DNA of 64,000 bases, taken from Escherichia coli. Its GTDB lineage: Bacteria; Pseudomonadota; Gammaproteobacteria; Enterobacterales; Enterobacteriaceae. This document shows, in pieces, positions 1 to 64,000 of the stretch. The stretch lies in assembly GCF_050320075.1 (NCBI RefSeq), contig NZ_CP190018.1; one strand, written 5' to 3'. Under the pieces are notes generated by a model. That model did no database searches. It saw nothing but the letters and a program-made list of their open reading frames with translations, and was not told where the DNA came from. Position 1 is the first letter of the stretch. Each line of letters begins with the position of its first letter. Both the position numbers and the translations under genes were made by a program.

Positions 1-2310
1 GCCGCGCACCTGAGCCAGTTCCTCGCCAAAAGCCGGATACCAGCTGACATCTACCGCCGCTTCCGTCGGGCCATATAGATTATGCAACGGCACGCTGGTT
101 AACTGTTGCCATTCGCGGCATAAATCAGCGGGTAAGGCCTCACCACTACAGAAAACCTGTTTCAACGTCGCGCAATTCTGGCGAGCGGTTTGCGGCGTCA
201 GCGATGCAACAAATGCCGCCAGCATCGACGGCACAAAGTGCGTAGTCGTTACGCCATATTCGGCAAAGAATTGCTGCATAGCGAGCGGGTCGCGGTGCGC
301 TTCCGGTTCAGCCATCACCAGTTTAGCCCCGGCAATAAACGGCCAGAAAAACTCCCACACCGAGACATCAAAACTGCACGGCGTTTTTTGGGCAACGACA
401 TCTTCGCCTGTAAGCGGGTAGTGGTTTTGCATCCAAAGCAGGCGGTTAACGATAGCCGTCTGCCCGACCATTACCCCTTTCGGCCTGCCGGTGGAGCCAG
501 AGGTAAAGATGATATAAGCCGTGTGGTGCGGTTGTGAAAGTTTCAGCGGCGCACTGCCCTGCGGTGTAAGCGGGGCGTTATAGCAAAGGCGGGTTAAATC
601 TGGAACATCGGCAAAGCGCGGCAGTTGATCGTCGGTGGTGATTAACAGCGACGGACGCGCATCTTCCAGCATCATTTTCAGGCGATCGTCCGGATAGCCG
701 GTATCCAGCGGTAACCAGGCCGCACCAGCCTCAACAATTGCATGTAGCGCCAGAGTCAAAAAGACCGAGCGCGGTAGCGCCACCGCCACGCTGTCGCCTG
801 GTTTAACGCCGCGCTCACGCAGCAGATTCGCCAGCGCCACCACCTGCTCGCGCATTTCCCGATAGCTAAACTGGTAACTCGCATCAACCAGCGCCGGAGC
901 ATGCGGTGTTTTTGCCGCCTGTTCCGCCACCAGCGCGCTCAGCGTGGTTTCTGGAATCTCAACCTGAGTGGCGTTGATCTGCGCCAGCTGCACATATTCA
1001 CCTGGCAGCATAATATCGACATCGCCGCACAACAGCGCCGGATCCGCGGCGAACTGGGCAATCAGCATTTTCAGGCGTTCAGCGTGTTGAATTAACGTTG
1101 GCTCATCGTAACGCTGTTTATTGGCGAGGATCTCAATACTCAAATCACCGTGTTCATCCGGGAACAGTGCCAGTTCAAGGTCATTAACCGGACCGGTTGC
1201 CAGGGTATGGGTTTGCGCCTGAACACCAGGAATATCCAGTTGGTAATCAAATACCTTGATATTGAGTACCGGACCAAACAGCGGTTCATCACCTGCCGCT
1301 CGCCCGCTGTCACGGACAATTTGTTCGGCATCGTAACGTTGATGACGACGCATTTTTTTCAGTTGTGCTGCCAGTCGGGTTGCCAGTTGCGGCAGCGTTT
1401 CTTGCGCCTCAATATGAATACCCAACGGCAAAACGTTGAGCACGGGTCCGGTAGCCGTCAGCGCCGCCGAGCCCAGTCGACGCATAAAGATAAATCCGGC
1501 GGCGTAGTCCATGCGATTGCACAATCGCCCCAGCCATAAGGCCACCAGCGCAAGGGCTAAATCGGTACGCTGCACACCTGAAAGTTGCGTAGCCAGCTGG
1601 CGGAATTCCCCGTCAGTAAATTCCAGTTTCAGGCGAAGAATATCTGCCGAAGCGCTGCGCCCCGGTAAAGGTGCCGGAGAAAGTGACGCGGGCGGCGGCA
1701 ATTGACGACGCTGTTCCGCCCAGAATGCCGCATCACGCTGCCAGGCTTCGCTTTCGCGGTATTGCTGGTACTCTTCCACTACATCAGCGAAAGGCGTAAA
1801 CGGCGAAGCAGGCGTTGGTTCGCCACGCAGCCATGCGCAGTAAATATTGGCGATCTGGCGGGTAATGGCCGGGAAACTGAAGCCATCGACCAGCAAATGG
1901 TGATAACGCTGATACCAGTACCAGCGGTTATCCGCCACCTGTATCAACTGATGAAAGACCAGTGGTTTACCGCTATCGACGCGCAAATCTTGTTGCAAAT
2001 CCGCCTGCATTAATGCCCGCGCAGTACCGTGCGGATCAATGTTGGTTCGCAGGTCGATAATTTCTGGCAATTCGAACGTCTGCGCATCATCGACCCACTG
2101 CCAGACTTCGCCGTTATCTTCCGTAAAACGCATCCGCAGCGTATCTGCTTGCGCTAATCCGGCAACCACCGCGCGGGCCAGTAATGGCGCATCAACCTCT
2201 CCGGTTAACTCAACGTAATGCGCCACGCTCCAGGCGGAGGGTAAATCCGACAGTTTTTCTGCCATCCAGATGCCGGGCTGTGCGGCGACCAAAGGTAAAT
2301 GCTGGCTCAT
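1..2310 (-). CDS. entF: Enterobactin synthase component F (NRPS), N-terminal part of the gene; 3' end lies beyond the window start
   Basis: Reverse-strand reading frame runs to the window edge; start codon ATG at 2308-2310 (revcomp ...ATGAGCCAGCATTTACC = MSQHLP); synteny with ybdZ-fes-fepA. Overlaps ybdZ stop by 4 nt. Confidence 0.85.
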   Translation of the reverse strand, partial: MSQHLPLVAAQPGIWMAEKLSDLPSAWSVAHYVELTGEVDAPLLARAVVAGLAQADTLRMRFTEDNGEVWQWVDDAQTFELPEIIDLRTNIDPHGTARALMQADLQQDLRVDSGKPLVFHQLIQVADNRWYWYQRYHHLLVDGFSFPAITRQIANIYCAWLRGEPTPASPFTPFADVVEEYQQYRESEAWQRDAAFWAEQRRQLPPPASLSPAPLPGRSASADILRLKLEFTDGEFRQLATQLSGVQRTDLALALVALWLGRLCNRMDYAAGFIFMRRLGSAALTATGPVLNVLPLGIHIEAQETLPQLATRLAAQLKKMRRHQRYDAEQIVRDSGRAAGDEPLFGPVLNIKVFDYQLDIPGVQAQTHTLATGPVNDLELALFPDEHGDLSIEILANKQRYDEPTLIQHAERLKMLIAQFAADPALLCGDVDIMLPGEYVQLAQINATQVEIPETTLSALVAEQAAKTPHAPALVDASYQFSYREMREQVVALANLLRERGVKPGDSVAVALPRSVFLTLALHAIVEAGAAWLPLDTGYPDDRLKMMLEDARPSLLITTDDQLPRFADVPDLTRLCYNAPLTPQGSAPLKLSQPHHTAYIIFTSGSTGRPKGVMVGQTAIVNRLLWMQNHYPLTGEDVVAQKTPCSFDVSVWEFFWPFIAGAKLVMAEPEAHRDPLAMQQFFAEYGVTTTHFVPSMLAAFVASLTPQTARQNCATLKQVFCSGEALPADLCREWQQLTSVPLHNLYGPTEAAVDVSWYPAFGEELAQVRG

Positions 2311-2525
2311 TGTGCCTCCTGCAACTGGGTGAAATTCGTCGGTGTCAGAGTACGCCAGTGGGCTTCCAGCCACTGCTGGCAGGACGCCTGTGACTGCGGC
2401 TGACACACAACGTCCCAGCCTGCCGGTAAGGCGCATTGTTGCGGCCACAGACTGAATTGCCCCTGCGCATTGCGCAAAATGTAAAACGCTCCCTGCGGAT
2501 CATCGAAGGGATTACTGAATGCCAT
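2307..2525 (-). CDS. ybdZ: MbtH-like protein of the enterobactin cluster (72 aa)
   Basis: ORF 2307..2531 translation MAFSNPFDDPQGAFYILRNAQGQFSLWPQQ... recognised as MbtH-like YbdZ; start taken at second Met. Confidence 0.85.
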   Translation of the reverse strand: MAFSNPFDDPQGAFYILRNAQGQFSLWPQQCALPAGWDVVCQPQSQASCQQWLEAHWRTLTPTNFTQLQEAQ

Positions 2526-2527
2526 AT

Positions 2528-3730
2528 TCAACTCCTGTCATGGAAAAGTGGTTGCCAGAGGTCGATTAGCCCCTGCATCAAGCCACCGCGCCAACAAAGC
2601 GCATCATGTCCGCCGTCAACCTGACGCCAGAAAATGGATTCTTTTATGGGGTGTAATTGCGCATACAGCGCCTGATTGGCCCGCATGATCATCGGCTCGC
2701 GAATACCCGCTTCCAGCACAATGCGCAGACCTTCGGCGCTAACTTCACCAGTTTTTAGCTGTTCAAGTAACACGCCCTCTTGCTGCCCGCCTCGATGCGG
2801 CCACCAGTATGATCCTGACTGGCTTAATACACAGCCAAAGCGTTCAGGCCAGTTTAGTCCGGCATACAGCGCGGAAAGCCCACCAAAACTCTGCCCGGCG
2901 ACCACGGTGCGATCGGCGCGATCGCTAAAAGGGGCAATAGCTTTCACCAGGGGTAATAACTCTTGCTGTACTGCCAGCCAGAAATCCGCATTACACGGCA
3001 GTTCGTGGGCGCGGTGCGTGGTGTCGATAGCGTCGATCAACACATACACGGCGGGAGGAAGTTGCTGACGATGGGTCAGCGAAGTCAGCACAGGCCAGAC
3101 GGGCATACTTTGCGCCCAAAATTCGCCATCGAGCAAAACTGCCAGCGGGCGTTCTTCTGCTGTTACATCGCCGGTGGTAAAAATCCATACACGACGTGAA
3201 TTTTTCAACCATTCACTTTTCCAGATAATTTCTTTGGCAGGTGTTTCTGGCGCTTGCGGACAATCCCAACCCGGTTGCAGGGGCGCTTGCGGCATTTCGA
3301 GTGCAGAAACAGCGTGCCCTCGCCCGCCTTTCCAGCTTTGTGGATTCAGCGGATCGGCTATCGCCTGGGGCAATAGTTTTCGCCAGCCTTCACGTAATTC
3401 GAGGCGATCGGGGGATGGTGCAGAAAAAATGTCATCGCGTTCGGTGGGAATAAAACAGTAGCTGCCGCGCCAGTTGGCATTAAGTTGTGTCGTCCACTGC
3501 CAGACGTTGGTACCTGCAATTCGCTGCATCGACTGGGGCTGGCTGTTCTGATGGTGATCGGTCACACCAGTGATGTAGACCCATACGCGCTTTATCGTCG
3601 AGTATTCTTCAGAACCCTGGGGATCACGCCACCAGAAAGTGACCTCAAACATTTCGTCATTCAGACGCTGCCATTCCGGGCCATGTTTCGACTGCCACCA
3701 GCTCTCACTTCCTACTTTTAACGCCGTCAC
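2528..3730 (-). CDS. fes: Ferric enterobactin esterase
   Basis: 400-aa ORF, MTALKVGSESWWQSKHGPEWQRL..., esterase/alpha-beta hydrolase-like C-terminus; divergent from fepA with shared Fur-regulated promoter region. Confidence 0.9.
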   Translation of the reverse strand: MTALKVGSESWWQSKHGPEWQRLNDEMFEVTFWWRDPQGSEEYSTIKRVWVYITGVTDHHQNSQPQSMQRIAGTNVWQWTTQLNANWRGSYCFIPTERDDIFSAPSPDRLELREGWRKLLPQAIADPLNPQSWKGGRGHAVSALEMPQAPLQPGWDCPQAPETPAKEIIWKSEWLKNSRRVWIFTTGDVTAEERPLAVLLDGEFWAQSMPVWPVLTSLTHRQQLPPAVYVLIDAIDTTHRAHELPCNADFWLAVQQELLPLVKAIAPFSDRADRTVVAGQSFGGLSALYAGLNWPERFGCVLSQSGSYWWPHRGGQQEGVLLEQLKTGEVSAEGLRIVLEAGIREPMIMRANQALYAQLHPIKESIFWRQVDGGHDALCWRGGLMQGLIDLWQPLFHDRS

Positions 3731-3774
3731 ACCATAACCCCATGTTTACTGTGAAATTTTTCATTGATTGCAGA

Positions 3775-3812
3775 AATATATTGATAATATTATTGATAAC
3801 TATTTGCATTTG
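3775..3812. promoter_or_regulatory. Fur box(es) in the bidirectional fes / fepA promoter region
   Basis: Sequence ATATATTGATAATATTATTGATAACTATTTGCATT contains tandem GATAAT-type hexamers matching the Fur consensus (GATAATGATAATCATTATC); location between divergently transcribed iron-uptake genes. Confidence 0.6.
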
Positions 3813-3972
3813 CAATAGCGTAATGGCGCGCCGTGGGAAGCGCGGACATTAATTAACCAACTGCACTGCGTGTCTTTCAGGATCAAAGGTTTTCGCGGTA
3901 GCGGGATGCGTCGTGTTGATGACGACCATGCCCGACAGTTGCAATTCGTGGCAAAAATGCAGGAATAAAACA

Positions 3973-6213
3973 ATGAACAAGAAGATTCATTCCCTGGCCT
4001 TGTTGGTCAATCTGGGGATTTATGGGGTAGCACAGGCACAAGAGCCAACCGATACTCCTGTTTCACATGACGATACCATTGTCGTTACCGCCGCCGAGCA
4101 GAACTTGCAGGCACCTGGCGTTTCGACCATCACCGCAGATGAAATCCGCAAAAACCCGGTTGCCCGCGATGTGTCGGAGATCATCCGTACCATGCCAGGC
4201 GTTAACCTGACCGGTAACTCCACCAGTGGTCAGCGTGGGAATAACCGACAGATTGATATTCGCGGCATGGGTCCGGAAAACACGCTGATTTTGATTGACG
4301 GCAAGCCGGTAAGCAGCCGTAACTCGGTGCGTCAGGGCTGGCGTGGCGAGCGCGATACCCGTGGTGATACCTCCTGGGTGCCACCTGAAATGATTGAACG
4401 TATTGAAGTTCTGCGTGGTCCGGCAGCTGCGCGTTATGGCAACGGCGCGGCGGGCGGCGTGGTTAACATCATTACCAAAAAAGGCAGTGGTGAGTGGCAC
4501 GGCTCGTGGGACGCATATTTCAATGCGCCAGAACATAAAGAGGAAGGTGCCACCAAACGCACTAACTTTAGCCTCACCGGTCCGCTGGGCGACGAATTCA
4601 GCTTCCGCTTGTATGGCAACCTCGACAAAACTCAGGCTGACGCGTGGGATATCAACCAGGGCCATCAGTCCGCGCGTGCCGGAACGTATGCCACGACGTT
4701 ACCAGCCGGGCGCGAAGGGGTGATCAATAAAGATATTAACGGCGTGGTGCGCTGGGACTTCGCACCATTACAATCGCTGGAACTGGAAGCAGGTTACAGC
4801 CGCCAGGGTAACCTGTATGCGGGCGATACCCAGAACACCAACTCTGACTCCTATACCCGCTCGAAATATGGCGATGAAACCAACCGTCTGTATCGCCAGA
4901 ACTACTCGCTGACCTGGAACGGCGGCTGGGATAACGGCGTGACCACCAGCAACTGGGTGCAGTACGAACACACCCGTAACTCGCGTATTCCGGAAGGTCT
5001 GGCGGGCGGTACCGAAGGGAAATTTAACGAAAAAGCGACACAGGATTTCGTCGATATCGATCTCGATGACGTGATGCTGCACAGCGAAGTTAACCTGCCG
5101 ATTGATTTCCTCGTTAACCAGACGCTGACGCTGGGTACGGAGTGGAATCAGCAGCGGATGAAGGACTTGAGTTCCAACACCCAGGCGCTCACCGGGACGA
5201 ATACCGGCGGCGCTATTGATGGCGTGAGTGCCACCGACCGTAGCCCGTATTCAAAAGCAGAAATTTTCTCGCTGTTTGCCGAAAACAATATGGAGCTGAC
5301 TGACAGCACCATCGTAACGCCGGGGCTGCGTTTCGATCATCACAGCATTGTTGGCAATAACTGGAGTCCGGCTCTAAACATATCGCAAGGTTTAGGCGAT
5401 GACTTCACGCTGAAAATGGGCATTGCCCGTGCTTATAAAGCGCCGAGTCTGTACCAGACTAACCCAAACTACATTCTCTACAGTAAAGGTCAGGGCTGCT
5501 ATGCCAGCGCGGGCGGCTGCTATCTGCAAGGTAATGATGACCTGAAAGCGGAAACCAGCATCAACAAAGAGATTGGTCTGGAGTTCAAACGCGACGGCTG
5601 GCTGGCGGGTGTGACCTGGTTCCGTAACGATTATCGCAATAAGATTGAAGCGGGCTATGTGGCTGTAGGGCAAAACGCAGTCGGCACCGATCTCTATCAG
5701 TGGGATAACGTACCGAAAGCGGTGGTTGAAGGTCTGGAAGGATCGTTAAACGTACCGGTTAGCGAAACGGTGATGTGGACCAATAACATCACTTATATGC
5801 TGAAGAGTGAAAACAAAACCACGGGCGACCGTTTGTCGATCATCCCGGAGTATACGTTGAACTCAACGCTGAGCTGGCAGGCACGGGAAGATTTGTCGAT
5901 GCAAACAACCTTCACCTGGTACGGCAAGCAGCAGCCGAAGAAGTACAACTATAAAGGTCAGCCAGCGGTTGGACCGGAAACCAAAGAAATCAGTCCGTAC
6001 AGCATTGTGGGTCTGAGCGCGACCTGGGATGTGACGAAGAATGTCAGTCTGACCGGCGGCGTGGACAACCTGTTCGACAAACGTTTGTGGCGTGCAGGTA
6101 ATGCCCAGACCACGGGCGATCTGGCAGGAGCCAACTATATCGCCGGTGCCGGGGCGTATACCTATAACGAGCCGGGACGTACGTGGTATATGAGCATTAA
6201 TACTCACTTCTGA
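3973..6213 (+). CDS. fepA: TonB-dependent ferric enterobactin outer-membrane receptor
   Basis: ORF 3913..6213; start placed at MNKKIHSLALLVNLGIYGVAQA signal peptide; TonB box DTIVVTA near N-terminus; C-terminal aromatic residue (…SINTHF). Confidence 0.95.
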   Translation: MNKKIHSLALLVNLGIYGVAQAQEPTDTPVSHDDTIVVTAAEQNLQAPGVSTITADEIRKNPVARDVSEIIRTMPGVNLTGNSTSGQRGNNRQIDIRGMGPENTLILIDGKPVSSRNSVRQGWRGERDTRGDTSWVPPEMIERIEVLRGPAAARYGNGAAGGVVNIITKKGSGEWHGSWDAYFNAPEHKEEGATKRTNFSLTGPLGDEFSFRLYGNLDKTQADAWDINQGHQSARAGTYATTLPAGREGVINKDINGVVRWDFAPLQSLELEAGYSRQGNLYAGDTQNTNSDSYTRSKYGDETNRLYRQNYSLTWNGGWDNGVTTSNWVQYEHTRNSRIPEGLAGGTEGKFNEKATQDFVDIDLDDVMLHSEVNLPIDFLVNQTLTLGTEWNQQRMKDLSSNTQALTGTNTGGAIDGVSATDRSPYSKAEIFSLFAENNMELTDSTIVTPGLRFDHHSIVGNNWSPALNISQGLGDDFTLKMGIARAYKAPSLYQTNPNYILYSKGQGCYASAGGCYLQGNDDLKAETSINKEIGLEFKRDGWLAGVTWFRNDYRNKIEAGYVAVGQNAVGTDLYQWDNVPKAVVEGLEGSLNVPVSETVMWTNNITYMLKSENKTTGDRLSIIPEYTLNSTLSWQAREDLSMQTTFTWYGKQQPKKYNYKGQPAVGPETKEISPYSIVGLSATWDVTKNVSLTGGVDNLFDKRLWRAGNAQTTGDLAGANYIAGAGAYTYNEPGRTWYMSINTHF

Positions 6214-6252
6214 TGCTAACGTCAGATTGTTGACAAAGTGCGCGTAGTTCAT

Positions 6253-6350
6253 GCCGGATGCGGCGTGAACGCCTTATCCGGCCTACAAAAATCTTGCCAA
6301 TTCAATATATTGCAGGACCACGTAGGCCTGATAAGCGTAGCGCATCAGGC
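6253..6350. repeat. REP (repetitive extragenic palindromic) elements in fepA-entD intergenic region
   Basis: GCCGGATGCGGCGTGAACGCCTTATCCGGCCTAC and inverted GTAGGCCTGATAAGCGTAGCGCATCAGGC copies, classic E. coli REP sequence. Confidence 0.65.
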
Positions 6351-6387
6351 AGTTTTGCGTTTGTCATCAGTCTCTAATATGGTCGAC

Positions 6388-7008
6388 ATGAAAACTACGC
6401 ATACCGCCCTCCCCTTTGCCGGAAATACGCTGCATTTTGTTAAGTTCGATCCGGCGAGTTTTTGTGAGCAGGATTTACTCTGGCTGCCACACTACGCGCA
6501 ACTGCAACACGCTGGACGTAAACGTAAAACAGAGCATTTAGCCGGACGGATCGCTGCAGTTTATGCGCTGCGGGAATATGGCTATAAATGTGTGCCCGCA
6601 ATCGGCGAGCTACGCCAACCTGTGTGGCCTGCGGGGGTATACGGCAGTATTAGCCACTGTGGGGCTACGGCATTAGCCGTGGTATCTCGTCAACCGATTG
6701 GCATTGATATTGAAGAAATTTTTTCTGCGCAAACAGCGGCAGAATTGACAGACAACATTATTACACCAGCAGAACACGAGCGACTCGCAGAATGCGGTTT
6801 AACCTTTTCTCTGGCGCTGACACTGGCATTTTCCGCCAAAGAGAGCGCATTTAAGGCAAGCAAGATACAGGCCGCTCAAGGTTTTCTGGATTATCAGATA
6901 ATTAGCTGGAATAAACAGCAGATCATCATTCGACTAGAGGATGAGCAGTTTGCTGTGCACTGGCAGATAAAAGAAAAAATAGTCATAACGCTGTGCCAAC
7001 ACGATTAA
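6388..7008 (+). CDS. entD: Enterobactin synthase phosphopantetheinyl transferase
   Basis: ORF 6238..7008; start chosen at MKTTHTALPFAGNTLHFVKFDP...; alternative upstream starts exist (MVDM at 6379). Confidence 0.85.
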   Translation: MKTTHTALPFAGNTLHFVKFDPASFCEQDLLWLPHYAQLQHAGRKRKTEHLAGRIAAVYALREYGYKCVPAIGELRQPVWPAGVYGSISHCGATALAVVSRQPIGIDIEEIFSAQTAAELTDNIITPAEHERLAECGLTFSLALTLAFSAKESAFKASKIQAAQGFLDYQIISWNKQQIIIRLEDEQFAVHWQIKEKIVITLCQHD

Positions 7009-7129
7009 TTGACAACATCTGGTACGATTCGCCCGCAGCCATTACTGACCGCGGGCGAAAGTGTAAAGCAGGTGCCTTACCATCCTGACCTGACAACCGG
7101 ATATGCGGGGATTGCTCCCCGCACAACGG

Positions 7130-7282
7130 CTACTTCTTCGGTTCGTAAGCGAGAACAGCCTTAAACTCAATATTACGTTCCTTCACCGTAAACTCACACA
7201 GCGAGTCGCGGACCAGAAGCGTAAATCCCAGCACCGTTAAACACAGCACTATGACTGCCACAAGGGCATATTTCGTCAGCAT
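7130..7282 (-). CDS. hokE: Hok-family small toxic membrane peptide (type I toxin); overlapping mok-like frame at 7194..7382
   Basis: Translation [50 protein letters not shown] is a canonical 50-aa Hok peptide; overlapping reverse-strand ORF in another frame is consistent with mok. Confidence 0.8.
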
Positions 7283-7715
7283 GTTTATATTGCCTCCATG
7301 CGAAGAAGGGACTACCATCCAAATTGTTTGGGTTTGGAGTGGCAGCCCCAGGGTTGATAGAAATATCGTCCTGGGGCTTCATCTTTCCAGACCTCAGAGT
7401 AAACCTGAAACCGGAAAGCTTCAGGCACCCGCCGTTATCTTACCCTTCCTTAGCAAAATAACTGTTTATTTATACAGTAAGTCCTGTTTCGGACTTCTCA
7501 ATCCTCATTTGATCAACTGAAGCTGAACCCGTTTTTTTCTGCATGCCTCAATCGTCAAAATTCTTCGCCACCAGTCCGCACTGCCATAACTTGTCATATT
7601 GCAAAATGTAGCCAATTTGCTTCAGTCACCATCATCAAAAAAAGAAACATTCCAGAACTTCCGCATCTCGCCCAGTCGCTCCCACTTCTATACTGAATAG
7701 AAAACGCCAACATAA

Positions 7716-8843
<1,128 letters not shown>

Positions 8844-8908
8844 GCCGGGAATTGCCTTACAGAAGAATATCCCTGACAATGGTGTTTTAACTTACATTTA
8901 ACAATGTT

Positions 8909-9157
8909 ATGAAACACCCTTTAGAAACCTTGACCACCGCAGCAGGCATTTTGCTGATGGCTTTCCTTTCTTGCCTGCTGCTACCCGCCCCCGCACTGGG
9001 GCTGACGCTGGCACAAAAACTGGTGACCATGTTCCATCTGATGGATCTTAGCCAGCTTTACACTTTATTGTTTTGTCTGTGGTTTTTAGTGCTGGGCGCT
9101 ATTGAGTATTTTGTTCTGCGCTTTATCTGGCGACGCTGGTTCTCGCTGGCGGATTAA
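8909..9157 (+). CDS. ybdJ: Small inner-membrane protein (DUF1158)
   Basis: 82-aa hydrophobic ORF; position between ybdK and ybdF. Confidence 0.75.
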
Positions 9158-9221
9158 ACGTCGATTATCGCCGTACTTCGCGGCATACTTTGCTTATTCT
9201 CCTTCGCCTAAAGGAACGTTT

Positions 9222-9590
9222 ATGGATAAGCAATCACTGCACGAAACGGCGAAACGCCTGGCCCTTGAGTTACCCTTTGTCGAGCTTTGCTGGCCTTTTG
9301 GCCCGGAGTTCGATGTTTTTAAAATTGGCGGCAAGATTTTTATGCTGTCGTCGGAGCTGCGCGGCGTCCCCTTTATCAATCTGAAGTCCGATCCACAAAA
9401 ATCCCTGTTAAATCAGCAAATATATCCGAGCATTAAGCCAGGGTATCACATGAATAAAAAGCACTGGATTTCGGTGTATCCCGGAGAGGAAATCTCCGAA
9501 GCGTTACTTCGCGATCTGATCAACGATTCGTGGAATCTGGTGGTTGATGGTCTGGCTAAACGCGATCAAAAAAGAGTGCGTCCAGGCTAA
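9222..9590 (+). CDS. ybdF: Conserved protein YbdF (122 aa)
   Basis: ORF 9102..9590; start placed at internal Met [22 protein letters not shown]... giving 122 aa. Confidence 0.8.
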
Positions 9591-9683
9591 AGCGGGAATC
9601 TATAGCGCATTTTTCTCGCTTACCATTTCTCGTTGAACCTTGTAATCTGCTGGCACGCAAAATTACTTTCACATGGAGTCTTT

Positions 9684-10337
9684 ATGGATATCATTTCTGT
9701 CGCCTTAAAGCGTCATTCCACTAAGGCATTTGATGCCAGCAAAAAACTAACCCCGGAACAGGCCGAGCAGATCAAAACTCTCCTGCAATACAGCCCATCC
9801 AGCACCAACTCCCAGCCGTGGCATTTTATTGTTGCCAGCACGGAAGAAGGTAAAGCGCGTGTTGCCAAATCCGCTGCCGGTAATTACGTGTTCAACGAGC
9901 GTAAAATGCTTGATGCCTCGCACGTTGTGGTGTTCTGTGCAAAAACCGCGATGGACGATGCCTGGCTGAAGCTGGTTGTTGACCAGGAAGATGCCGATGG
10001 CCGCTTTGCCACGCCGGAAGCGAAAGCCGCGAACGATAAAGGTCGCAGGTTCTTCGCCGATATGCACCGTAAAGATCTGCATGATGATGCAGAGTGGATG
10101 GCAAAACAGGTTTATCTCAACGTCGGCAACTTCCTGCTCGGCGTGGCGGCGCTGGGTCTGGACGCGGTACCCATCGAAGGTTTTGACGCCGCAATCCTCG
10201 ATGCAGAATTTGGTCTGAAAGAGAAAGGCTACACCAGTCTGGTGGTTGTTCCGGTGGGTCATCACAGCGTTGAAGATTTTAACGCTACGCTGCCGAAATC
10301 TCGTCTGCCGCAAAACATCACCTTAACCGAAGTGTAA
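9684..10337 (+). CDS. nfsB: Oxygen-insensitive NAD(P)H nitroreductase
   Basis: ORF 9633..10337; start at [17 protein letters not shown]..., 217 aa, nitroreductase fold signature. Confidence 0.9.
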
Positions 10338-10396
10338 TTCTCTCTTGCCGGGCATCTGCCCGGCTATTTCCCCTCAGATTCTCCTGATTTGCATAA

Positions 10397-11692
<1,296 letters not shown>

Positions 11693-11693
11693 T

Positions 11694-11734
11694 TAAAAAA
11701 ACCGCTCTTATCGAATGGATGAGAGCGGTTTCGG
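11694..11734. terminator. Candidate bidirectional rho-independent terminator between convergent ybdG and pheP
   Basis: A-tract (AAAAAAA) + hairpin ACCGCTCTTATC-GAATG-GATGAGAGCGGT + TTT; sits between two convergent genes. Confidence 0.5.
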
Positions 11735-11772
11735 ATGGTTGACATCATTTTGTCGGATACGGCGTGAATGCC

Positions 11773-13149
11773 TTATTTCCGACGCAGCGTTTTAAACGCT
11801 ACAAACAGGAATACAATCCACACTGGCAGCAGAATCGCTGACAAGCGCATATCATCCATCGTGCACATCAGCAGCAAAATCATGCCGAGGAAGGCAATGC
11901 AGAGATAGTTGCCGAACGGATAAAGCAGCGCCTTAAACTGTGTTTCACGTCCCTGACGTCGCATCGCCGCGCGAAAACGCAGATGCGCCAGGCAGATCAT
12001 AATCCAGTTCAACAGCAGCGTTGCTACCACCAGCGCCATCAGCAGACCAAACGCTTTTTGCGGCAGCAGATAGTTGATTAACACCACCAGCGAAGTGATC
12101 GCTCCGGAAAGCATCAGCGAGTTAATCGGCACGCCGCGACGGCTGACGCGAGTCAAAAACTTCGGCGCATTACCCTGCACAGAAAGGCCAAACAGCATGC
12201 GGCTGTTAGAGTAAACCCCGCTGTTATACACCGATAATGATGCTACCAGAATGACGAAGTTCAGCGCAGAAGCTACCACGTTGCTGTCGAGATTATGGAA
12301 AATCATCACAAAAGGGCTACTGTTGGATTTCACTTCCACCCACGGATAGAGTGCCAGTAAAACCACCAGTGAACCGATATAAAACAGCAGGATGCGATAC
12401 ACCACCTGATTCACTGCTTTCGGGATGCTTTTTTCCGGATCGCGCGCTTCTGCCGCAGTAATCCCAATCAGCTCCAGACCGCCGAAGGAGAACATAATTA
12501 CCGCCAGCGACAAAATCAGCCCATTCCAGCCGGTGGCGAAGAAACCACCGTAGCGCCAGAGGTTGTCGATACTGGCTTTTTCGCCGCCGTGCCCAGAAAA
12601 CAGCAGCCACAGGCCAAAGCCGATCATACCGATGATCGCCAGCACTTTAATCAGCGCAAACCAGAATTCGGTTTCGCCATATAAGCGCACGTTTACCAGG
12701 TTAACGGCGTTGATGATAATAAAGAAGGCGGCAGCCCAAATCCACGTTGGAACATCCGGGAACCAGTACTGCATATAGATGCCCGCAGCGGTCAGCTCTG
12801 CCATTCCCACCAGCACGAACATCACCCAGTAGTTCCAGCCAGAGAGGAAGCCCGCAAACGGTCCCCAGTATTTATAGGCAAAGTGGGCAAATGAACCAGA
12901 TACCGGCTCTTCGACCACCATCTCGCCGAGCTGGCGCATAATCAGGAAAGCGATGATCCCGGCGACGCCGTAGCCCAGCAATACAGCCGGACCCGCCATC
13001 TGAATCGCCGGGCCAATGCCAAGAAACAGACCAGTACCAATTGCGCCACCCAGCGCAATCAGTTGAATATGACGGTTATGTAATCCGCGATGAAGCGTCG
13101 GCTCTTGATTCGACGCAGTATCTTCCGATACGGTTGACGCGTTTTTCAC
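11773..13149 (-). CDS. pheP: Phenylalanine-specific permease (APC family)
   Basis: ORF 11773..13185; likely GTG start corresponding to ...KNASTVSEDTASNQEPTLHRGLHNRHIQLIALGGAIGTGLF; 12 TM amino acid transporter. Confidence 0.9.
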   Translation of the reverse strand: MKNASTVSEDTASNQEPTLHRGLHNRHIQLIALGGAIGTGLFLGIGPAIQMAGPAVLLGYGVAGIIAFLIMRQLGEMVVEEPVSGSFAHFAYKYWGPFAGFLSGWNYWVMFVLVGMAELTAAGIYMQYWFPDVPTWIWAAAFFIIINAVNLVNVRLYGETEFWFALIKVLAIIGMIGFGLWLLFSGHGGEKASIDNLWRYGGFFATGWNGLILSLAVIMFSFGGLELIGITAAEARDPEKSIPKAVNQVVYRILLFYIGSLVVLLALYPWVEVKSNSSPFVMIFHNLDSNVVASALNFVILVASLSVYNSGVYSNSRMLFGLSVQGNAPKFLTRVSRRGVPINSLMLSGAITSLVVLINYLLPQKAFGLLMALVVATLLLNWIMICLAHLRFRAAMRRQGRETQFKALLYPFGNYLCIAFLGMILLLMCTMDDMRLSAILLPVWIVFLFVAFKTLRRK

Positions 13150-13250
13150 GCCTTTCCCCTGTGTGTCTTTATTGTTGAGGGGCACCTTTTAACATTTAGT
13201 GCCCATCGTCGCAAGACACAATCCACACGGTTAAACCGGGTATCCTGCTT

Positions 13251-16200
13251 TTATTTCCGTACCCGATGTCGGTGCAGCCACATCAGCTTATATGCCGCCG
13301 GGATAATAAACAGCGATAGCAAAGGCGCGGTGATCATGCCGCCAATCATCGGCGCGGCAATCCGGCTCATCACCTCTGAACCTGCTCCCGTTCCCCACAG
13401 AATCGGCAGCAGACCAGCGATAATCACCGCCACCGTCATCGCTTTCGGGCGCACGCGCAGGACCGCGCCGTGATACAACGCCTCATCCAGCTTCTGCTCG
13501 CTGAATGTTTGCGGATTATTCAACGACGGCTCGGCCTCTATGGCGTGACGTAAATACATCAGCATCACCACGCCAAATTCGGCGGCAACCCCGGCGAGGG
13601 CAATAAAACCGGTGCCCGTCGCCACGGAAAGATGAAAGCCCATCCACCACAGCAACCAGATGCCGCCCACCAGCGCAAACGGTACGCTGCTGATAATCAG
13701 CAACGCTTCGCCCACCCGACGGAACGCCAGATATAACAGCACGAAGATGATCATCAGCGTCATCGGCACCATGAGTTTCAGCTTATGGTTGGCGCGTTCC
13801 AGTAGCTCGAACTGCCCGGAGAATGCCACGCTGGTGCCCGGTTTTAACTGTACTTTTTCAGCTATCGCTTTTTGCAGATCGTGAACCACCGACACCATGT
13901 CACGATCGCGGGCATCGATATAAATCCAGCTCGTCGGGCGCGCATTCTCGGTTTTCAGCATCGACGGTCCGGTAGAGACTTTAACGTCGGCCACGTCTGC
14001 CAGGGTGATTTGCTGCTTCATCGGCGTCAGGATCGGCAACTGGCGCAGCGCCTGCGGACTATCGCGCCAGCTTTGCGGATAACGCAGATTAATTGGATAA
14101 CGGGCAATCCCTTCCACCGTTTCGCCAACCATCGCCCCGCCCACCGCAGAAGTCACAAACAATTGCACATCCGCCACCGTCATACCGTAACGCGCGGCTT
14201 TTTCACGGTTAATCTCAACGTTGATATAGCGCCCACCTTCCAGACGCTCAGCAAGCGCAGAAGCTACGCCTGGCACCGTTCGTGCCACTTCTTCAATTTG
14301 CTCAGCCATCGCGTCGATATCCGCCAGCACAGTACCGGAAACTTTAATGCCGATGGGGCTTTTAATGCCAGTCGAGAGCATATCGATACGGTTACGAATT
14401 GGCGGCACCCACAGATTCGCCAGCCCCGGCAGCCGCACGGTGTTATCCAGTTCCTCGATGATTTTGTCCATCGTCATGCCTGGCCGCCACTGCTCTTGTG
14501 GCTTAAGCTGGATGGTCGTTTCTACCATCTCCAGCGGAGCAGAATCGGTGGCGGTTTCCGCTTTGCCGGTTTTGCCAAATACCCGCGCCACTTCAGGTAC
14601 GCTCATAATCAGCTTGTCGGTTTTTTGCAGCATAATCGCCGCCTCTGCTGCGGAAATCCCCGGCAGCGTCGATGGCATATACAACAAGTCACCTTCATTG
14701 ATCTGCGGTAAAAACTCCCCGCCAACTTTATTGAGCGGCCAGAGAACCGTCAGCACCGAAAGCGCTGCCACCAGCAGCGTGGTTTTCGGCCAGTGCAGTA
14801 CTTTCAGCAACAGCGGATGATAAACACGAATCAAAAAGCGATTGAGCGGGTTACTGCTTTCCGGCGGAATTTTGCCACGGATCCAGTAGCCCATCAGGAT
14901 AGGGATCACTACGATCGCCAGCAGCGCCGCACCCGCCATCGCATACGTTTTGGTGAACGCCAGCGGGCCAAACAGACGCCCTTCCTGCCCTTCCAGGGTG
15001 AAGATCGGGATAAACGACAACGTGATAATCAGCAGACTGATAAACAGCGCCGGCCCCACTTCAACAGATGCATCGGTGATCACCTGCCAGCGCGTTTTAT
15101 TATCCAGCGTGGCGTCAGGATGCTGGTGCTGCCACTCTTCCAGCCGTTTATGCGCATTCTCGATCATGACGATAGCGGCATCGACCATCGCCCCGACGGC
15201 AATAGCAATACCGCCCAGCGACATAATATTGGCGTTCAGTCCCTGAAAGTGCATGACAATAAAAGCAATACACAACCCCAGCGGCAACGAAATAATCGCC
15301 ACCAGCGCCGAGCGCACATGCCAGAGAAACAGCGCACAGACTACCGCCACCACAATAAACTCTTCCAGCAACTTGCCGCTGAGGTTGTCGATGGCGCGGT
15401 CAATGAGCTGGCTGCGATCGTATGTTGTAACTATCTCCACGCCTTCCGGCAGACTACTTTTCAGCGTTTCCAGTTTGTCTTTCACGGCGGCGATCACTTC
15501 TCGGGCGTTTTTGCCGGAGCGCAGGATCACCACCCCGCCCGCCACTTCGCCTTCGCCGTTCAGTTCGGCAATGCCCCGGCGCATTTCCGGGCCAATCTGG
15601 ACCTTCGCAACATCACGCAGATAAACGGGCACGCCATTTTCACTGGCTTTTAAAACGATGTGATTAAAGTCGTCGAGCGTTTGCAGATAGCCGCTGGCTC
15701 GCACCATATATTCCGCTTCCGCCAGTTCGATCGACGAACCGCCCGCTTCCTGGTTTGAAGCATCCAGCGCGCTTTTTACTTCGGCGAGACTGATGCCATA
15801 TTGCGCCAGGCGCTGAGGATCGATAACCACCTGATACTCTTTCACCACACCGCCTACCGACGCCACTTCCGCAACGTCAGGAATGGTTTTCAGCTCATAT
15901 TTGAGAAACCAGTCCTGCAATGAGCGTAAATCGGCCAGATCGTGCTTACCGCTGCGATCCACCAGTGCATATTCATAGATCCAGCCAACACCCGTGGCAT
16001 CTGGCCCCAACTCGGCGCTGACTCCCGCAGGCAGCTTACCCTGTACCTGGTTGAGGTACTCCAGCACCCGCGAGCGCGCCCAGTACGGATCGGTGCCATC
16101 TTCGAAAATGACATACACATAAGAGTCGCCAAACTGCGAAAAACCGCGCACAGTCTTCGCGCCAGGCACCGACAACATGGTGGTGGTTAGCGGATAAGTC

Positions 16201-16394
16201 ACCTGATTTTCAACGATTTGCGGTGCCTGACCGGGATAGCTGGTTTTAATAATCACCTGCACATCGGAGAGATCCGGCAGCGCATCCACTGGCGTATTAA
16301 TGATGGTCCAGGTGCCCCAGATACTCAGAAATAACGCGCCCATCAGCACCAGAAAACGGTTCGCCACCGAGCGACGAATAATCCATTCAATCAT
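13251..16394 (-). CDS. cusA: Cu(I)/Ag(I) efflux RND transporter
   Basis: 1047-aa [30 protein letters not shown]..., RND permease; operon cusCFBA. Confidence 0.95.
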
Positions 16395-16405
16395 TGGTTA
16401 TTCCC

Positions 16406-17629
16406 TCAATGTGCATGGGTAGCACTTTCAGAGCGCATCCGCTCCAGTGCGCCAGAAATATTGGCTTCGGAATCAATCAGGAACAGGCCGCTGGAAACCA
16501 CCTTTTCACCTTCCGCCAGACCAGAGCGTAACGCGGTGACGCCTTGCGATGCCTGGAAAACGGCAACGCGTTTCGGTACAAAGCGCCCGTCGGCATCAAC
16601 GGTAATCACCCGCTGTTCGTTGCCGGTATCAATCAGCGCCTGTGACGGAATGAGCAGCATCGGTTCGCTGGCGGTGTTGAGTTGCAACCAGGCGTTCATT
16701 CCCGGTTTTAGCGCCTCGTCGGCGTTGTCGACTTCCAGACGCAGCTGCAACGTGCGGGTCGCGGCATCCACGCCAGGTAGTAGCGTCCATTTGCGGATGG
16801 TGAGTGTTTTATCAGGTCGCGCCGGAACGGTGAGCGTAAACTGCGAGGCATCTTTCACCAGCCAGGCGATGGACTCCGGGATCGCAGCAGTGACCCACAC
16901 CGGGTCCATACCCTGAATTTTCGCGACCACGTTATCTTTGGCGATATTCATTCCCGCGCGCAGATCAAACGCGGTGATCACGCCATCAATGGGCGCTTTG
17001 AGCGTAAAGCGAGTCTGTATTTTTTGCGTGGCGATCAGGCGGCGAATATCCGCCTCCGGCATTCCCGCCAGTCTCAGCCGCTCAAGAATGCCTTCAGTCT
17101 GGGTCGCCGTACCGCCGGTTTCGCGCAGCAGTAAATACTCACTCTGCGCTTCCACCCAGTCGGGAATGGTCAGGTCGAGAAGCGGTGTGCCCTTTTGTAC
17201 TTTATCGCCCACGGTAAGCGGATACACCTTGTCGATAAACCCGGCAGCGCGAGCCTGCACAATGGCATACTGATACTCGTTGTAACTGACATTCGCCGGG
17301 AAACTCTGGGCAAAAGTCAGCGGTCCGCGCGTGACGGTAGCCGTTTTCACCCCCAGATTCTGCGTCTGAGTCGGGTCAATGCGCACACCAGACGCAGAAC
17401 TCTCTTCATCGGCATATTTCGGCACCAGATCCATATCCATAAACGGCGATTTACCTGGTTTATCGAACCGCGTATTGGGATACATCGGGTCGTACCAGAA
17501 TAAGATTTTACGTTCTGCGGTCGACGTTTTTTCTGCGGGCGGTTCAGCCCGGTCAAACCAGGTAAAACCTGCCGCAGAAATAATACCGCCCGCGATCATG
17601 CTGCCGATAATAAGCGCGATTTTTTTCAT
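16406..17629 (-). CDS. cusB: Cu(I)/Ag(I) efflux membrane fusion protein
   Basis: 407-aa ORF; N-terminal signal/anchor; directly upstream of cusA. Confidence 0.95.
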   Translation of the reverse strand: MKKIALIIGSMIAGGIISAAGFTWFDRAEPPAEKTSTAERKILFWYDPMYPNTRFDKPGKSPFMDMDLVPKYADEESSASGVRIDPTQTQNLGVKTATVTRGPLTFAQSFPANVSYNEYQYAIVQARAAGFIDKVYPLTVGDKVQKGTPLLDLTIPDWVEAQSEYLLLRETGGTATQTEGILERLRLAGMPEADIRRLIATQKIQTRFTLKAPIDGVITAFDLRAGMNIAKDNVVAKIQGMDPVWVTAAIPESIAWLVKDASQFTLTVPARPDKTLTIRKWTLLPGVDAATRTLQLRLEVDNADEALKPGMNAWLQLNTASEPMLLIPSQALIDTGNEQRVITVDADGRFVPKRVAVFQASQGVTALRSGLAEGEKVVSSGLFLIDSEANISGALERMRSESATHAH

Positions 17630-17644
17630 CTCATTAAACCTGGG

Positions 17645-17977
17645 TTACTGGCTGACTTTAATATCCTGTAATAAAGAAAGGTTGCCCTGCTGGACAAAAT
17701 TAAACGCCACTTTGTCGCCAGTTTTAATTTCACTCATTTTCGTCTGCGGAGTGATGGTAAAGCGCATGGTCATCTCCGGCCAGTTCACCGCGGTAATTGG
17801 ATCGTGGTGGATGGTGATTTTTTTGCTTTCCAGATCAATGGTTTTTACCACCCCAGTGGCGCTAATGACCTGTGGTTGTGCCTCGCTCATGGTTTCATGA
17901 TGATGTTCGTTAGCCTGGGCATTAAAGCCAATCACGGTAAACAGACTGAACATTGCGACTTGCAGTGCTTTTTTCAT
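17645..17977 (-). CDS. cusF: Periplasmic Cu(I)/Ag(I) metallochaperone
   Basis: 110-aa ORF with signal peptide, His-rich region and Met/Trp metal site; between cusC and cusB. Confidence 0.95.
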   Translation of the reverse strand: MKKALQVAMFSLFTVIGFNAQANEHHHETMSEAQPQVISATGVVKTIDLESKKITIHHDPITAVNWPEMTMRFTITPQTKMSEIKTGDKVAFNFVQQGNLSLLQDIKVSQ

Positions 17978-18000
17978 TTATTCTCTCCTGGAGTTAAAAA

Positions 18001-19383
18001 TTATTGCTGCCAACCGCCACCAAGTGCGGTATATAAAGAAATTTCGTTGACCTGACGGGCATAATTCAGGTCAAGTAAGGTTTGTCGGGTTGCAAATAAA
18101 GAACGCTCGGCATCCAGCACTTCCAGATAACTGACTGCGCCGTGCTGATATAATGCCCGCGCCCGTTGCAAAGTAATTTGCAGCGACGCCAGATAACGCT
18201 GCTGGGCGCTGATTTGATCGTTCAGGCTTTGACGTAATGCCAGCGCATCTGCCACTTCTTTAAAGGCGTTCTGGATTTTCTGTTCATAATTCACTACCGA
18301 CTGCTGCTGGCGAATTTCGGCGATATCCAGATTGGCCTGGTTGCGTCCGGCATTAAAAATGGGGATCTCAATTTTAGGAATAAAATTCCACATCCCGCTG
18401 CTGGCGTTAAATAATGACGACAGATCGCTGCTGGCGGTTGATATTCCGCTGGTCAGGCTTATAGATGGGAAAAATGCCGCGCGTGCGGCCCCAATATTGG
18501 CATTAGCCGCCATTAACGCGTGTTCAGCTTCCATAATATCCGGGCGCTGCAATAAGATTTGCGACGACAAGCCCGCCGGTAATTTAACGCTTTGCAGGCT
18601 GTCGCTGTTTACTGTCTGCGCTTGCGGCAGCTTGCCGTAGCTTCCCAATAATAGTTGCAATGCATTATTCGCCTGCGCCAGTTCCCCCTGACGTTTAGCG
18701 ATGTCGCTGCGGGTACTTTCAATCACCCCGCGAGCCTGTTCCAGCGCCAGAACATTGCTGCTACCGGTCAACAGTTGTTTTTCGACAAACGCATATGACT
18801 GCTGATAATTACGCAGCGTTTCTTCGGCTATTTGCAATTGCGCATACGCCAGCTGCTGATTGAAATAGCTTTGCGCGACATTAGAAACCAGCAGAATATG
18901 CACCGCGCGCTGGGCTTCCTCAGTGGCTAAATAATTTTGTCGCTCGGCTTCGCTCACGTTCTTTAAGCGACCGAAAAAATCGAGATCAAAGCTGGCGTTA
19001 AGGCCAGTCGAGAACTCCCGCGTCGTGGCTGAATCGCCTTTAAGATTGCCGCTCCAGCTGCCGCTGCCCTCGCCATTGAGCTGTGGGTAGCGGTCGGCAT
19101 CGGTCAGACGATATTGCGCCCGCGCTTCCTGCACTTTCAGCGTCGCCATGCGCAAATCCCGGTTATTCACCAGCGCCTCGCTAATCAGCGTCTTCACCTG
19201 ATTATCAACAAAAAAGGTGCGCCAGCCCGCGTTCTGGTAGTTATCTGCTGCGTTAACCAGGCCGTTCTGGTTGAGTGAGAACTGCTGCGGCACGGGCATT
19301 GCCGGGCGCTGATAATCCGGTGCCAGTGAACAACCGGTTAGCGCAAGGGCCACACAAAATGGCAGAAGTTTACAAGGAGACAT
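18001..19383 (-). CDS. cusC: Cu(I)/Ag(I) efflux outer-membrane factor (lipoprotein)
   Basis: ORF with lipobox LALTGC; OMF family; first gene of cusCFBA. Confidence 0.95.
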   Translation of the reverse strand: MSPCKLLPFCVALALTGCSLAPDYQRPAMPVPQQFSLNQNGLVNAADNYQNAGWRTFFVDNQVKTLISEALVNNRDLRMATLKVQEARAQYRLTDADRYPQLNGEGSGSWSGNLKGDSATTREFSTGLNASFDLDFFGRLKNVSEAERQNYLATEEAQRAVHILLVSNVAQSYFNQQLAYAQLQIAEETLRNYQQSYAFVEKQLLTGSSNVLALEQARGVIESTRSDIAKRQGELAQANNALQLLLGSYGKLPQAQTVNSDSLQSVKLPAGLSSQILLQRPDIMEAEHALMAANANIGAARAAFFPSISLTSGISTASSDLSSLFNASSGMWNFIPKIEIPIFNAGRNQANLDIAEIRQQQSVVNYEQKIQNAFKEVADALALRQSLNDQISAQQRYLASLQITLQRARALYQHGAVSYLEVLDAERSLFATRQTLLDLNYARQVNEISLYTALGGGWQQ

Positions 19384-19452
19384 AGGCTCATAATTTCTGG
19401 TGATTTTATGCCGCCAACTTTACTCGCCAGGCTCTGATTTTCCGGTGACAGG

Positions 19453-19474
19453 AAAATGACAAAATTGTCATTTT
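19453..19474. promoter_or_regulatory. CusR box (palindrome) in divergent cusC / cusR promoter region
   Basis: Perfect inverted repeat AAAATGACAAAATTGTCATTTT between divergent cusC and cusRS. Confidence 0.65.
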
Positions 19475-19539
19475 GCCAATAAGCGATTGCCATCTGATCC
19501 CGCTACTCTAGAATTGCCCGGGCAACATGCGGAGGAAAT

Positions 19540-20223
19540 ATGAAACTGTTGATTGTCGAAGATGAAAAGAAAACCGGAGAATACTTGACCAAAGGGTTAA
19601 CCGAAGCCGGTTTTGTGGTCGATTTGGCCGACAATGGGCTGAATGGCTACCATCTGGCGATGACCGGTGATTATGACCTGATAATCCTCGATATTATGCT
19701 GCCGGACGTGAACGGCTGGGATATCGTGCGCATGTTGCGCTCCGCCAATAAAGGGATGCCGATTCTGTTGCTTACCGCGCTTGGTACCATTGAACATCGC
19801 GTCAAGGGGCTGGAGTTGGGGGCGGATGACTACCTGGTGAAGCCGTTCGCTTTTGCTGAACTGCTGGCGCGGGTGCGCACTCTACTGCGGCGCGGGGCGG
19901 CGGTAATTATCGAAAGTCAGTTTCAGGTTGCCGATTTGATGGTCGATCTCGTCAGCCGCAAAGTCACCCGTAGCGGCACGCGCATCACGTTGACCAGTAA
20001 AGAATTTACTTTGCTGGAGTTTTTCCTCCGCCATCAAGGCGAAGTGCTGCCCCGCTCGCTTATCGCCTCGCAGGTGTGGGACATGAATTTCGACAGCGAT
20101 ACCAACGCCATTGATGTGGCAGTGAAGCGGCTGCGCGGCAAAATCGACAACGACTTTGAGCCGAAGCTGATTCAAACCGTGCGCGGCGTGGGTTACATGC
20201 TTGAGGTGCCGGATGGTCAGTAA
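19540..20223 (+). CDS. cusR: Copper-responsive two-component response regulator (OmpR family)
   Basis: 227-aa [19 protein letters not shown]..., receiver + winged-helix domain. Confidence 0.95.
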
Positions 20224-21661
20224 GCCATTTCAGCGCCCGTTTTCGCTGGCAACCCGCCTGACCTTTTTTATCAGCCTGGCCACCATCGCGGCGTTTTTCG
20301 CCTTTGCCTGGATCATGATTCACTCGGTAAAAGTGCATTTTGCTGAGCAGGATATTAATGATTTAAAAGAGATTAGCGCCACACTCAAGCGCGTTCTTAA
20401 TCATCCCGAAGAGACACAAGCCCGACGCTTAATGACGCTGGAAGATATCGTCAGTGGTTATTCCAATGTGTTGATTTCCCTGGCAGATAGCCAGGGTAAA
20501 ACGGTGTATCACTCCCCCGGTGCGCCGGATATCCGCGAGTTTACGCGTGACGCCATACCCGATAAAGACACGCGGGGCGGCGAGGTGTATCTCCTTTCCG
20601 GCCCGACGATTATGATGCCGGGCCACGGTCACGGGCATATGGAACACAGCAACTGGCGGATGATTAACTTGCCGGTTGGCCCGTTGGTGGACGGCAAACC
20701 GATTTATACGCTCTACATCGCGCTTTCGATCGATTTTCATCTTCATTACATAAATGATTTGATGAATAAACTTATTATGACCGCATCGATCATCAGCATC
20801 CTGATCGTCTTTATCGTGCTGTTGGCGGTACATAAAGGTCACGCACCGATCCGCAGCGTCAGCCGTCAAATCCAGAACATTACCTCGAAAGATCTCGACG
20901 TTCGCCTTGACCCGCAGACCGTGCCGATTGAGCTGGAACAGCTGGTACTGTCGTTCAACCATATGATCGAGCGTATTGAGGATGTCTTTACTCGCCAGTC
21001 CAATTTCTCAGCGGATATCGCTCACGAAATTCGTACACCAATTACGAATCTCATAACGCAAACCGAAATCGCCCTCAGCCAGTCACGCAGCCAGAAGGAG
21101 CTGGAAGATGTGCTCTACTCTAATCTCGAAGAGCTGACGCGAATGGCGAAAATGGTCAGCGATATGCTGTTTCTCGCCCAGGCCGATAACAACCAGCTAA
21201 TCCCCGAAAAGAAAATGCTCAACCTGGCGGATGAAATCGGCAAAGTGTTCGATTTTTTCGAGGCGCTAGCGGAAGATCGCGGCGTGGAACTGCGGTTTGT
21301 TGGTGACGAGTGTCAGGTTGCGGGCGATCCGCTGATGCTGCGTCGGGCGTTAAGCAACCTGCTTTCGAACGCCCTGCGTTATACGCCGCCCGGAGAGGCG
21401 ATTGTAGTGCGCTGCCAGACGGTCGATCACCAGGTGCAAGTTTCCGTCGAAAACCCCGGTACGCCCATTGCGCCCGAGCACTTACCGCGATTGTTTGACC
21501 GTTTCTACCGCGTTGACCCCTCCCGCCAGCGAAAAGGCGAAGGTAGCGGTATTGGGCTGGCGATAGTGAAATCGATTGTTGTCGCGCATAAAGGCACGGT
21601 TGCAGTAACGTCAGATGCTCGGGGGACAAGGTTTGTGATTATGCTGCCGGAGAGAGAGTGA
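20213..21661 (+). CDS. cusS: Copper-sensing histidine kinase
   Basis: ORF 20201..21661; start at [16 protein letters not shown]...; H-box ([12 protein letters not shown]) and ATPase motifs; overlaps cusR stop. Confidence 0.95.
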
Positions 21662-22397
21662 TTATTAAGTTCAAATTCAGGGCGTGGTGCATCACCTCCT
21701 GGTATTGTTGATCAACAAATTAGAGAAAAACTTATTAAACATATGAAATATCGAAGGCTTTTATTTTTCAAAGTTTCACGAGATGTTTGTATATGAAACT
21801 TAGTTAAATCTGTGTTTCTTCCAATTGTAGATCACAATGCCCTTTCTAAATTTTCATCGTTATAAACAAGCCATCTATCATATAAAGCAATGAATAATTT
21901 AATCGCGATTAATCATCATTAATTGTTATATTATTCACTCAATCTATTTATCAAGTGAATTTGATAAATTCCTAATTTAAAATATCCACTATTGAGCCAG
22001 TATTTAACAACGTTAAGATGTGCAATGTGCAGATCATGTTATCAGGGTGGAGCGGTAGCATATATTTCTTATGCAATCATTCATTTTAATAATGTTAATT
22101 GGATTATTTATTGCTGTGAATAAAAATATATTATGAATATTGGTTTAACTTTGCGTTTTTGTTACTCGTTGTGATATGCGTACCTGTCCTGAATAACGCC
22201 AAGAAACAAGAGGTTGAGCTTGTGATTATTTTTTTGACTGAACAGACACCCGTTTCTGTAAAGTAATATTTAAACAAAATTCTCACATAACCATAGCATT
22301 TTCTGTTCCTTCCCTAATAACGTCTGAAGTCGTCCCGCTTATCACATTATCCGCAGTTGTACGGTACGGATCATTATTCATTTTACTGGAGGTTGCT

Positions 22398-24299
22398 ATG
22401 TCAACCGGATTACGTTTCACACTGGAAGTGGACGGCCTGCCGCCGGATGCTTTTGCGGTGGTTTCCTTTCATCTGAACCAGTCACTCTCTTCGCTCTTTT
22501 CCCTCGATCTCTCCCTGGTCAGCCAGCAGTTTCTCTCCCTTGAATTTGCGCAGGTGCTGGACAAAATGGCCTACCTGACGGTATGGCAGGGCGATGACGT
22601 ACAGCGCCGGGTGAAAGGCGTGGTGACCTGGTTTGAACTCGGGGAGAACGACAAAAACCAGATGCTGTACAGCATGAAGGTGCACCCGCCGCTGTGGCGT
22701 GCCGGTCTGCGCCAGAACTTCCGTATCTTCCAGAACGAGGACATCAAAAGCATCCTCGGCACGATGTTGCAGGAAAACGGGGTGACCGAATGGAGTCCGC
22801 TGTTCAGCGAGCCGCATCCTTCCCGTGAGTTTTGTGTCCAGTACGGTGAGACTGATTACGATTTCCTGTGCCGGATGGCGGCGGAGGAAGGCATCTTCTT
22901 TTATGAGGAGCATGCTTACAAAAGTACCGACCAGAGCCTGGTGCTGTGCGACACAGTCCGCCATCTGCCCGAATCTTTTGAAATCCCATGGAACCCGAAC
23001 ACCCGTACCGAGGTGAGCACCCTCTGCATCAGCCAGTTCCGCTACAGCGCACAAATCCGCCCTTCTTCCGTGGTGACCAAAGACTACACCTTTAAACGCC
23101 CCGGCTGGGCCGGACGTTTTGAACAGGAAGGCCAGCACCAGGACTACCAGCGCACGCAGTATGAAGTGTATGACTACCCCGGACGTTTCAAGGGTGCCCA
23201 CGGGCAGAACTTTGCCCGCTGGCAGATGGACGGCTGGCGAAACAATGCAGAAACCGCGCGGGGAATGAGTCGCTCGCCGGAGATATGGCCGGGACGACGA
23301 ATTGTGCTGACGGGGCATCCGCAGGCGAACCTGAACCGGGAATGGCAGGTGGTGGCAAGTGAACTGCACGGCGAACAGCCACAGGCGGTGCCAGGACGGC
23401 AGGGAGCGGGGACGGCGCTGGAGAACCATTTTGCGGTGATCCCGGCAGACAGAACATGGCGACCACAGCCGTTGCTGAAACCGCTGGTCGACGGCCCGCA
23501 GAGCGCTGTCGTGACAGGACCGGCAGGCGAGGAAATCTTCTGCGACGAACATGGTCGCGTGCGGGTGAAGTTCAACTGGGACCGCTATAACCCGTCAAAC
23601 CAGGACAGTTCGTGCTGGATCCGTGTGGCACAGGCGTGGGCAGGCACCGGTTTTGGCCACCTGGCGATACCGCGTGTGGGTCAGGAGGTGATTGTAGACT
23701 TCCTCAACGGCGATCCGGACCAGCCGATCATTATGGGGCGCACCTACCACCAGGAAAACCGCACCCCCGGCAGCCTGCCGGGAACAAAGACGCAGATGAC
23801 CATCCGCTCCAAAACGTACATGGGCAGCGGATTTAATGAGCTGAAGTTTGATGATGCGACAGGGAGAGAACAGGTCTACATCCACGCGCAGAAGAACATG
23901 GATACCGAAGTGCTCAACGACCGTACCACCACCGTAAAACACGATCACCACGAAACCGTAAAAAATGACCAGACGGTCACGATCCAGGAAGGTAACCGCC
24001 TTCTTACGGTGGAAAAAGGCCACAAGATCACCGGAGTACTGAAAGGGTCTTTATCTGAGGATGTCTTTCAGGACAGAGGCACGATTGCCGGTTCGGTGCA
24101 TGTTGACGCTGTAAACAATGGTGGCGAAGGCGACGGTATACAGGCTTATACGGCGATTAAGGAAATTTTGCTGGCCGTGGAGGAAAGCAAAATTGCGCTG
24201 ACGCCGGATGGCATTCAGCTACAGGTCGGGGAATCGACGGTAATCAGGCTGTCGAAGGATGGCATCACCATCGTGGGCGGTTCTGTTTTCATCAACTGA
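22398..24299 (+). CDS. vgrG: Type VI secretion spike protein VgrG (gp27/gp5-like)
   Basis: 633-aa ORF MSTGLRFTLEVDGLPPDAFAVVSFHLNQSLSSLFSLDLSLVSQ... typical VgrG N-terminus; GGAGG RBS 7 nt upstream. Confidence 0.9.
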   Translation: MSTGLRFTLEVDGLPPDAFAVVSFHLNQSLSSLFSLDLSLVSQQFLSLEFAQVLDKMAYLTVWQGDDVQRRVKGVVTWFELGENDKNQMLYSMKVHPPLWRAGLRQNFRIFQNEDIKSILGTMLQENGVTEWSPLFSEPHPSREFCVQYGETDYDFLCRMAAEEGIFFYEEHAYKSTDQSLVLCDTVRHLPESFEIPWNPNTRTEVSTLCISQFRYSAQIRPSSVVTKDYTFKRPGWAGRFEQEGQHQDYQRTQYEVYDYPGRFKGAHGQNFARWQMDGWRNNAETARGMSRSPEIWPGRRIVLTGHPQANLNREWQVVASELHGEQPQAVPGRQGAGTALENHFAVIPADRTWRPQPLLKPLVDGPQSAVVTGPAGEEIFCDEHGRVRVKFNWDRYNPSNQDSSCWIRVAQAWAGTGFGHLAIPRVGQEVIVDFLNGDPDQPIIMGRTYHQENRTPGSLPGTKTQMTIRSKTYMGSGFNELKFDDATGREQVYIHAQKNMDTEVLNDRTTTVKHDHHETVKNDQTVTIQEGNRLLTVEKGHKITGVLKGSLSEDVFQDRGTIAGSVHVDAVNNGGEGDGIQAYTAIKEILLAVEESKIALTPDGIQLQVGESTVIRLSKDGITIVGGSVFIN

Positions 24300-24326
24300 T
24301 TCACTCAGATTATCAGGGAGTATTTT

Positions 24327-24788
24327 ATGCAGTTCACTTTTAATGAAGGCCACATTCAACTGCCGTCTCAATGGCAGGATCAGTCAATGCAGGTCCTGGT
24401 GTCCACAGATAACAGTGGCATCAACCTGGTCATTACCCGCGAAGCCGTTCCACAGGGAACCCTGACACCAGAGCTGTACCAGGAAACGCTGGCGCTGTAC
24501 CAGGGCAAACTTGATGGGTACACCGAACATGCCTGCCGGGAAATCACTCTGGCAGAGGCCCCGGCCTGGCTGCTGGATTATTCCTGGAACGGTCCGGAAG
24601 ATGAGGGGAATCAGGGGCGGATTAGCCAGATAGCCGTATTCCAGCGGCGTGGAGATACGCTGCTGACCTTCACTTTCAGCACCTCCTTATCCCTGAAGAA
24701 CAGTCAAAAGACGATGCTGCTGGAGGTGATAAAGAGCTTCACCCCGTTGCCACCGGAGAATGACATCCAAAAGGACCAGCCGCGCTGA
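24327..24788 (+). CDS. DUF1795-family (Eag-type) effector-associated chaperone
   Basis: 153-aa ORF immediately between vgrG and a prePAAR-Rhs gene; size and position match Eag chaperones; family assignment from memory of the sequence class, not from a search. Confidence 0.65.
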   Translation: MQFTFNEGHIQLPSQWQDQSMQVLVSTDNSGINLVITREAVPQGTLTPELYQETLALYQGKLDGYTEHACREITLAEAPAWLLDYSWNGPEDEGNQGRISQIAVFQRRGDTLLTFTFSTSLSLKNSQKTMLLEVIKSFTPLPPENDIQKDQPR

Positions 24789-24807
24789 CATAAACGAGGG
24801 ATAACAC

Positions 24808-27800
24808 ATGAGTGAAGGACCAGGCGGGCCACAGGGAGCGACCGCAGGCGGTACGCTGGCAATGCGAATGCTGTCACAGCAGGCGATGGTCGCCAGCCAG
24901 ATGAAACGGGCAGCCAACGACAAAGCCATTGCACAGATGCTGGCATCAAAAAAGTCCGGCCCCCCCGCCGCCAGGCTGGGCGATGAAATTCAGCACAAGA
25001 GTTTTTTGGGGGCGCTGGCAGGGGCCGTGCTGGGGGCGATAGTGACCATCGCAGAAGGTTGCCTGATTATGGCCGCCTGTGCCACCGGCCCTTATGCGCT
25101 GGTTCTGGTGCCTGCGCTGATGTATGCCAGCTATAAGGCGAGTGATTATGTGGAGGAGAAACAGAACCAGCTTGAATCATGGATAAACAGCTTTTGTGAC
25201 ACGGACGGCGCCATCAATACCGGTTCTGAAAATGTAAACATTAACGGAAAGCCCGCTGCCAGGGCCGCCGTCACCCTTCCCCCTCCTCCCCCACCTGGAG
25301 CAATACCTGAAATCCCACAGGGGGAACCCTCATGGGGTGATATTGCCACTGACCTGCTTGAATCGGCAGCGGAAAAAGCAGTACCACTGGCGAAGGCCTG
25401 GGGGAACGCTGTTATCACCCTGACGGACAGCAATGCCGGTTTTATGGATCGCGTCAGCGCCGGCGCATCGCTTCTGTTTCCCGCCGGTCCGGTATTAATG
25501 GAGTTTGCCACCATGGTGGGCGGGCGTGGCGAAATCAAAAAAGATGTGGATTTCCCGGAAGCCGGTGAGGACACGGCGCTCTGCGACAAGGAGAACAAAC
25601 CACCGAGGATAGCCCAGGGCAGCAGCAACGTCTTTATCAACAATCAGCCCGCCGCGCGCAAGGGCGACAAACTGGAGTGCAGCGCGGCAATCGTGGAAGG
25701 TTCGCCGGACGTCTTTATTGGCGGTGAACAGGTGACCTATCTGGATATCCAGCCAGAGTTCCCGCCGTGGCAGAGAATGATCCTGGGGGGAATAACGATA
25801 GCCAGCTATCTTCTGCCGCCAGCGGGACTGCTGGGAAAACTGAAGAATCTGGCGAGACTCGGCAAACTGGGGAACCTGCTGGGGAAAAGCGGGAAGCTGC
25901 TGGGGGCAAAGCTCGGCGCGTTGCTGGGAAAAACAGGTAAGTCGTTAAAAAGTATTGCCAATAAAGTCATCAGATGGGTAACAGATCCTGTCGATCCGGT
26001 AACCGGCGCGTACTGCGACGAACGTACCGACTTTACGCTGGGCCAGACCCTCCCCCTCTCCTTCACCCGTTTCCACAGTTCTGTACTGCCGCTGCATGGC
26101 CTGACCGGCGTGGGCTGGAGCGACTCCTGGAGCGAATACGCCTGGGTGCGTGAACAGGGAAACCGGGTGGATATCATCAGCCAGGGAGCCACGCTGAACT
26201 TCGCCTTCGACGGTGACAGTGATACGGCGGTTAACCCGTATCACGCCCAGTACATTCTGCGCCGCCGCGATGATTATCTGGAGCTGTTCGACAGGGATGC
26301 ACTGAGCAGCCGCTTCTTTTATGACGCCTTTCCGGGAATGCGTCTGCGCCACCCGGTGACTGACGATACCAGCGATGACCGCCTGGCACACAGCCCCAAT
26401 GACCGGATGTACATGCTGGGCGGGATGAGCGACACCGCCAGCAACCGCATCACGTTTGAGCGCGACAGCCAGTACCGGATCACAGGTGTCAGTCACACCG
26501 ACGGGATCCGGCTTAAACTGACGTACCACGCCAGCGGCTACCTGAAAGCCATTCACCGCACGGATAACGGCATACAGACGCTGGCGACCTACGAACAGGA
26601 TGCGCGGGGGCGGCTGACAGAAGCGGATGCGCGGCTGGACTACCACCTGTTTTATGAGTACGACGCTGCGGACCGGATCATCCGCTGGTCCGATAACGAC
26701 CAGACGTGGAGCCGTTTCACCTACGATGAACAGGGCCGGTGCGTGAATGTCACCGGGGCGGAGGGCTATTACAACGCCACGCTGGACTATGGTGACGGCT
26801 GCACCACCGTGACGGACGGCAAGGGCATTCACCGTTATTACTATGATCCTGACGGCAATATTCTGCGGGAAGCAGCGCCGGACGGCAGCACCACCATGTA
26901 TGAATGGGATGAATTCCATCACCTGCTGGCCCGTCACTCCCCTGCCGGGCGGGTGGAGAAATTTGAATACAACGCCGCACACGGTCAGTTAAGCCGTTAC
27001 ACGGCGGCAGACGGCGCGGAGTGGCAGTACCGCTATGATGAGCGCGGCCTGCTCAGCAACATCACCGACCCTGCCGGGCAGACGTGGACACAGCAGTGTG
27101 ATGAACGCGGCCTGCCGGTAAGTCTGGTGTCGCCACAGGGCGAAGAGACCCGGCTGGCATACACCGCTCAGGGGCTGCTGTCGGGAATATTCCGCCAGGA
27201 TGAACGGCGTCTGGGCATAGAGTACGACCACCACAACCGGCCGGAAACACTCACCGACGTGATGGGCCGCGAACACCACACCGAATACAGTGGTCACGAC
27301 CTGCCGGTGAAGATGCGCGGCCCCGGCGGTCAGTCAGTGAGGTTGCAGTGGCAGCAGCACCATAAACTGAGCGGCCTTGAGCGCACTGGCACCGGCGCGG
27401 AAGGATTCCGCTACGACCGTCACGGCAACCTGCTGGCGTACACGGACGGTAACGGTGTTGTCTGGACAATGGAGTACGGCCCGTTTGATTTGCCGGTGGC
27501 GCGAACGGACGGTGAAGGCCACCGCTGGCAGTACCGCTACGATAAAGACACGCTGCAACTGACAGAAGTCATCAACCCGCAGGGTGAGTCATATCTTTAT
27601 GTTCTGGATAACTGCGGCCGGGTGACGGAAGAGCGTGACTGGGGCGGCGTGGTCTGGCGTTACCGTTATGATGCCGATGGCCTGTGTACCGCCAGGGTTA
27701 ACGGTCTGGAGGAAACCATCCTCTACAGCCGGGACGCCGCAGGCCGCCTGGCAGAAGTCATCACGCCGGAAGGCAAAACGCAGTATGCGTATGACAAATC

Positions 27801-29640
27801 CGGCAGGCTGACGGGTATCTTCAGCCCGGACGGCACATCACAGCGCACCGGCTATGACGAACGCGGGCGGGTGAATGTCACCACTCAGGGCCGACGGGCC
27901 ATTGAATACCACTACCCCGATGAACACACCGTCATCCGCTGTATCCTGCCACCGGAAGATGAACGCGACAGACACCCCGGTGAATCCCTGCTGAAAACCA
28001 CGTACCGCTACAACGCAGCCGGAGAACTGGCAGAGGTCATCCTGCCGGAGGATGAGACGCTGACGTTCAGCCGTGATGAGGCAGGACGTGAAGTGCTCCG
28101 GCACAGTAACCGGGGTTTTGCCTGTGAGCAGGGCTGGAATGCAGCCGGTCAGCTTACCAGCCAGCGCGCCGGACTTTTCCCGGCGGAAGCCACATGGGGC
28201 GGACTGCTCCCCTCACTGGTGCGGGAGTACCGTTACGACAGCGCGGGCAATGTGTCGGCTGTCACCAGCCGGGAAGATTACGGACGGGAAACTCGCCGGG
28301 AGTACCGGCTGGACCGGAACGGCCAGGTCACGGCGGTGACAGCCTCAGGCACCGGGCTGGGCTATGGCGAAGGCGATGAGTCCTATGGCTATGACAGCTG
28401 CGGCTACCTGAAGGCGCAGTCTGCGGGCTGGCACCGGATAAGTGAAGAGACTGACCAGTATGCCGGAGGCCACCGGCTGAAACAGGCCGGAAACACGCAG
28501 TATGACTATGACGCCGCAGGCCGGATGGTCAGCCGCATAAAACACCGTGACGGCTACCGCCCGGAAACAGAGCGGTTCCGGTGGGACAGCCGTGACCAGC
28601 TGACCGGGTATTGCAGCGCACAGGGTGAACAGTGGGAATACCGCCACGACGCCAGCGGCAGACGGACGGAAAAACGCTGCGACCGGAAGAAAATCCGCAT
28701 CACGTACCTGTGGGACGGCGACAGTATTGCGGAAATCCGGGAATACCGCGATGATAAACTGTACAGCGTACGGCACCTGGTGTTTAACGGCTTTGAGCTG
28801 ATAAGCCAGCAGTGCAGCCGGGTACGGCAGCCGCATCCGTCCGTGGCCCCGCAGTGGGTGACGCGGACGAATCATGCGGTGAGCGACCTGACGGGCCGTC
28901 CGCTGATGCTCTTTAACAGTGAAGGTAAAACCGTCTGGCGACCGGGGCAGACCAGCCTGTGGGGGCTGGCACTCAGCCTGCCCGCAGACACCGGCTACCC
29001 GGACCCGCGCGGGGAACTGGACGCGGAAGCCGACCCCGGCCTGCTGTATGCAGGACAGTGGCAGGATGCGGAATCCGGGCTGTGCTATAACCGGTTCCGG
29101 TATTACGAGCCGGAAACAGGGATGTACCTGGTGAGTGATCCGCTGGGGTTGCTGGGGGGTGAGCAGACTTACCGGTATGTGCCGAATCCGTGTGGGTATG
29201 TTGATCCGCTGGGATTAGCATTTTGCCCCAGAATGCAGAAGACATTGCAAAAATTAACTGACAAGGCTGTTGCTGATATTATCGCTAACCCCAGACTCGC
29301 TGAAGATCTGATGTCGGCGGGGAGCTATGCACATTTAAAAAATGGAACTAATTTATATGCAGCCAGTTTTGGTAAGGCTGTTGAACGTAGGGTTGCACAG
29401 TTAGTTAGTGACAATTCCCGATTAAGCAAACTTGTTGAACATACTGGTCAGGCCAAGGGGGCTAATGGACAGTTTATATCGAGCCCTGACTTCACCACTA
29501 AAGGTAAAGGCGTGTTCGACGTTACAACAAATAAAGCACTCCAAGCGCATATAGACAGATATACTAAAGCTGGTGTGTATACTCCCTATAATGATATTGG
29601 TTACTTGGTATATGATGTCGTATATGGATTATCTTTCTAA
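24808..29640 (+). CDS. rhs: prePAAR/PAAR-domain Rhs polymorphic toxin (T6SS effector) with C-terminal toxin domain
   Basis: 1610-aa ORF; N-terminal AARLGDEIQH (prePAAR AARxxDxxxH), hydrophobic TM segments, PAAR-like segments (NINGKPAAR, FINNQPAARKGD), long YD-repeat region, Rhs core ending PCGYVDPLGL (PxxxxDPxGL) at 29188-29217, followed by ~141-aa low-GC C-terminal domain. Confidence 0.9.
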   Translation: MSEGPGGPQGATAGGTLAMRMLSQQAMVASQMKRAANDKAIAQMLASKKSGPPAARLGDEIQHKSFLGALAGAVLGAIVTIAEGCLIMAACATGPYALVLVPALMYASYKASDYVEEKQNQLESWINSFCDTDGAINTGSENVNINGKPAARAAVTLPPPPPPGAIPEIPQGEPSWGDIATDLLESAAEKAVPLAKAWGNAVITLTDSNAGFMDRVSAGASLLFPAGPVLMEFATMVGGRGEIKKDVDFPEAGEDTALCDKENKPPRIAQGSSNVFINNQPAARKGDKLECSAAIVEGSPDVFIGGEQVTYLDIQPEFPPWQRMILGGITIASYLLPPAGLLGKLKNLARLGKLGNLLGKSGKLLGAKLGALLGKTGKSLKSIANKVIRWVTDPVDPVTGAYCDERTDFTLGQTLPLSFTRFHSSVLPLHGLTGVGWSDSWSEYAWVREQGNRVDIISQGATLNFAFDGDSDTAVNPYHAQYILRRRDDYLELFDRDALSSRFFYDAFPGMRLRHPVTDDTSDDRLAHSPNDRMYMLGGMSDTASNRITFERDSQYRITGVSHTDGIRLKLTYHASGYLKAIHRTDNGIQTLATYEQDARGRLTEADARLDYHLFYEYDAADRIIRWSDNDQTWSRFTYDEQGRCVNVTGAEGYYNATLDYGDGCTTVTDGKGIHRYYYDPDGNILREAAPDGSTTMYEWDEFHHLLARHSPAGRVEKFEYNAAHGQLSRYTAADGAEWQYRYDERGLLSNITDPAGQTWTQQCDERGLPVSLVSPQGEETRLAYTAQGLLSGIFRQDERRLGIEYDHHNRPETLTDVMGREHHTEYSGHDLPVKMRGPGGQSVRLQWQQHHKLSGLERTGTGAEGFRYDRHGNLLAYTDGNGVVWTMEYGPFDLPVARTDGEGHRWQYRYDKDTLQLTEVINPQGESYLYVLDNCGRVTEERDWGGVVWRYRYDADGLCTARVNGLEETILYSRDAAGRLAEVITPEGKTQYAYDKSGRLTGIFSPDGTSQRTGYDERGRVNVTTQGRRAIEYHYPDEHTVIRCILPPEDERDRHPGESLLKTTYRYNAAGELAEVILPEDETLTFSRDEAGREVLRHSNRGFACEQGWNAAGQLTSQRAGLFPAEATWGGLLPSLVREYRYDSAGNVSAVTSREDYGRETRREYRLDRNGQVTAVTASGTGLGYGEGDESYGYDSCGYLKAQSAGWHRISEETDQYAGGHRLKQAGNTQYDYDAAGRMVSRIKHRDGYRPETERFRWDSRDQLTGYCSAQGEQWEYRHDASGRRTEKRCDRKKIRITYLWDGDSIAEIREYRDDKLYSVRHLVFNGFELISQQCSRVRQPHPSVAPQWVTRTNHAVSDLTGRPLMLFNSEGKTVWRPGQTSLWGLALSLPADTGYPDPRGELDAEADPGLLYAGQWQDAESGLCYNRFRYYEPETGMYLVSDPLGLLGGEQTYRYVPNPCGYVDPLGLAFCPRMQKTLQKLTDKAVADIIANPRLAEDLMSAGSYAHLKNGTNLYAASFGKAVERRVAQLVSDNSRLSKLVEHTGQAKGANGQFISSPDFTTKGKGVFDVTTNKALQAHIDRYTKAGVYTPYNDIGYLVYDVVYGLSF
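27186..29217 (+). repeat. Direct repeat copy 1 (3' part of Rhs core, ~2.03 kb)
   Basis: Near-identical to 30384..32412 (visible by eye: ATTCCGCCAGGATGAACGGCGTCTGGGCATAGAGTACGACCACCAC... through ...GATCCGCTGGGATT). Confidence 0.9.
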
Positions 29641-29662
29641 AGCAAACTAATGGTAACTAAAT

Positions 29663-30373
29663 ATGACAAAAGTTCTTGAGAATGAAGAGTTCAATTCTAT
29701 ACATATAGACGAAGGTGGGGTTTTTAATAGTTTACGCTTTGAAAAATGTCTTTTTCAAAGCTGTAGCATACTTAGCAGAAAACTAAATGATAATAGTGAT
29801 TTACCTCCTCGCTTTGAAAACATTCTCATTAAAGATTGCACTGCTCTTAATTGTGTAAGTGGCCCAGCTTTTTTAAAAGATGTAACTGTTGAGAATTTTA
29901 GGACCGGTGATATTTTTCTTATTTATTCCACTATGTTTCATCATGTAACATTAAAAGGAAAGCTTGGGGCAATAAAAATAAATAAAAAAGATTATGTGCG
30001 TGACTATGATAGCCATCAAAGACATATTGAGATGATGAGAACGAGATTTTATTCTCAGATAGATTGGGCGATGGATATATCACAGGCGAAGTTTTTAAGT
30101 TTCTCCTGCAAAGGTATCCCAGCAAAATTAATTAGACGAGATAGTGAGACTCAATTTGTTGTAACGAGGAAACGTTTCAACTCTATGGATGTACTAAATG
30201 CAGAATTTAAAGGACAATACCCGTTTGTTTATTTACTGCTGGAGCTCTTTTTAGAATCAGATGAAGATGACCAGGTATTAGTTACACCATTAGGCAAAGC
30301 AAAAAAATATTATCAGCCAATTCTCGAAGGATTTAGAGAGTTAAGACGAGCAGGAATACTCGAACCTAACTAA
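29663..30373 (+). CDS. Putative cognate immunity protein of the Rhs C-terminal toxin
   Basis: 236-aa ORF starting 22 nt after the rhs stop, AT-rich codon usage unlike the Rhs core; position is the canonical immunity slot. No recognisable family. Confidence 0.6.
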   Translation: MTKVLENEEFNSIHIDEGGVFNSLRFEKCLFQSCSILSRKLNDNSDLPPRFENILIKDCTALNCVSGPAFLKDVTVENFRTGDIFLIYSTMFHHVTLKGKLGAIKINKKDYVRDYDSHQRHIEMMRTRFYSQIDWAMDISQAKFLSFSCKGIPAKLIRRDSETQFVVTRKRFNSMDVLNAEFKGQYPFVYLLLELFLESDEDDQVLVTPLGKAKKYYQPILEGFRELRRAGILEPN

Positions 30374-30383
30374 ATAAGGGTTA

Positions 30384-32412
30384 TATTCCGCCAGGATGAA
30401 CGGCGTCTGGGCATAGAGTACGACCACCACAACCGGCCGGAAACACTCACCGACGTGATGGGCCGCGAACACCACACCGAATACAGTGGTCACGACCTGC
30501 CGGTGAAGATGCGCGGCCCCGGCGGTCAGTCAGTGCGCTTACAGTGGCAGCAGCACCATAAACTGAGTGGCCTTGAGCGCACTGGCACCGGCGCGGAAGG
30601 ATTCCGCTACGACCGCCACGGCAACCTGCTGGCCTGGACGGACGGTAACGGTGTTGTCTGGACAATGGAATACGGCCCGTTTGATTTGCCGGTGGCGCGA
30701 ACGGACGGTGAAGGCCACCGCTGGCAGTACCGCTACGATAAAGACACGCTGCAACTGACAGAAGTCATTAACCCGCAGGGTGAGTCATATCTTTATGTTC
30801 TGGATAACTGCGGCCGGGTGACGGAAGAGCATGACTGGGGCGGCGTGGTCTGGCGTTACCGCTATGACGCCGATGGCCTGTGTACCGCCAGGGTCAACGG
30901 CCTGGAGGAAACCATCCTCTACAGCCGGGACGCCGCAGGCCGCCTGGCAGAAGTCATCACGCCGGAAGGCAAAACGCAGTATGCCTATGACAAATCCGGC
31001 AGGCTGACGGGTATCTTCAGCCCGGACGGCACATCACAGCGCACCGGCTATGACGAACGCGGGCGGGTGAATGTCACCACTCAGGGCCGACGGGCCATTG
31101 AATACCACTACCCCGACGAACACACCGTCATCCGCTGTATCCTGCCACCGGAAGATGAACGCGACAGACACCCCGGTGAATCCCTGCTGAAAACCACGTA
31201 CCGCTACAACGCCGCCGGAGAACTGACGGAGGTCATTCTGCCGGGGGATGAGACGCTGACGTTCAGCCGTGATGAGGCAGGACGTGAAGTGCTCCGGCAC
31301 AGTAACCGGGGTTTTGCCTGTGAACAGGGCTGGAATGCAGCCGGTCAGCCTGTCAGTCAGCGCGCCGGACTTTTCCCGGCAGAAGCCACATGGGGCGGGC
31401 TGCTCCCCTCACGGGTACGGGAGTACCGTTACGACAGCGCGGGTAATGTGTCAGGCGTCACCAGCCGGGAAGATTACGGACGGGAAACACGGCGGGAATA
31501 CCGGCTGGACCGGAACGGCCAGGTCACGGCGGTGACAGCCTCAGGCACCGGGCTGGGCTATGGCGAAGGCGATGAGTCCTATGGCTATGACAGCTGCGGC
31601 TACCTGAAGGCGCAGTCTGCGGGCTGGCACCGGATAAGTGAAGAGACTGACCAGTATGCCGGAGGCCACCGGCTGAAACAGGCCGGAAACACGCAGTATG
31701 ACTATGACGCCGCAGGCCGGATGGTCAGCCGCATAAAACACCGTGACGGCTACCGCCCGGAAACAGAGCGGTTCCGGTGGGACAGCCGTGACCAGCTGAC
31801 CGGGTATTGCAGCGCACAGGGTGAACAGTGGGAATACCGCCACGACGCCAGCGGCAGACGGACGGAAAAACGCTGCGACCGGAAGAAAATCCGCATCACG
31901 TACCTGTGGGACGGCGAAGTATTGCGGAAATCCGGGAATACCGCGATGATAAACTGTACAGCGTACGGCACCTGGTGTTTAACGGCTTTGAGCTGATAAG
32001 CCAGCAGTTCAGCCGGGTACGGCAGGCGCATCCGTCGGTGGCCCCGCAGTGGGTGACACGGACGAATCATGCGGTGAGCGACCTGACGGGCCGTCCGCTG
32101 ATGCTCTTTAACAGTGAAGGTAAAACCGTCTGGCGACCGGGACAGACCAGCCTGTGGGGGCTGGCACTCAGCCTGCCCGCAGACACCGGCTACCCGGACC
32201 CGCGCGGGGAACTGGACCCGGAAGCCGACCCCGGCCTGCTGTATGCAGGACAGTGGCAGGATGCAGAATCCGGGCTGTGCTATAACCGGTTCCGGTATTA
32301 CGAGCCGGAAACCGGGATGTACCTGGTGAGTGATCCGCTGGGGTTGCTGGGGGGTGAGCAGACTTACCGGTATGTGCCAAATCCGTGTGGGTGGGTTGAT
32401 CCGCTGGGATTG
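30384..32412 (+). repeat. Direct repeat copy 2 (orphan Rhs core fragment)
   Basis: See copy 1 at 27186..29217. Confidence 0.9.
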
Positions 32413-32865
32413 GCTGCAAGTTCTAAAATCAGCAGTTTGATGGACTATATTGGCGATGGTCGTCGTGTTAGTGGGCATACGGGTTTCCTGGATGGGGTTC
32501 GTTTATCACGTAGTCAAATAAACAATATTGCTAAAGAAATGGAGAAGCTAGGAATTAAAGTAATAAGGAAAGCAGATAAATATTTGCCACCAAATGCTAG
32601 GGCAGCTTTTGATTATGGCCTTCGCAATATTTATCTTAGGAAAAATGCTACCTTATATGAGGTGTATCATGAAGTGATTCATGCTAAGCAATTTGCGAAA
32701 ATTGGACGAGAAGCATACGAAGCACTAGGACGTTTATCTAGGGAGGAACACGTTCTAAATGAAATATTAAAAAGTAAAAATTTATTCAATGAGGCGGAAA
32801 TAGCTCATGCCATAAAATATGTTGAGGGATTGAGAGAAAAATTCATGATGGGACTAATAAATTGA
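30384..32865 (+). pseudogene. Orphan Rhs core-fragment + alternative C-terminal toxin domain, frameshifted
   Basis: Repeats the 3' 2 kb of the rhs core; 1-bp deletion near 31917 (GGCGAAGTATTGCGG vs GGCGACAGTATTGCGG in the main copy) splits it into ORFs 30455..31996 and 31828..32865; ends DPLGL (32398-32412) + divergent ~150-aa CT containing HEVIH. Confidence 0.8.
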
Positions 32866-33113
32866 TAAAACATAACAAAATAACTATCGAAATGGCTCTT
32901 GACTTGGCTCGGCGTGAGTTAGAGTTAAGGGAAATTCCTTATATTAAAAATAGTCTACATGCCAATTACAGCTATAAATCTATTAGTATTGGTTCTAAGC
33001 AAGGTTGGTTAATTTCAGCGAAATTAAAAGTCCCTGAAACTTTTGAGCCTGATATGATATTTATTGAGATATCTGACCCAGAAGGTTTTATTAATATTCC
33101 TGATGTATTATAA
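32862..33113 (+). CDS. Putative immunity protein for the orphan Rhs-CT
   Basis: 83-aa low-GC ORF overlapping the orphan CT stop; start codon uncertain (TTG in ORF track). Confidence 0.45.
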   Translation: MIKHNKITIEMALDLARRELELREIPYIKNSLHANYSYKSISIGSKQGWLISAKLKVPETFEPDMIFIEISDPEGFINIPDVL

Positions 33114-33309
33114 ACTACGTTAGAGGTTTTGTTATAAGGTAATCGGTTTCTTTACAGACCGCTGGCGTACATCGCACAGAGGCTGCTAACAGGGATATTC
33201 CTGCCTGGATGAACGCAAGGCAAGATCATGGAAATAGTGATATACATCACTATTTCCATCCTGATTTTAGCTATCGCATTAATAAAACAGCGGATGTTAG
33301 CCAATATCG

Positions 33310-33500
33310 AAACCAGTAACCCGTATCACGCCCAGTACATCCTGCGCCGCCGCGATGATTACCTGGTGCTGTTCGACCGTGATGCCCTGAGCTGCCGCTT
33401 CTTTTATGACGCCTTTCCGGGAATGCGTCTGCGCCACCAGGTGACCGGCGATACCGACGATGACCGCCTGGCACACAGCCCCGCAGACCGGATGTATACA
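33310..33500 (+). pseudogene. Vestigial Rhs core fragment
   Basis: NPYHAQYILRRRDDYLVLFDRDALSCRFFYDAFPGMRLRH... matches main rhs at ~26228..26420; embedded in ORF 33228..33539 with unrelated flanks. Confidence 0.7.
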
Positions 33501-33579
33501 GGGAAAGATCATCAGAAGTACACTTTTTGTACTAAATAATTCACATTTTATGTTTAAAAATTGAGATATTCCTCATTAC

Positions 33580-34800
33580 CTGAAGCTGTTTTTTATTGCT
33601 TATACATGATCAAATACTCCTTACATAATTAAGGAGAACAAAATGGAACTTAAAAAATTGATGGAACATATTTCTATTATTCCCGATTACAGACAAGCCT
33701 GGAAAGTGGAACATAAATTATCGGATATTCTATTGTTGACTATTTGTGCCGTTATTTCTGGTGCGGAAGATTGGGAAGATATAGAGGATTTTGGGGAAAC
33801 ACATCTCGATTTTTTGAAGCAATATGGTGATTTTGAAAATGGTATTCCTGTTCACGATACCATTGCCAGAGTTGTATCCTGTATCAGTCCTGCAAAATTT
33901 CACGAGTGCTTTATTAACTGGATGCGTGACTGCCATTCTTCAGATGATAAAGACGTCATTGCAATTGATGGAAAAACGCTCCGGCACTCTTATGACAAGA
34001 GTCGCCGCAGGGGAGCGATTCATGTCATTAGTGCGTTCTCAACAATGCACAGTCTGGTCATCGGACAGATCAGGACGGATGAGAAATCCAATGAGATTAC
34101 AGCTATCCCAGAACTTCTTAACATGCTGGATATTAAAGGAAAAATCATCACAACTGATGCGATGGGTTGCCAGAAAGATATTGCAGAGAAGATACAAAAA
34201 CAGGGAGGTGATTATTTATTCGCGGTAAAAGGAAACCAGGGGCGGCTAAATAAAGCCTTCGAGGAAAAATTTCCGCTGAAAGAATTAAATAATCCAGAGC
34301 ATGACAGTTACGCAATGAGTGAAAAGAGTCACGGCAGAGAAGAAATCCGTCTTCACATTGTTTGCGATGTCCCTGATGAACTTATTGATTTCACGTTTGA
34401 ATGGAAAGGTCTGAAGAAATTATGCGTGGCAGTCTCCTTTCGGTCAATAATAGCAGAACAAAAGAAAGAGCCAGAAATGACGGTCAGATATTATATTAGT
34501 TCTGCTGATTTAACCGCAGAGAAGTTCGCCACAGCAATCCGAAACCACTGGCACGTGGAGAATAAGCTGCACTGGCGTCTGGACGTGGTAATGAATGAAG
34601 ACGACTGCAAAATAAGAAGAGGAAATGCAGCAGAATTATTTTCAGGGATACGGCACATCGCTATTAATATTTTGACGAATGATAAGGTATTCAAGGCAGG
34701 GTTAAGACGTAAGATGCGAAAAGCAGCCATGGACAGAAACTATCTGGCGTCAGTCCTTGCGGGGAGCGGGCTTTCGTAATCTTGCCCTGCCTGCTCACCT
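33580..34800 (+). mobile_element. H-rpt / ISAs1-family insertion sequence (approximate bounds)
   Basis: Transposase CDS 33643..34779; terminal inverted repeats not delimited by me. Confidence 0.5.
33643..34779 (+). CDS. H-repeat-associated protein / ISAs1-family transposase (H-rpt)
   Basis: 378-aa [63 protein letters not shown]... recognised as the H-rpt (YhhI/YdcC-like) transposase that accompanies Rhs elements. Confidence 0.85.
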
Positions 34801-35049
34801 CCTCCAGGCACTTCCACTACATGATGACCTGCTCGGTGCCACCGCTCCTTTTCACTATGACGTTAACCTCCCTGTCCCAGGACACCATGCTTTTGTCTAC
34901 ATTCTACGCAAACGGCAACTTTTATAACCAGTGTAAAAATAACGTGCCGCAATAGTCATACCTATTAATGGTAAAAAGCTGTCACAATTCATAAAAAACC
35001 TTAATATACGCCACCCTAAACATAACCAGCGTTAATGTAAGGTTTTTGT

Positions 35050-37287
35050 GTGGACTGGCTTCTTGATGTTTTTGCTACCTGGCTCTACGGCTTAAAAGTA
35101 ATCGCGATAACGTTAGCGGTCATCATGTTCATCAGCGGGCTGGACGATTTTTTTATTGATGTCGTCTACTGGGTACGCCGCATTAAACGCAAGTTGAGTG
35201 TTTATCGCCGCTACCCGCGAATGAGTTACCGCGAACTGTATAAACCAGATGAAAAACCGTTAGCGATTATGGTTCCGGCGTGGAATGAAACGGGCGTCAT
35301 CGGCAATATGGCCGAGCTGGCGGCGACCACGCTCGACTATGAAAACTATCATATCTTTGTTGGCACCTACCCCAACGACCCCGATACTCAGCGTGATGTT
35401 GACGAAGTGTGCGCTCGCTTCCCGAATGTGCATAAGGTAGTCTGCGCGCGACCTGGCCCCACCAGCAAAGCCGACTGCCTGAACAACGTGCTGGACGCCA
35501 TCACCCAGTTTGAGCGTAGCGCCAATTTCGCTTTTGCTGGTTTTATTCTGCATGACGCCGAAGATGTGATTTCACCGATGGAATTGCGTCTGTTCAACTA
35601 TCTGGTCGAGCGTAAAGATCTGATTCAGATCCCGGTGTATCCGTTCGAACGCGAATGGACGCACTTCACCAGCATGACTTACATTGATGAGTTTTCAGAA
35701 CTGCATGGCAAAGATGTTCCGGTGCGTGAAGCCCTCGCCGGACAAGTGCCCAGCGCAGGCGTCGGTACCTGTTTCAGCCGCCGCGCCGTGACCGCACTGT
35801 TAGCTGACGGTGACGGTATTGCTTTCGACGTGCAGAGTCTTACTGAAGATTACGACATTGGCTTCCGCCTGAAAGAAAAAGGTATGACGGAAATTTTTGT
35901 CCGTTTTCCGGTGGTGGACGAAGCCAAAGAACGCGAGCAGCGTAAATTTTTACAGCACGCGCGGACGTCAAACATGATCTGCGTGCGCGAATATTTCCCC
36001 GATACCTTTTCGACTGCGGTTCGACAAAAATCTCGCTGGATCATCGGCATTGTTTTCCAGGGCTTTAAAACCCACAAATGGACCTCCAGTCTGACGCTGA
36101 ACTACTTTCTCTGGCGCGACCGCAAAGGGGCAATCAGTAACTTTGTCAGCTTCCTCGCGATGCTGGTGATGATCCAGCTTTTGCTGTTGCTGGCGTATGA
36201 AAGTTTGTGGCCCGATGCCTGGCATTTCCTTTCTATTTTCAGCGGCAGCGCATGGTTAATGACTCTGCTGTAGCTAAACTTTGGCTTGATGATTAACCGC
36301 ATCGTGCAGCGGGTGATTTTCGTTACTGGCTACTACGGCCTGACGCAGGGGCTGCTATCTGTCCTGCGTCTTTTCTGGGGCAACCTGATTAACTTCATGG
36401 CCAACTGGCGCGCGTTAAAACAGGTACTTCAACACGGCGATCCACGTCGTGTCGCGTGGGATAAAACAACGCATGACTTCCCCAGCGTGACTGGCGATAC
36501 CCGCTCGTTGCGTCCGTTAGGTCAAATCCTGCTGGAAAATCAGGTCATCACTGAAGAACAACTCGATACAGCACTGCGTAATCGCGTCGAAGGTCTACGC
36601 CTGGGCGGTTCAATGCTGATGCAGGGGCTGATTAGCGCCGAACAGCTGGCACAGGCGCTGGCAGAGCAAAACGGCGTGGCGTGGGAGTCGATCGACGCCT
36701 GGCAGATCCCTTCATCACTGATTGCCGAAATGCCGGCTTCCGTGGCGCTGCATTATGCAGTACTGCCGCTGCGTCTGGAAAATGATGAGTTAATTGTCGG
36801 CAGTGAAGATGGTATTGACCCGGTTTCGCTGGCGGCCCTGACGCGTAAAGTCGGACGCAAAGTGCGTTACGTCATTGTTCTGCGGGGACAAATTGTCACG
36901 GGGTTACGCCACTGGTATGCGCGCCGACGCGGTCACGATCCGCGGGCAATGTTGTACAATGCGGTTCAGCATCAGTGGCTCACGGAACAGCAGGCCGGTG
37001 AAATCTGGCGGCAATATGTGCCGCATCAGTTCCTGTTCGCCGAAATACTGACCACGCTCGGTCATATTAATCGTTCAGCAATTAACGTGTTGTTATTGCG
37101 CCATGAACGCAGTTCTCTGCCGCTCGGCAAGTTTTTGGTCACCGAAGGCGTTATCAGCCAGGAAACGTTGGATCGCGTCCTGACAATTCAACGCGAATTA
37201 CAAGTTTCGATGCAATCACTATTACTCAAAGCAGGTTTAAACACAGAACAGGTTGCGCAACTGGAGTCCGAAAATGAAGGAGAATAA
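35050..37287 (+). pseudogene. nfrB: Phage N4 adsorption protein B (family-2 glycosyltransferase), interrupted by in-frame amber codon
   Basis: ORFs 35050..36273 (407 aa) and 36286..37287 (333 aa) are in the same frame, separated only by TAG at 36271-36273; 407+1+337 = 745 codons, the full NfrB length as I recall it. Confidence 0.8.
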
Positions 37288-40246
37288 CCTTAATCGCGTC
37301 ATCGGATGGTCTGGTTTACTGCTGACGTCTTTATTGAGTACCAGCGCACTCGCAGACAATATCGGCACCAGCGCAGAAGAGCTGGGGCTGAGCGATTATC
37401 GCCATTTTGTTATTTATCCCCGTCTCGACAAGGCGCTGAAGGCACAGAAAAATAACGACGAAGCAACCGCCATCCGCGAATTTGAATATATACACCAGCA
37501 GGTGCCGGATAATATTCCGCTAACTTTATACCTTGCTGAAGCCTATCGCCATTTTGGTCATGATGCCCGGGCGCGGCTGTTGCTTGAGGATCAACTGAAA
37601 CGTCACCCAGGAGATGCCCGACTTGAGCGCAGTCTGGCGGCTATTCCAGTTGAAGTGAAAAGCGTTACGACTGTTGAAGAACTGCTTGCCCAGCAAAAAG
37701 CGTGCGATGCTGCGCCGACCCTGCGTTGTCGCAGTGAAGTCGGGCAGAATGCCCTGCGGCTGGCACAATTACCTGTCGCCAGAGCGCAACTGAACGATGC
37801 GACGTTTGCTGCATCGCCGGAAGGAAAAACGCTGCGAACCGATCTGCTGCAACGCGCAATCTACCTGAAACAATGGTCCCAGGCAGATACGCTATACAAT
37901 GAAGCACGCCAGCAGAACACATTAAGCGCGGCAGAACGCCGTCAGTGGTTTGACGTGCTTCTTGCCGGGCAGCTGGATGATCGGATCCTGGCGCTGCAAT
38001 CACAGGGGATCTTCACCGATCCTCAGTCATATATTACTTACGCGACCGCGCTGGCTTATCGTGGCGAAAAAACACGCCTCCAGCATTATCTCATTGAAAA
38101 TACGCCGCTATTTACCACGGACGCACAAGAGAAAAGTTGGCTCTATCTGTTATCTAAATACAGCGGCAACCCCGTTCAGGCGTTGGCGAATTATACGGTA
38201 CAGTTTGCCGATAACCGCCAGTATGTTGTTGGCGCGACGCTACCGGTGCTGTTAAAAGAAGGTCAGTACGACGCAGCGCAAAAACTGCTCGCCACCCTCC
38301 CCGCCAATGAAATGCTTGAGGAGCGTTATACCGTTAGCGTAGCGACCCATAACAAGGCTGAAGCTCTGCGTCTGGCACGATTGCTGTATCAGCAAGAACC
38401 GGCAAATCTTACCCGCCTGGATCAACTGACCTGGCAACTGATGCAGAACGAGCAGTCACGCGAAGCTGCCGATTTATTGCTGCAACGCTATCCTTTCCAG
38501 GGCGATGCGCGTGTCAGCCAGACTTTAATGGCGCGACTGGCGTCTCTGCTGGAAAGTCATCCTTACCTGGCAACGCCGGCGAAGGTGGCGATTTTATCGA
38601 AACCCTTACCGCTGGCGGAGCAACGTCAGTGGCAAAGTCAGTTGCCGGGTATTGCAGATAATTGCCCGGCAATAGTTCGCTTGCTGGGCGATATGTCGCC
38701 TTCCTACGATGCCGCCGCCTGGAACCGTCTGGCAAAGTGTTATCGGGACACGCTACCCGGTGTGGCGTTGTATGCATGGCTTCAGGCCGAACAACGACAA
38801 CCGAACGCCTGGCAACATCGTGCGGTAGCCTATCAGGCGTATCAGGTTGAGGACTACGCCACCGCACTGGCGGCCTGGCAGAAAATCAGTCTTCACGACA
38901 TGAGCAATGAGGATCTGCTTGCTGCTGCCAATACCGCCCAGGCGGCAGGAAATGGTGCGGCTCGCGATCGCTGGCTTCAGCAGGCAGAACAACGTGGGCT
39001 GGGAAACAATGCCCTCTACTGGTGGCTACATGCGCAACGTTACATTCCTGGTCAGCCGGAACTCGCACTGAACGATCTCACGCGCTCAATCAATATTGCG
39101 CCTTCTGCCAACGCTTACGTTGCGCGGGCGACAATTTATCGCCAACGTCATAATGTCCCGGCGGCGGTGAGTGATTTGCGCGCCGCGCTGGAACTGGAAC
39201 CGAATAATAGCAACACCCAGGCAGCGCTCGGTTACGCCTTGTGGGATAGCGGTGATATCGCACAGTCGCGGGAAATGCTCGAACAGGCGCATAAAGGGCT
39301 ACCGGACGATCCGGCACTTATCCGACAACTGGCCTACGTGAACCAGCGTCTGGATGACATGCCTGCGACGCAGCACTACGCCCGGCTGGTGATTGATGAC
39401 ATTGATAATCAGGCGCTGATAACCCCACTGACCCCAGAGCAAAATCAGCAACGCTTCAATTTCCGCCGTCTGCATGAGGAGGTCGGTCGCCGCTGGACGT
39501 TCAGTTTCGATTCTTCCATCGGCTTGCGTTCCGGCGCGATGAGTACCGCTAACAATAATGTCGGCGGCGCAGCGCCAGGGAAAAGCTATCGTAGCTACGG
39601 GCAACTGGAATCCGAGTACCGCATCGGACGCAATATGCTGCTGGAAGGCGACCTGCTCTCAGTTTATAGCCGCGTCTTTGCCGATACCGGAGAAAACGGG
39701 GTGATGATGCCGGTGAAAAATCCGATGTCCGGCACCGGTCTGCGCTGGAAGCCGCTGCGCGATCAGATCTTTTTCCTCGCCGTCGAACAGCAGTTGCCGC
39801 TGAACGGGCAAAATGGCGCATCCGATACCATGCTGCGCGCCAGCGCCTCATTCTTTAATGGCGGCAAATACAGCGACGAATGGCACCCGAACGGTTCAGG
39901 CTGGTTTGCCCAAAACCTGTACCTCGATGCGGCGCAATATATCCGCCAGGATATTCAGGCGTGGACGGCAGATTATCGCGTAAGCTGGCATCAGAAGGTA
40001 GCTAACGGACAGACTATTGAGCCTTACGCTCACGTTCAGGACAACGGCTATCGTGATAAAGGCACTCAGGGCGCGCAGCTTGGCGGTGTCGGGGTCCGCT
40101 GGAATATCTGGACCGGCGAGACGCACTACGACGCCTGGCCGCACAAAGTCAGTCTCGGCGTCGAATATCAACATACCTTTAAGGCGATTAATCAACGTAA
40201 CGGAGAGCGCAACAACGCGTTTCTCACCATTGGAGTGCACTGGTAA
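37274..40246 (+). CDS. nfrA: Phage N4 adsorption outer-membrane protein A (TPR-containing)
   Basis: ORF 37253..40246; start at MKENNLNRVIGWSGLLLTSLLSTSALA (signal peptide); overlaps nfrB 3' end. Confidence 0.9.
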   Translation: MKENNLNRVIGWSGLLLTSLLSTSALADNIGTSAEELGLSDYRHFVIYPRLDKALKAQKNNDEATAIREFEYIHQQVPDNIPLTLYLAEAYRHFGHDARARLLLEDQLKRHPGDARLERSLAAIPVEVKSVTTVEELLAQQKACDAAPTLRCRSEVGQNALRLAQLPVARAQLNDATFAASPEGKTLRTDLLQRAIYLKQWSQADTLYNEARQQNTLSAAERRQWFDVLLAGQLDDRILALQSQGIFTDPQSYITYATALAYRGEKTRLQHYLIENTPLFTTDAQEKSWLYLLSKYSGNPVQALANYTVQFADNRQYVVGATLPVLLKEGQYDAAQKLLATLPANEMLEERYTVSVATHNKAEALRLARLLYQQEPANLTRLDQLTWQLMQNEQSREAADLLLQRYPFQGDARVSQTLMARLASLLESHPYLATPAKVAILSKPLPLAEQRQWQSQLPGIADNCPAIVRLLGDMSPSYDAAAWNRLAKCYRDTLPGVALYAWLQAEQRQPNAWQHRAVAYQAYQVEDYATALAAWQKISLHDMSNEDLLAAANTAQAAGNGAARDRWLQQAEQRGLGNNALYWWLHAQRYIPGQPELALNDLTRSINIAPSANAYVARATIYRQRHNVPAAVSDLRAALELEPNNSNTQAALGYALWDSGDIAQSREMLEQAHKGLPDDPALIRQLAYVNQRLDDMPATQHYARLVIDDIDNQALITPLTPEQNQQRFNFRRLHEEVGRRWTFSFDSSIGLRSGAMSTANNNVGGAAPGKSYRSYGQLESEYRIGRNMLLEGDLLSVYSRVFADTGENGVMMPVKNPMSGTGLRWKPLRDQIFFLAVEQQLPLNGQNGASDTMLRASASFFNGGKYSDEWHPNGSGWFAQNLYLDAAQYIRQDIQAWTADYRVSWHQKVANGQTIEPYAHVQDNGYRDKGTQGAQLGGVGVRWNIWTGETHYDAWPHKVSLGVEYQHTFKAINQRNGERNNAFLTIGVHW

Positions 40247-41137
40247 ATGCGTAAGTTCATTTTCGTATTGCTGACACTGCTTTTGGTCAGCCCTTTTTCC
40301 TTTGCGATGAAAGGTATTATCTGGCAACCACAAAACCGTGATAGTCAGGTTACCGATACCCAGTGGCAGGGGCTGATGAGTCAGTTACGTTTGCAAGGCT
40401 TCGATACCCTGGTTTTGCAATGGACCCGTTACGGCGATGCATTCACCCAGCCAGAACAGCGCGCGTTATTGTTTAAGCGTGCAGCAGCTGCGCAACAGGC
40501 TGGCCTGAAGCTGATTGTCGGGCTGAATGCCGATCCGGAATTTTTTATGCACCAGAAACAGTCATCCGCGGCGCTGGAAAGCTATCTTAATCGCCTGCTG
40601 GCTGCCGATCTCCAGCAAGCCAGATTATGGAGCGCCGCGCCTGGCGTAACGCCGGATGGCTGGTATATCAGCGCGGAAATTGACGACCTGAACTGGCGCA
40701 GCGAAGCCGCCCGTCAACCTTTGCTGACATGGTTAAACAACGCTCAGCGGTTGATTAGCGATGTTTCAGCAAAACCGGTTTATATCAGTAGTTTTTTCGC
40801 CGGAAACATGTCGCCCGATGGCTATCGCCAACTGCTGGAACACGTTAAAGCAACCGGCGTTAATGTCTGGGTACAGGATGGCAGCGGCGTGAATAAACTT
40901 ACCGCTGAACAGCGTGAACGTTATCTACAGGCCAGCGCCGATTGCCAGAGTTCCGCCCCAGCAAGCGGCATTGTTTATGAACTGTTTGTCGCCGGCAAAG
41001 GCAAAACCTTTACAGCGAAACCGAAACCGAATGCAGAGATCGCCTCGCTGTTAGCGAAACGTTCCTCTTGCGGTAAAGACACGCTCTATTTCTCTCTGCG
41101 CTATTTGCCCGTCGCACACGGCATTCTCGAGTATTAA
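40247..41137 (+). CDS. ybcH: Conserved protein YbcH (DUF4434)
   Basis: 296-aa ORF with signal peptide; synteny nfrB-nfrA-ybcH. Confidence 0.85.
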   Translation: MRKFIFVLLTLLLVSPFSFAMKGIIWQPQNRDSQVTDTQWQGLMSQLRLQGFDTLVLQWTRYGDAFTQPEQRALLFKRAAAAQQAGLKLIVGLNADPEFFMHQKQSSAALESYLNRLLAADLQQARLWSAAPGVTPDGWYISAEIDDLNWRSEAARQPLLTWLNNAQRLISDVSAKPVYISSFFAGNMSPDGYRQLLEHVKATGVNVWVQDGSGVNKLTAEQRERYLQASADCQSSAPASGIVYELFVAGKGKTFTAKPKPNAEIASLLAKRSSCGKDTLYFSLRYLPVAHGILEY

Positions 41138-41319
41138 ATCCCCTCCAGGTAAGTCGGGTACGACCTGGCTTACCTCTTTCGCTCTCGTCAGAATTCCATC
41201 AAGATTAATTGCTAAAAAGCGTGCTAAAGAAAGAAGATCGTTATCGGCGAACGGGCCGATCACTCATGCAGGAAGCATAGATCCTTTGAGCGGAGTTTCT
41301 GATATCTGAGGAGTGCGAA

Positions 41320-42072
41320 ATGCAATTGAGCAGCAGTGAACCTTGCGTGGTGATCCTGACCGAAAAAGAGGTAGAGGTAAGCGTTAATAACCATGCCACG
41401 TTTACCCTTCCGAAAAATTACCTGGCCGCCTTCGCGTGCAACAATAACGTCATTGAACTCTCAACGTTAAATCACGTATTAATCACCCACATCAACCGCA
41501 ACATCATCAACGATTATCTGTTGTTTTTAAATAAGAACTTAACCTGCGTAAAGCCCTGGTCGCGGCTGGCTACCCCGGTTATCGCTTGTCATAGCCGTAC
41601 ACCGGAAGTGTTCCGGCTAGCCGCCAACCACAGCAAGCAGCAACCCAGCAAACCCTGCGAAGCGGAGTTGACGCGCGCATTGCTTTTTACCGTATTGTCT
41701 AACTTTCTTGAGCAATCGCGGTTTATTGCCCTACTGATGTATATCTTACGCAGCAGCGTCCGCGACAGCGTCTGCCGCATTATTCAAAGCGATATTCAGC
41801 ATTACTGGAATCTGCGAATTGTCGCCAGTTCGCTATGTTTAAGCCCCAGCCTGCTCAAAAAGAAATTAAAAAACGAAAATACCAGCTATAGCCAGATTGT
41901 CACAGAGTGTCGTATGCGTTACGCCGTACAGATGTTATTGATGGATAACAAAAATATCACTCAGGTAGCGCAATTATGTGGCTATAGCAGCACGTCGTAC
42001 TTTATCTCTGTTTTTAAGGCGTTTTACGGCCTGACACCGTTGAATTATCTCGCCAAACAGCGACAAAAGTGA
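41320..42072 (+). CDS. envY: AraC-family transcriptional regulator (porin thermoregulation)
   Basis: 250-aa ORF MQLSSSEPCVVILTEKEVEVSVNNHATF... with C-terminal AraC HTH. Confidence 0.85.
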   Translation: MQLSSSEPCVVILTEKEVEVSVNNHATFTLPKNYLAAFACNNNVIELSTLNHVLITHINRNIINDYLLFLNKNLTCVKPWSRLATPVIACHSRTPEVFRLAANHSKQQPSKPCEAELTRALLFTVLSNFLEQSRFIALLMYILRSSVRDSVCRIIQSDIQHYWNLRIVASSLCLSPSLLKKKLKNENTSYSQIVTECRMRYAVQMLLMDNKNITQVAQLCGYSSTSYFISVFKAFYGLTPLNYLAKQRQK

Positions 42073-42125
42073 TGTGGTGAAGGGCAAAGCGGAAACGGAT
42101 AAGACGGGGATAAATGAAGAAGAAA

Positions 42126-42202
42126 TGGCGCGCCCTGCAGGATTCGAACCTGCGGCCCACGACTTAGAAGGTCGTTGCTCTATCCAACTGAGCTAAGGGC
42201 GC
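42126..42202 (-). tRNA. argU: tRNA-Arg (anticodon UCU)
   Basis: Reverse complement reads GCGCCCTTAGCTCAGTTGGATAGAGCAACGACCTTCTAAGTCGTGGGCCGCAGGTTCGAATCCTGCAGGGCGCGCCA; cloverleaf-compatible, anticodon loop CTTCTAA. Confidence 0.92.
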
Positions 42203-42443
42203 GTTGATACCGCAATGCGGTGTAATCGCGTGAATTATACGGTCAACCCTTGCTGAGTCAATGGCTTTTGATCTGGTTGCTGAACAAGTGAACGACCGCG
42301 TCTGATTTTCTGATTTATTCGCTATAGCGGCAAACAAACGCACATCGCTGCGCGTCTGAATCAAGAAAACCCGTATTTTCATGTATCAAAGTACAATTTC
42401 CCGCCCTAACGGAAAATTGTCCGATCCAATGAGACTGGTAACT

Positions 42444-43076
42444 ATGAAACCAACGTCGGTGATCATTATGGATACTCATCCTATCATCAGAATGTCTATT
42501 GAAGTTCTGTTGCAAAAAAACAATGAATTGCAAATTGTCCTGAAAACGGATGATTATCGCATAACCATCGATTATCTCCGAACCCGTCCTGTTGATTTAA
42601 TTATTATGGATATAGACTTGCCCGGAACAGACGGTTTTACCTTCCTGAAAAGGATCAAACAAATCCAGAGCACAGTGAAAGTATTATTTTTATCATCGAA
42701 ATCAGAATGCTTTTATGCTGGCAGAGCGATACAAGCTGGTGCTAACGGTTTTGTCAGTAAATGCAATGATCAGAATGATATTTTTCACGCCGTTCAGATG
42801 ATCCTCTCCGGATACACTTTTTTTCCCAGCGAAACGCTCAACTATATAAAAAGCAATAAATGCAGTACGAATAGTTCAACGGTCACGGTGCTATCTAATC
42901 GTGAAGTGACCATATTACGTTATCTGGTTAGCGGATTATCCAATAAAGAAATTGCCGATAAGTTATTACTTAGCAATAAAACAGTTAGTGCGCATAAATC
43001 TAATATTTATGGCAAGCTAGGTTTGCATTCAATTGTAGAGCTTATCGACTACGCCAAATTATATGAATTAATATAA
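42444..43076 (+). CDS. fimZ: LuxR/FixJ-family response regulator of fimbrial expression
   Basis: ORF 42381..43076; start at MKPTSVIIMDTHPIIRMSIEVLL...; receiver domain + C-terminal LuxR HTH. Confidence 0.85.
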   Translation: MKPTSVIIMDTHPIIRMSIEVLLQKNNELQIVLKTDDYRITIDYLRTRPVDLIIMDIDLPGTDGFTFLKRIKQIQSTVKVLFLSSKSECFYAGRAIQAGANGFVSKCNDQNDIFHAVQMILSGYTFFPSETLNYIKSNKCSTNSSTVTVLSNREVTILRYLVSGLSNKEIADKLLLSNKTVSAHKSNIYGKLGLHSIVELIDYAKLYELI

Positions 43077-43078
43077 TA

Positions 43079-43594
43079 TTAATTATAATTGATCATAAAT
43101 ATCGCATCCGCTTTCGCCACACCTGGCTGAACACCGCTGGCTAACGCTCGATAATTGGCAAAAAAGTTTAGTGTGACATTGCCATTTGCATCTACTTCCT
43201 CAGTCTGGCTCGCCTCCCCCAGTGCGAGCCGGGAGCGATCGCTATTACGTAATTCGATGGCGACGGTTTGTGCCATTGCGGGATCATCCAGAGCCAGCAG
43301 GTTGGCATCAGATGCCGGCGTTCCCGTAAATAAAATCGCAACTGAACCCGGAGGACATCCCTCCAGCCGCAGGCTAAAAGGGACGAGTGCCGTGGTATCG
43401 CCAGCGCTCAGTAATTGTGTCGTAGGCCATCTGCCTAAATCTACCGTCTTATCCTTATCCGCTGTGTTTACGGTACAGGAGAAATCAACAACGTTACCGT
43501 GCAAATTGATATTAATCGTTCCTAAAGGGTCAACTGCCCATCCACTGGAACTCCACAGTAGCCCGCAGAAACAGCTAAAGAGTACTCTTCTCAT
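43079..43594 (-). CDS. sfmF: Fimbrial-like minor subunit
   Basis: ORF 43079..43789; start placed at MRRVLFSCFCGLLWSSSGWA (signal peptide), 171 aa. Confidence 0.8.
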   Translation of the reverse strand: MRRVLFSCFCGLLWSSSGWAVDPLGTININLHGNVVDFSCTVNTADKDKTVDLGRWPTTQLLSAGDTTALVPFSLRLEGCPPGSVAILFTGTPASDANLLALDDPAMAQTVAIELRNSDRSRLALGEASQTEEVDANGNVTLNFFANYRALASGVQPGVAKADAIFMINYN

Positions 43595-43604
43595 TCTCCG
43601 TACC

Positions 43605-44612
43605 TCATTGATAATCGACGCGTAAATACCCCAGCGCGCTAAACGGCCCTTCGGTCGGTTTTTGACCGGTAATACTGATAGGCCAGGCGCGAAGTGTGAC
43701 ATTGGCTGCCGCAGCTGCATCCAGACGGAAAGGAATAACGCTATTGAGATCGTTAGGCGTGATCGGCGTATCGTTCTGATCGGCCACAATAAAACCTAAA
43801 TCCTGATTGTCCGACACCATCGCCTGACCAGAAACGGCACTGGCTTCTAGACGCATTGTTAAATAAGCCTGCGCAGCAACATTCGTACATTTGATCGCAA
43901 TGCTCTTGGTTTGCGGCATGACACCAGCTGGTCGATTCCCCGGCCCTGCCGCACTAAATAACGATGCGCCGATATCACCAAAATCAAATTCAACAATTTG
44001 CCCGGCATTTAATTCGCAGTTTTGCGGTACTTCAACCCGGCCACCAAAACTAATGGTATAAACAGGTGTAACCAACGGATCGTTAGGCGTTGATGTCACA
44101 TACACGGTAAACATCACCTGTCTGGGGATCTCCACCATGTTAATAAAGGGACGAATAACCTTTAAACGAAATATCAAACGAGAATCCATCACCCCGAACG
44201 GAAGGTTTTGCGAAACGTTAGGATCTGTTCCCATACGAATATAATTTTGCGGAGGGAATTGAATATCCATCACGCTATCAACCAGACTCATCGCACCTAA
44301 TAGATAATCATTTAATTGCATATATTTATAATTATCGATAGTTTCCTGAACAATAAAGTTGGTGACATAACTACGGTATGTATAATTCACCAGCGTGCCG
44401 GGTGGACAAATTGCTGACACACCTACCCAGCCGGATTTTTCCGGTAAAACAACAATCTGCCCTGGCTGGTTATTGGTGCTATTAAAGACATTTGAGAGAT
44501 CATAGTGTTCATCTTCTGCTACGCCAGTACTATTTGCACAAACAGTAGCCCAGGATATGTTTGTCAGACACAAACATGCCATTGCCAATAATAATCTGCA
44601 GATTATCTTCAT
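43605..44612 (-). CDS. sfmH: Fimbrial adhesin-like protein
   Basis: 335-aa ORF with signal peptide; FimH-like; exact start uncertain. Confidence 0.8.
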   Translation of the reverse strand: MKIICRLLLAMACLCLTNISWATVCANSTGVAEDEHYDLSNVFNSTNNQPGQIVVLPEKSGWVGVSAICPPGTLVNYTYRSYVTNFIVQETIDNYKYMQLNDYLLGAMSLVDSVMDIQFPPQNYIRMGTDPNVSQNLPFGVMDSRLIFRLKVIRPFINMVEIPRQVMFTVYVTSTPNDPLVTPVYTISFGGRVEVPQNCELNAGQIVEFDFGDIGASLFSAAGPGNRPAGVMPQTKSIAIKCTNVAAQAYLTMRLEASAVSGQAMVSDNQDLGFIVADQNDTPITPNDLNSVIPFRLDAAAAANVTLRAWPISITGQKPTEGPFSALGYLRVDYQ

Positions 44613-44624
44613 TGATAATTTCCT

Positions 44625-47234
44625 TTATGAGCCAGGATGTGTGCAAACTGCCGAAATAACAGTGACGGCTTGCTGTAAGCTTTGCTTCGGCAATACATAG
44701 TGCGCAATGCAGCGTGAGTTCGCGCCGTCTCCCCACTGAACCAGTAATTCACCAGACAATGGCGCACCGCTTAAATAAACTTGCCCGTCATCACCCACCA
44801 TACTGGTTATTCCGGTACTGTTTTCCCGTACCAGTGATCCAAACGGCACCGGTTTTCCGCCCTGGGTAACGGTAATGAGCGCCCGTACGCCTATGCGGGT
44901 ATCAAAATTGGCACGAACCAACGCGCCTTGCGTCGGCACAACGCTGCTAATATTTTTTTCAACATCGATGGAATTCCCCATCGTATTGGTATCAAGCGCG
45001 ATACGGTTATACCGATAAACCGTGGCATACGGCATCACCGCATAGCCGCGCCAGTCGGTTAAAATGCCAGTTTGATTTTCAATGCGTACACCGCCTGCGC
45101 CAGGCGCTTTAATCAAAACATTGGTATCCCCTAAAGGCTGGCTCAGCGTTATACCATTTTCATGCCCGACCACACCGCCAGACAGCTGCCAGTTAACGTC
45201 ATGTTGATCGCGGTCGTAGTTATACCCGACCCCCAGCGTACCGTAAGCGGCCTGCCAGTTTGCCGTGGCGCTGCCCGTATACCCATTATTCGAGGTATCG
45301 CCCTGGCTTACGTGATAACTCAGGTTGTGGCCTTCCAGTAAGGTCCCACCAACGCCTGCCAGCCAGCTATTTTGCCCGTTGCTGTTACGGTTGGCGTTAA
45401 AAGAGGCATAAGCGCGGTCGAGCGCATTTTCCCGGGTGTAGCGACGTTTGGTCAGAACATTGAAAGGCACTGAAACATTAAGTCCGACAATACGTTCGTT
45501 ATCGGGGATCCCTACAGATTCATTCCACGAAAATGAGAGTGAATAACTGATGCCAACCCAGCTGCTGGTATACCCCACCTGATACCAGGTATCTGAATCC
45601 GAAGTATTCCAGTATTTTTGATGGGTACCAGAAATATAAAGCGAGCCAAAGTCATTAAGTGATTGTGAAATATTTAACTGCAAACGGTCTTTACGACTAA
45701 AGCGTAAATTGTGGTAATTCACGATTATCGGCTCATCGCGATGCTCACCGTCATAATCGTAATCATATTCGTACCCCTCCATACGACGATACGCAACATC
45801 ATCAAGGGTATAAAAACCTTGTGTCGAATAGCGGTAACCCATTAACTGAAAATTGGTGCCGAAAGTGTTCATTGATTTCGCATAGAGGAAGCGAATGGAA
45901 TCCCCCTCATGACGACTGTCGTCGGCTAACTGACTGCGCGCATGCGTTACATCCAGCGACACTGCGCCCCAGTTCCCGAGATTGCGCCCCAGCCCTAATA
46001 AAAAGGCGGTGTAATTTGCAGATAATTGCGTCCCGCCGTAGGCAGTAAATTCCTGTGGTAAACCGCCGAGTGCCGTGCCCTGAAAAAAGAAAGGCGACGA
46101 TTGCTGACTATTACCGCTACGAAAATCGCCCGCCGTCAGGTCAAATTTGAAACGCCCTTCGCGTTGTAAAATTGGCACTGTTGAATACGGAATCGTGTAA
46201 TTCTGCTGATTACCATCGCGCTCGTCGATGGTGACGTCCAGATCGCCATTTGAAGATGTCGGGTGCAAATCTGTAATTTCAAAAGCGCCGGGGGAAACAT
46301 AGCTTTGATAGATAATAAAACCATTTTGCCGAATCGTTAGCTGGGCCGCCGTACGGGCAATCCCACGTACCGTTGGGGCAAACCCTTGCTGGCTATCAGG
46401 ATACATATTATCGGAAGAGTAAAGCCGTACACCACGAAATCCAACGCCATCGAAAATATCACTTCCTGTATTGCCGTCTCCCATTACCAGTTCACTTTTC
46501 AGCGGAATAATGGCGCGCTGTACCCAGGTGCCAATATTATTCCACTGTTCTGAATGATATGCATTTCCGCGAAAATAGTTCCAGGAACCATTGTTGCGTA
46601 ATCGCCACGGGCCAATATTAATCCCGCTGAGTTCACTAAAAAAATAGCTATCGTTACCATTACCTCTGTTACCGGTGAAATTATAATTCAGGAGTAAAGC
46701 AGGAATACCTTCATCCCACTCTTCAGGCGGAATGTAACCGTGAGCGCTACTCAACAACGCTATCTGAGGAATAGTGATGTTCAGGCGCATCGCTGCAAAA
46801 TCAAAGTTAATTGTGGCATCAGGTACAGCTTTCAGTAAATTAATGCATTTATTATTTTGCTGCTGGGCTAACTCGGGGAATGCACTGCTATTAAGGCCAA
46901 TTCGTTCAAGGAGTGCCTGATTAAAACAAGGCATTAACCCACCTGATTTATCACCTGTATTTACTGTCGTCGATTCAAATACGATATCCTGTGAACCAAT
47001 GAACTCATCATTACGCCAGAGATCCACCCGATACACGCCCGCAGGTTGATGATTACCTCTCTCAAAGCGCGATAAATCAGCAACGGATGTGCCATTCTCT
47101 AATAAAAATGCCGGGTTGAAATAACTTTCCGCATAGCTTAAAAAGGAGGGTAAAATGGCAAGAGATGAATAACAAATTCCGGCCAGACACCAGGTATACC
47201 TCTGCGGAATATCCGTAGTAGTGGGTATTTTCAT
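44625..47234 (-). CDS. sfmD: Fimbrial outer-membrane usher
   Basis: 869-aa ORF; usher family; sfm operon synteny. Confidence 0.9.
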
Positions 47235-47264
47235 AATTAGCTCTGATATTGTCAGATGATTCGG

Positions 47265-47957
47265 TTAGTTTAAGTTCACTTCTCTGACCGGGGTTACTGA
47301 ACCATAATCATTAACGGTCTGAAATTTCAGCTTTCCCTGCACTCCTGAGGGTAAGGGAATTTGTGAATTAACTCTGGGTGCAGCCATAGCATTCCCCAGT
47401 TTTTGGCTGCCCACTTGCAAGTTAACCAGGGTGACATAAAAAGGTGATGGATTATGAACATTGATATAGTTACCGGATCGCGAAAACTTGAGTGTGTCCG
47501 GCGCTTCTGCGGGTAATTCTTGTAATTGAATTGGACGGAGAAATAATTTCATGCGCGATAAAATCGCCAGTTGCAAAACATTCCTGCCGTTCAATGCATT
47601 TTTATCTACCGAAGGGATCGTCTTAACATTCATCCAGAACAGAGACTCACGATCTGCCGCCAGCGGTGGACCGGTGTAAATAATACGCAAAGTATTTTCG
47701 CTTTTGGGTTCACTAACAAACAGTGGCGGTGTAATGATGAATGACTTTTCTTTTACACCGCTGCTGTTTTCAATCCACGAATTGACCAGAAAGCGCTCAT
47801 TGGTATGGCTATTTCTAATCCATACCGCAGTCTGTTTAGCATCAGCGGGATAAATAATACGCGTGGCACCTAATGCGATCCCTCCGGCAGCATGGGCGCT
47901 GGCCGAAATGATTAAATAAAATATAATGAGCATCAATAACTTTATTTTAGTCATCAT
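47265..47957 (-). CDS. sfmC: Periplasmic fimbrial chaperone
   Basis: 230-aa ORF with signal peptide, PapD-like. Confidence 0.9.
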
Positions 47958-48176
47958 AGTTAATACGCCTTGTGTATTCCTGACGGCAAAAATAAGAAAT
48001 ATAAAGAAATGATTGCTTTGGTTTCTTACAACACATCATTCCCTTTTCATTTAATAAAGCGGCATGATACAAAGTGAACATGATTTCGATTTACATTGCC
48101 ACCATACCGCTTCAGACAACCGGTACATTACTTTGTTATAAGACGTGATATATAATTCAAAACAACGTGGTTTTGA

Positions 48177-48719
48177 TTATTCGTATCTCATAATAAAAGT
48201 CGCGTCAGCATTTGCTTGCCCTGCTGATGCACTTGTACCGGTGCCTTTATAACGTGCAGAAAAATGAAGAACGTTGGTCCCGGGGATCAAGTTCTGGTTG
48301 GTTGAGAAGCTATTCCCATCAGGTTTGAGAATTGCGGATGTATTATCAAGTATTTCAATACCGACACCCGTTGCTGTTGTTGTATTAGTACTGGATGCAA
48401 TGGCCAATAAATTATCATTGATTGCATCCGCCTGACCAGAAAATGCAACGGCAGCATTAGCGGCAACGACAGGATCGCAGTCGTTCAACTGTATAGTGAA
48501 TGGAATTAATGCAGAGGTATTACCAACAGCATTGAAAATATCGGTACGATATTGACCGAGTGTGACAACCTGGTCTGCCGAGTCAGTATTCACTGAACAG
48601 GCAGCATTCACCAGTTCGCCTTCAAAGTGAATTGTACCGCCATCTACAACGGCAGCATAACTACCCGTAGCGGCGAATAGTGCGGCGGCCAGCGCAGACG
48701 AAATAAATCTTAATTTCAT
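48177..48719 (-). CDS. sfmA: Type 1-like fimbrial major subunit
   Basis: ORF 48177..48752; start at [22 protein letters not shown]; FimA-like. Confidence 0.85.
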
Positions 48720-49189
48720 ATATATTCCTTCAATCTCATTTATCGACTCCACATCCGTATATAACCGATTACTTTATTTAAGACACTGATAGTAGTAAAT
48801 TCCTTTTTATCCTCTAAGAATGTCTTAATTGAAAATATGCACTCTATTCTAAAAAATAGAGAGCCCCGTTAGATGAATACTTCCGCGCAAAATATATTCA
48901 ACACAAATATAGACCTGAAGCGGTAAATTACCAGGCTGAAAATTCTTTTTATATTGTCAGGTATTTCTTAAATTATCTTAATCCTTTGACAAGGAAATAA
49001 GTCAGTTCCAGATTTACAACGCCATCATGGACGAAAAATGAAGCTTTCAATCTCAGCGACGGTGCGCATCACCTTCGCAAGAGGTCGCTTCACGCGATAA
49101 ATCTGAAACGAAACCTGACAGCGCGCCCCGCTTCTGACAAAATAGGCACATCCCCTTCGACCTACGTAACAGATGGAATCCTCTCTCTG

Positions 49190-50056
49190 ATGGCAGCAAA
49201 GATTATTGACGGTAAAACGATTGCGCAGCAGGTGCGCTCTGAAGTTGCTCAAAAAGTTCAGGCGCGTATTGCAGCCGGACTGCGGGCACCAGGACTGGCC
49301 GTTGTGCTGGTGGGTAGTAACCCTGCATCGCAAATTTATGTCGCAAGCAAACGCAAGGCTTGTGAAGAGGTGGGGTTCGTCTCCCGCTCTTATGACCTCC
49401 CGGAAACCACCAGCGAAGCGGAGCTGCTGGAGCTTATCGATGCGCTGAATGCCGACAACACCATTGATGGCATTCTGGTTCAACTGCCGTTACCGGCGGG
49501 TATTGATAACGTCAAAGTGCTGGAACGTATTCATCCGGACAAAGACGTGGACGGTTTCCATCCTTACAACGTCGGTCGTCTGTGCCAGCGCGCGCCGCGT
49601 CTGCGTCCCTGCACCCCGCGCGGTATCGTCACGCTGCTTGAGCGTTACAACATTGATACCTTCGGCCTCAACGCCGTGGTGATTGGCGCATCGAATATCG
49701 TTGGCCGCCCGATGAGCATGGAACTGCTACTGGCAGGTTGCACCACCACCGTGACTCACCGTTTCACTAAAAATCTGCGTCACCACGTAGAAAATGCCGA
49801 TCTATTGATCGTTGCCGTCGGTAAGCCAGGCTTTATTCCCGGTGACTGGATCAAAGAAGGCGCAATTGTGATTGATGTCGGCATCAACCGTCTGGAAAAT
49901 GGCAAAGTTGTGGGCGACGTCGTGTTTGAAGACGCGGCTAAACGCGCCTCATACATTACGCCTGTTCCCGGCGGCGTTGGCCCGATGACGGTTGCCACGC
50001 TGATTGAAAACACGCTACAGGCGTGCGTTGAATATCATGATCCACAGGGTGAGTAA
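49190..50056 (+). CDS. folD: Bifunctional methylenetetrahydrofolate dehydrogenase / methenyl-THF cyclohydrolase
   Basis: 288-aa [33 protein letters not shown]... Confidence 0.95.
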
Positions 50057-50057
50057 C

Positions 50058-50270
50058 ATGGCGACATTTTCTTTAGGTAAACATCCGCACGTTGAGCTGT
50101 GCGACTTGCTGAAACTGGAAGGCTGGAGCGAAAGCGGCGCGCAGGCGAAAATCGCGATTGCCGAAGGCCAGGTGAAAGTCGACGGTGCGGTTGAAACGCG
50201 CAAACGCTGCAAAATCGTTGCCGGGCAGACAGTGAGTTTTGCCGGTCACAGCGTACAGGTTGTTGCCTGA
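50058..50270 (+). CDS. ybcJ: S4-like RNA-binding protein
   Basis: ORF 50004..50270; start placed at MATFSLGKHPHVELCDLL (70 aa). Confidence 0.8.
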   Translation: MATFSLGKHPHVELCDLLKLEGWSESGAQAKIAIAEGQVKVDGAVETRKRCKIVAGQTVSFAGHSVQVVA

Positions 50271-50377
50271 TCCCTTTCCCGGCCTGTAACAACAGGCCGG
50301 TTCTCTTTTCAGACTTTTGCCCTCTACGCCCCGTTCATCCATGCTGATAGCATCGACATTTTGCCGAAGCGACCATC

Positions 50378-50899
50378 ATGCCAACCGTTGTTACGCACGC
50401 CGCCGTTCCCCTTTGCATTGCTTTAGGGTTGGGTTCGAAAGTCATCCCTCCGCGTCTGTTATTTGCCGGAATCATCCTGGCGATGCTGCCCGATGCCGAC
50501 GTGTTGTCGTTTAAATTTGGCGTTGCTTATGGCAATGTTTTTGGTCATCGCGGGTTTACCCATTCGCTGGTGTTTGCGTTTGTTGTCCCGCTGTTATGTG
50601 TGCTGATTGGACGCCGATGGTTCAGGGCTGGGCTGATTCGCTGCTGGGTGTTTTTAACCGTCTCGTTGCTATCGCACAGCTTGCTGGATTCTGTAACCAC
50701 TGGTGGTAAAGGGGTTGGCTGGCTGTGGCCGTGGTCAGATGAACGCTTTTTCGCCCCCTGGCAGGTGATTAAAGTCGCGCCGTTTGCATTGTCTCGTTAC
50801 ACCACGCCGTACGGGCATCAGGTGATTATTTCTGAATTAATGTGGGTGTGGTTGCCGGGGATGCTACTGATGGGAATGTTGTGGTGGCGCAGGCGATAA
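50378..50899 (+). CDS. ybcI: Inner-membrane metal-dependent hydrolase family protein (DUF457)
   Basis: 173-aa hydrophobic ORF; synteny between ybcJ and cysS. Confidence 0.8.
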   Translation: MPTVVTHAAVPLCIALGLGSKVIPPRLLFAGIILAMLPDADVLSFKFGVAYGNVFGHRGFTHSLVFAFVVPLLCVLIGRRWFRAGLIRCWVFLTVSLLSHSLLDSVTTGGKGVGWLWPWSDERFFAPWQVIKVAPFALSRYTTPYGHQVIISELMWVWLPGMLLMGMLWWRRR

Positions 50900-50934
50900 C
50901 CGGATGCGAAAACTCGCATCCGGCAATAGCGCAA

Positions 50935-52320
50935 TTACTTACGACGCCAGGTGGTCCCTTGCGGGCCATCTTCCAGCACGATCCCCATCTCATTCAGACG
51001 GTCACGCGCCGCATCTGCCGCCGCCCAGTCTTTCGCTTTACGGGCATCCAGACGCTGTTGAATTAACGCTTCAATCTCAGCCACTTCGCTGTCGTCTGCC
51101 TGCGCGCCGCTTTGCAGGAACGCTTCCGGTTCTTGCTCCAGCAGGCCCAATACAGCGGAAAGTTTACGCAGGTGAGATGCCATTGCATTCGCCGCTGCCA
51201 TATCTTCTGCTTTCAGACGGTTCACTTCACGCGCCATATCAAACAGTACGGAATAGGCTTCCGGGGTGTTGAAATCGTCGTCCATCGCTTCAATAAAGCG
51301 CGCTTCAAACGCTTCACCACCCGCAGGCGCAACGGTTTTATCGGTGCCGCGCAGCGCAGTGTAGAGACGCTCCAGCGCCGCACGCGCCTGCTTCAGGTTC
51401 TCTTCGCTGTAGTTCAGCTGGCTGCGATAGTGGCCCGACATCAGGAAGTAACGCACGGTTTCAGCATCGTAGTATTTCAGCACATCGCGCACGGTAAAGA
51501 AGTTACCCAGCGATTTGGACATCTTCTCGCGGTCAACCATCACCATCCCGGAGTGCATCCAGTAATTCACATACTGACCATCATGGGCACAGGTGGACTG
51601 CGCGATTTCGTTTTCGTGGTGCGGGAACATCAGGTCTGAACCGCCGCCGTGGATATCAAAGTGGTTACCCAGCTGCTTGCAGTTCATTGCCGAACATTCA
51701 ATGTGCCAGCCAGGACGGCCCGCGCCCCACGGAGACGGCCAGCTCGGTTCGCCCTCTTTCGACATCTTCCACAGAACGAAATCCATCGGGTTGCGTTTGT
51801 CGTCGACCACGTCAACGCGCGCGCCTGCCTGCAGCTGGTCGAGATCCTGACGCGACAGCACGCCATATGTCGGATCGGTCGGGACGTCGAACATCACGTC
51901 GCCGTTGTCCGCCACATAAGCGTGACCTTTGGCGATCAGTTGTTCAGTGAGTTCAATAATTTCGGCGATATGGTGCGTCGCACGCGGCTCCATATCCGGG
52001 CGCAGAATGTTCAAAGCATCAAAATCTTTGTGCATTTCGGCGATCATGCGATCCACCAGCGCCACAAAGCTTTCGCCATTTTCATTGGCGCGTTTGATGA
52101 TTTTGTCGTCGATATCAGTAATGTTGCGCACATACTTCAGCTTATAGCCGAGGAAACGCAGATAGCGCGCGACCACGTCAAAGGCAACAAAGGTACGCCC
52201 GTGACCGATATGACAGAGATCGTAAACGGTGATTCCACACACGTACATGCCGACTTCCCCGGCGTGAATAGGCTTAAATTCCTCTTTTTGGCGTGTCAGA
52301 GTATTGAAGATTTTTAGCAT
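50935..52320 (-). CDS. cysS: Cysteine--tRNA ligase
   Basis: 461-aa ORF with HIGH (HIGHGRT) and KMSKS motifs. Confidence 0.95.
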
Positions 52321-52493
52321 CGAAGATTCCGTTTAGACATGTGTGGGTAATTGAGTTGCGTATAATACCCATATTTCCCGCGCGAATCAGCATACATTGC
52401 GAGATGATCCGATCGTGCGGTTATGCTATAACACCACCCTATATATGACCCGAACCGGGTTGAAGCACCAATCAAACGGAACAGGATGCAAAA

Positions 52494-52988
52494 ATGGTTA
52501 CTTTCCACACCAATCACGGCGATATTGTCATCAAAACTTTTGACGATAAAGCACCTGAAACAGTTAAAAACTTCCTGGACTACTGCCGCGAAGGTTTTTA
52601 CAACAACACCATTTTCCACCGTGTTATCAACGGCTTTATGATTCAGGGCGGCGGTTTTGAACCGGGCATGAAACAAAAAGCCACCAAAGAACCGATCAAA
52701 AACGAAGCCAACAACGGTCTGAAAAATACCCGTGGTACACTGGCAATGGCCCGTACTCAGGCACCGCACTCTGCAACTGCACAGTTCTTCATCAACGTGG
52801 TTGATAACGACTTCCTGAACTTCTCTGGCGAAAGCCTGCAAGGTTGGGGTTACTGCGTGTTTGCTGAAGTGGTTGAAGGCATGGACGTGGTAGACAAAAT
52901 CAAAGGTGTGGCAACCGGTCGTAGCGGTATGCACCAGGACGTGCCAAAAGAAGACGTTATCATTGAAAGCGTGACCGTTAGCGAGTAA
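52494..52988 (+). CDS. ppiB: Peptidyl-prolyl cis-trans isomerase B (cyclophilin)
   Basis: 164-aa [30 protein letters not shown]... Confidence 0.95.
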
Positions 52989-52990
52989 TC

Positions 52991-53713
52991 GTGGCGACAC
53001 TCTTTATTGCAGATCTTCATCTCTGCGCGGAAGAACCGGCGATCACCGCCGGTTTTCTGCGTTTTTTAGCGGGGGAAGCCCGCAAGGCCGACGCGCTGTA
53101 TATTCTTGGCGATCTGTTTGAAGCGTGGATTGGCGACGACGATCCCAACCCACTCCATCGCCAGATGGCGGCAGCGATCAAAGCGGTGTCCGATTCCGGC
53201 GTTCCCTGTTATTTCATTCATGGCAACCGTGATTTTCTGCTCGGCAAACGCTTTGCCCGTGAAAGCGGCATGACGTTATTGCCGGAAGAAAAGGTGCTCG
53301 AACTGTATGGTCGCCAGGTGTTGATTATGCATGGCGACACGCTGTGCACCGATGACGCCGGTTATCAGGCTTTTCGCGCCAAAGTCCACAAACCCTGGCT
53401 GCAAACGCTATTCCTCGCCCTGCCGTTGTTTGTGCGCAAACGCATTGCCGCGCGAATGCGAGCGAACAGCAAAGAAGCCAACAGCAGTAAATCGCTGGCG
53501 ATCATGGACGTTAACCAAAACGCGGTGGTCAGTGCGATGGAAAAACATCAGGTGCAATGGCTGATTCACGGGCATACCCATCGCCCGGCAGTACATGAAC
53601 TTATCGCCAATCAGCAACCTGCTTTCCGCGTGGTACTGGGTGCCTGGCATACGGAAGGTTCAATGGTGAAAGTCACGGCGGATGACGTTGAGCTGATTCA
53701 TTTTCCGTTTTAA
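52991..53713 (+). CDS. lpxH: UDP-2,3-diacylglucosamine pyrophosphatase
   Basis: 240-aa [29 protein letters not shown]..., calcineurin-like phosphoesterase motifs. Confidence 0.95.
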
Positions 53714-53742
53714 ATACCCGCAACTTTGCTGATTTCACAGCC

Positions 53743-53758
53743 ACGCAACCGTTTTCCT
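53743..53758. promoter_or_regulatory. Candidate PurR box upstream of purEK
   Basis: ACGCAACCGTTTTCCT resembles PurR operator consensus ACGCAAACGTTTGCGT; position ~70 nt upstream of purE start. Confidence 0.45.
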
Positions 53759-53829
53759 TGCTCTCTTTCCGTGCTATTCTCTGTGCCCTCTAAAGCCGAG
53801 AGTTGTGCACCACAGGAGTTTTAAGACGC

Positions 53830-54339
53830 ATGTCTTCCCGCAATAATCCGGCGCGTGTCGCCATCGTGATGGGGTCCAAAAGCGACTGGGCTACCATGCA
53901 GTTCGCCGCCGAAATCTTCGAAATCCTGAATGTCCCGCACCACGTTGAAGTGGTTTCTGCTCACCGCACCCCCGATAAACTGTTCAGCTTCGCCGAAAGT
54001 GCCGAAGAGAACGGTTATCAGGTGATTATTGCGGGCGCAGGCGGCGCAGCGCACCTGCCTGGCATGATTGCCGCCAAAACGCTGGTGCCAGTGCTGGGCG
54101 TGCCAGTACAGAGCGCCGCACTGAGCGGTGTCGATAGCCTCTACTCCATCGTACAAATGCCGCGCGGCATTCCGGTGGGTACACTGGCGATTGGTAAAGC
54201 TGGCGCGGCAAACGCGGCGTTACTGGCAGCACAAATTCTTGCGACTCATGATAAAGAATTGCACCAGCGTCTGAATGACTGGCGCAAAGCACAAACTGAT
54301 GAAGTGCTGGAAAACCCGGACCCGCGAGGTGCGGCATGA
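53830..54339 (+). CDS. purE: N5-carboxyaminoimidazole ribonucleotide mutase
   Basis: ORF 53803..54339; start at [20 protein letters not shown]. Confidence 0.95.
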
Positions 54340-55403
54340 AACAGGTTTGCGTCCTCGGTAACGGGCAGTTAGGCCGTATGCTGCGTCAGGCAGGCGAACC
54401 GTTAGGCATTGCTGTCTGGCCGGTCGGGCTGGACGCTGAACCGGCGGCGGTGCCTTTTCAACAAAGCGTGATTACCGCTGAGATCGAACGCTGGCCGGAA
54501 ACCGCATTAACCCGCGAGCTGGCGCGCCATCCGGCATTTGTGAACCGCGATGTGTTCCCGATTATTGCCGACCGTCTGACTCAGAAGCAGCTTTTCGACA
54601 AGCTTCACCTGCCGACCGCACCGTGGCAGTTACTTGCCGATCGCAGCGAGTGGCCTGCGGTGTTTGATCGTTTAGGTGAGCTGGCGATTGTTAAGCGTCG
54701 CACTGGTGGCTATGACGGTCGCGGTCAATGGCGTTTACGTGCCGATGAAACCGAACAGTTACCGGCAGAGTGTTACGGCGAATGTATTGTCGAGCAGGGC
54801 ATTAACTTCTCTGGCGAAGTGTCGCTGGTTGGCGCGCGCGGCTTTGATGGTAGCACCGTGTTTTATCCGCTGACGCATAACCTGCATCAGGACGGTATTT
54901 TGCGCACCAGCGTCGCTTTCCCGCAGGCCAACGCGCAGCAGCAGGCGCAGGCCGAAGAGATGCTGTCGGCGATTATGCAGGAGCTGGGCTATGTGGGCGT
55001 GATGGCGATGGAGTGTTTTGTCACCCCGCAAGGTCTGCTGATCAACGAACTGGCTCCGCGTGTGCATAACAGCGGTCACTGGACACAAAACGGTGCCAGC
55101 ATCAGCCAGTTTGAGATGCATCTGCGGGCGATTACCGATCTGCCGTTACCGCAACCGGTAGTGAATAGTCCGTCGGTGATGATCAACCTGATTGGTAGCG
55201 ATGTGAATTATGACTGGCTGAAACTGCCGCTGGTACATCTGCACTGGTACGACAAAGAAGTCCGTCCGGGGCGTAAAGTGGGGCATCTGAATTTGACCGA
55301 CAGCGACACATCGCGTCTGACCGCGACGCTGGAAGCCTTAATCCCGCTGCTGCCGCCAGAGTATGCCAGCGGCGTGATGTGGGCGCAGAGTAAGTTCAAT
55401 TAA
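54336..55403 (+). CDS. purK: N5-carboxyaminoimidazole ribonucleotide synthetase
   Basis: 355-aa ORF, ATP-grasp; overlaps purE stop. Confidence 0.95.
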
Positions 55404-55421
55404 CCTGGTGCTCATATTCTT

Positions 55422-55532
55422 GCCGGATTCGGCGTGAACGCCTTATCCGGCTTACCGCTCCGGTACCCATTGTAGGCCTGATAAGACGCGTCAAGCATCG
55501 CATCAGGCATGGTGCGCCGATTGCCGGATGCT
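55422..55532. repeat. REP elements downstream of purK
   Basis: GCCGGATTCGGCGTGAACGCCTTATCCGGC ... GTAGGCCTGATAAGACGCGTCAAGCATCGCATCAGGC. Confidence 0.65.
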
Positions 55533-55539
55533 CTCATCA

Positions 55540-56433
55540 CTACAGCGAAATACAGGTCCCCGCTTCGCCCGCCAGTGTCTCTTCAATTCGCGATAACGCC
55601 CCAATCCACGCAGGTTTGCCACGGCTTCTGACATAGCCACTCACCGCCGTTACCTTCGGCCCCATCGAACCATCGGCTTTGGCAAATGGCGCTAACTCAT
55701 CCGGTGTGGCATGGCGAATGGCACGTTGCTGCGGCGTTCCCCAGTTTTCATATACCGCATCAGCATCGGTGAGGATCACCAGCCCATCGGCGTTAATCTG
55801 CTCGGCGAGCAACGCAGCGGCGAGATCTTTATCAATCACTGCTTCACTCCCTGCTCCGTCATCCGTCACAGGCACACCGCCGCCGCCACTGCAAATCACC
55901 ACATGCCCCTCTTTGAGCAACAACTCGATGGCTTCGCTGTCGAGAATTTTACGCGGTTGCGGAGACGCCACCACCCGGCGCAAATATTTACCATCACGTT
56001 TCATCTGCCAGCCGTAAGCCGCTTCCAGTGCCTCTTGTTCTTCTGGCTGATAAACCGGACCGATAAACTTCTCTGGCTGCAAAAACGCCGGATCATCAGG
56101 CGAAACCTCAATGCGCGTCAGCACCGTCGTGACAGGCGGCATCTGCGGCTGTGCGCTCAAGCTCTGCGCCAGCATATAGCCAATCATCCCCTGGCTTTCC
56201 GCCACCAGCACATCCAGCGGATACGGTTCTACCTCTTTCCACGCCAGATTCTGTAACGCCAACAGCCCCACCTGTGGCCCGTTGCCGTGAACAATCGCCA
56301 GCCGATAAGAACGGGCCAGGCGCGCCAGTGCGGGTACAGCGCTGGCGATATTGCGATATTGATTTTCTGCCGTCAGCGCCTCACCGCGCTGAAGCAAGGC
56401 ATTGCCCCCAAGAGCCACAACCAGTGTTTTCAT
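55540..56433 (-). CDS. ybcF: Carbamate kinase-like protein
   Basis: 297-aa [21 protein letters not shown]..., amino acid kinase family. Confidence 0.85.
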
Positions 56434-57245
56434 GGTTTTCCTTGTAATAATTGTTGACCAAGCCAGAACCCCAGCAGCGTATCTGCCCCTGACGTATGCC
56501 CCAGCGCCATCAGCGAATCAATCGCAACAGCGGTACGTTTCGGGCAACTCAGAGCATGAACAAAGTGCAGGAGTGGCGAGGCGAAATATCCTTGCGCGGC
56601 ATAACGTAAATAATTAACGCTCACCGCTGTGGTAACGAGTTGAAGATTGTCGGAACAGGCAAAAAACTGGCGACCGGAGCGCGTATCTAAAGCGCCATAA
56701 TACCAGGCCGCCAGCAGCATTCCGCTCAGCGTGTCATCATGACTTGGCGTTAATCCCGGACCTTTACCCAGCCAGTGCCGCCAGTCGGTCTTCACGCCAT
56801 TGAGCGCGGCCTGAAAACAGTGACGAAACTGGCGTAATTCAGCGGGCAGCGGATCGCCTGCCGCCAACGCCAGTGGCCCGAAAAGCCCGGTTTCCTCCGC
56901 GCGTTGCATCCATGCAGCTGCAAGCGGTTGAGGATGCGCAGGCGGCGTAATACGCAGCAAACAATAACGCTGTGGCTGTTTAACCGTGAAACGCCCGAGG
57001 CGAATCCCTTGAGCCACAACCTGCGGTCGTTCATTGCCGCATAATCCACCACATAACGCATCGAATTGCGCGCGGCGAAGCACCCATCCTCCGGGGCCGA
57101 AACCACTACCCTGACGATGCAGCGTTAACAGTTCGCCGCTTTCCGTCATCAGGTTAATCGCCCGTCGCCACACTCCCGCTAACCGCCAGGACTGGCAATA
57201 ATTCGGTGCGCTACGGCTGGCAAGCAGAGGATGGATGATCGTCAT
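56430..57245 (-). CDS. ylbF: Conserved protein YlbF (DUF2877)
   Basis: 271-aa ORF; synteny in fdrA-ylbE-ylbF-ybcF cluster. Confidence 0.75.
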
Positions 57246-57255
57246 TGCGCGTTCC

Positions 57256-58515
57256 TCAACCTATCCCCATGCTTTCAGCCAGTGCTTCCAGCGCCTGTTC
57301 AAAGCAGGCCAACGGTGCCCGCACAGTGCCTGCGCCAATCTGCCCGATCCCCGCCTCTTTATGGGCGATACCGGTATTGATGAGTGGCGTAATGCCGGTT
57401 TCTACCACGCGACGAATATCCAGCCCCAGGCACGCGCCCTGAAAATCCCAGCCTGGGATCTGCAACTGCATATTGCGTTCAAGGTAAATTTCCGCCATCT
57501 CTTCAGATACCGCTCTGGCCGCTTCCATGCCACCCGCACCGACAAAGCGCGTTACGCCAGGCGCTGCGATCATTGCCGCACCTCCGATACCAAAGGTTTC
57601 GGTAATCGCACTATCGCCCATATCCGGGTTCGCCAGATCCTGCGAGAAGCCGGTGAAAAACAGACCTTGCGGAGTGTTTACAGGCGCAGTAAACCAGCGT
57701 TCGCCCAGCCCGCTGACCCGAATCCCGAACATATTGCCGTTGCGGGTCATTGCCGTGACGATGCTGCCTGCGCGGATCATCGCACCAGCATCCATCGCCG
57801 CCTTGCAGTAAGCCATCGCGAGGTTAAGGAAGAACTGATCGGTCACGCTGAGGAAATCCATCACTTCGGCGATGCTCTGTTTATCATGATCAAGGCGAGC
57901 AATTTGTGGGGCCAGCGTACGCATTAACAGTGCTGAGGAAGCAATATTGCGTTGATGGAACTCATCGCCCATGGTAATGCCCTGCGCCATCATTGCCGTG
58001 AGATCGATACCGCGATCCATGCGCCCCAGCGCCGCGCTTAATACTGGCATTAACACATCGCGCATCCAGCGATGGCGAGTCAGGACATCTTCGCCGTAAG
58101 CGCCAAAACGCATCACTTTGCCGATACCTTCGTTGAGGTTGCAGTACGCCCGGTTGCCGTCGGTCACGTTCTCGACCACCAGCATCGGCATACTGGCAGA
58201 AGTAATACCGCCCATTGGCCCTACGGCATTCACATGGTGACAAGGAATGAAGTTCACTTCCCCCTGCTCCAGTATTGCCAGCGCCTGCGCTTCATCTTTC
58301 GCCCAGCCTTCGAACAGACATGCGCCCACGCACGCCCCTTTCATGGGTCCGGTCATCTCCTGCCAGCGCATTGGCGGCCCGGCGTGAAGCAGTGTTTTGC
58401 CCTCGTTTAGTTCGCTGATAAGTGAAGAAGCCGGTTGCACATCCAGCCAGTGTGGACGAGCGCGACGAATTTGTTCGATAACCGCAGCATTGGCTTGCGC
58501 CACTGATGTAAACAT
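57256..58515 (-). CDS. ylbE: Conserved protein YlbE (DUF1116)
   Basis: 419-aa ORF; synteny. Confidence 0.75.
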
Positions 58516-58524
58516 GGGAACCCC

Positions 58525-60192
58525 TTATTGCAAACGTTCTAATAAACGAGCCAGTTTTTTATTGCCGCCGGCGACTGGCGACCATTGGTAATGCACAACC
58601 GGTTTGCTGGCGCTTTGTAGCGCCAGCGCAAAGCTGCGTAATCCGATGTTAATCACGGCGACGTTTTCCAGTAATGACGGTGTGTGTTGCTGTGTGGCAG
58701 GCGAGAGCGGATGAATTAACGCTGCCGCCAGCAAGGTGGCTTCCGGCAGCGAACTCACGACCGCGATCCCCGCATCTTCCAGCGTGGCGATTTGTTGCGA
58801 GCGGCATTGCGGGTCACGTTCGGTGCCTGTCACCGTGGCAATGGCATACAGTGGTTGATTGTCTGGACGCGCGGCACAGGCTTTTTGCCAGGCGCTCACC
58901 AGCGAGGCGGCAGGATCGGCAGTCGCACCGAAGCCAATCACGACATCAAGCAGCAACACGCGCACTTGCGGTTTAGCGCCGAGATCGGCAATTAACAGGT
59001 TGCGTAAGGTCGGGTCGATCATCGGATGGGGACGCCCGACGGTGTAAAAATCATCGCCCAGGTCGAGGATCTGATGTCCGTCGGCGTCGAGCATCATGCC
59101 ATGTTGATGGGTATCGTCGGCTTCCACGCCAAGGTGTCCGGCAAGTAATCCCGCCGCTTCAGCAGCCAGCGTACCGCCGGTATACAAACCGCAAATAAAT
59201 CCGCTGCTGACAGGTGCTATTGCGTTACGTCGCGCCGTGACGCGTGAAAGCAGGCAAGCCAGGCGTGCGGCCTCATCCAGCGAGGAGGCAAACCAGACAT
59301 TCTCGTCGCGGGCCACCGCCGGGGTATAACCTAAAAACAGCGCCACCGTCGGTTTGCCGGTTGCTTTCATGGCATTAACAATTTTCAGACGCACAGCTTC
59401 GGCAGGTGGTTTTGAAACAAATGCCAGCACTTCGCTTTTCTCGTCTGCACTGAGCATTTCCAGCGCCGTTAGCGCACTGATGCCGCTCACTTCACGGCTG
59501 AGATCGCGCCCGCCAAGGCCAATCGCGTGAGTAATTCCCTCACCTGCCAGCGCAATCTGCGAACACAGTTCCTGAATCCCGGTACCGGAAGCGCCAATGA
59601 CGCCAATGTTGCCTTCCGGTATCACGTTAGCAAAAGCCAGCGGCGTGCCGGCAATCATCGACGTACCGCAGTCCGGCCCCATCACCAGCAAGCCTTTTTC
59701 CCGCGCGCGGGTTTTAAGTTGGATTTCATCTTCCAGCGTGACGTTATCAGAGAACATCATCACGTTGAGGTTGCGATCCAGCGCCTGATTCGCCAGCTCC
59801 GCCGCATACTCGCCAGCCACTGAAATCAGCGCCAGACTGGCGTCGGGTAATTTCTGACAGGCACTGTCCCAGCGACGCACCTGCGTCAACGCCTGGCTGC
59901 TGCCTGACCCCTGCGCCAGTTGTTTTAGCGCCTCTTCAAGCTGCTGCATAATCGCCTGCGCGATCCCCGCATCCGCCGCTTCGCTACGAATTGCCACGCA
60001 AATATCGTTCGGCGTGGCGTTATTAAAATCGTCATGCCAGAAACCTGTGGTATCTAATAACGCTTTATTGGCGGGCGTACCCATCATTACGGAAACATCA
60101 TCAACATTTTCTGATTCGCTTAGTTTTCGTGAAATAATCATTAAACTGACCGAATCCTGAAAACACCCTTTTTTAATAAAGGCGTGGATCAT
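58525..60192 (-). CDS. fdrA: FdrA (succinyl-CoA synthetase alpha-like / CoA-binding family)
   Basis: 555-aa ORF MIHAFIKKGCFQDSVSLMIISRKL... Confidence 0.85.
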   Translation of the reverse strand: MIHAFIKKGCFQDSVSLMIISRKLSESENVDDVSVMMGTPANKALLDTTGFWHDDFNNATPNDICVAIRSEAADAGIAQAIMQQLEEALKQLAQGSGSSQALTQVRRWDSACQKLPDASLALISVAGEYAAELANQALDRNLNVMMFSDNVTLEDEIQLKTRAREKGLLVMGPDCGTSMIAGTPLAFANVIPEGNIGVIGASGTGIQELCSQIALAGEGITHAIGLGGRDLSREVSGISALTALEMLSADEKSEVLAFVSKPPAEAVRLKIVNAMKATGKPTVALFLGYTPAVARDENVWFASSLDEAARLACLLSRVTARRNAIAPVSSGFICGLYTGGTLAAEAAGLLAGHLGVEADDTHQHGMMLDADGHQILDLGDDFYTVGRPHPMIDPTLRNLLIADLGAKPQVRVLLLDVVIGFGATADPAASLVSAWQKACAARPDNQPLYAIATVTGTERDPQCRSQQIATLEDAGIAVVSSLPEATLLAAALIHPLSPATQQHTPSLLENVAVINIGLRSFALALQSASKPVVHYQWSPVAGGNKKLARLLERLQ

Positions 60193-60508
60193 AACAACTC
60201 CTTAAAAATTGCACCCATGGCAATTGCACGAGCAGTGTTAATGTGGCGATTACGGTATCGATGACAACGGGTAAATAAGGTGATGAATATCACACAGGGA
60301 TTATTAACAAAAGAATTCAAATAACCGCCATGCTATTACGTGTTATTTTTTAATAAGCGTGGTTGTTTTAAAAACCAGGTTAAAAGCGAGCGGATTATCA
60401 AATAAATTCTAACTATATTTTTTTGCCTGTCTGGATCACATAATCCAGATATTTTCCCTGTATGTTAATTGCAGTCATGCTTCACACCGTCGTTAAAAAG
60501 GAAGACAG

Positions 60509-61558
60509 ATGAAAATCAGTCGGGAAACACTCCACCAGCTAATTGAGAATAAACTCTGCCAGGCTGGGTTAAAACGTGAGCACGCTGCAACCGTGGCTGA
60601 AGTATTGGTTTACGCCGATGCCAGAGGGATCCACTCTCATGGCGCGGTGCGCGTGGAATACTACGCGGAACGCATTTCAAAAGGCGGCACCAACCGCGAA
60701 CCGGAGTTTCGTCTTGAGGAAACCGGGCCGTGCTCGGCAATTTTACATGCCGACAATGCCGCCGGACAGGTCGCGGCGAAAATGGGTATGGAACATGCCA
60801 TCAAAACCGCCCAGCAAAATGGCGTTGCGGTGGTCGGTATCAGCCGGATGGGTCACAGCGGCGCAATCTCTTATTTTGTGCAGCAGGCAGCCCGCGCCGG
60901 ATTAATTGGCATTTCGATGTGCCAGTCCGATCCAATGGTGGTGCCGTTTGGCGGCGCGGAAATTTACTACGGTACTAACCCACTGGCCTTTGCCGCGCCG
61001 GGAGAAGGCGACGAGATCCTTACCTTTGATATGGCGACTACCGTACAGGCATGGGGAAAAGTGCTCGACGCCCGCTCGCGTAATATGTCTATCCCGGATA
61101 CCTGGGCGGTCGATAAAAACGGTGCACCAACAACCGATCCGTTCGCGGTACATGCTCTGCTCCCCGCCGCCGGGCCGAAAGGGTATGGCCTGATGATGAT
61201 GATTGACGTCCTCTCAGGCGTCTTACTCGGCTTACCGTTCGGGCGACAGGTTAGTTCGATGTATGACGATTTACACGCCGGGCGTAATTTGGGGCAATTA
61301 CATATCGTTATTAACCCGAACTTTTTCTCCTCCAGCGAACTATTCCGTCAACATCTTAGCCAGACCATGCGCGAATTAAATGCCATAACCCCCGCGCCCG
61401 GTTTTAACCAAGTTTATTATCCCGGACAGGATCAGGATATTAAACAACGCAAAGCCGCCGTCGAAGGCATCGAAATTGTTGATGATATTTACCAGTATTT
61501 AATTTCCGACGCGCTTTATAACACGTCATACGAAACGAAAAATCCCTTTGCGCAATAA
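60509..61558 (+). CDS. allD: Ureidoglycolate dehydrogenase
   Basis: 349-aa ORF, Ldh_2 family. Confidence 0.9.
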   Translation: MKISRETLHQLIENKLCQAGLKREHAATVAEVLVYADARGIHSHGAVRVEYYAERISKGGTNREPEFRLEETGPCSAILHADNAAGQVAAKMGMEHAIKTAQQNGVAVVGISRMGHSGAISYFVQQAARAGLIGISMCQSDPMVVPFGGAEIYYGTNPLAFAAPGEGDEILTFDMATTVQAWGKVLDARSRNMSIPDTWAVDKNGAPTTDPFAVHALLPAAGPKGYGLMMMIDVLSGVLLGLPFGRQVSSMYDDLHAGRNLGQLHIVINPNFFSSSELFRQHLSQTMRELNAITPAPGFNQVYYPGQDQDIKQRKAAVEGIEIVDDIYQYLISDALYNTSYETKNPFAQ

Positions 61559-61579
61559 TTATTGAGACAGGACTTTCTT

Positions 61580-62815
61580 ATGATTACACATTTCCGTCAA
61601 GCCATAGAAGAAACGCTGCCCTGGCTTTCCTCTTTTGGCGCTGACCCAACGGGTGGTATGACCCGTTTACTTTATTCGCCGGAATGGCTGGAAACCCAGC
61701 AGCAATTTAAAAAAAGAATGGCAGCAAGCGGGCTGGAAACACGTTTCGATGAAGTGGGAAATTTATACGGTCGCCTGAGTGGCACCGAATATCCACAGGA
61801 AGTGGTTCTGAGCGGTTCGCATATCGATACCGTGGTTAACGGCGGTAACCTCGACGGGCAATTCGGCGCGCTGGCGGCGTGGCTGGCAATTGACTGGTTG
61901 AAAACGCAATACGGCGCGCCGTTACGTACGGTCGAAGTGGTGGCGATGGCAGAAGAAGAAGGCAGCCGCTTCCCGTATGTCTTCTGGGGCAGTAAAAATA
62001 TCTTTGGGCTGGCGAATCCTGACGACGTGCGGAATATCTGTGATGCCAAAGGAAATAGTTTTGTCGATGCGATGAAGGCTTGTGGATTTACTCTGCCGAA
62101 CGCCCCACTAACTCCGCGTCAGGATATTAAAGCCTTTGTCGAACTGCATATCGAACAGGGCTGTGTGCTGGAAAGTAATGGGCAGTCAATTGGCGTGGTG
62201 AATGCAATTGTCGGGCAGCGTCGTTATACGGTGACGCTGAACGGCGAATCAAACCATGCAGGCACCACGCCGATGGGTTATCGTCGTGATACGGTTTACG
62301 CTTTCAGTCGCATTTGCCATCAGTCTGTCGAAAAAGCGAAAAAAATGGGCGATCCGCTGGTTCTGACCTTTGGCAAAGTAGAGCCGCGCCCGAATACGGT
62401 GAATGTGGTGCCGGGTAAAACCACGTTCACCATTGATTGTCGTCATACCGATGCTGCCGTGCTGCGCGATTTCACCCAACAGTTAGAAAACGACATGCGG
62501 GCGATTTGCGATGAAATGGACATTGGTATTGATATCGATTTATGGATGGACGAAGAACCCGTGCCGATGAACAAGGAACTGGTCGCCACCCTGACAGAAT
62601 TGTGTGAAAGAGAAAAACTGAATTACCGGGTGATGCACAGTGGTGCCGGGCACGACGCGCAAATTTTCGCGCCTCGCGTACCAACCTGCATGATTTTTAT
62701 CCCCAGCATCAACGGGATCAGCCATAACCCGGCGGAACGCACCAATATTACCGACCTTGCCGAAGGGGTCAAAACGTTGGCACTCATGCTTTATCAACTT
62801 GCCTGGCAGAAATAA
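61580..62815 (+). CDS. allC: Allantoate amidohydrolase (M20 peptidase family)
   Basis: ORF 61562..62815; start at MITHFRQAIEETLPWL. Confidence 0.9.
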   Translation: MITHFRQAIEETLPWLSSFGADPTGGMTRLLYSPEWLETQQQFKKRMAASGLETRFDEVGNLYGRLSGTEYPQEVVLSGSHIDTVVNGGNLDGQFGALAAWLAIDWLKTQYGAPLRTVEVVAMAEEEGSRFPYVFWGSKNIFGLANPDDVRNICDAKGNSFVDAMKACGFTLPNAPLTPRQDIKAFVELHIEQGCVLESNGQSIGVVNAIVGQRRYTVTLNGESNHAGTTPMGYRRDTVYAFSRICHQSVEKAKKMGDPLVLTFGKVEPRPNTVNVVPGKTTFTIDCRHTDAAVLRDFTQQLENDMRAICDEMDIGIDIDLWMDEEPVPMNKELVATLTELCEREKLNYRVMHSGAGHDAQIFAPRVPTCMIFIPSINGISHNPAERTNITDLAEGVKTLALMLYQLAWQK

Positions 62816-62825
62816 GGAGTCATAA

Positions 62826-63611
62826 ATGGGATATTTAAATAACGTCACCGGTTACCGCGATGATTTACTGGCTAACCGTGCGATTGTTAAACACGGTAAT
62901 TTCGCACTGTTAACACCAGACGGTCTGGTAAAAAATATTATTCCGGGCTTTGAAAATTGTGACGCGACAATCCTCTCCACGCCAAAGCTGGGTGCCTCTT
63001 TTGTTGATTATCTGGTCACACTGCATCAAAACGGTGGCAACCAACAGGGCTTCGGGGGCGAAGGCATTGAAACGTTCCTGTATGTGATCTCTGGAAATAT
63101 CACTGCCAAAGCCGAAGGTAAAACATTTGCCTTAAGCGAAGGCGGCTATCTTTATTGCCCACCAGGCTCCTTAATGACGTTTGTTAACGCCCAGGCCGAA
63201 GACAGCCAAATCTTTTTATATAAGCGTCGCTATGTTCCGGTAGAAGGTCATGCGCCGTGGCTGGTTTCTGGCAATGCCAGCGAACTCGAACGCATTCATT
63301 ATGAAGGCATGGACGATGTTATTCTGCTGGATTTTCTGCCCAAAGAGTTAGGTTTTGATATGAACATGCATATCCTCTCTTTTGCGCCAGGTGCCAGCCA
63401 CGGTTATATCGAAACTCACGTCCAGGAACACGGTGCCTATATTCTTTCCGGTCAGGGGGTTTATAACCTCGACAATAACTGGATCCCGGTGAAAAAAGGC
63501 GATTACATCTTTATGGGCGCTTATTCCTTACAGGCCGGTTATGGCGTAGGGCGTGGTGAAGCGTTTAGTTATATTTACTCAAAAGATTGCAACCGCGACG
63601 TAGAAATTTAA
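62826..63611 (+). CDS. allE: (S)-ureidoglycine aminohydrolase (cupin)
   Basis: 261-aa ORF MGYLNNVTGYRDDLLANRAIVKHGNFALL... Confidence 0.85.
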   Translation: MGYLNNVTGYRDDLLANRAIVKHGNFALLTPDGLVKNIIPGFENCDATILSTPKLGASFVDYLVTLHQNGGNQQGFGGEGIETFLYVISGNITAKAEGKTFALSEGGYLYCPPGSLMTFVNAQAEDSQIFLYKRRYVPVEGHAPWLVSGNASELERIHYEGMDDVILLDFLPKELGFDMNMHILSFAPGASHGYIETHVQEHGAYILSGQGVYNLDNNWIPVKKGDYIFMGAYSLQAGYGVGRGEAFSYIYSKDCNRDVEI

Positions 63612-63739
63612 GTCATACCACTCGCCTGATTATTTTTAGCTATGTTGGATTTTGCCACGGTTTATACCGTGGCTTTTTTTGCGGTAAATTCAGGTAAAAA
63701 CGGATGCGGGATAAAATGCATCCGCTCTAATGGCAAGAG

Positions 63740-64000
63740 TCAGTTTTTAATTCCCTGACCTATTTTAATGGCGCAGGCAATATTTCGTGCGCTGTTGAAG
63801 AGATTGGTTTCACCGCTGGCGAGCACTTCGGCTAAAGGTGCCAGACGTGGCAAAATGCTGAACACCGCGTCAATGCCGTACTGGTGCACCACTTCCACGC
63901 CATCACCCAATACGCCAGCAATCCCAATCACCGGGACATTAAACTGCTTCGCCACCGACGCCACGCCCAGCGGCGCTTTACCACCTGCCGTTTGCGAATC
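63740..64000 (-). CDS. glxK: Glycerate 2-kinase, C-terminal part (5' end beyond window)
   Basis: Reverse-strand ORF 63740..63964 (...[32 protein letters not shown]...) continues to the window edge; synteny after allE. Confidence 0.8.

Follow-up and report, generated by a model that had tools for sequence, protein, structure and literature searches.

The chromosomal site between cusS and nfrB is a catalogued one: among the Rhs loci of E. coli and Shigella it is listed as locus 4 (Jackson 2009; PMC2935791), and in E. coli W it is occupied by rhsW3, which has three tips (PMC3032704). The E. coli W study also describes partial cores and C-terminal tips downstream of intact rhs genes, and the presence of H-repeats (H-rpts) at the ends of Rhs elements is textbook knowledge (PMC3032704). 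We analysed a 64-kb stretch of E. coli DNA (the window), in which the gene order is cusCFBA, cusRS, a 13.3-kb island and nfrB-nfrA-ybcH-envY. The island thus lies at the same chromosomal site as locus 4, rhsW3 and the vgrG-Rhs island of O157:H7 EDL933, and it shares with them the order vgrG, DcrB-like gene, PAAR-Rhs, immunity gene, orphan tip(s), H-rpt, 118-bp segment and nfrB. The strains differ in the toxin tip of the main gene, in how many orphan tips follow it and in the left junction of the H-rpt. The H-rpts of K-12, H-rptB (yhhI in RhsB) and H-rptE (ydcC in RhsE), also lie at the distal end of their Rhs elements, but at different Rhs loci, and the cusS-nfrB site is empty in K-12.

The proximal genes of the island encode a VgrG protein (Phage_GPD and gp5 C-terminal domain) and then, directly upstream of Rhs, a DcrB-family (Eag-like) protein. 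The linked vgrG and chaperone genes that distinguish an Rhs element are therefore present, and their RefSeq names agree. The main Rhs protein is encoded by a 1610-aa ORF with prePAAR, PAAR and DUF6531 domains and nine RHS-repeat matches, as expected of such an element, and its translation contains the motif DPLGL just before the variable tip. The 236-aa ORF that follows is presumed to be the immunity gene. Downstream of the main Rhs we also found the partial core, the alternative toxin tip and the small immunity-like gene that are typical of Rhs elements. Domain content and gene order suggest toxin and immunity roles for the Rhs genes of the island. We are confident that this island, with its vgrG, DcrB-like chaperone and PAAR-Rhs genes, is a known E. 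coli Rhs element and that the region 33156-34907, whose features are collected in the table, is its decayed distal tail.

The orphan Rhs module that precedes this tail is 97.5% identical to main-Rhs positions 27187-29219, and a 1-bp deletion near 31917 shifts its reading frame. Strain 746 has an intact Rhs gene that, except for a 1-bp gap, is 99% identical to the orphan module. In that strain the main Rhs gene itself bears the metallopeptidase tip, whereas in the window this tip is carried by the orphan. The RefSeq equivalent of the small ORF located 3' of the orphan toxin is a hypothetical protein encoded directly after a metallopeptidase-toxin Rhs. Family searches (Pfam, NCBIfam) gave no match for the small immunity-like ORFs. 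Orphan rhs toxin/immunity modules are explained by a C-terminal displacement model, reportedly put forward by Jackson in 2009 and Poole in 2011. Such orphans consist of a partial core, a variable tip and a small downstream gene, which is the arrangement observed at 30383-32865. In contrast, the two Rhs scraps found further downstream, named V1 and V2, have no toxin tip.

Table. Features of the distal part of the Rhs island and of its border with nfrB (positions in the window).
Feature	Position	Strand	Basis or remark
Orphan Rhs core-plus-toxin module, Tox-MPTase4 C-terminal domain	30383..32865	+	Pfam RHS_repeat, Tox-MPTase4
Small ORF 3' of the orphan toxin, presumed cognate immunity gene (from position only)	32862..33113	+	ORF list
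V1, 60-bp decayed Rhs-core vestige	33156..33215	+	80.6% identity over 62 aligned columns to main-Rhs 27146-27206
Left-end remnant of another ISAs1-family element (ISEc26-like, K-12 yncI type), truncated	33216..~33316	+	Terminal repeat and alignment
103-aa chimeric ORF	33228..33539	+	Runs from IS remnant through Rhs scrap into ISEc1 left end
V2, vestigial internal Rhs fragment	33317..33498	+	182 bp; in frame, no stops
Complete ISEc1 (H-rpt), 1291 bp	33499..34789	+	Homology limits with K-12 H-rpts
ISEc1 left terminal inverted repeat, CAGGGAAAGATCA	33499..33511	+	
ISEc1 transposase gene, 378 aa, intact, no internal stops	33643..34779	+	
ISEc1 right terminal inverted repeat, CAGGGCAAGATTA	34777..34789	-	11/13 match to left repeat
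Non-coding 118-bp segment, single-copy and specific to this locus; distal-most piece of the island	34790..34907	.	No IS or K-12 match
Native nfrB upstream region	34908..35049	+	100% identical to K-12 from 34908 into nfrB

The IS of the tail was delimited by BLAST comparison with the K-12 H-rpts. Over exactly 1291 bp, the window copy is 98.1% identical to H-rptB (RhsB) and 97.5% identical to H-rptE (RhsE), which have the same termini. These termini, CAGGGAAAGATCA... and ...TAATCTTGCCCTG, are common to five ISEc1 copies inserted in five unrelated flanks. The length of the element agrees with the ~1.2-1.5 kb and the short terminal inverted repeats of ISAs1-family members. Of the two marks of transposition that the original prediction had named, the terminal inverted repeats were found, in an imperfect form, but the target-site duplication was not: the flanks ...GGATGTATA and CCTGCTCACC... 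have no repeat in common, and no duplication surrounds ISEc1 in any of the five copies (window, K-12 B and E, TC_EC10, EDL933). Target-site duplications have been reported for some members of the ISAs1 family. Their absence here does not exclude ISAs1 membership, since it fits a later rearrangement at the ends of the element and H-rpts are known for it.

The 378-aa ORF had been described, from the sequence alone, as an intact-looking H-rpt transposase, a reading that our searches confirmed. The start codon is preceded by a promoter-like site (33601-33629) and, immediately 5', by an AAGGAG ribosome-binding site. The protein matches DDE_Tnp_1_assoc (PF13808, 6.8e-34, aa 8-94) and DDE_Tnp_1 (PF01609, 5.9e-31, aa 102-343) in Pfam, and it covers the full NCBIfam model NF033564 'ISAs1 family transposase' (1-314) with a score of 417.1 bits (E = 4e-125), the equivalog cut-off of this model being 70 bits. 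It is 98.7% identical to K-12 YhhI, and the K-12 H-rpts as a whole show 98-99% amino-acid identity with it over the 378 residues. The name given by RefSeq to the identical sequence is 'ISAs1-like element ISEc1 family transposase'. Homology of the ORF to H-rpt/ISAs1 transposases is thus decisive.

The limits of the island were then defined by the K-12 sequence. Homology to the region upstream of nfrB restarts at 34908, so that 34907 is the last position of the island and 118 bp of island DNA follow the IS; the assignment of this region to the distal island edge is therefore correct. In a comparison set of 5426 complete E. coli genomes, the 118-bp segment was found once per genome in 2468, with 80-100% identity. 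No structured RNA was detected between 33000 and 35100 with Rfam, up to E = 1. As a separate observation, a multiple alignment looked suggestive of the 118 bp being a displaced 3' end of cusS (attR-like), but the local score was 8.0 for a shuffle mean of 8.05, and 1263 of 2000 shuffles reached 8.0; this candidate was rejected. Upstream of nfrB, 142 of the 149 bp of the K-12 cusS-nfrB intergenic region are retained.

The transposase gene had been placed about 270 nt upstream of nfrB, with a possible influence on its transcription. The spacing is right (stop at 34779, nfrB start at 35050), and an effect of the IS on the expression of nfrBA-ybcH (exopolysaccharide / phage N4 receptor), by read-through from the transposase gene or from an outward promoter in the right end, can be imagined from the co-directional arrangement of the two genes. 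A simple scan for promoters and terminators, whose counts were no different from those in shuffled sequences and which gave only the promoter-like site of the transposase and a palindrome, finds no terminator-like site on the + strand between the transposase gene and nfrB. For another ISAs1-family element, IS1548 of Streptococcus agalactiae, an effect on the expression of adjacent genes has been reported (PMC7096684). However, the same scan finds no promoter-like site in the right end of the IS, and the native 142 bp are unchanged with respect to K-12. Moreover, read-through would not be a new situation, since in K-12 the equivalent position is occupied by cusS, which is also co-directional with nfrB. 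Finally, nfrB of the window strain has a premature stop (W408*), so that any effect of the IS would be of little consequence in this strain. We thus consider such an influence unlikely.

We next consider the state of the transposase itself. Among the five copies of the gene, dN/dS ranges from 0.07 to 0.34. A value of about 0.1 indicates that the transposase is under purifying selection. This is the one feature not expected of a long-dead passenger, and it leaves room for activity or for another selected role. The junction formed by the IS right end, the 118 bp and nfrB, counted at a coverage of at least 80%, was found in 2292 of the 5426 genomes (~42%), O157:H7 included. Its fixation in these genomes argues for a long immobility of ISEc1 at the cusS-nfrB site. 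One may picture the H-rpts as selectively maintained resident transposases that insert preferentially into Rhs core, and whose copies anchor the recombination that prunes toxin tips. Three independent junctions between an Rhs scrap and an IS left terminus do exist at the cusS-nfrB locus, but we regard this picture as quite improbable. A tblastn search revealed no Rhs-like coding remnants beside the other H-rpts examined (K-12 RhsB, RhsE, TC_EC10), and the flank of the K-12 RhsB H-rpt has no Rhs similarity, whereas the left terminus of the window copy adjoins an Rhs scrap. An Rhs scrap at the IS terminus is therefore not a general feature.

The scrap that adjoins the left terminus of ISEc1 directly (33498|33499) is V2. 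A repeat of about 190 nt of the Rhs core had been announced at 33310-33500, and a match is indeed present there at a level far beyond chance: 33317-33496 aligns with main-Rhs 26232-26411 over 180 nt with 91.7% identity (E = 4e-70), and the alignment can be extended to 33498. Translated, V2 gives 60 aa with 90% identity to residues 476-535 of the main Rhs protein (1610 aa), a part that immediately follows the DUF6531 domain. V2 thus comes from the N-terminal third of the gene and not from the 3' core, which indicates a scrap generated by an IS rather than a displaced tip. Its equivalent is annotated in RefSeq as an incomplete pseudogene.

The match of V2 to the resident gene across 180 nt could be taken as the sign of a recent duplication of that gene. 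This is very unlikely for three reasons. V2 diverges from the resident gene by 8.3%, whereas the orphan module differs from that gene by 2.5%. The Rhs genes of other strains are nearer to V2, with up to 95% identity. Finally, the junction of V2 with the IS is conserved at 99-100% identity in 826 genomes. Codon by codon, V2 and the resident Rhs differ by six replacement and six silent changes. Together with the 95% identity to Rhs genes of other strains, this supports the reading of V2 as the relic of another allele.

On its left side, V2 is preceded by the truncated end of a second ISAs1-family element. The remnant begins with the terminal repeat CAAGGCAAGATCATGG, a match to the inverted-repeat motif with one mismatch at 33216, followed by a 32-bp near-perfect palindrome (33228-33259). 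We aligned it with the region upstream of K-12 yncI and with ISEc1 left ends. An intact ISEc26-like element is found in strain CV261, where it measures 1305 bp, begins with CAGGGCAAGATCATGAAAATCGTGATG and ends with a matching inverted repeat; the K-12 copy is the yncI pseudogene. The remnant has the same terminal repeat and adjacent palindrome as these elements and is about 80% identical to them over the first 55 bp (33215-33269, 80% identity to positions 6470-6524 of the K-12 piece compared). It differs from them in being only ~100 bp long, with neither transposase gene nor right end, and it has diverged further from the K-12 and CV261 copies than these have from each other. Its right limit at ~33316 is soft, because the similarity fades after about 33270.

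V1 was detected by sensitive BLAST and ends exactly at the terminus of the ISEc26-like remnant (33215/33216). It is also 82% identical to two places in the EDL933 Rhs gene. Its counterpart in the main Rhs spans position 27187, where the homology of the orphan module to the main gene starts. V1 is short and only ~81% identical to the main Rhs, and this is one of the weak points of the explanation.

The original prediction had suggested that the tail might mark how the island was mobilised or rearranged. The second part of this proposal is borne out by the comparison of strains. The stretch 33100-35060 is 100% identical in many genomes, and the left junction of the window type (spacer, V2, IS) occurs in 826 of the 5426. 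In 317 genomes, the left junction is of the O157 type, which lacks 33184-33498. O157:H7 EDL933 is devoid of exactly these 315 bp, and the left terminus of its IS adjoins position 33183, inside V1. Compared with the window IS, the EDL933 copy is a mosaic: mismatches number 17, 8 and 6 in its first three 100-bp bins but 0-3 per bin over bins 4-13. The divergent left-end variant is also encountered alone elsewhere, and this mosaic structure points to recombination between two IS copies. TC_EC10 has two H-rpts in direct orientation, and an extra 2.4 kb separates the IS right end from the 118 bp; homology breaks exactly at the IS terminus, and an inverted-repeat-like sequence, CAGGGGAGATCAT, stands just before the 118 bp. 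That the breakpoints in these strains fall exactly at IS termini and that the O157 IS is a mosaic indicate that the H-rpt marks a rearrangement of the tail.

Mobilisation, on the other hand, did not stand. The intact transposase and the location of the IS at the island edge, 118 bp from the backbone, would be compatible with an H-rpt/ISEc1 that brought the whole Rhs island into cusS-nfrB, as a composite or one-ended transposition product. Yet the only IS ends that a motif search identified in the 64-kb window are those at 33216, 33499 and 34789; all remaining matches are 2-mismatch hits at chance level (8 found, 4.6 expected). There is no IS end in the proximal 740 bp between cusS and vgrG (21600-22420 read). 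The island is thus not bounded by IS, and mobilisation by the H-rpt is unsupported. In addition, the 118 bp between the IS and the backbone are neither IS nor backbone DNA, no target-site duplication is present at the borders of the IS or of the island, and according to the literature no transposition of an H-rpt has been observed (PMC3032704). We therefore hold this scenario to be extremely improbable.

The Rhs repeat had further been described as embedded in an ORF with unrelated flanks, and this is the case: the 5' flank is the left end of the remnant IS and the 3' flank that of ISEc1. The 103-aa ORF starts in the palindrome, continues through V2 in the frame of Rhs and ends 41 nt inside ISEc1; it had no match in family searches (Pfam, NCBIfam). 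Although its 103 open codons, its hydrophobic N-terminus and the stop-free, in-frame Rhs part might evoke a real gene for a small membrane-anchored protein with an Rhs-derived domain, this is barely conceivable, given that the three segments are of separate origin (an Rhs gene and the ends of two different IS), that the start codon is inside a palindrome with a 14-bp stem, that the homologous K-12 IS-end sequence has a stop after five codons, that replacement and silent codon differences with the resident Rhs are equal in number, that in RefSeq the Rhs part alone is annotated, as an incomplete pseudogene, and that the whole segment is missing from the 317 genomes with the O157-type junction. 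The ORF is an accidental chimera and most likely not a gene.

Taken together, these data suggest the following course for the decay of the tail. The active Rhs toxin/immunity pair and a displaced orphan module stand upstream of a stack of scars, which reads V1, ISEc26-like left end (~100 bp, truncated), V2, complete ISEc1, 118 bp and nfrB upstream region. Rhs-core DNA of the tail would have been the target of ISAs1-family elements, and most of the DNA between these elements would have been lost later, through deletions and through recombination of H-rpt copies. Each junction would thereby have been left with one side exact at an IS terminus and the other at an arbitrary position, without target-site duplications, and V2, which derives from a different Rhs allele, would have been cut off where ISEc1 has its left terminus. 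The junction of ISEc1 with the 118 bp and nfrB would have been inherited vertically with the Rhs element in ~42% of E. coli, while the DNA to the left of the IS would keep turning over, as the C-terminal-displacement model expects of Rhs loci. In such a course, the 103-aa ORF would be a functionless by-product, and the IS would not have carried the island in. The strain patterns fit IS-adjacent deletion and H-rpt recombination on a fixed distal anchor; the direction of each event is inferred. Likewise, which step came first, and whether adjacent deletion or recombination between IS copies was at work, we infer from five or six compared structures rather than from a phylogeny.

The tail is a known kind of structure at a catalogued locus, and its interest beyond annotation is limited. 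For annotation, it provides the exact limits of ISEc1 (33499-34789) and places the true edge of the island at 34907 and not at the IS, and the 103-aa ORF should not be annotated as a gene. Notably, the H-rpt transposase has remained intact and constrained in an element that appears to be immobile. For the Rhs family in E. coli, this locus would be a small and clean example of how an Rhs tail decays, by nested IS insertions followed by deletions and recombination between IS copies, the distal junction of IS and backbone meanwhile being fixed across much of the species.

The proximal junction of the island falls within the final codons of cusS, where about 21 bp of the K-12 sequence (the end of cusS and the start of the intergenic region) is substituted by island sequence. 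CusS ends in ...FVIMLPERE* in the window versus ...FVITLPA* in K-12. No duplication was found at the island borders.

Compared with the intact gene of strain 746, the orphan Rhs module carrying the Tox-MPTase4 tip lacks 1 bp near position 31917 and is therefore frameshifted. In strain 746 the Tox-MPTase4 tip is joined to the main Rhs, and the first toxin/immunity pair of the window is missing. The Rhs gene of EDL933 contains a tandem duplication, the two copies of which lie 87 bp apart. This duplication sits at the core position that corresponds both to the start of the orphan module and to the end of V1, the decayed core vestige matching 27146-27206 of the main Rhs gene. This coincidence suggests that recombination recurs at a point around ATATTCCGCCAGGATGAACG.

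Feature coordinates (window positions unless another locus is named)
Feature	Position	Remark
cusS 3' end	21630-21661	proximal island junction
Orphan Rhs module	30383-32865	Tox-MPTase4 tip
ORFs of the frameshifted module	30455-31996 and 31828-32865	
Palindrome	33228-33259	ISEc26-like left end
H-rpt transposase gene	33643-34779	
IS-to-backbone segment	34790-34907	118 bp
nfrB codon 408	36271-36273	intact product 745 aa, c-di-GMP-activated glycosyltransferase
EDL933 tandem duplication	L006 2887-2947 and 2974-3034	
TC_EC10 tail	L005 1-6000	

Downstream of the module, the left-end remnant of the ISEc26-like element includes a near-perfect 32-bp palindrome (ATGGAAATAGTGATAT/ACATCACTATTTCCAT), which, together with the T-rich run just after it, was flagged as terminator-like. 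K-12 and CV261 each have an ISEc26-like element with a homologous palindrome at an equal distance from the terminus. The palindrome may be a conserved left-end feature of this IS, for example a site bound by the transposase or a terminator of read-in transcription. Pairwise dN/dS values for five H-rpt transposase genes (that of the window and those in loci L003-L006) range from 0.07 to 0.34; this indicates that these genes are under purifying selection, although no transposition has been reported.

The tail at the same locus is more elaborate in TC_EC10 than in the window. Its two H-rpts are directly oriented and flank a SUKH-3 immunity-type gene; one of them is interrupted by an internal stop. 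Three small hypothetical genes are also present, and what remains of an ISAs1-like right end (reverse complement CAGGGGAGATCAT) directly precedes the 118-bp segment, which in the window lies between the IS and the backbone. This segment is single-copy and unusually divergent between lineages: among the 2468 genomes carrying it, 1253 match at 90-95% and 542 at only 80-90%. Conservation is far higher in the IS and in the neighbouring region upstream of nfrB.

Beyond the island, codon 408 of nfrB reads TAG instead of the TGG of strain 746 and K-12, owing to one G-to-A substitution at 36272; this premature amber stop (W408*) breaks NfrB into two ORFs of 407 and 333 aa. The substitution is the sole nucleotide difference from strain 746 over the whole of nfrB. 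Loss of the phage N4 receptor polysaccharide would be expected from W408*.

Follow-up and report, generated by a model that had tools for sequence, protein, structure and literature searches.

A natural W408* amber allele of nfrB truncates the c-di-GMP-activated glycosyltransferase NfrB before its MshEN domain in a wild Escherichia coli clone

The window analysed here, a 64,000-nucleotide stretch of Escherichia coli DNA, carries an nfrB gene that is interrupted by an amber codon in place of Trp408. This W408* change is a genuine, inherited nfrB allele, and we consider it very probable that it is also a loss-of-function allele, the product being truncated after the GT2 domain with loss of MshEN. 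As a nonsense pseudogene of a phage-receptor pathway, W408* is nothing out of the ordinary.

The window sequence reads TAG at 36271-36273, in frame within nfrB (35050-37287). Translated in one frame, this interval comprises 746 codons with a lone internal stop (...GSAWLMTLL*LNFGLMINRIVQ...): 407 sense codons precede the TAG and a further 337 lie between it and the terminal stop; the ORF list likewise gives two pieces, 35050..36273 and 36286..37287, that share one frame. Sequence and translation thus agree with the original prediction that a single in-frame TAG splits nfrB, and its count of 407 + 1 + 337 codons gives exactly the 745-residue NfrB. The closest intact allele, that of strain CFSAN061763, encodes a 745-residue NfrB with TGG at codon 408 and shows 3 differing positions in 5.4 kb, including 36272 (A in the window, G in the relative). 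The ancestral codon is therefore TGG (Trp408), and a G>A transition at 36272 created the amber codon, just as the earlier proposal of a TGG-to-TAG substitution had it. Compared with thousands of otherwise near-identical genes, W408* is a one-base difference. An in-frame stop at a codon that is still sense in the closest relatives, followed by an intact remaining frame, is what defines a nonsense pseudogene. The further claim of a truncation at residue 407 of 745 with an intact nfrA downstream is confirmed by translation and annotation. The features of the locus are collected in Table 1.

Table 1. The interrupted nfrB gene and adjoining features in the window.
Feature	Position	Strand	Basis
Native cusS-nfrB intergenic region, ~143 bp, retained 5' of nfrB	34907..35049	+	Alignment with L007
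nfrB 5' part, 407 codons: N-terminal membrane helix, GT2 domain, first and most of second linker helix	35050..36270	+	Pfam, motifs, hydropathy
Amber codon TAG replacing Trp408 (TGG), mutated base 36272 G>A	36271..36273	+	Sequence, in-frame translation, G at 36272 in CFSAN061763 (L003)
nfrB 3' part, 337 sense codons and stop: linker-helix end, c-di-GMP-binding MshEN region	36274..37287	+	Pfam, PDB matches, residue check
Possible restart ORF, ATG = Met414, 15 nt after TAG, 332 aa	36289..37287	+	Sequence; called as a separate gene in other assemblies
nfrA, outer-membrane Nfr component, intact, 990 aa, WP_001586784.1	37274..40246	+	Annotation
ybcH (DUF4434), third gene of the nfrBA-ybcH operon, intact	40247..41137	+	Annotation

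NfrB consists of two domains joined by two putative transmembrane helices (Junkermeier and Hengge, PMC8669469), and it has been proposed to polymerise the N4 glycan receptor (NGR), which is exported via NfrA (PMC8669472). Both GT activity and c-di-GMP binding of NfrB are needed for N4 infection (PMC8669469), and a G491L substitution abolishes N4 killing (Sellner et al., PMC8669472). In the window, Pfam places Glyco_trans_2_3 at NfrB residues 165-382 and Glyco_tranf_2_3 at 70-332 (GT2 E-values 2e-40 and 6e-35). The DxD, TED and QxxRW motifs of the NfrB GT2 domain are all present, at their published positions (D169, TED 265-267 and QKSRW 326-330). The MshEN domain is found by Pfam at residues 542-628, and PDB matches to the c-di-GMP-binding N-domains of MshE, PilB and PilF extend over residues 487-625. 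The residues used in the literature (D169, D267, W330, L490, G491, G519 and L537) occur here at the same positions. Hydropathy peaks, taken as the linker helices, lie at about residues 365-383 and 393-411, and codon 408 falls within the second. MshEN is thus still encoded, but 3' of the TAG and no longer in the same polypeptide as the GT2 domain. The genomic context is that of nfrB, with nfrA following at a 14-nt overlap and then ybcH. By descent the locus is nfrB, but its product falls short of a complete NfrB.

Of 5426 complete E. coli genomes, 5118 match a 2.4-kb query spanning the site, and the matched locus is always annotated as nfrB or nrfB ("cyclic di-3',5'-guanylate-activated glycosyltransferase") with nfrA next to it; in 396 of the 5426, no contiguous match extends over 80% or more of the query. 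Only two records among these complete genomes are identical to the window over the whole query, and both carry W408*: NZ_CP123240.1 (strain YZLc1-3, chicken faeces, China) and NZ_CM192149.1 (strain Ec-U3, human urine, Burkina Faso). Their bit score is 4434, against 4429 in many other complete genomes, and the next-best records are one base different from the window. PGAP annotates nfrB in both carriers as a pseudogene and adds the note "internal stop". An exact 61-mer with the TAG occurs in the same number of complete genomes (2 of 5426). Across the approximately 5040 complete genomes that have the locus, codon 408 is a stop in three (two TAG and one TGA) and TGG elsewhere. The TGA is found on a different haplotype in strain VTB97420v from chicken (NZ_CP178690.1, 3568245-3568305) and is an independent origin of the same truncation.

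The window is identical to YZLc1-3 over the first 50 kb but for one SNP in nfsB (9960), and identical to Ec-U3 over positions 1-61400 but for a 1-bp indel at about 31918; the three belong to the same clone, of which the window is a third assembly or version that equals neither record exactly. This carrier is a wild clone related to ST38-type genomes, with chicken and human isolates. In the public assembly collection, the look-up of the exact 407-residue truncated product located it in 184 blocks and recorded it on 151 contigs, and 21 of the 24 contigs that were read for it show the arrangement of the window. The same-haplotype allele is also present in at least two further NCBI assemblies besides YZLc1-3 and Ec-U3. 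As to the two small differences within the clone, codon 93 of nfsB is GCC (Ala) in the window and in Ec-U3 and ACC (Thr) in YZLc1-3; changes in NfsB are frequently associated with resistance to nitrofurans. The other is a 1-bp deletion relative to Ec-U3 (GGCGA-AGTATT versus GGCGACAGTATT) in an orphan zincin-like metallopeptidase rhs-toxin fragment (30383-32865), which is annotated as 'frameshifted' in YZLc1-3 and not in Ec-U3.

The rest of the operon, whose nfrBA-ybcH structure has been described (PMC8669469), is in order. nfrA has its own GGAG 7 nt 5' of its ATG, and is therefore translatable independently; the exact NfrA product is found on at least 1000 contigs. On the upstream side, comparison was made with a second haplotype (L007) in which cusS directly abuts nfrB, and identity with the window begins about 143 bp 5' of the GTG start. 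As this native region is retained, the neighbouring insertion element has left the nfrB promoter region in place. The window has an island between cusS and nfrB (22398-34779) with vgrG, DcrB-like and RHS-toxin genes, orphan toxin fragments and an ISEc1 (ISAs1-family) transposase, and its insertion point is the exact end of the native upstream region. We considered whether this island had silenced nfrB at an earlier time and found no evidence for it: the intergenic region is whole, and nfrB is intact in relatives that carry the same island. The nfrB start itself (35048-35052) is a GUGUG motif with two overlapping GUG codons; nfrB has been listed among GUGUG initiation sites, with the SD sequence UAAGG and very low protein abundance (PMC9841429). 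Further downstream, a tRNA-Arg(TCT) lies 53 bp past envY and just before fimZ (42072-42444). On the K-12 map, the DLP12 prophage and ompT lie between argU and envY. In the strain of the window the argU site thus seems to be unoccupied, with ompT missing from the envY-fimZ locus.

The possible presence of an amber suppressor, raised in the original prediction together with a check for supE and supF, was examined by scanning the 5426 complete genomes for CTA-anticodon versions of tyrT, glnV, serU, leuX and trpT, which cover five classical single-step amber suppressor alleles. The supE (glnV) allele served as a positive control and was detected in 155 complete genomes, which shows that the scan works. 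Of these supE carriers, the 40 that were listed are for the most part named laboratory strains of K-12 (C600, DH5alpha, DH1, J53 and others). For several supE (glnV CUA) records the host is entered as 'Homo sapiens' or 'mouse gut', yet by serotype or genome size they look K-12-derived. The suppressor alleles supF (tyrT/tyrV) and trpT (CUA) are present in none of the 5426, and supD (serU) in only one, DSM 498, an unrelated laboratory strain. For supP (leuX) there is no full-length perfect match among the 5426; the seven leuX records at '>=99%' are inferred to be partial, as exactly seven records fall below 80% coverage and a full-length perfect match would rank above the 98.8% rows that head the list. 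In addition, the gln tRNA cluster was read directly in YZLc1-3 and Ec-U3, and both glnV and glnX have the wild-type CTG anticodon. With glnV and glnX wild type and no supF, supD, supP or trpT allele in the carriers, a suppressor background is rejected, and W408* is unsuppressed as far as these five classical alleles go.

We also looked up, in the public assembly collection, the exact products that would result from stops at other Trp codons of the same NfrB haplotype. Besides W408* itself, with the contig count given above, W203* was found on 84 contigs, W330* on 65, W344* on 123, W355* on 130, W387* on 142, W402* on 48 and W391*, the most abundant natural truncation among the eight looked up, on 359. 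All seven other Trp truncations are thus present, on 48-359 contigs versus 151, and codon 408 is rejected as a special or hot site. As controls, we used Trp-codon truncations in neighbouring genes with equally common full-length haplotypes (at least 1000 contigs). Contigs per truncation numbered 54, 24, 61 and 39 in pheP, 8, 9 and 0 in ybdG, 7 and 0 in cusB, and 0, 0 and 0 in fes. The median is 126.5 contigs for the eight nfrB truncations and 7.5 for the 12 controls (one-sided Mann-Whitney p=2e-4), where contig counts are not independent events, being inflated by clonal expansion and repeat sequencing, and are haplotype-specific and counted only up to 1000. The excess of nfrB nonsense alleles over the control genes is suggestive of selection and no proof of it. 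The 396 complete genomes that lack a match over most of the nfrB query point in the same direction, as do the nfrB and dgcJ lesions remarked on by Sellner et al. (PMC8669472). For nfrA truncations, taken as a same-pathway comparison, exact look-ups mostly miss, the nfrA protein haplotype being more variable. A 342-residue C-terminal NfrB fragment (P0033, residues 404-745, from Met404) has 1000 contigs or more to its name, complete genomes among them; one or more large E. coli lineages thus seem to carry upstream nfrB disruptions very commonly.

Judged by haplotype, W408* arose at least three times: as the TAG on the window haplotype; as a TAG in L007, in which 41 gene positions differ, the mutated base is flanked by SNPs at distances of 8 and 13 bp, and cusS is adjacent; and as a TGA in L010, a third haplotype. 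That the TAG passed from one lineage to another by recombination is unlikely, given the SNPs 8 and 13 bp away in L007 and the TGA in L010.

Several other explanations for the stop have to be weighed. That it is a sequencing or assembly error and that the true genome reads TGG, as the original prediction allowed, has next to no probability: errors typically show up as a single-base difference and the exact TAG 61-mer is rare among complete genomes, but the same base was obtained independently in two complete assemblies that differ in laboratory, host and continent, and it recurs in the further assemblies and contigs mentioned. Sequencing error is therefore excluded by this reproducibility. Very improbable, too, is that full-length functional NfrB persists because ribosomes pass the amber codon, with the help of a suppressor tRNA or through natural readthrough at high efficiency. 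The base following the stop is a C, and E. coli terminates comparatively weakly at TAG-C; there is also no second lesion in the remainder of nfrB. An intact downstream sequence is, however, expected anyway of a very recent mutation, none of the five classical suppressor alleles is in the carrier genomes, and basal UAG readthrough in a strain that has no suppressor is normally well under 1%. It is likewise unlikely, if somewhat less so, that nfrB has been split into two working parts, with translation restarting at Met414 to give a soluble MshEN protein that either re-associates with the GT fragment or binds c-di-GMP or DgcJ alone. The ATG lies so close to the stop that it is within the range of known bacterial termination-reinitiation; gene callers call the ORF as a gene, and the exact 332-aa product is recorded on 120 contigs. 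This product is also exactly the fragment, NfrB 414-745, that was purified as a soluble c-di-GMP-binding domain of high affinity (PMC8669469). Against a split, the 20 nt 5' of the ATG at 36289 contain no Shine-Dalgarno match, and the cut inside a hydrophobic helix deprives the GT fragment of part of its membrane anchor. A maintained split, like programmed recoding, would be conserved with its stop kept across lineages, whereas this allele is rare and recent (three of about 5040 complete genomes), and truncations at many other codons are equally common, as expected of simple knockouts. A more far-reaching version, to which we give a shade less credence, is that the freed MshEN (414-745) titrates local c-di-GMP or DgcJ, or re-associates with the GT fragment, and that the recurrent linker truncations at 387-408 rewire local c-di-GMP signalling while escaping phage.

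More weight is due to the view that W408* is a knockout of neutral or slightly deleterious effect that drifted or hitch-hiked in a successful clone, which we regard as possible while leaning against it. Stop codons arise most often by a G:C>A:T change at TGG, the collection counts its E. coli assemblies in the hundreds of thousands, nonsense alleles occur in the control genes as well (24-61 contigs in pheP, 8-9 in ybdG, 7 in cusB), and contig counts reflect clone size. On the other hand, all eight nfrB truncations are present while five of the 12 control truncations are absent, with the difference in medians reported above, and the same truncation arose at least three times (two haplotypes with TAG, another with TGA). 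The neighbouring W391* was directly selected by phage in the laboratory (PMC12548472), and recurrent IS insertions, deletions and premature stops have been described in nfrB and dgcJ of some strains (Sellner et al., PMC8669472). Selection for resistance to N4-like phages, which the original prediction had offered as one possible cause, is plausible on this analysis, gains indirect support from the phage-selected W391* and from the abundance of nfrB nonsense alleles, and is unproven for this strain. The pattern suggests that nfrB is repeatedly hit by nonsense mutations in wild E. coli, which fits the published view of the glycan as costly or phage-exposing.

We return to W408* as a knockout allele. 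Translation stops inside the second hydrophobic inter-domain helix of NfrB, and the 407-residue product keeps the GT2 catalytic domain and loses residues 408-745, including MshEN; the 3' part of the gene now remains untranslated unless there is readthrough or restart. The MshEN domain that is lost binds c-di-GMP from DgcJ, by which NfrB is switched on. As the sensor domain and part of the membrane anchor are removed, loss of NfrB function is the expected outcome; the published analogues are MshEN point mutants and a single truncation, shorter by 17 codons, whose strain also carried an ompA mutation. A cell that has no MshEN and a broken membrane anchor would make no NfrB/NfrA-dependent surface glycan (NGR). 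Because N4 and related phages adsorb via NGR, the strain would be resistant to such phages, and in our analysis W408* probably confers resistance to N4-type phages. About 1 kb of untranslated mRNA 5' of nfrA may, in addition, lower nfrA-ybcH expression through Rho-dependent polarity. The allele might persist because of phage pressure or the cost of the glycan.

W408* is already flagged as a pseudogene in RefSeq and its class has already been noted in the literature. In our literature search W408* itself was unreported, and only a general statement (PMC8669472) and a W391* mutant (PMC12548472) were found. The allele leaves knowledge of the Nfr system unchanged. The predicted resistance bears on the choice of phages against a clone that is found in poultry and in human urine.

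Among known cases, the closest is the nfrB p.W391* mutation that was selected by phage PhiWec189 in E. coli TK001, in which sensitivity to four related phages was lost and nfrB complementation restored phage sensitivity (PMC12548472). Both are Trp-to-stop changes in the same inter-domain linker, W391 being 17 codons upstream of W408, and in both the GT domain is kept and MshEN is gone; however, W391* came from laboratory phage selection together with a second mutation in ompA, whereas W408* comes from natural isolates. Classical nfrB mutants with N4 resistance and the natural disruptions in E. coli B strains concern the same gene and operon. The expected consequence would also be the same as in the classical mutants, namely no NGR and no N4 adsorption, but W408* sits in a wild clone and not in a laboratory strain. 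With the amber mutations tolerated in supE or supF laboratory strains, W408* shares an in-frame TAG in an otherwise intact gene; it differs in that its carriers have none of the five classical single-step suppressor alleles tested. Finally, NfrB resembles the c-di-GMP-gated exopolysaccharide synthases (BcsA-PilZ and PgaCD) in being a processive GT2 synthase that depends on an attached c-di-GMP-binding domain, although its sensor is MshEN and not the PilZ of BcsA. By this analogy, removal of MshEN from NfrB would be expected to uncouple or kill its activity.

Follow-up and report, generated by a model that had tools for sequence, protein, structure and literature searches.

In Escherichia coli K-12, the tRNA gene argU and the regulator gene envY lie on either side of DLP12, a cryptic lambdoid prophage integrated in argU (Lindsey, Mullin and Walker 1989, cited in PMC10057817). 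In the stretch of E. coli DNA analysed here (64 kb of contig NZ_CP190018.1, hereafter the window), the two genes are direct neighbours, separated by a short spacer. The locus raises the question of whether this adjacency marks an attachment site that holds no prophage, whether the genes ompT and appY are missing as part of the same difference, and whether the site was ever occupied. The 3' end of argU in the window is very probably an unoccupied attB for DLP12-type lambdoid phages, lacking ompT and appY as the cargo of such a prophage. The general setting is established: appY lies within DLP12, an element that is highly prevalent (PMC10057817), and ompT also lies within DLP12 and is absent from Shigella and EIEC (PMC5723341; Nakata et al. 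1993 reviewed there). The variable presence of ompT and appY as DLP12 cargo at argU is already textbook and review material.

The argU site in the window and in K-12

The window contains one tRNA gene only, a tRNA-Arg with anticodon TCT predicted by ARAGORN, and in an identity check no base of it differs from K-12 argU over 77 nt (Table 1). By tblastn, the proteins encoded on the two sides of the tRNA gene show 99.6% identity to K-12 EnvY over 250 aa and 99.5% identity to K-12 FimZ over 210 aa. The local gene order is nfrB, nfrA, ybcH, envY, argU, fimZ, sfmF, sfmH, sfmD, in agreement with the PGAP annotation of strain Ec-U3. This urine isolate from Burkina Faso is the closest complete genome, and its chromosome (NZ_CM192149.1) is 99.998% identical to window positions 17100-64000, with one 1-nt indel in 46,902 bases. 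In the same PGAP annotation the sfm fimbrial genes (window 43079-48720; 25981-31621 in the Ec-U3 segment compared) are labelled fimH, fimC and fimA ('type 1 fimbria...'); by position these are the paralogues sfmH, sfmC and sfmA, and the labels could mislead.

Table 1. Features at the argU-envY junction of the window.
Feature	Position	Strand	Evidence
argU (dnaY), tRNA-Arg(UCU), 77 nt, intact	42126-42202	-	ARAGORN
envY, AraC-family regulator, chromosomal gene on B' side	41320-42072	+	ORF list, tblastn, Ec-U3 PGAP annotation
Spacer between envY stop and att core, bacterial B' arm	42073-42123	.	three-way attB/attL/attR alignment, blastn blocks
Unoccupied attB core of DLP12-type phages, 47 bp, CTTCTAAGTCGTGGGCCGCAGGTTCGAATCCTGCAGGGCGCGCCATT (very probable)	42124-42170	-	exact-match positions, mismatch-tolerant search, phage attP
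fimZ, chromosomal gene on B side, upstream of argU	42444-43076	+	tblastn, Ec-U3 PGAP annotation
Sigma-70 promoter-like site, TTGACT + 16-nt spacer + TATAAT, 11/12 matches	42234-42261	-	consensus scan

The gap between the envY stop (42072) and the 3' end of argU (42126) covers 42073-42125, which makes 53 nt and agrees with the first-pass annotation of this DNA. It measures 53 nt rather than 45 nt because the A-run of envY at 42065-42068 holds one A fewer than in K-12, shifting the stop 8 nt upstream. Comparison of the C-termini (window 42060-42081) gives a protein of 250 aa ending in ...KQRQK* in the window, against 253 aa ending in ...KQRQKVMW* in K-12. The B' arm spacer equals the K-12 sequence between attR and envY save for two substitutions, with no prophage DNA inside, and a consensus scan for intrinsic terminators returned none in the 53 nt between the convergent envY and argU. 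Judged by its pattern, the sigma-70 promoter-like site, which lies some 30 nt ahead of argU, is probably the argU promoter.

Of the 47 bp in the att core, 45 form the 3' end of argU and 2 lie beyond it. Among exact matches, K-12 has two copies (564755-564801 and 586057-586103, 21,302 bp apart) where the window has one; these numbers stay the same at up to three mismatches, with 0 expected by chance. The RefSeq feature 'cryptic prophage DLP12' (NC_000913.3 564755..586056) is bounded exactly by the two core copies. In K-12 MG1655, argU (564723-564799) and envY (586147-586908) are about 21.3 kb apart, so an adjacency in K-12 as well, named by the first-pass annotation as a possible objection, is ruled out. 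The same annotation had placed DLP12, appY and ompT between the two genes of K-12, and the RefSeq annotation of MG1655 bears this out. The DLP12 feature holds intD, emrE, ybcK, rusA, quuD, nmpC, the essD-rrrD-rzpD lysis genes, borD, nohD and tfaD, with appY and ompT at its far end. The wording 'DLP12 plus appY and ompT' implies that the two genes are separate items; both lie within the att boundaries as cargo. Because the att repeats of K-12 enclose both genes, the absence of appY and ompT forms part of one att-to-att difference.

In a blastn comparison of the window with K-12 562000-592000, only two blocks are returned. The first joins window 36228-42173 to K-12 592000-586054 at 98.1% identity, and the second joins window 42124-44925 to K-12 564801-562000 at 98.4% identity, so that the window is collinear with K-12 on either side of the argU site. 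The two blocks share 50 bp of the window (42124-42173) and meet at the core, and K-12 564802-586053 finds no blastn match in the window; the breakpoints that the first-pass annotation had proposed to locate by alignment fall at the att sites, and the 21,302 bp missing from the window are the annotated DLP12. In the three-way alignment, the window agrees with K-12 attL from the core into argU and with K-12 attR from the core towards envY. Tandem accretion in K-12 would be suggested by a third, degenerate att copy separating appY-ompT from the phage body; none is found there at up to three mismatches.

With the same locus, the same 47-bp core and the same bacterial flanks, the window amounts to the K-12 sequence minus exactly DLP12. 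The intD, emrE and nmpC genes, the lysis cassette, appY and ompT are present at the K-12 site and all absent from that of the window. Judged from its sequence, the argU site of the window is a scar-free unoccupied attB of classical structure. The empty integration site described in the first-pass annotation is upheld by the single core with K-12 flanks, and only its placement needs correction: the interval given was the spacer, whereas the core lies almost entirely in the 3' part of argU.

Phages and islands that use the same target

When phage genomes are searched with the argU region, the same core turns up in over 12 temperate-phage records. Escherichia phages 2G7b, ev243, the PhiR series, Kati and Turner carry the argU core at 98-100% identity, and the Salmonella phages SEN22 and BIS08P22 at 94% identity; in the Escherichia phage records, about a dozen besides 2G7b, the core extends over 47-54 bp. 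In 2G7b, ev243, the PhiR series, Kati, Turner and SEN22, the phage's own attP matches the attB of the window. 2G7b and its kin are complete phage genomes and potential occupants, whereas the window presents the empty site.

Phage 2G7b (LR595866, Nesevirus) is represented by a complete genome with the core at 28115-28164. Its attP is flanked on one side by an omptin with 98.7% amino acid identity to K-12 OmpT and on the other by an integrase with 99.5% identity to IntD (1628-4227 in the phage segment compared), and the attP arms equal the phage-side arms of K-12, attR-left and attL-right. Each site of the Campbell model is thereby represented by a sequence: attP in 2G7b, attB in the window, and attL and attR in K-12. 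From its gene content and attP, 2G7b looks like an intact DLP12 counterpart that could deliver ompT; no relevant paper on phage '2G7b' came up in a literature search.

The arrangement of these sites suggests the following course of integration. A DLP12-type phage would bring a tyrosine integrase (IntD) and an attP that repeats the last 45 nt of argU and the 2 nt after them. Recombination within the 47-bp core would turn the single site into an attL and an attR and rebuild the tRNA gene from the phage copy of the argU 3' end. With ompT and int on opposite sides of attP in the phage genome, ompT would come to lie at the attR end, beside envY; in K-12, appY is the gene next to it. An empty site would thus leave envY directly beside argU, without ompT, appY and the rest of the prophage cargo, as in the window. 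The attB of the window is predicted to be integration-competent, and temperate phages that target argU, which can deliver ompT, would find their landing site in this strain free and intact.

Occupied versions of the site are known. In ExPEC, argU-associated islands that carry ompT include PAI-S88-argU (38 kb) and PAI-IHE3034-argU (50 kb), and the prevalence of ompT differs widely between ExPEC groups (PMC7545054). Among UPEC isolates, the context of ompT beside envY, ybcH and nfrA varies (PMC6854850). In the B2 strain APEC E12053 (NZ_CP126928.1; 6973-11502 in the segment compared), a 3.4-kb remnant comprises an integrase fragment, a tail-fibre assembly fragment, a methyltransferase and ompT; argU adjoins folD, the whole sfm-fimZ cluster is absent, and envY is missing too, so that ompT-attR abuts ybcH. 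The ExPEC islands and APEC E12053 share the target and the ompT cargo at the attR end; unlike the window, their sites are occupied.

Frequency of the empty state and history of the site

Of 5426 complete E. coli genomes, 2504 (about 46%) have a contiguous envY-argU-fimZ arrangement, defined as a match to at least 80% of a 1151-bp junction-spanning query at a single place; 13 of them are 100% identical over the 1151-bp junction. All 40 of the closest chromosomes share the empty state. Across the same 5426 genomes, ompT is present in 3095, and the K-12-type ompT-attR-envY junction is found in 1583. By subtraction (3095 - (5426 - 2504)), at least 173 genomes combine a contiguous site with ompT. 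An empty site therefore does not strictly mean that ompT is absent, and the link is strong but not absolute. The empty argU site is a common, ordinary strain polymorphism that is already known.

Two histories lead to such a site. It may never have been occupied, or an earlier DLP12-type prophage may have been lost, either through precise excision by Int/Xis or because RecA recombined the two 47-bp att repeats with each other. A loss of this kind would restore a scar-free attB, remove ompT and appY together, and could be adaptive, as argued for Shigella and EIEC. Sequence does not tell the two apart, because precise site-specific excision leaves no scar: it would yield exactly the attB seen here, and that attB fits a never-occupied site equally well. 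In K-12, DLP12 excision is reported to be inducible by Hha (PMC4632033), and in the Shigella and EIEC literature the choice between a DLP12 that was never acquired and one that was excised is left undecided (PMC5723341). The urinary origin of the closest genome would also suit a loss. Against a loss, the window is free of prophage remnants by tblastn, and an empty state found in 2504 of 5426 genomes and in all 40 closest chromosomes fits an old inherited allele better than a recent event. We consider an earlier excision unlikely and lean towards an inherited empty allele, because the state is so common and shared by every close relative listed.

A narrower version of the loss, in which a recent precise excision in the urinary-isolate lineage was selected for the removal of OmpT and AppY, as a Shigella-like pathoadaptive change in extraintestinal E. 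coli, is improbable. The resemblance itself is limited to the locus. In Shigella and EIEC, as in the window, ompT is absent as the DLP12-type element at argU is absent, and in both cases it was either never acquired or excised. Shigella and EIEC are invasive pathovars, whereas the genome closest to the window is a urinary isolate, and no link to IcsA or pINV is implied.

A deletion of appY and ompT that was independent of the missing prophage is very improbable. Independent loss is not foreign to this locus, since APEC E12053 has lost envY beside its prophage remnant. In the window, the missing segment runs exactly from att to att (21,302 bp in K-12), with appY and ompT inside the K-12 repeats; ompT adjoins attP within the genome of phage 2G7b, and envY, ybcH and nfrA are intact. 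The exact att-to-att breakpoints refute a separate deletion. The OmpT-negative genotype of E. coli B and BL21 maps to the same chromosomal region as the site of the window. In those strains, ompT was reportedly lost by a deletion that also removed neighbouring genes; unlike that deletion, the difference in the window spares envY, ybcH and nfrA and has the att sites as breakpoints. One genome, H137, matched the tRNA core only in the ompT-attR-envY junction search, which would fit a deletion of the B type.

An assembly artefact, in which attL and attR collapsed and the prophage between them was dropped, as can happen to direct repeats in short-read assemblies, is effectively refuted on two counts: a repeat of 47 bp is much too small to make 21 kb of unique sequence collapse, and the junction recurs among the complete genomes, including the 13 with full identity.

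OmpT, AppY and neighbouring features

Eleven K-12 proteins of DLP12 (IntD, AppY, OmpT, EmrE, YbcK, RusA, QuuD, RrrD, BorD, NohD and TfaD) were compared with the window by tblastn, and none of them is encoded there; the sole signal is a weak AraC-family paralogy between AppY and EnvY. The statement in the first-pass annotation that ompT and appY occur nowhere else in the window is thus confirmed by tblastn. Its further statement that the strain lacks OmpT stands for the argU-envY locus and for the window; absence from the whole genome is not readable from 64 kb and is approached through the Ec-U3 chromosome as a proxy.

For this proxy, a unique segment of the window was joined to a K-12 gene and the matching places on the Ec-U3 chromosome were counted by megablast, a search that covers the chromosome, with plasmids and omptins below about 85% nucleotide identity (ompP, arlC, plasmid ompT) outside its reach. 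The segment joined to ompT, to appY or to intD matches one place in each case, and the segment joined to appY and emrE, or to appY, intD and emrE, matches two. On the Ec-U3 chromosome, ompT, appY and intD are accordingly absent at megablast sensitivity. In the 40 closest empty-site chromosomes, Ec-U3 included, the segment joined to K-12 ompT likewise gives one place each, so none of them shows the gene at this sensitivity. The one emrE-like sequence of the Ec-U3 chromosome lies outside the region that matches the window, and that genome is thus not devoid of all DLP12 cargo genes. In the Ec-U3 lineage, the DLP12-borne SMR efflux gene emrE appears to move separately from the argU element.

The strain is predicted to be OmpT-negative in phenotype, with genome-wide absence of ompT taken by proxy from the Ec-U3 chromosome. 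OmpT, a standard marker in ExPEC typing, cleaves cationic antimicrobial peptides as well as recombinant proteins; its very probable absence matters as strain characterisation only. The strain also probably lacks AppY, a regulator that affects acid stress, biofilm formation and motility.

Elsewhere in the window, nfrB (35050-37287) contains an internal amber at codon 408, where TAG replaces the TGG of K-12 (stop at 36271-36273). The Ec-U3 nfrB is flagged by PGAP as a pseudogene with 'internal stop'. NfrB is a c-di-GMP-activated glycosyltransferase that is needed together with NfrA for adsorption of phage N4, and the strain may therefore be without Nfr exopolysaccharide and resistant to N4.

The cusS and nfrB genes are adjacent in K-12, unlike in the window, where a vgrG gene of a T6SS, a DcrB-like gene and a cluster of Rhs toxins lie in the interval between them (about 22398-34779); after these come a truncated pseudogene of a zincin-like toxin and an ISEc1 transposase. 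Two Rhs segments of about 2 kb (27187-29216 and 30383-32411) are 97.6% identical to each other, and the sole difference between the window and Ec-U3, the 1-nt indel, lies near 31918 in this Rhs region.
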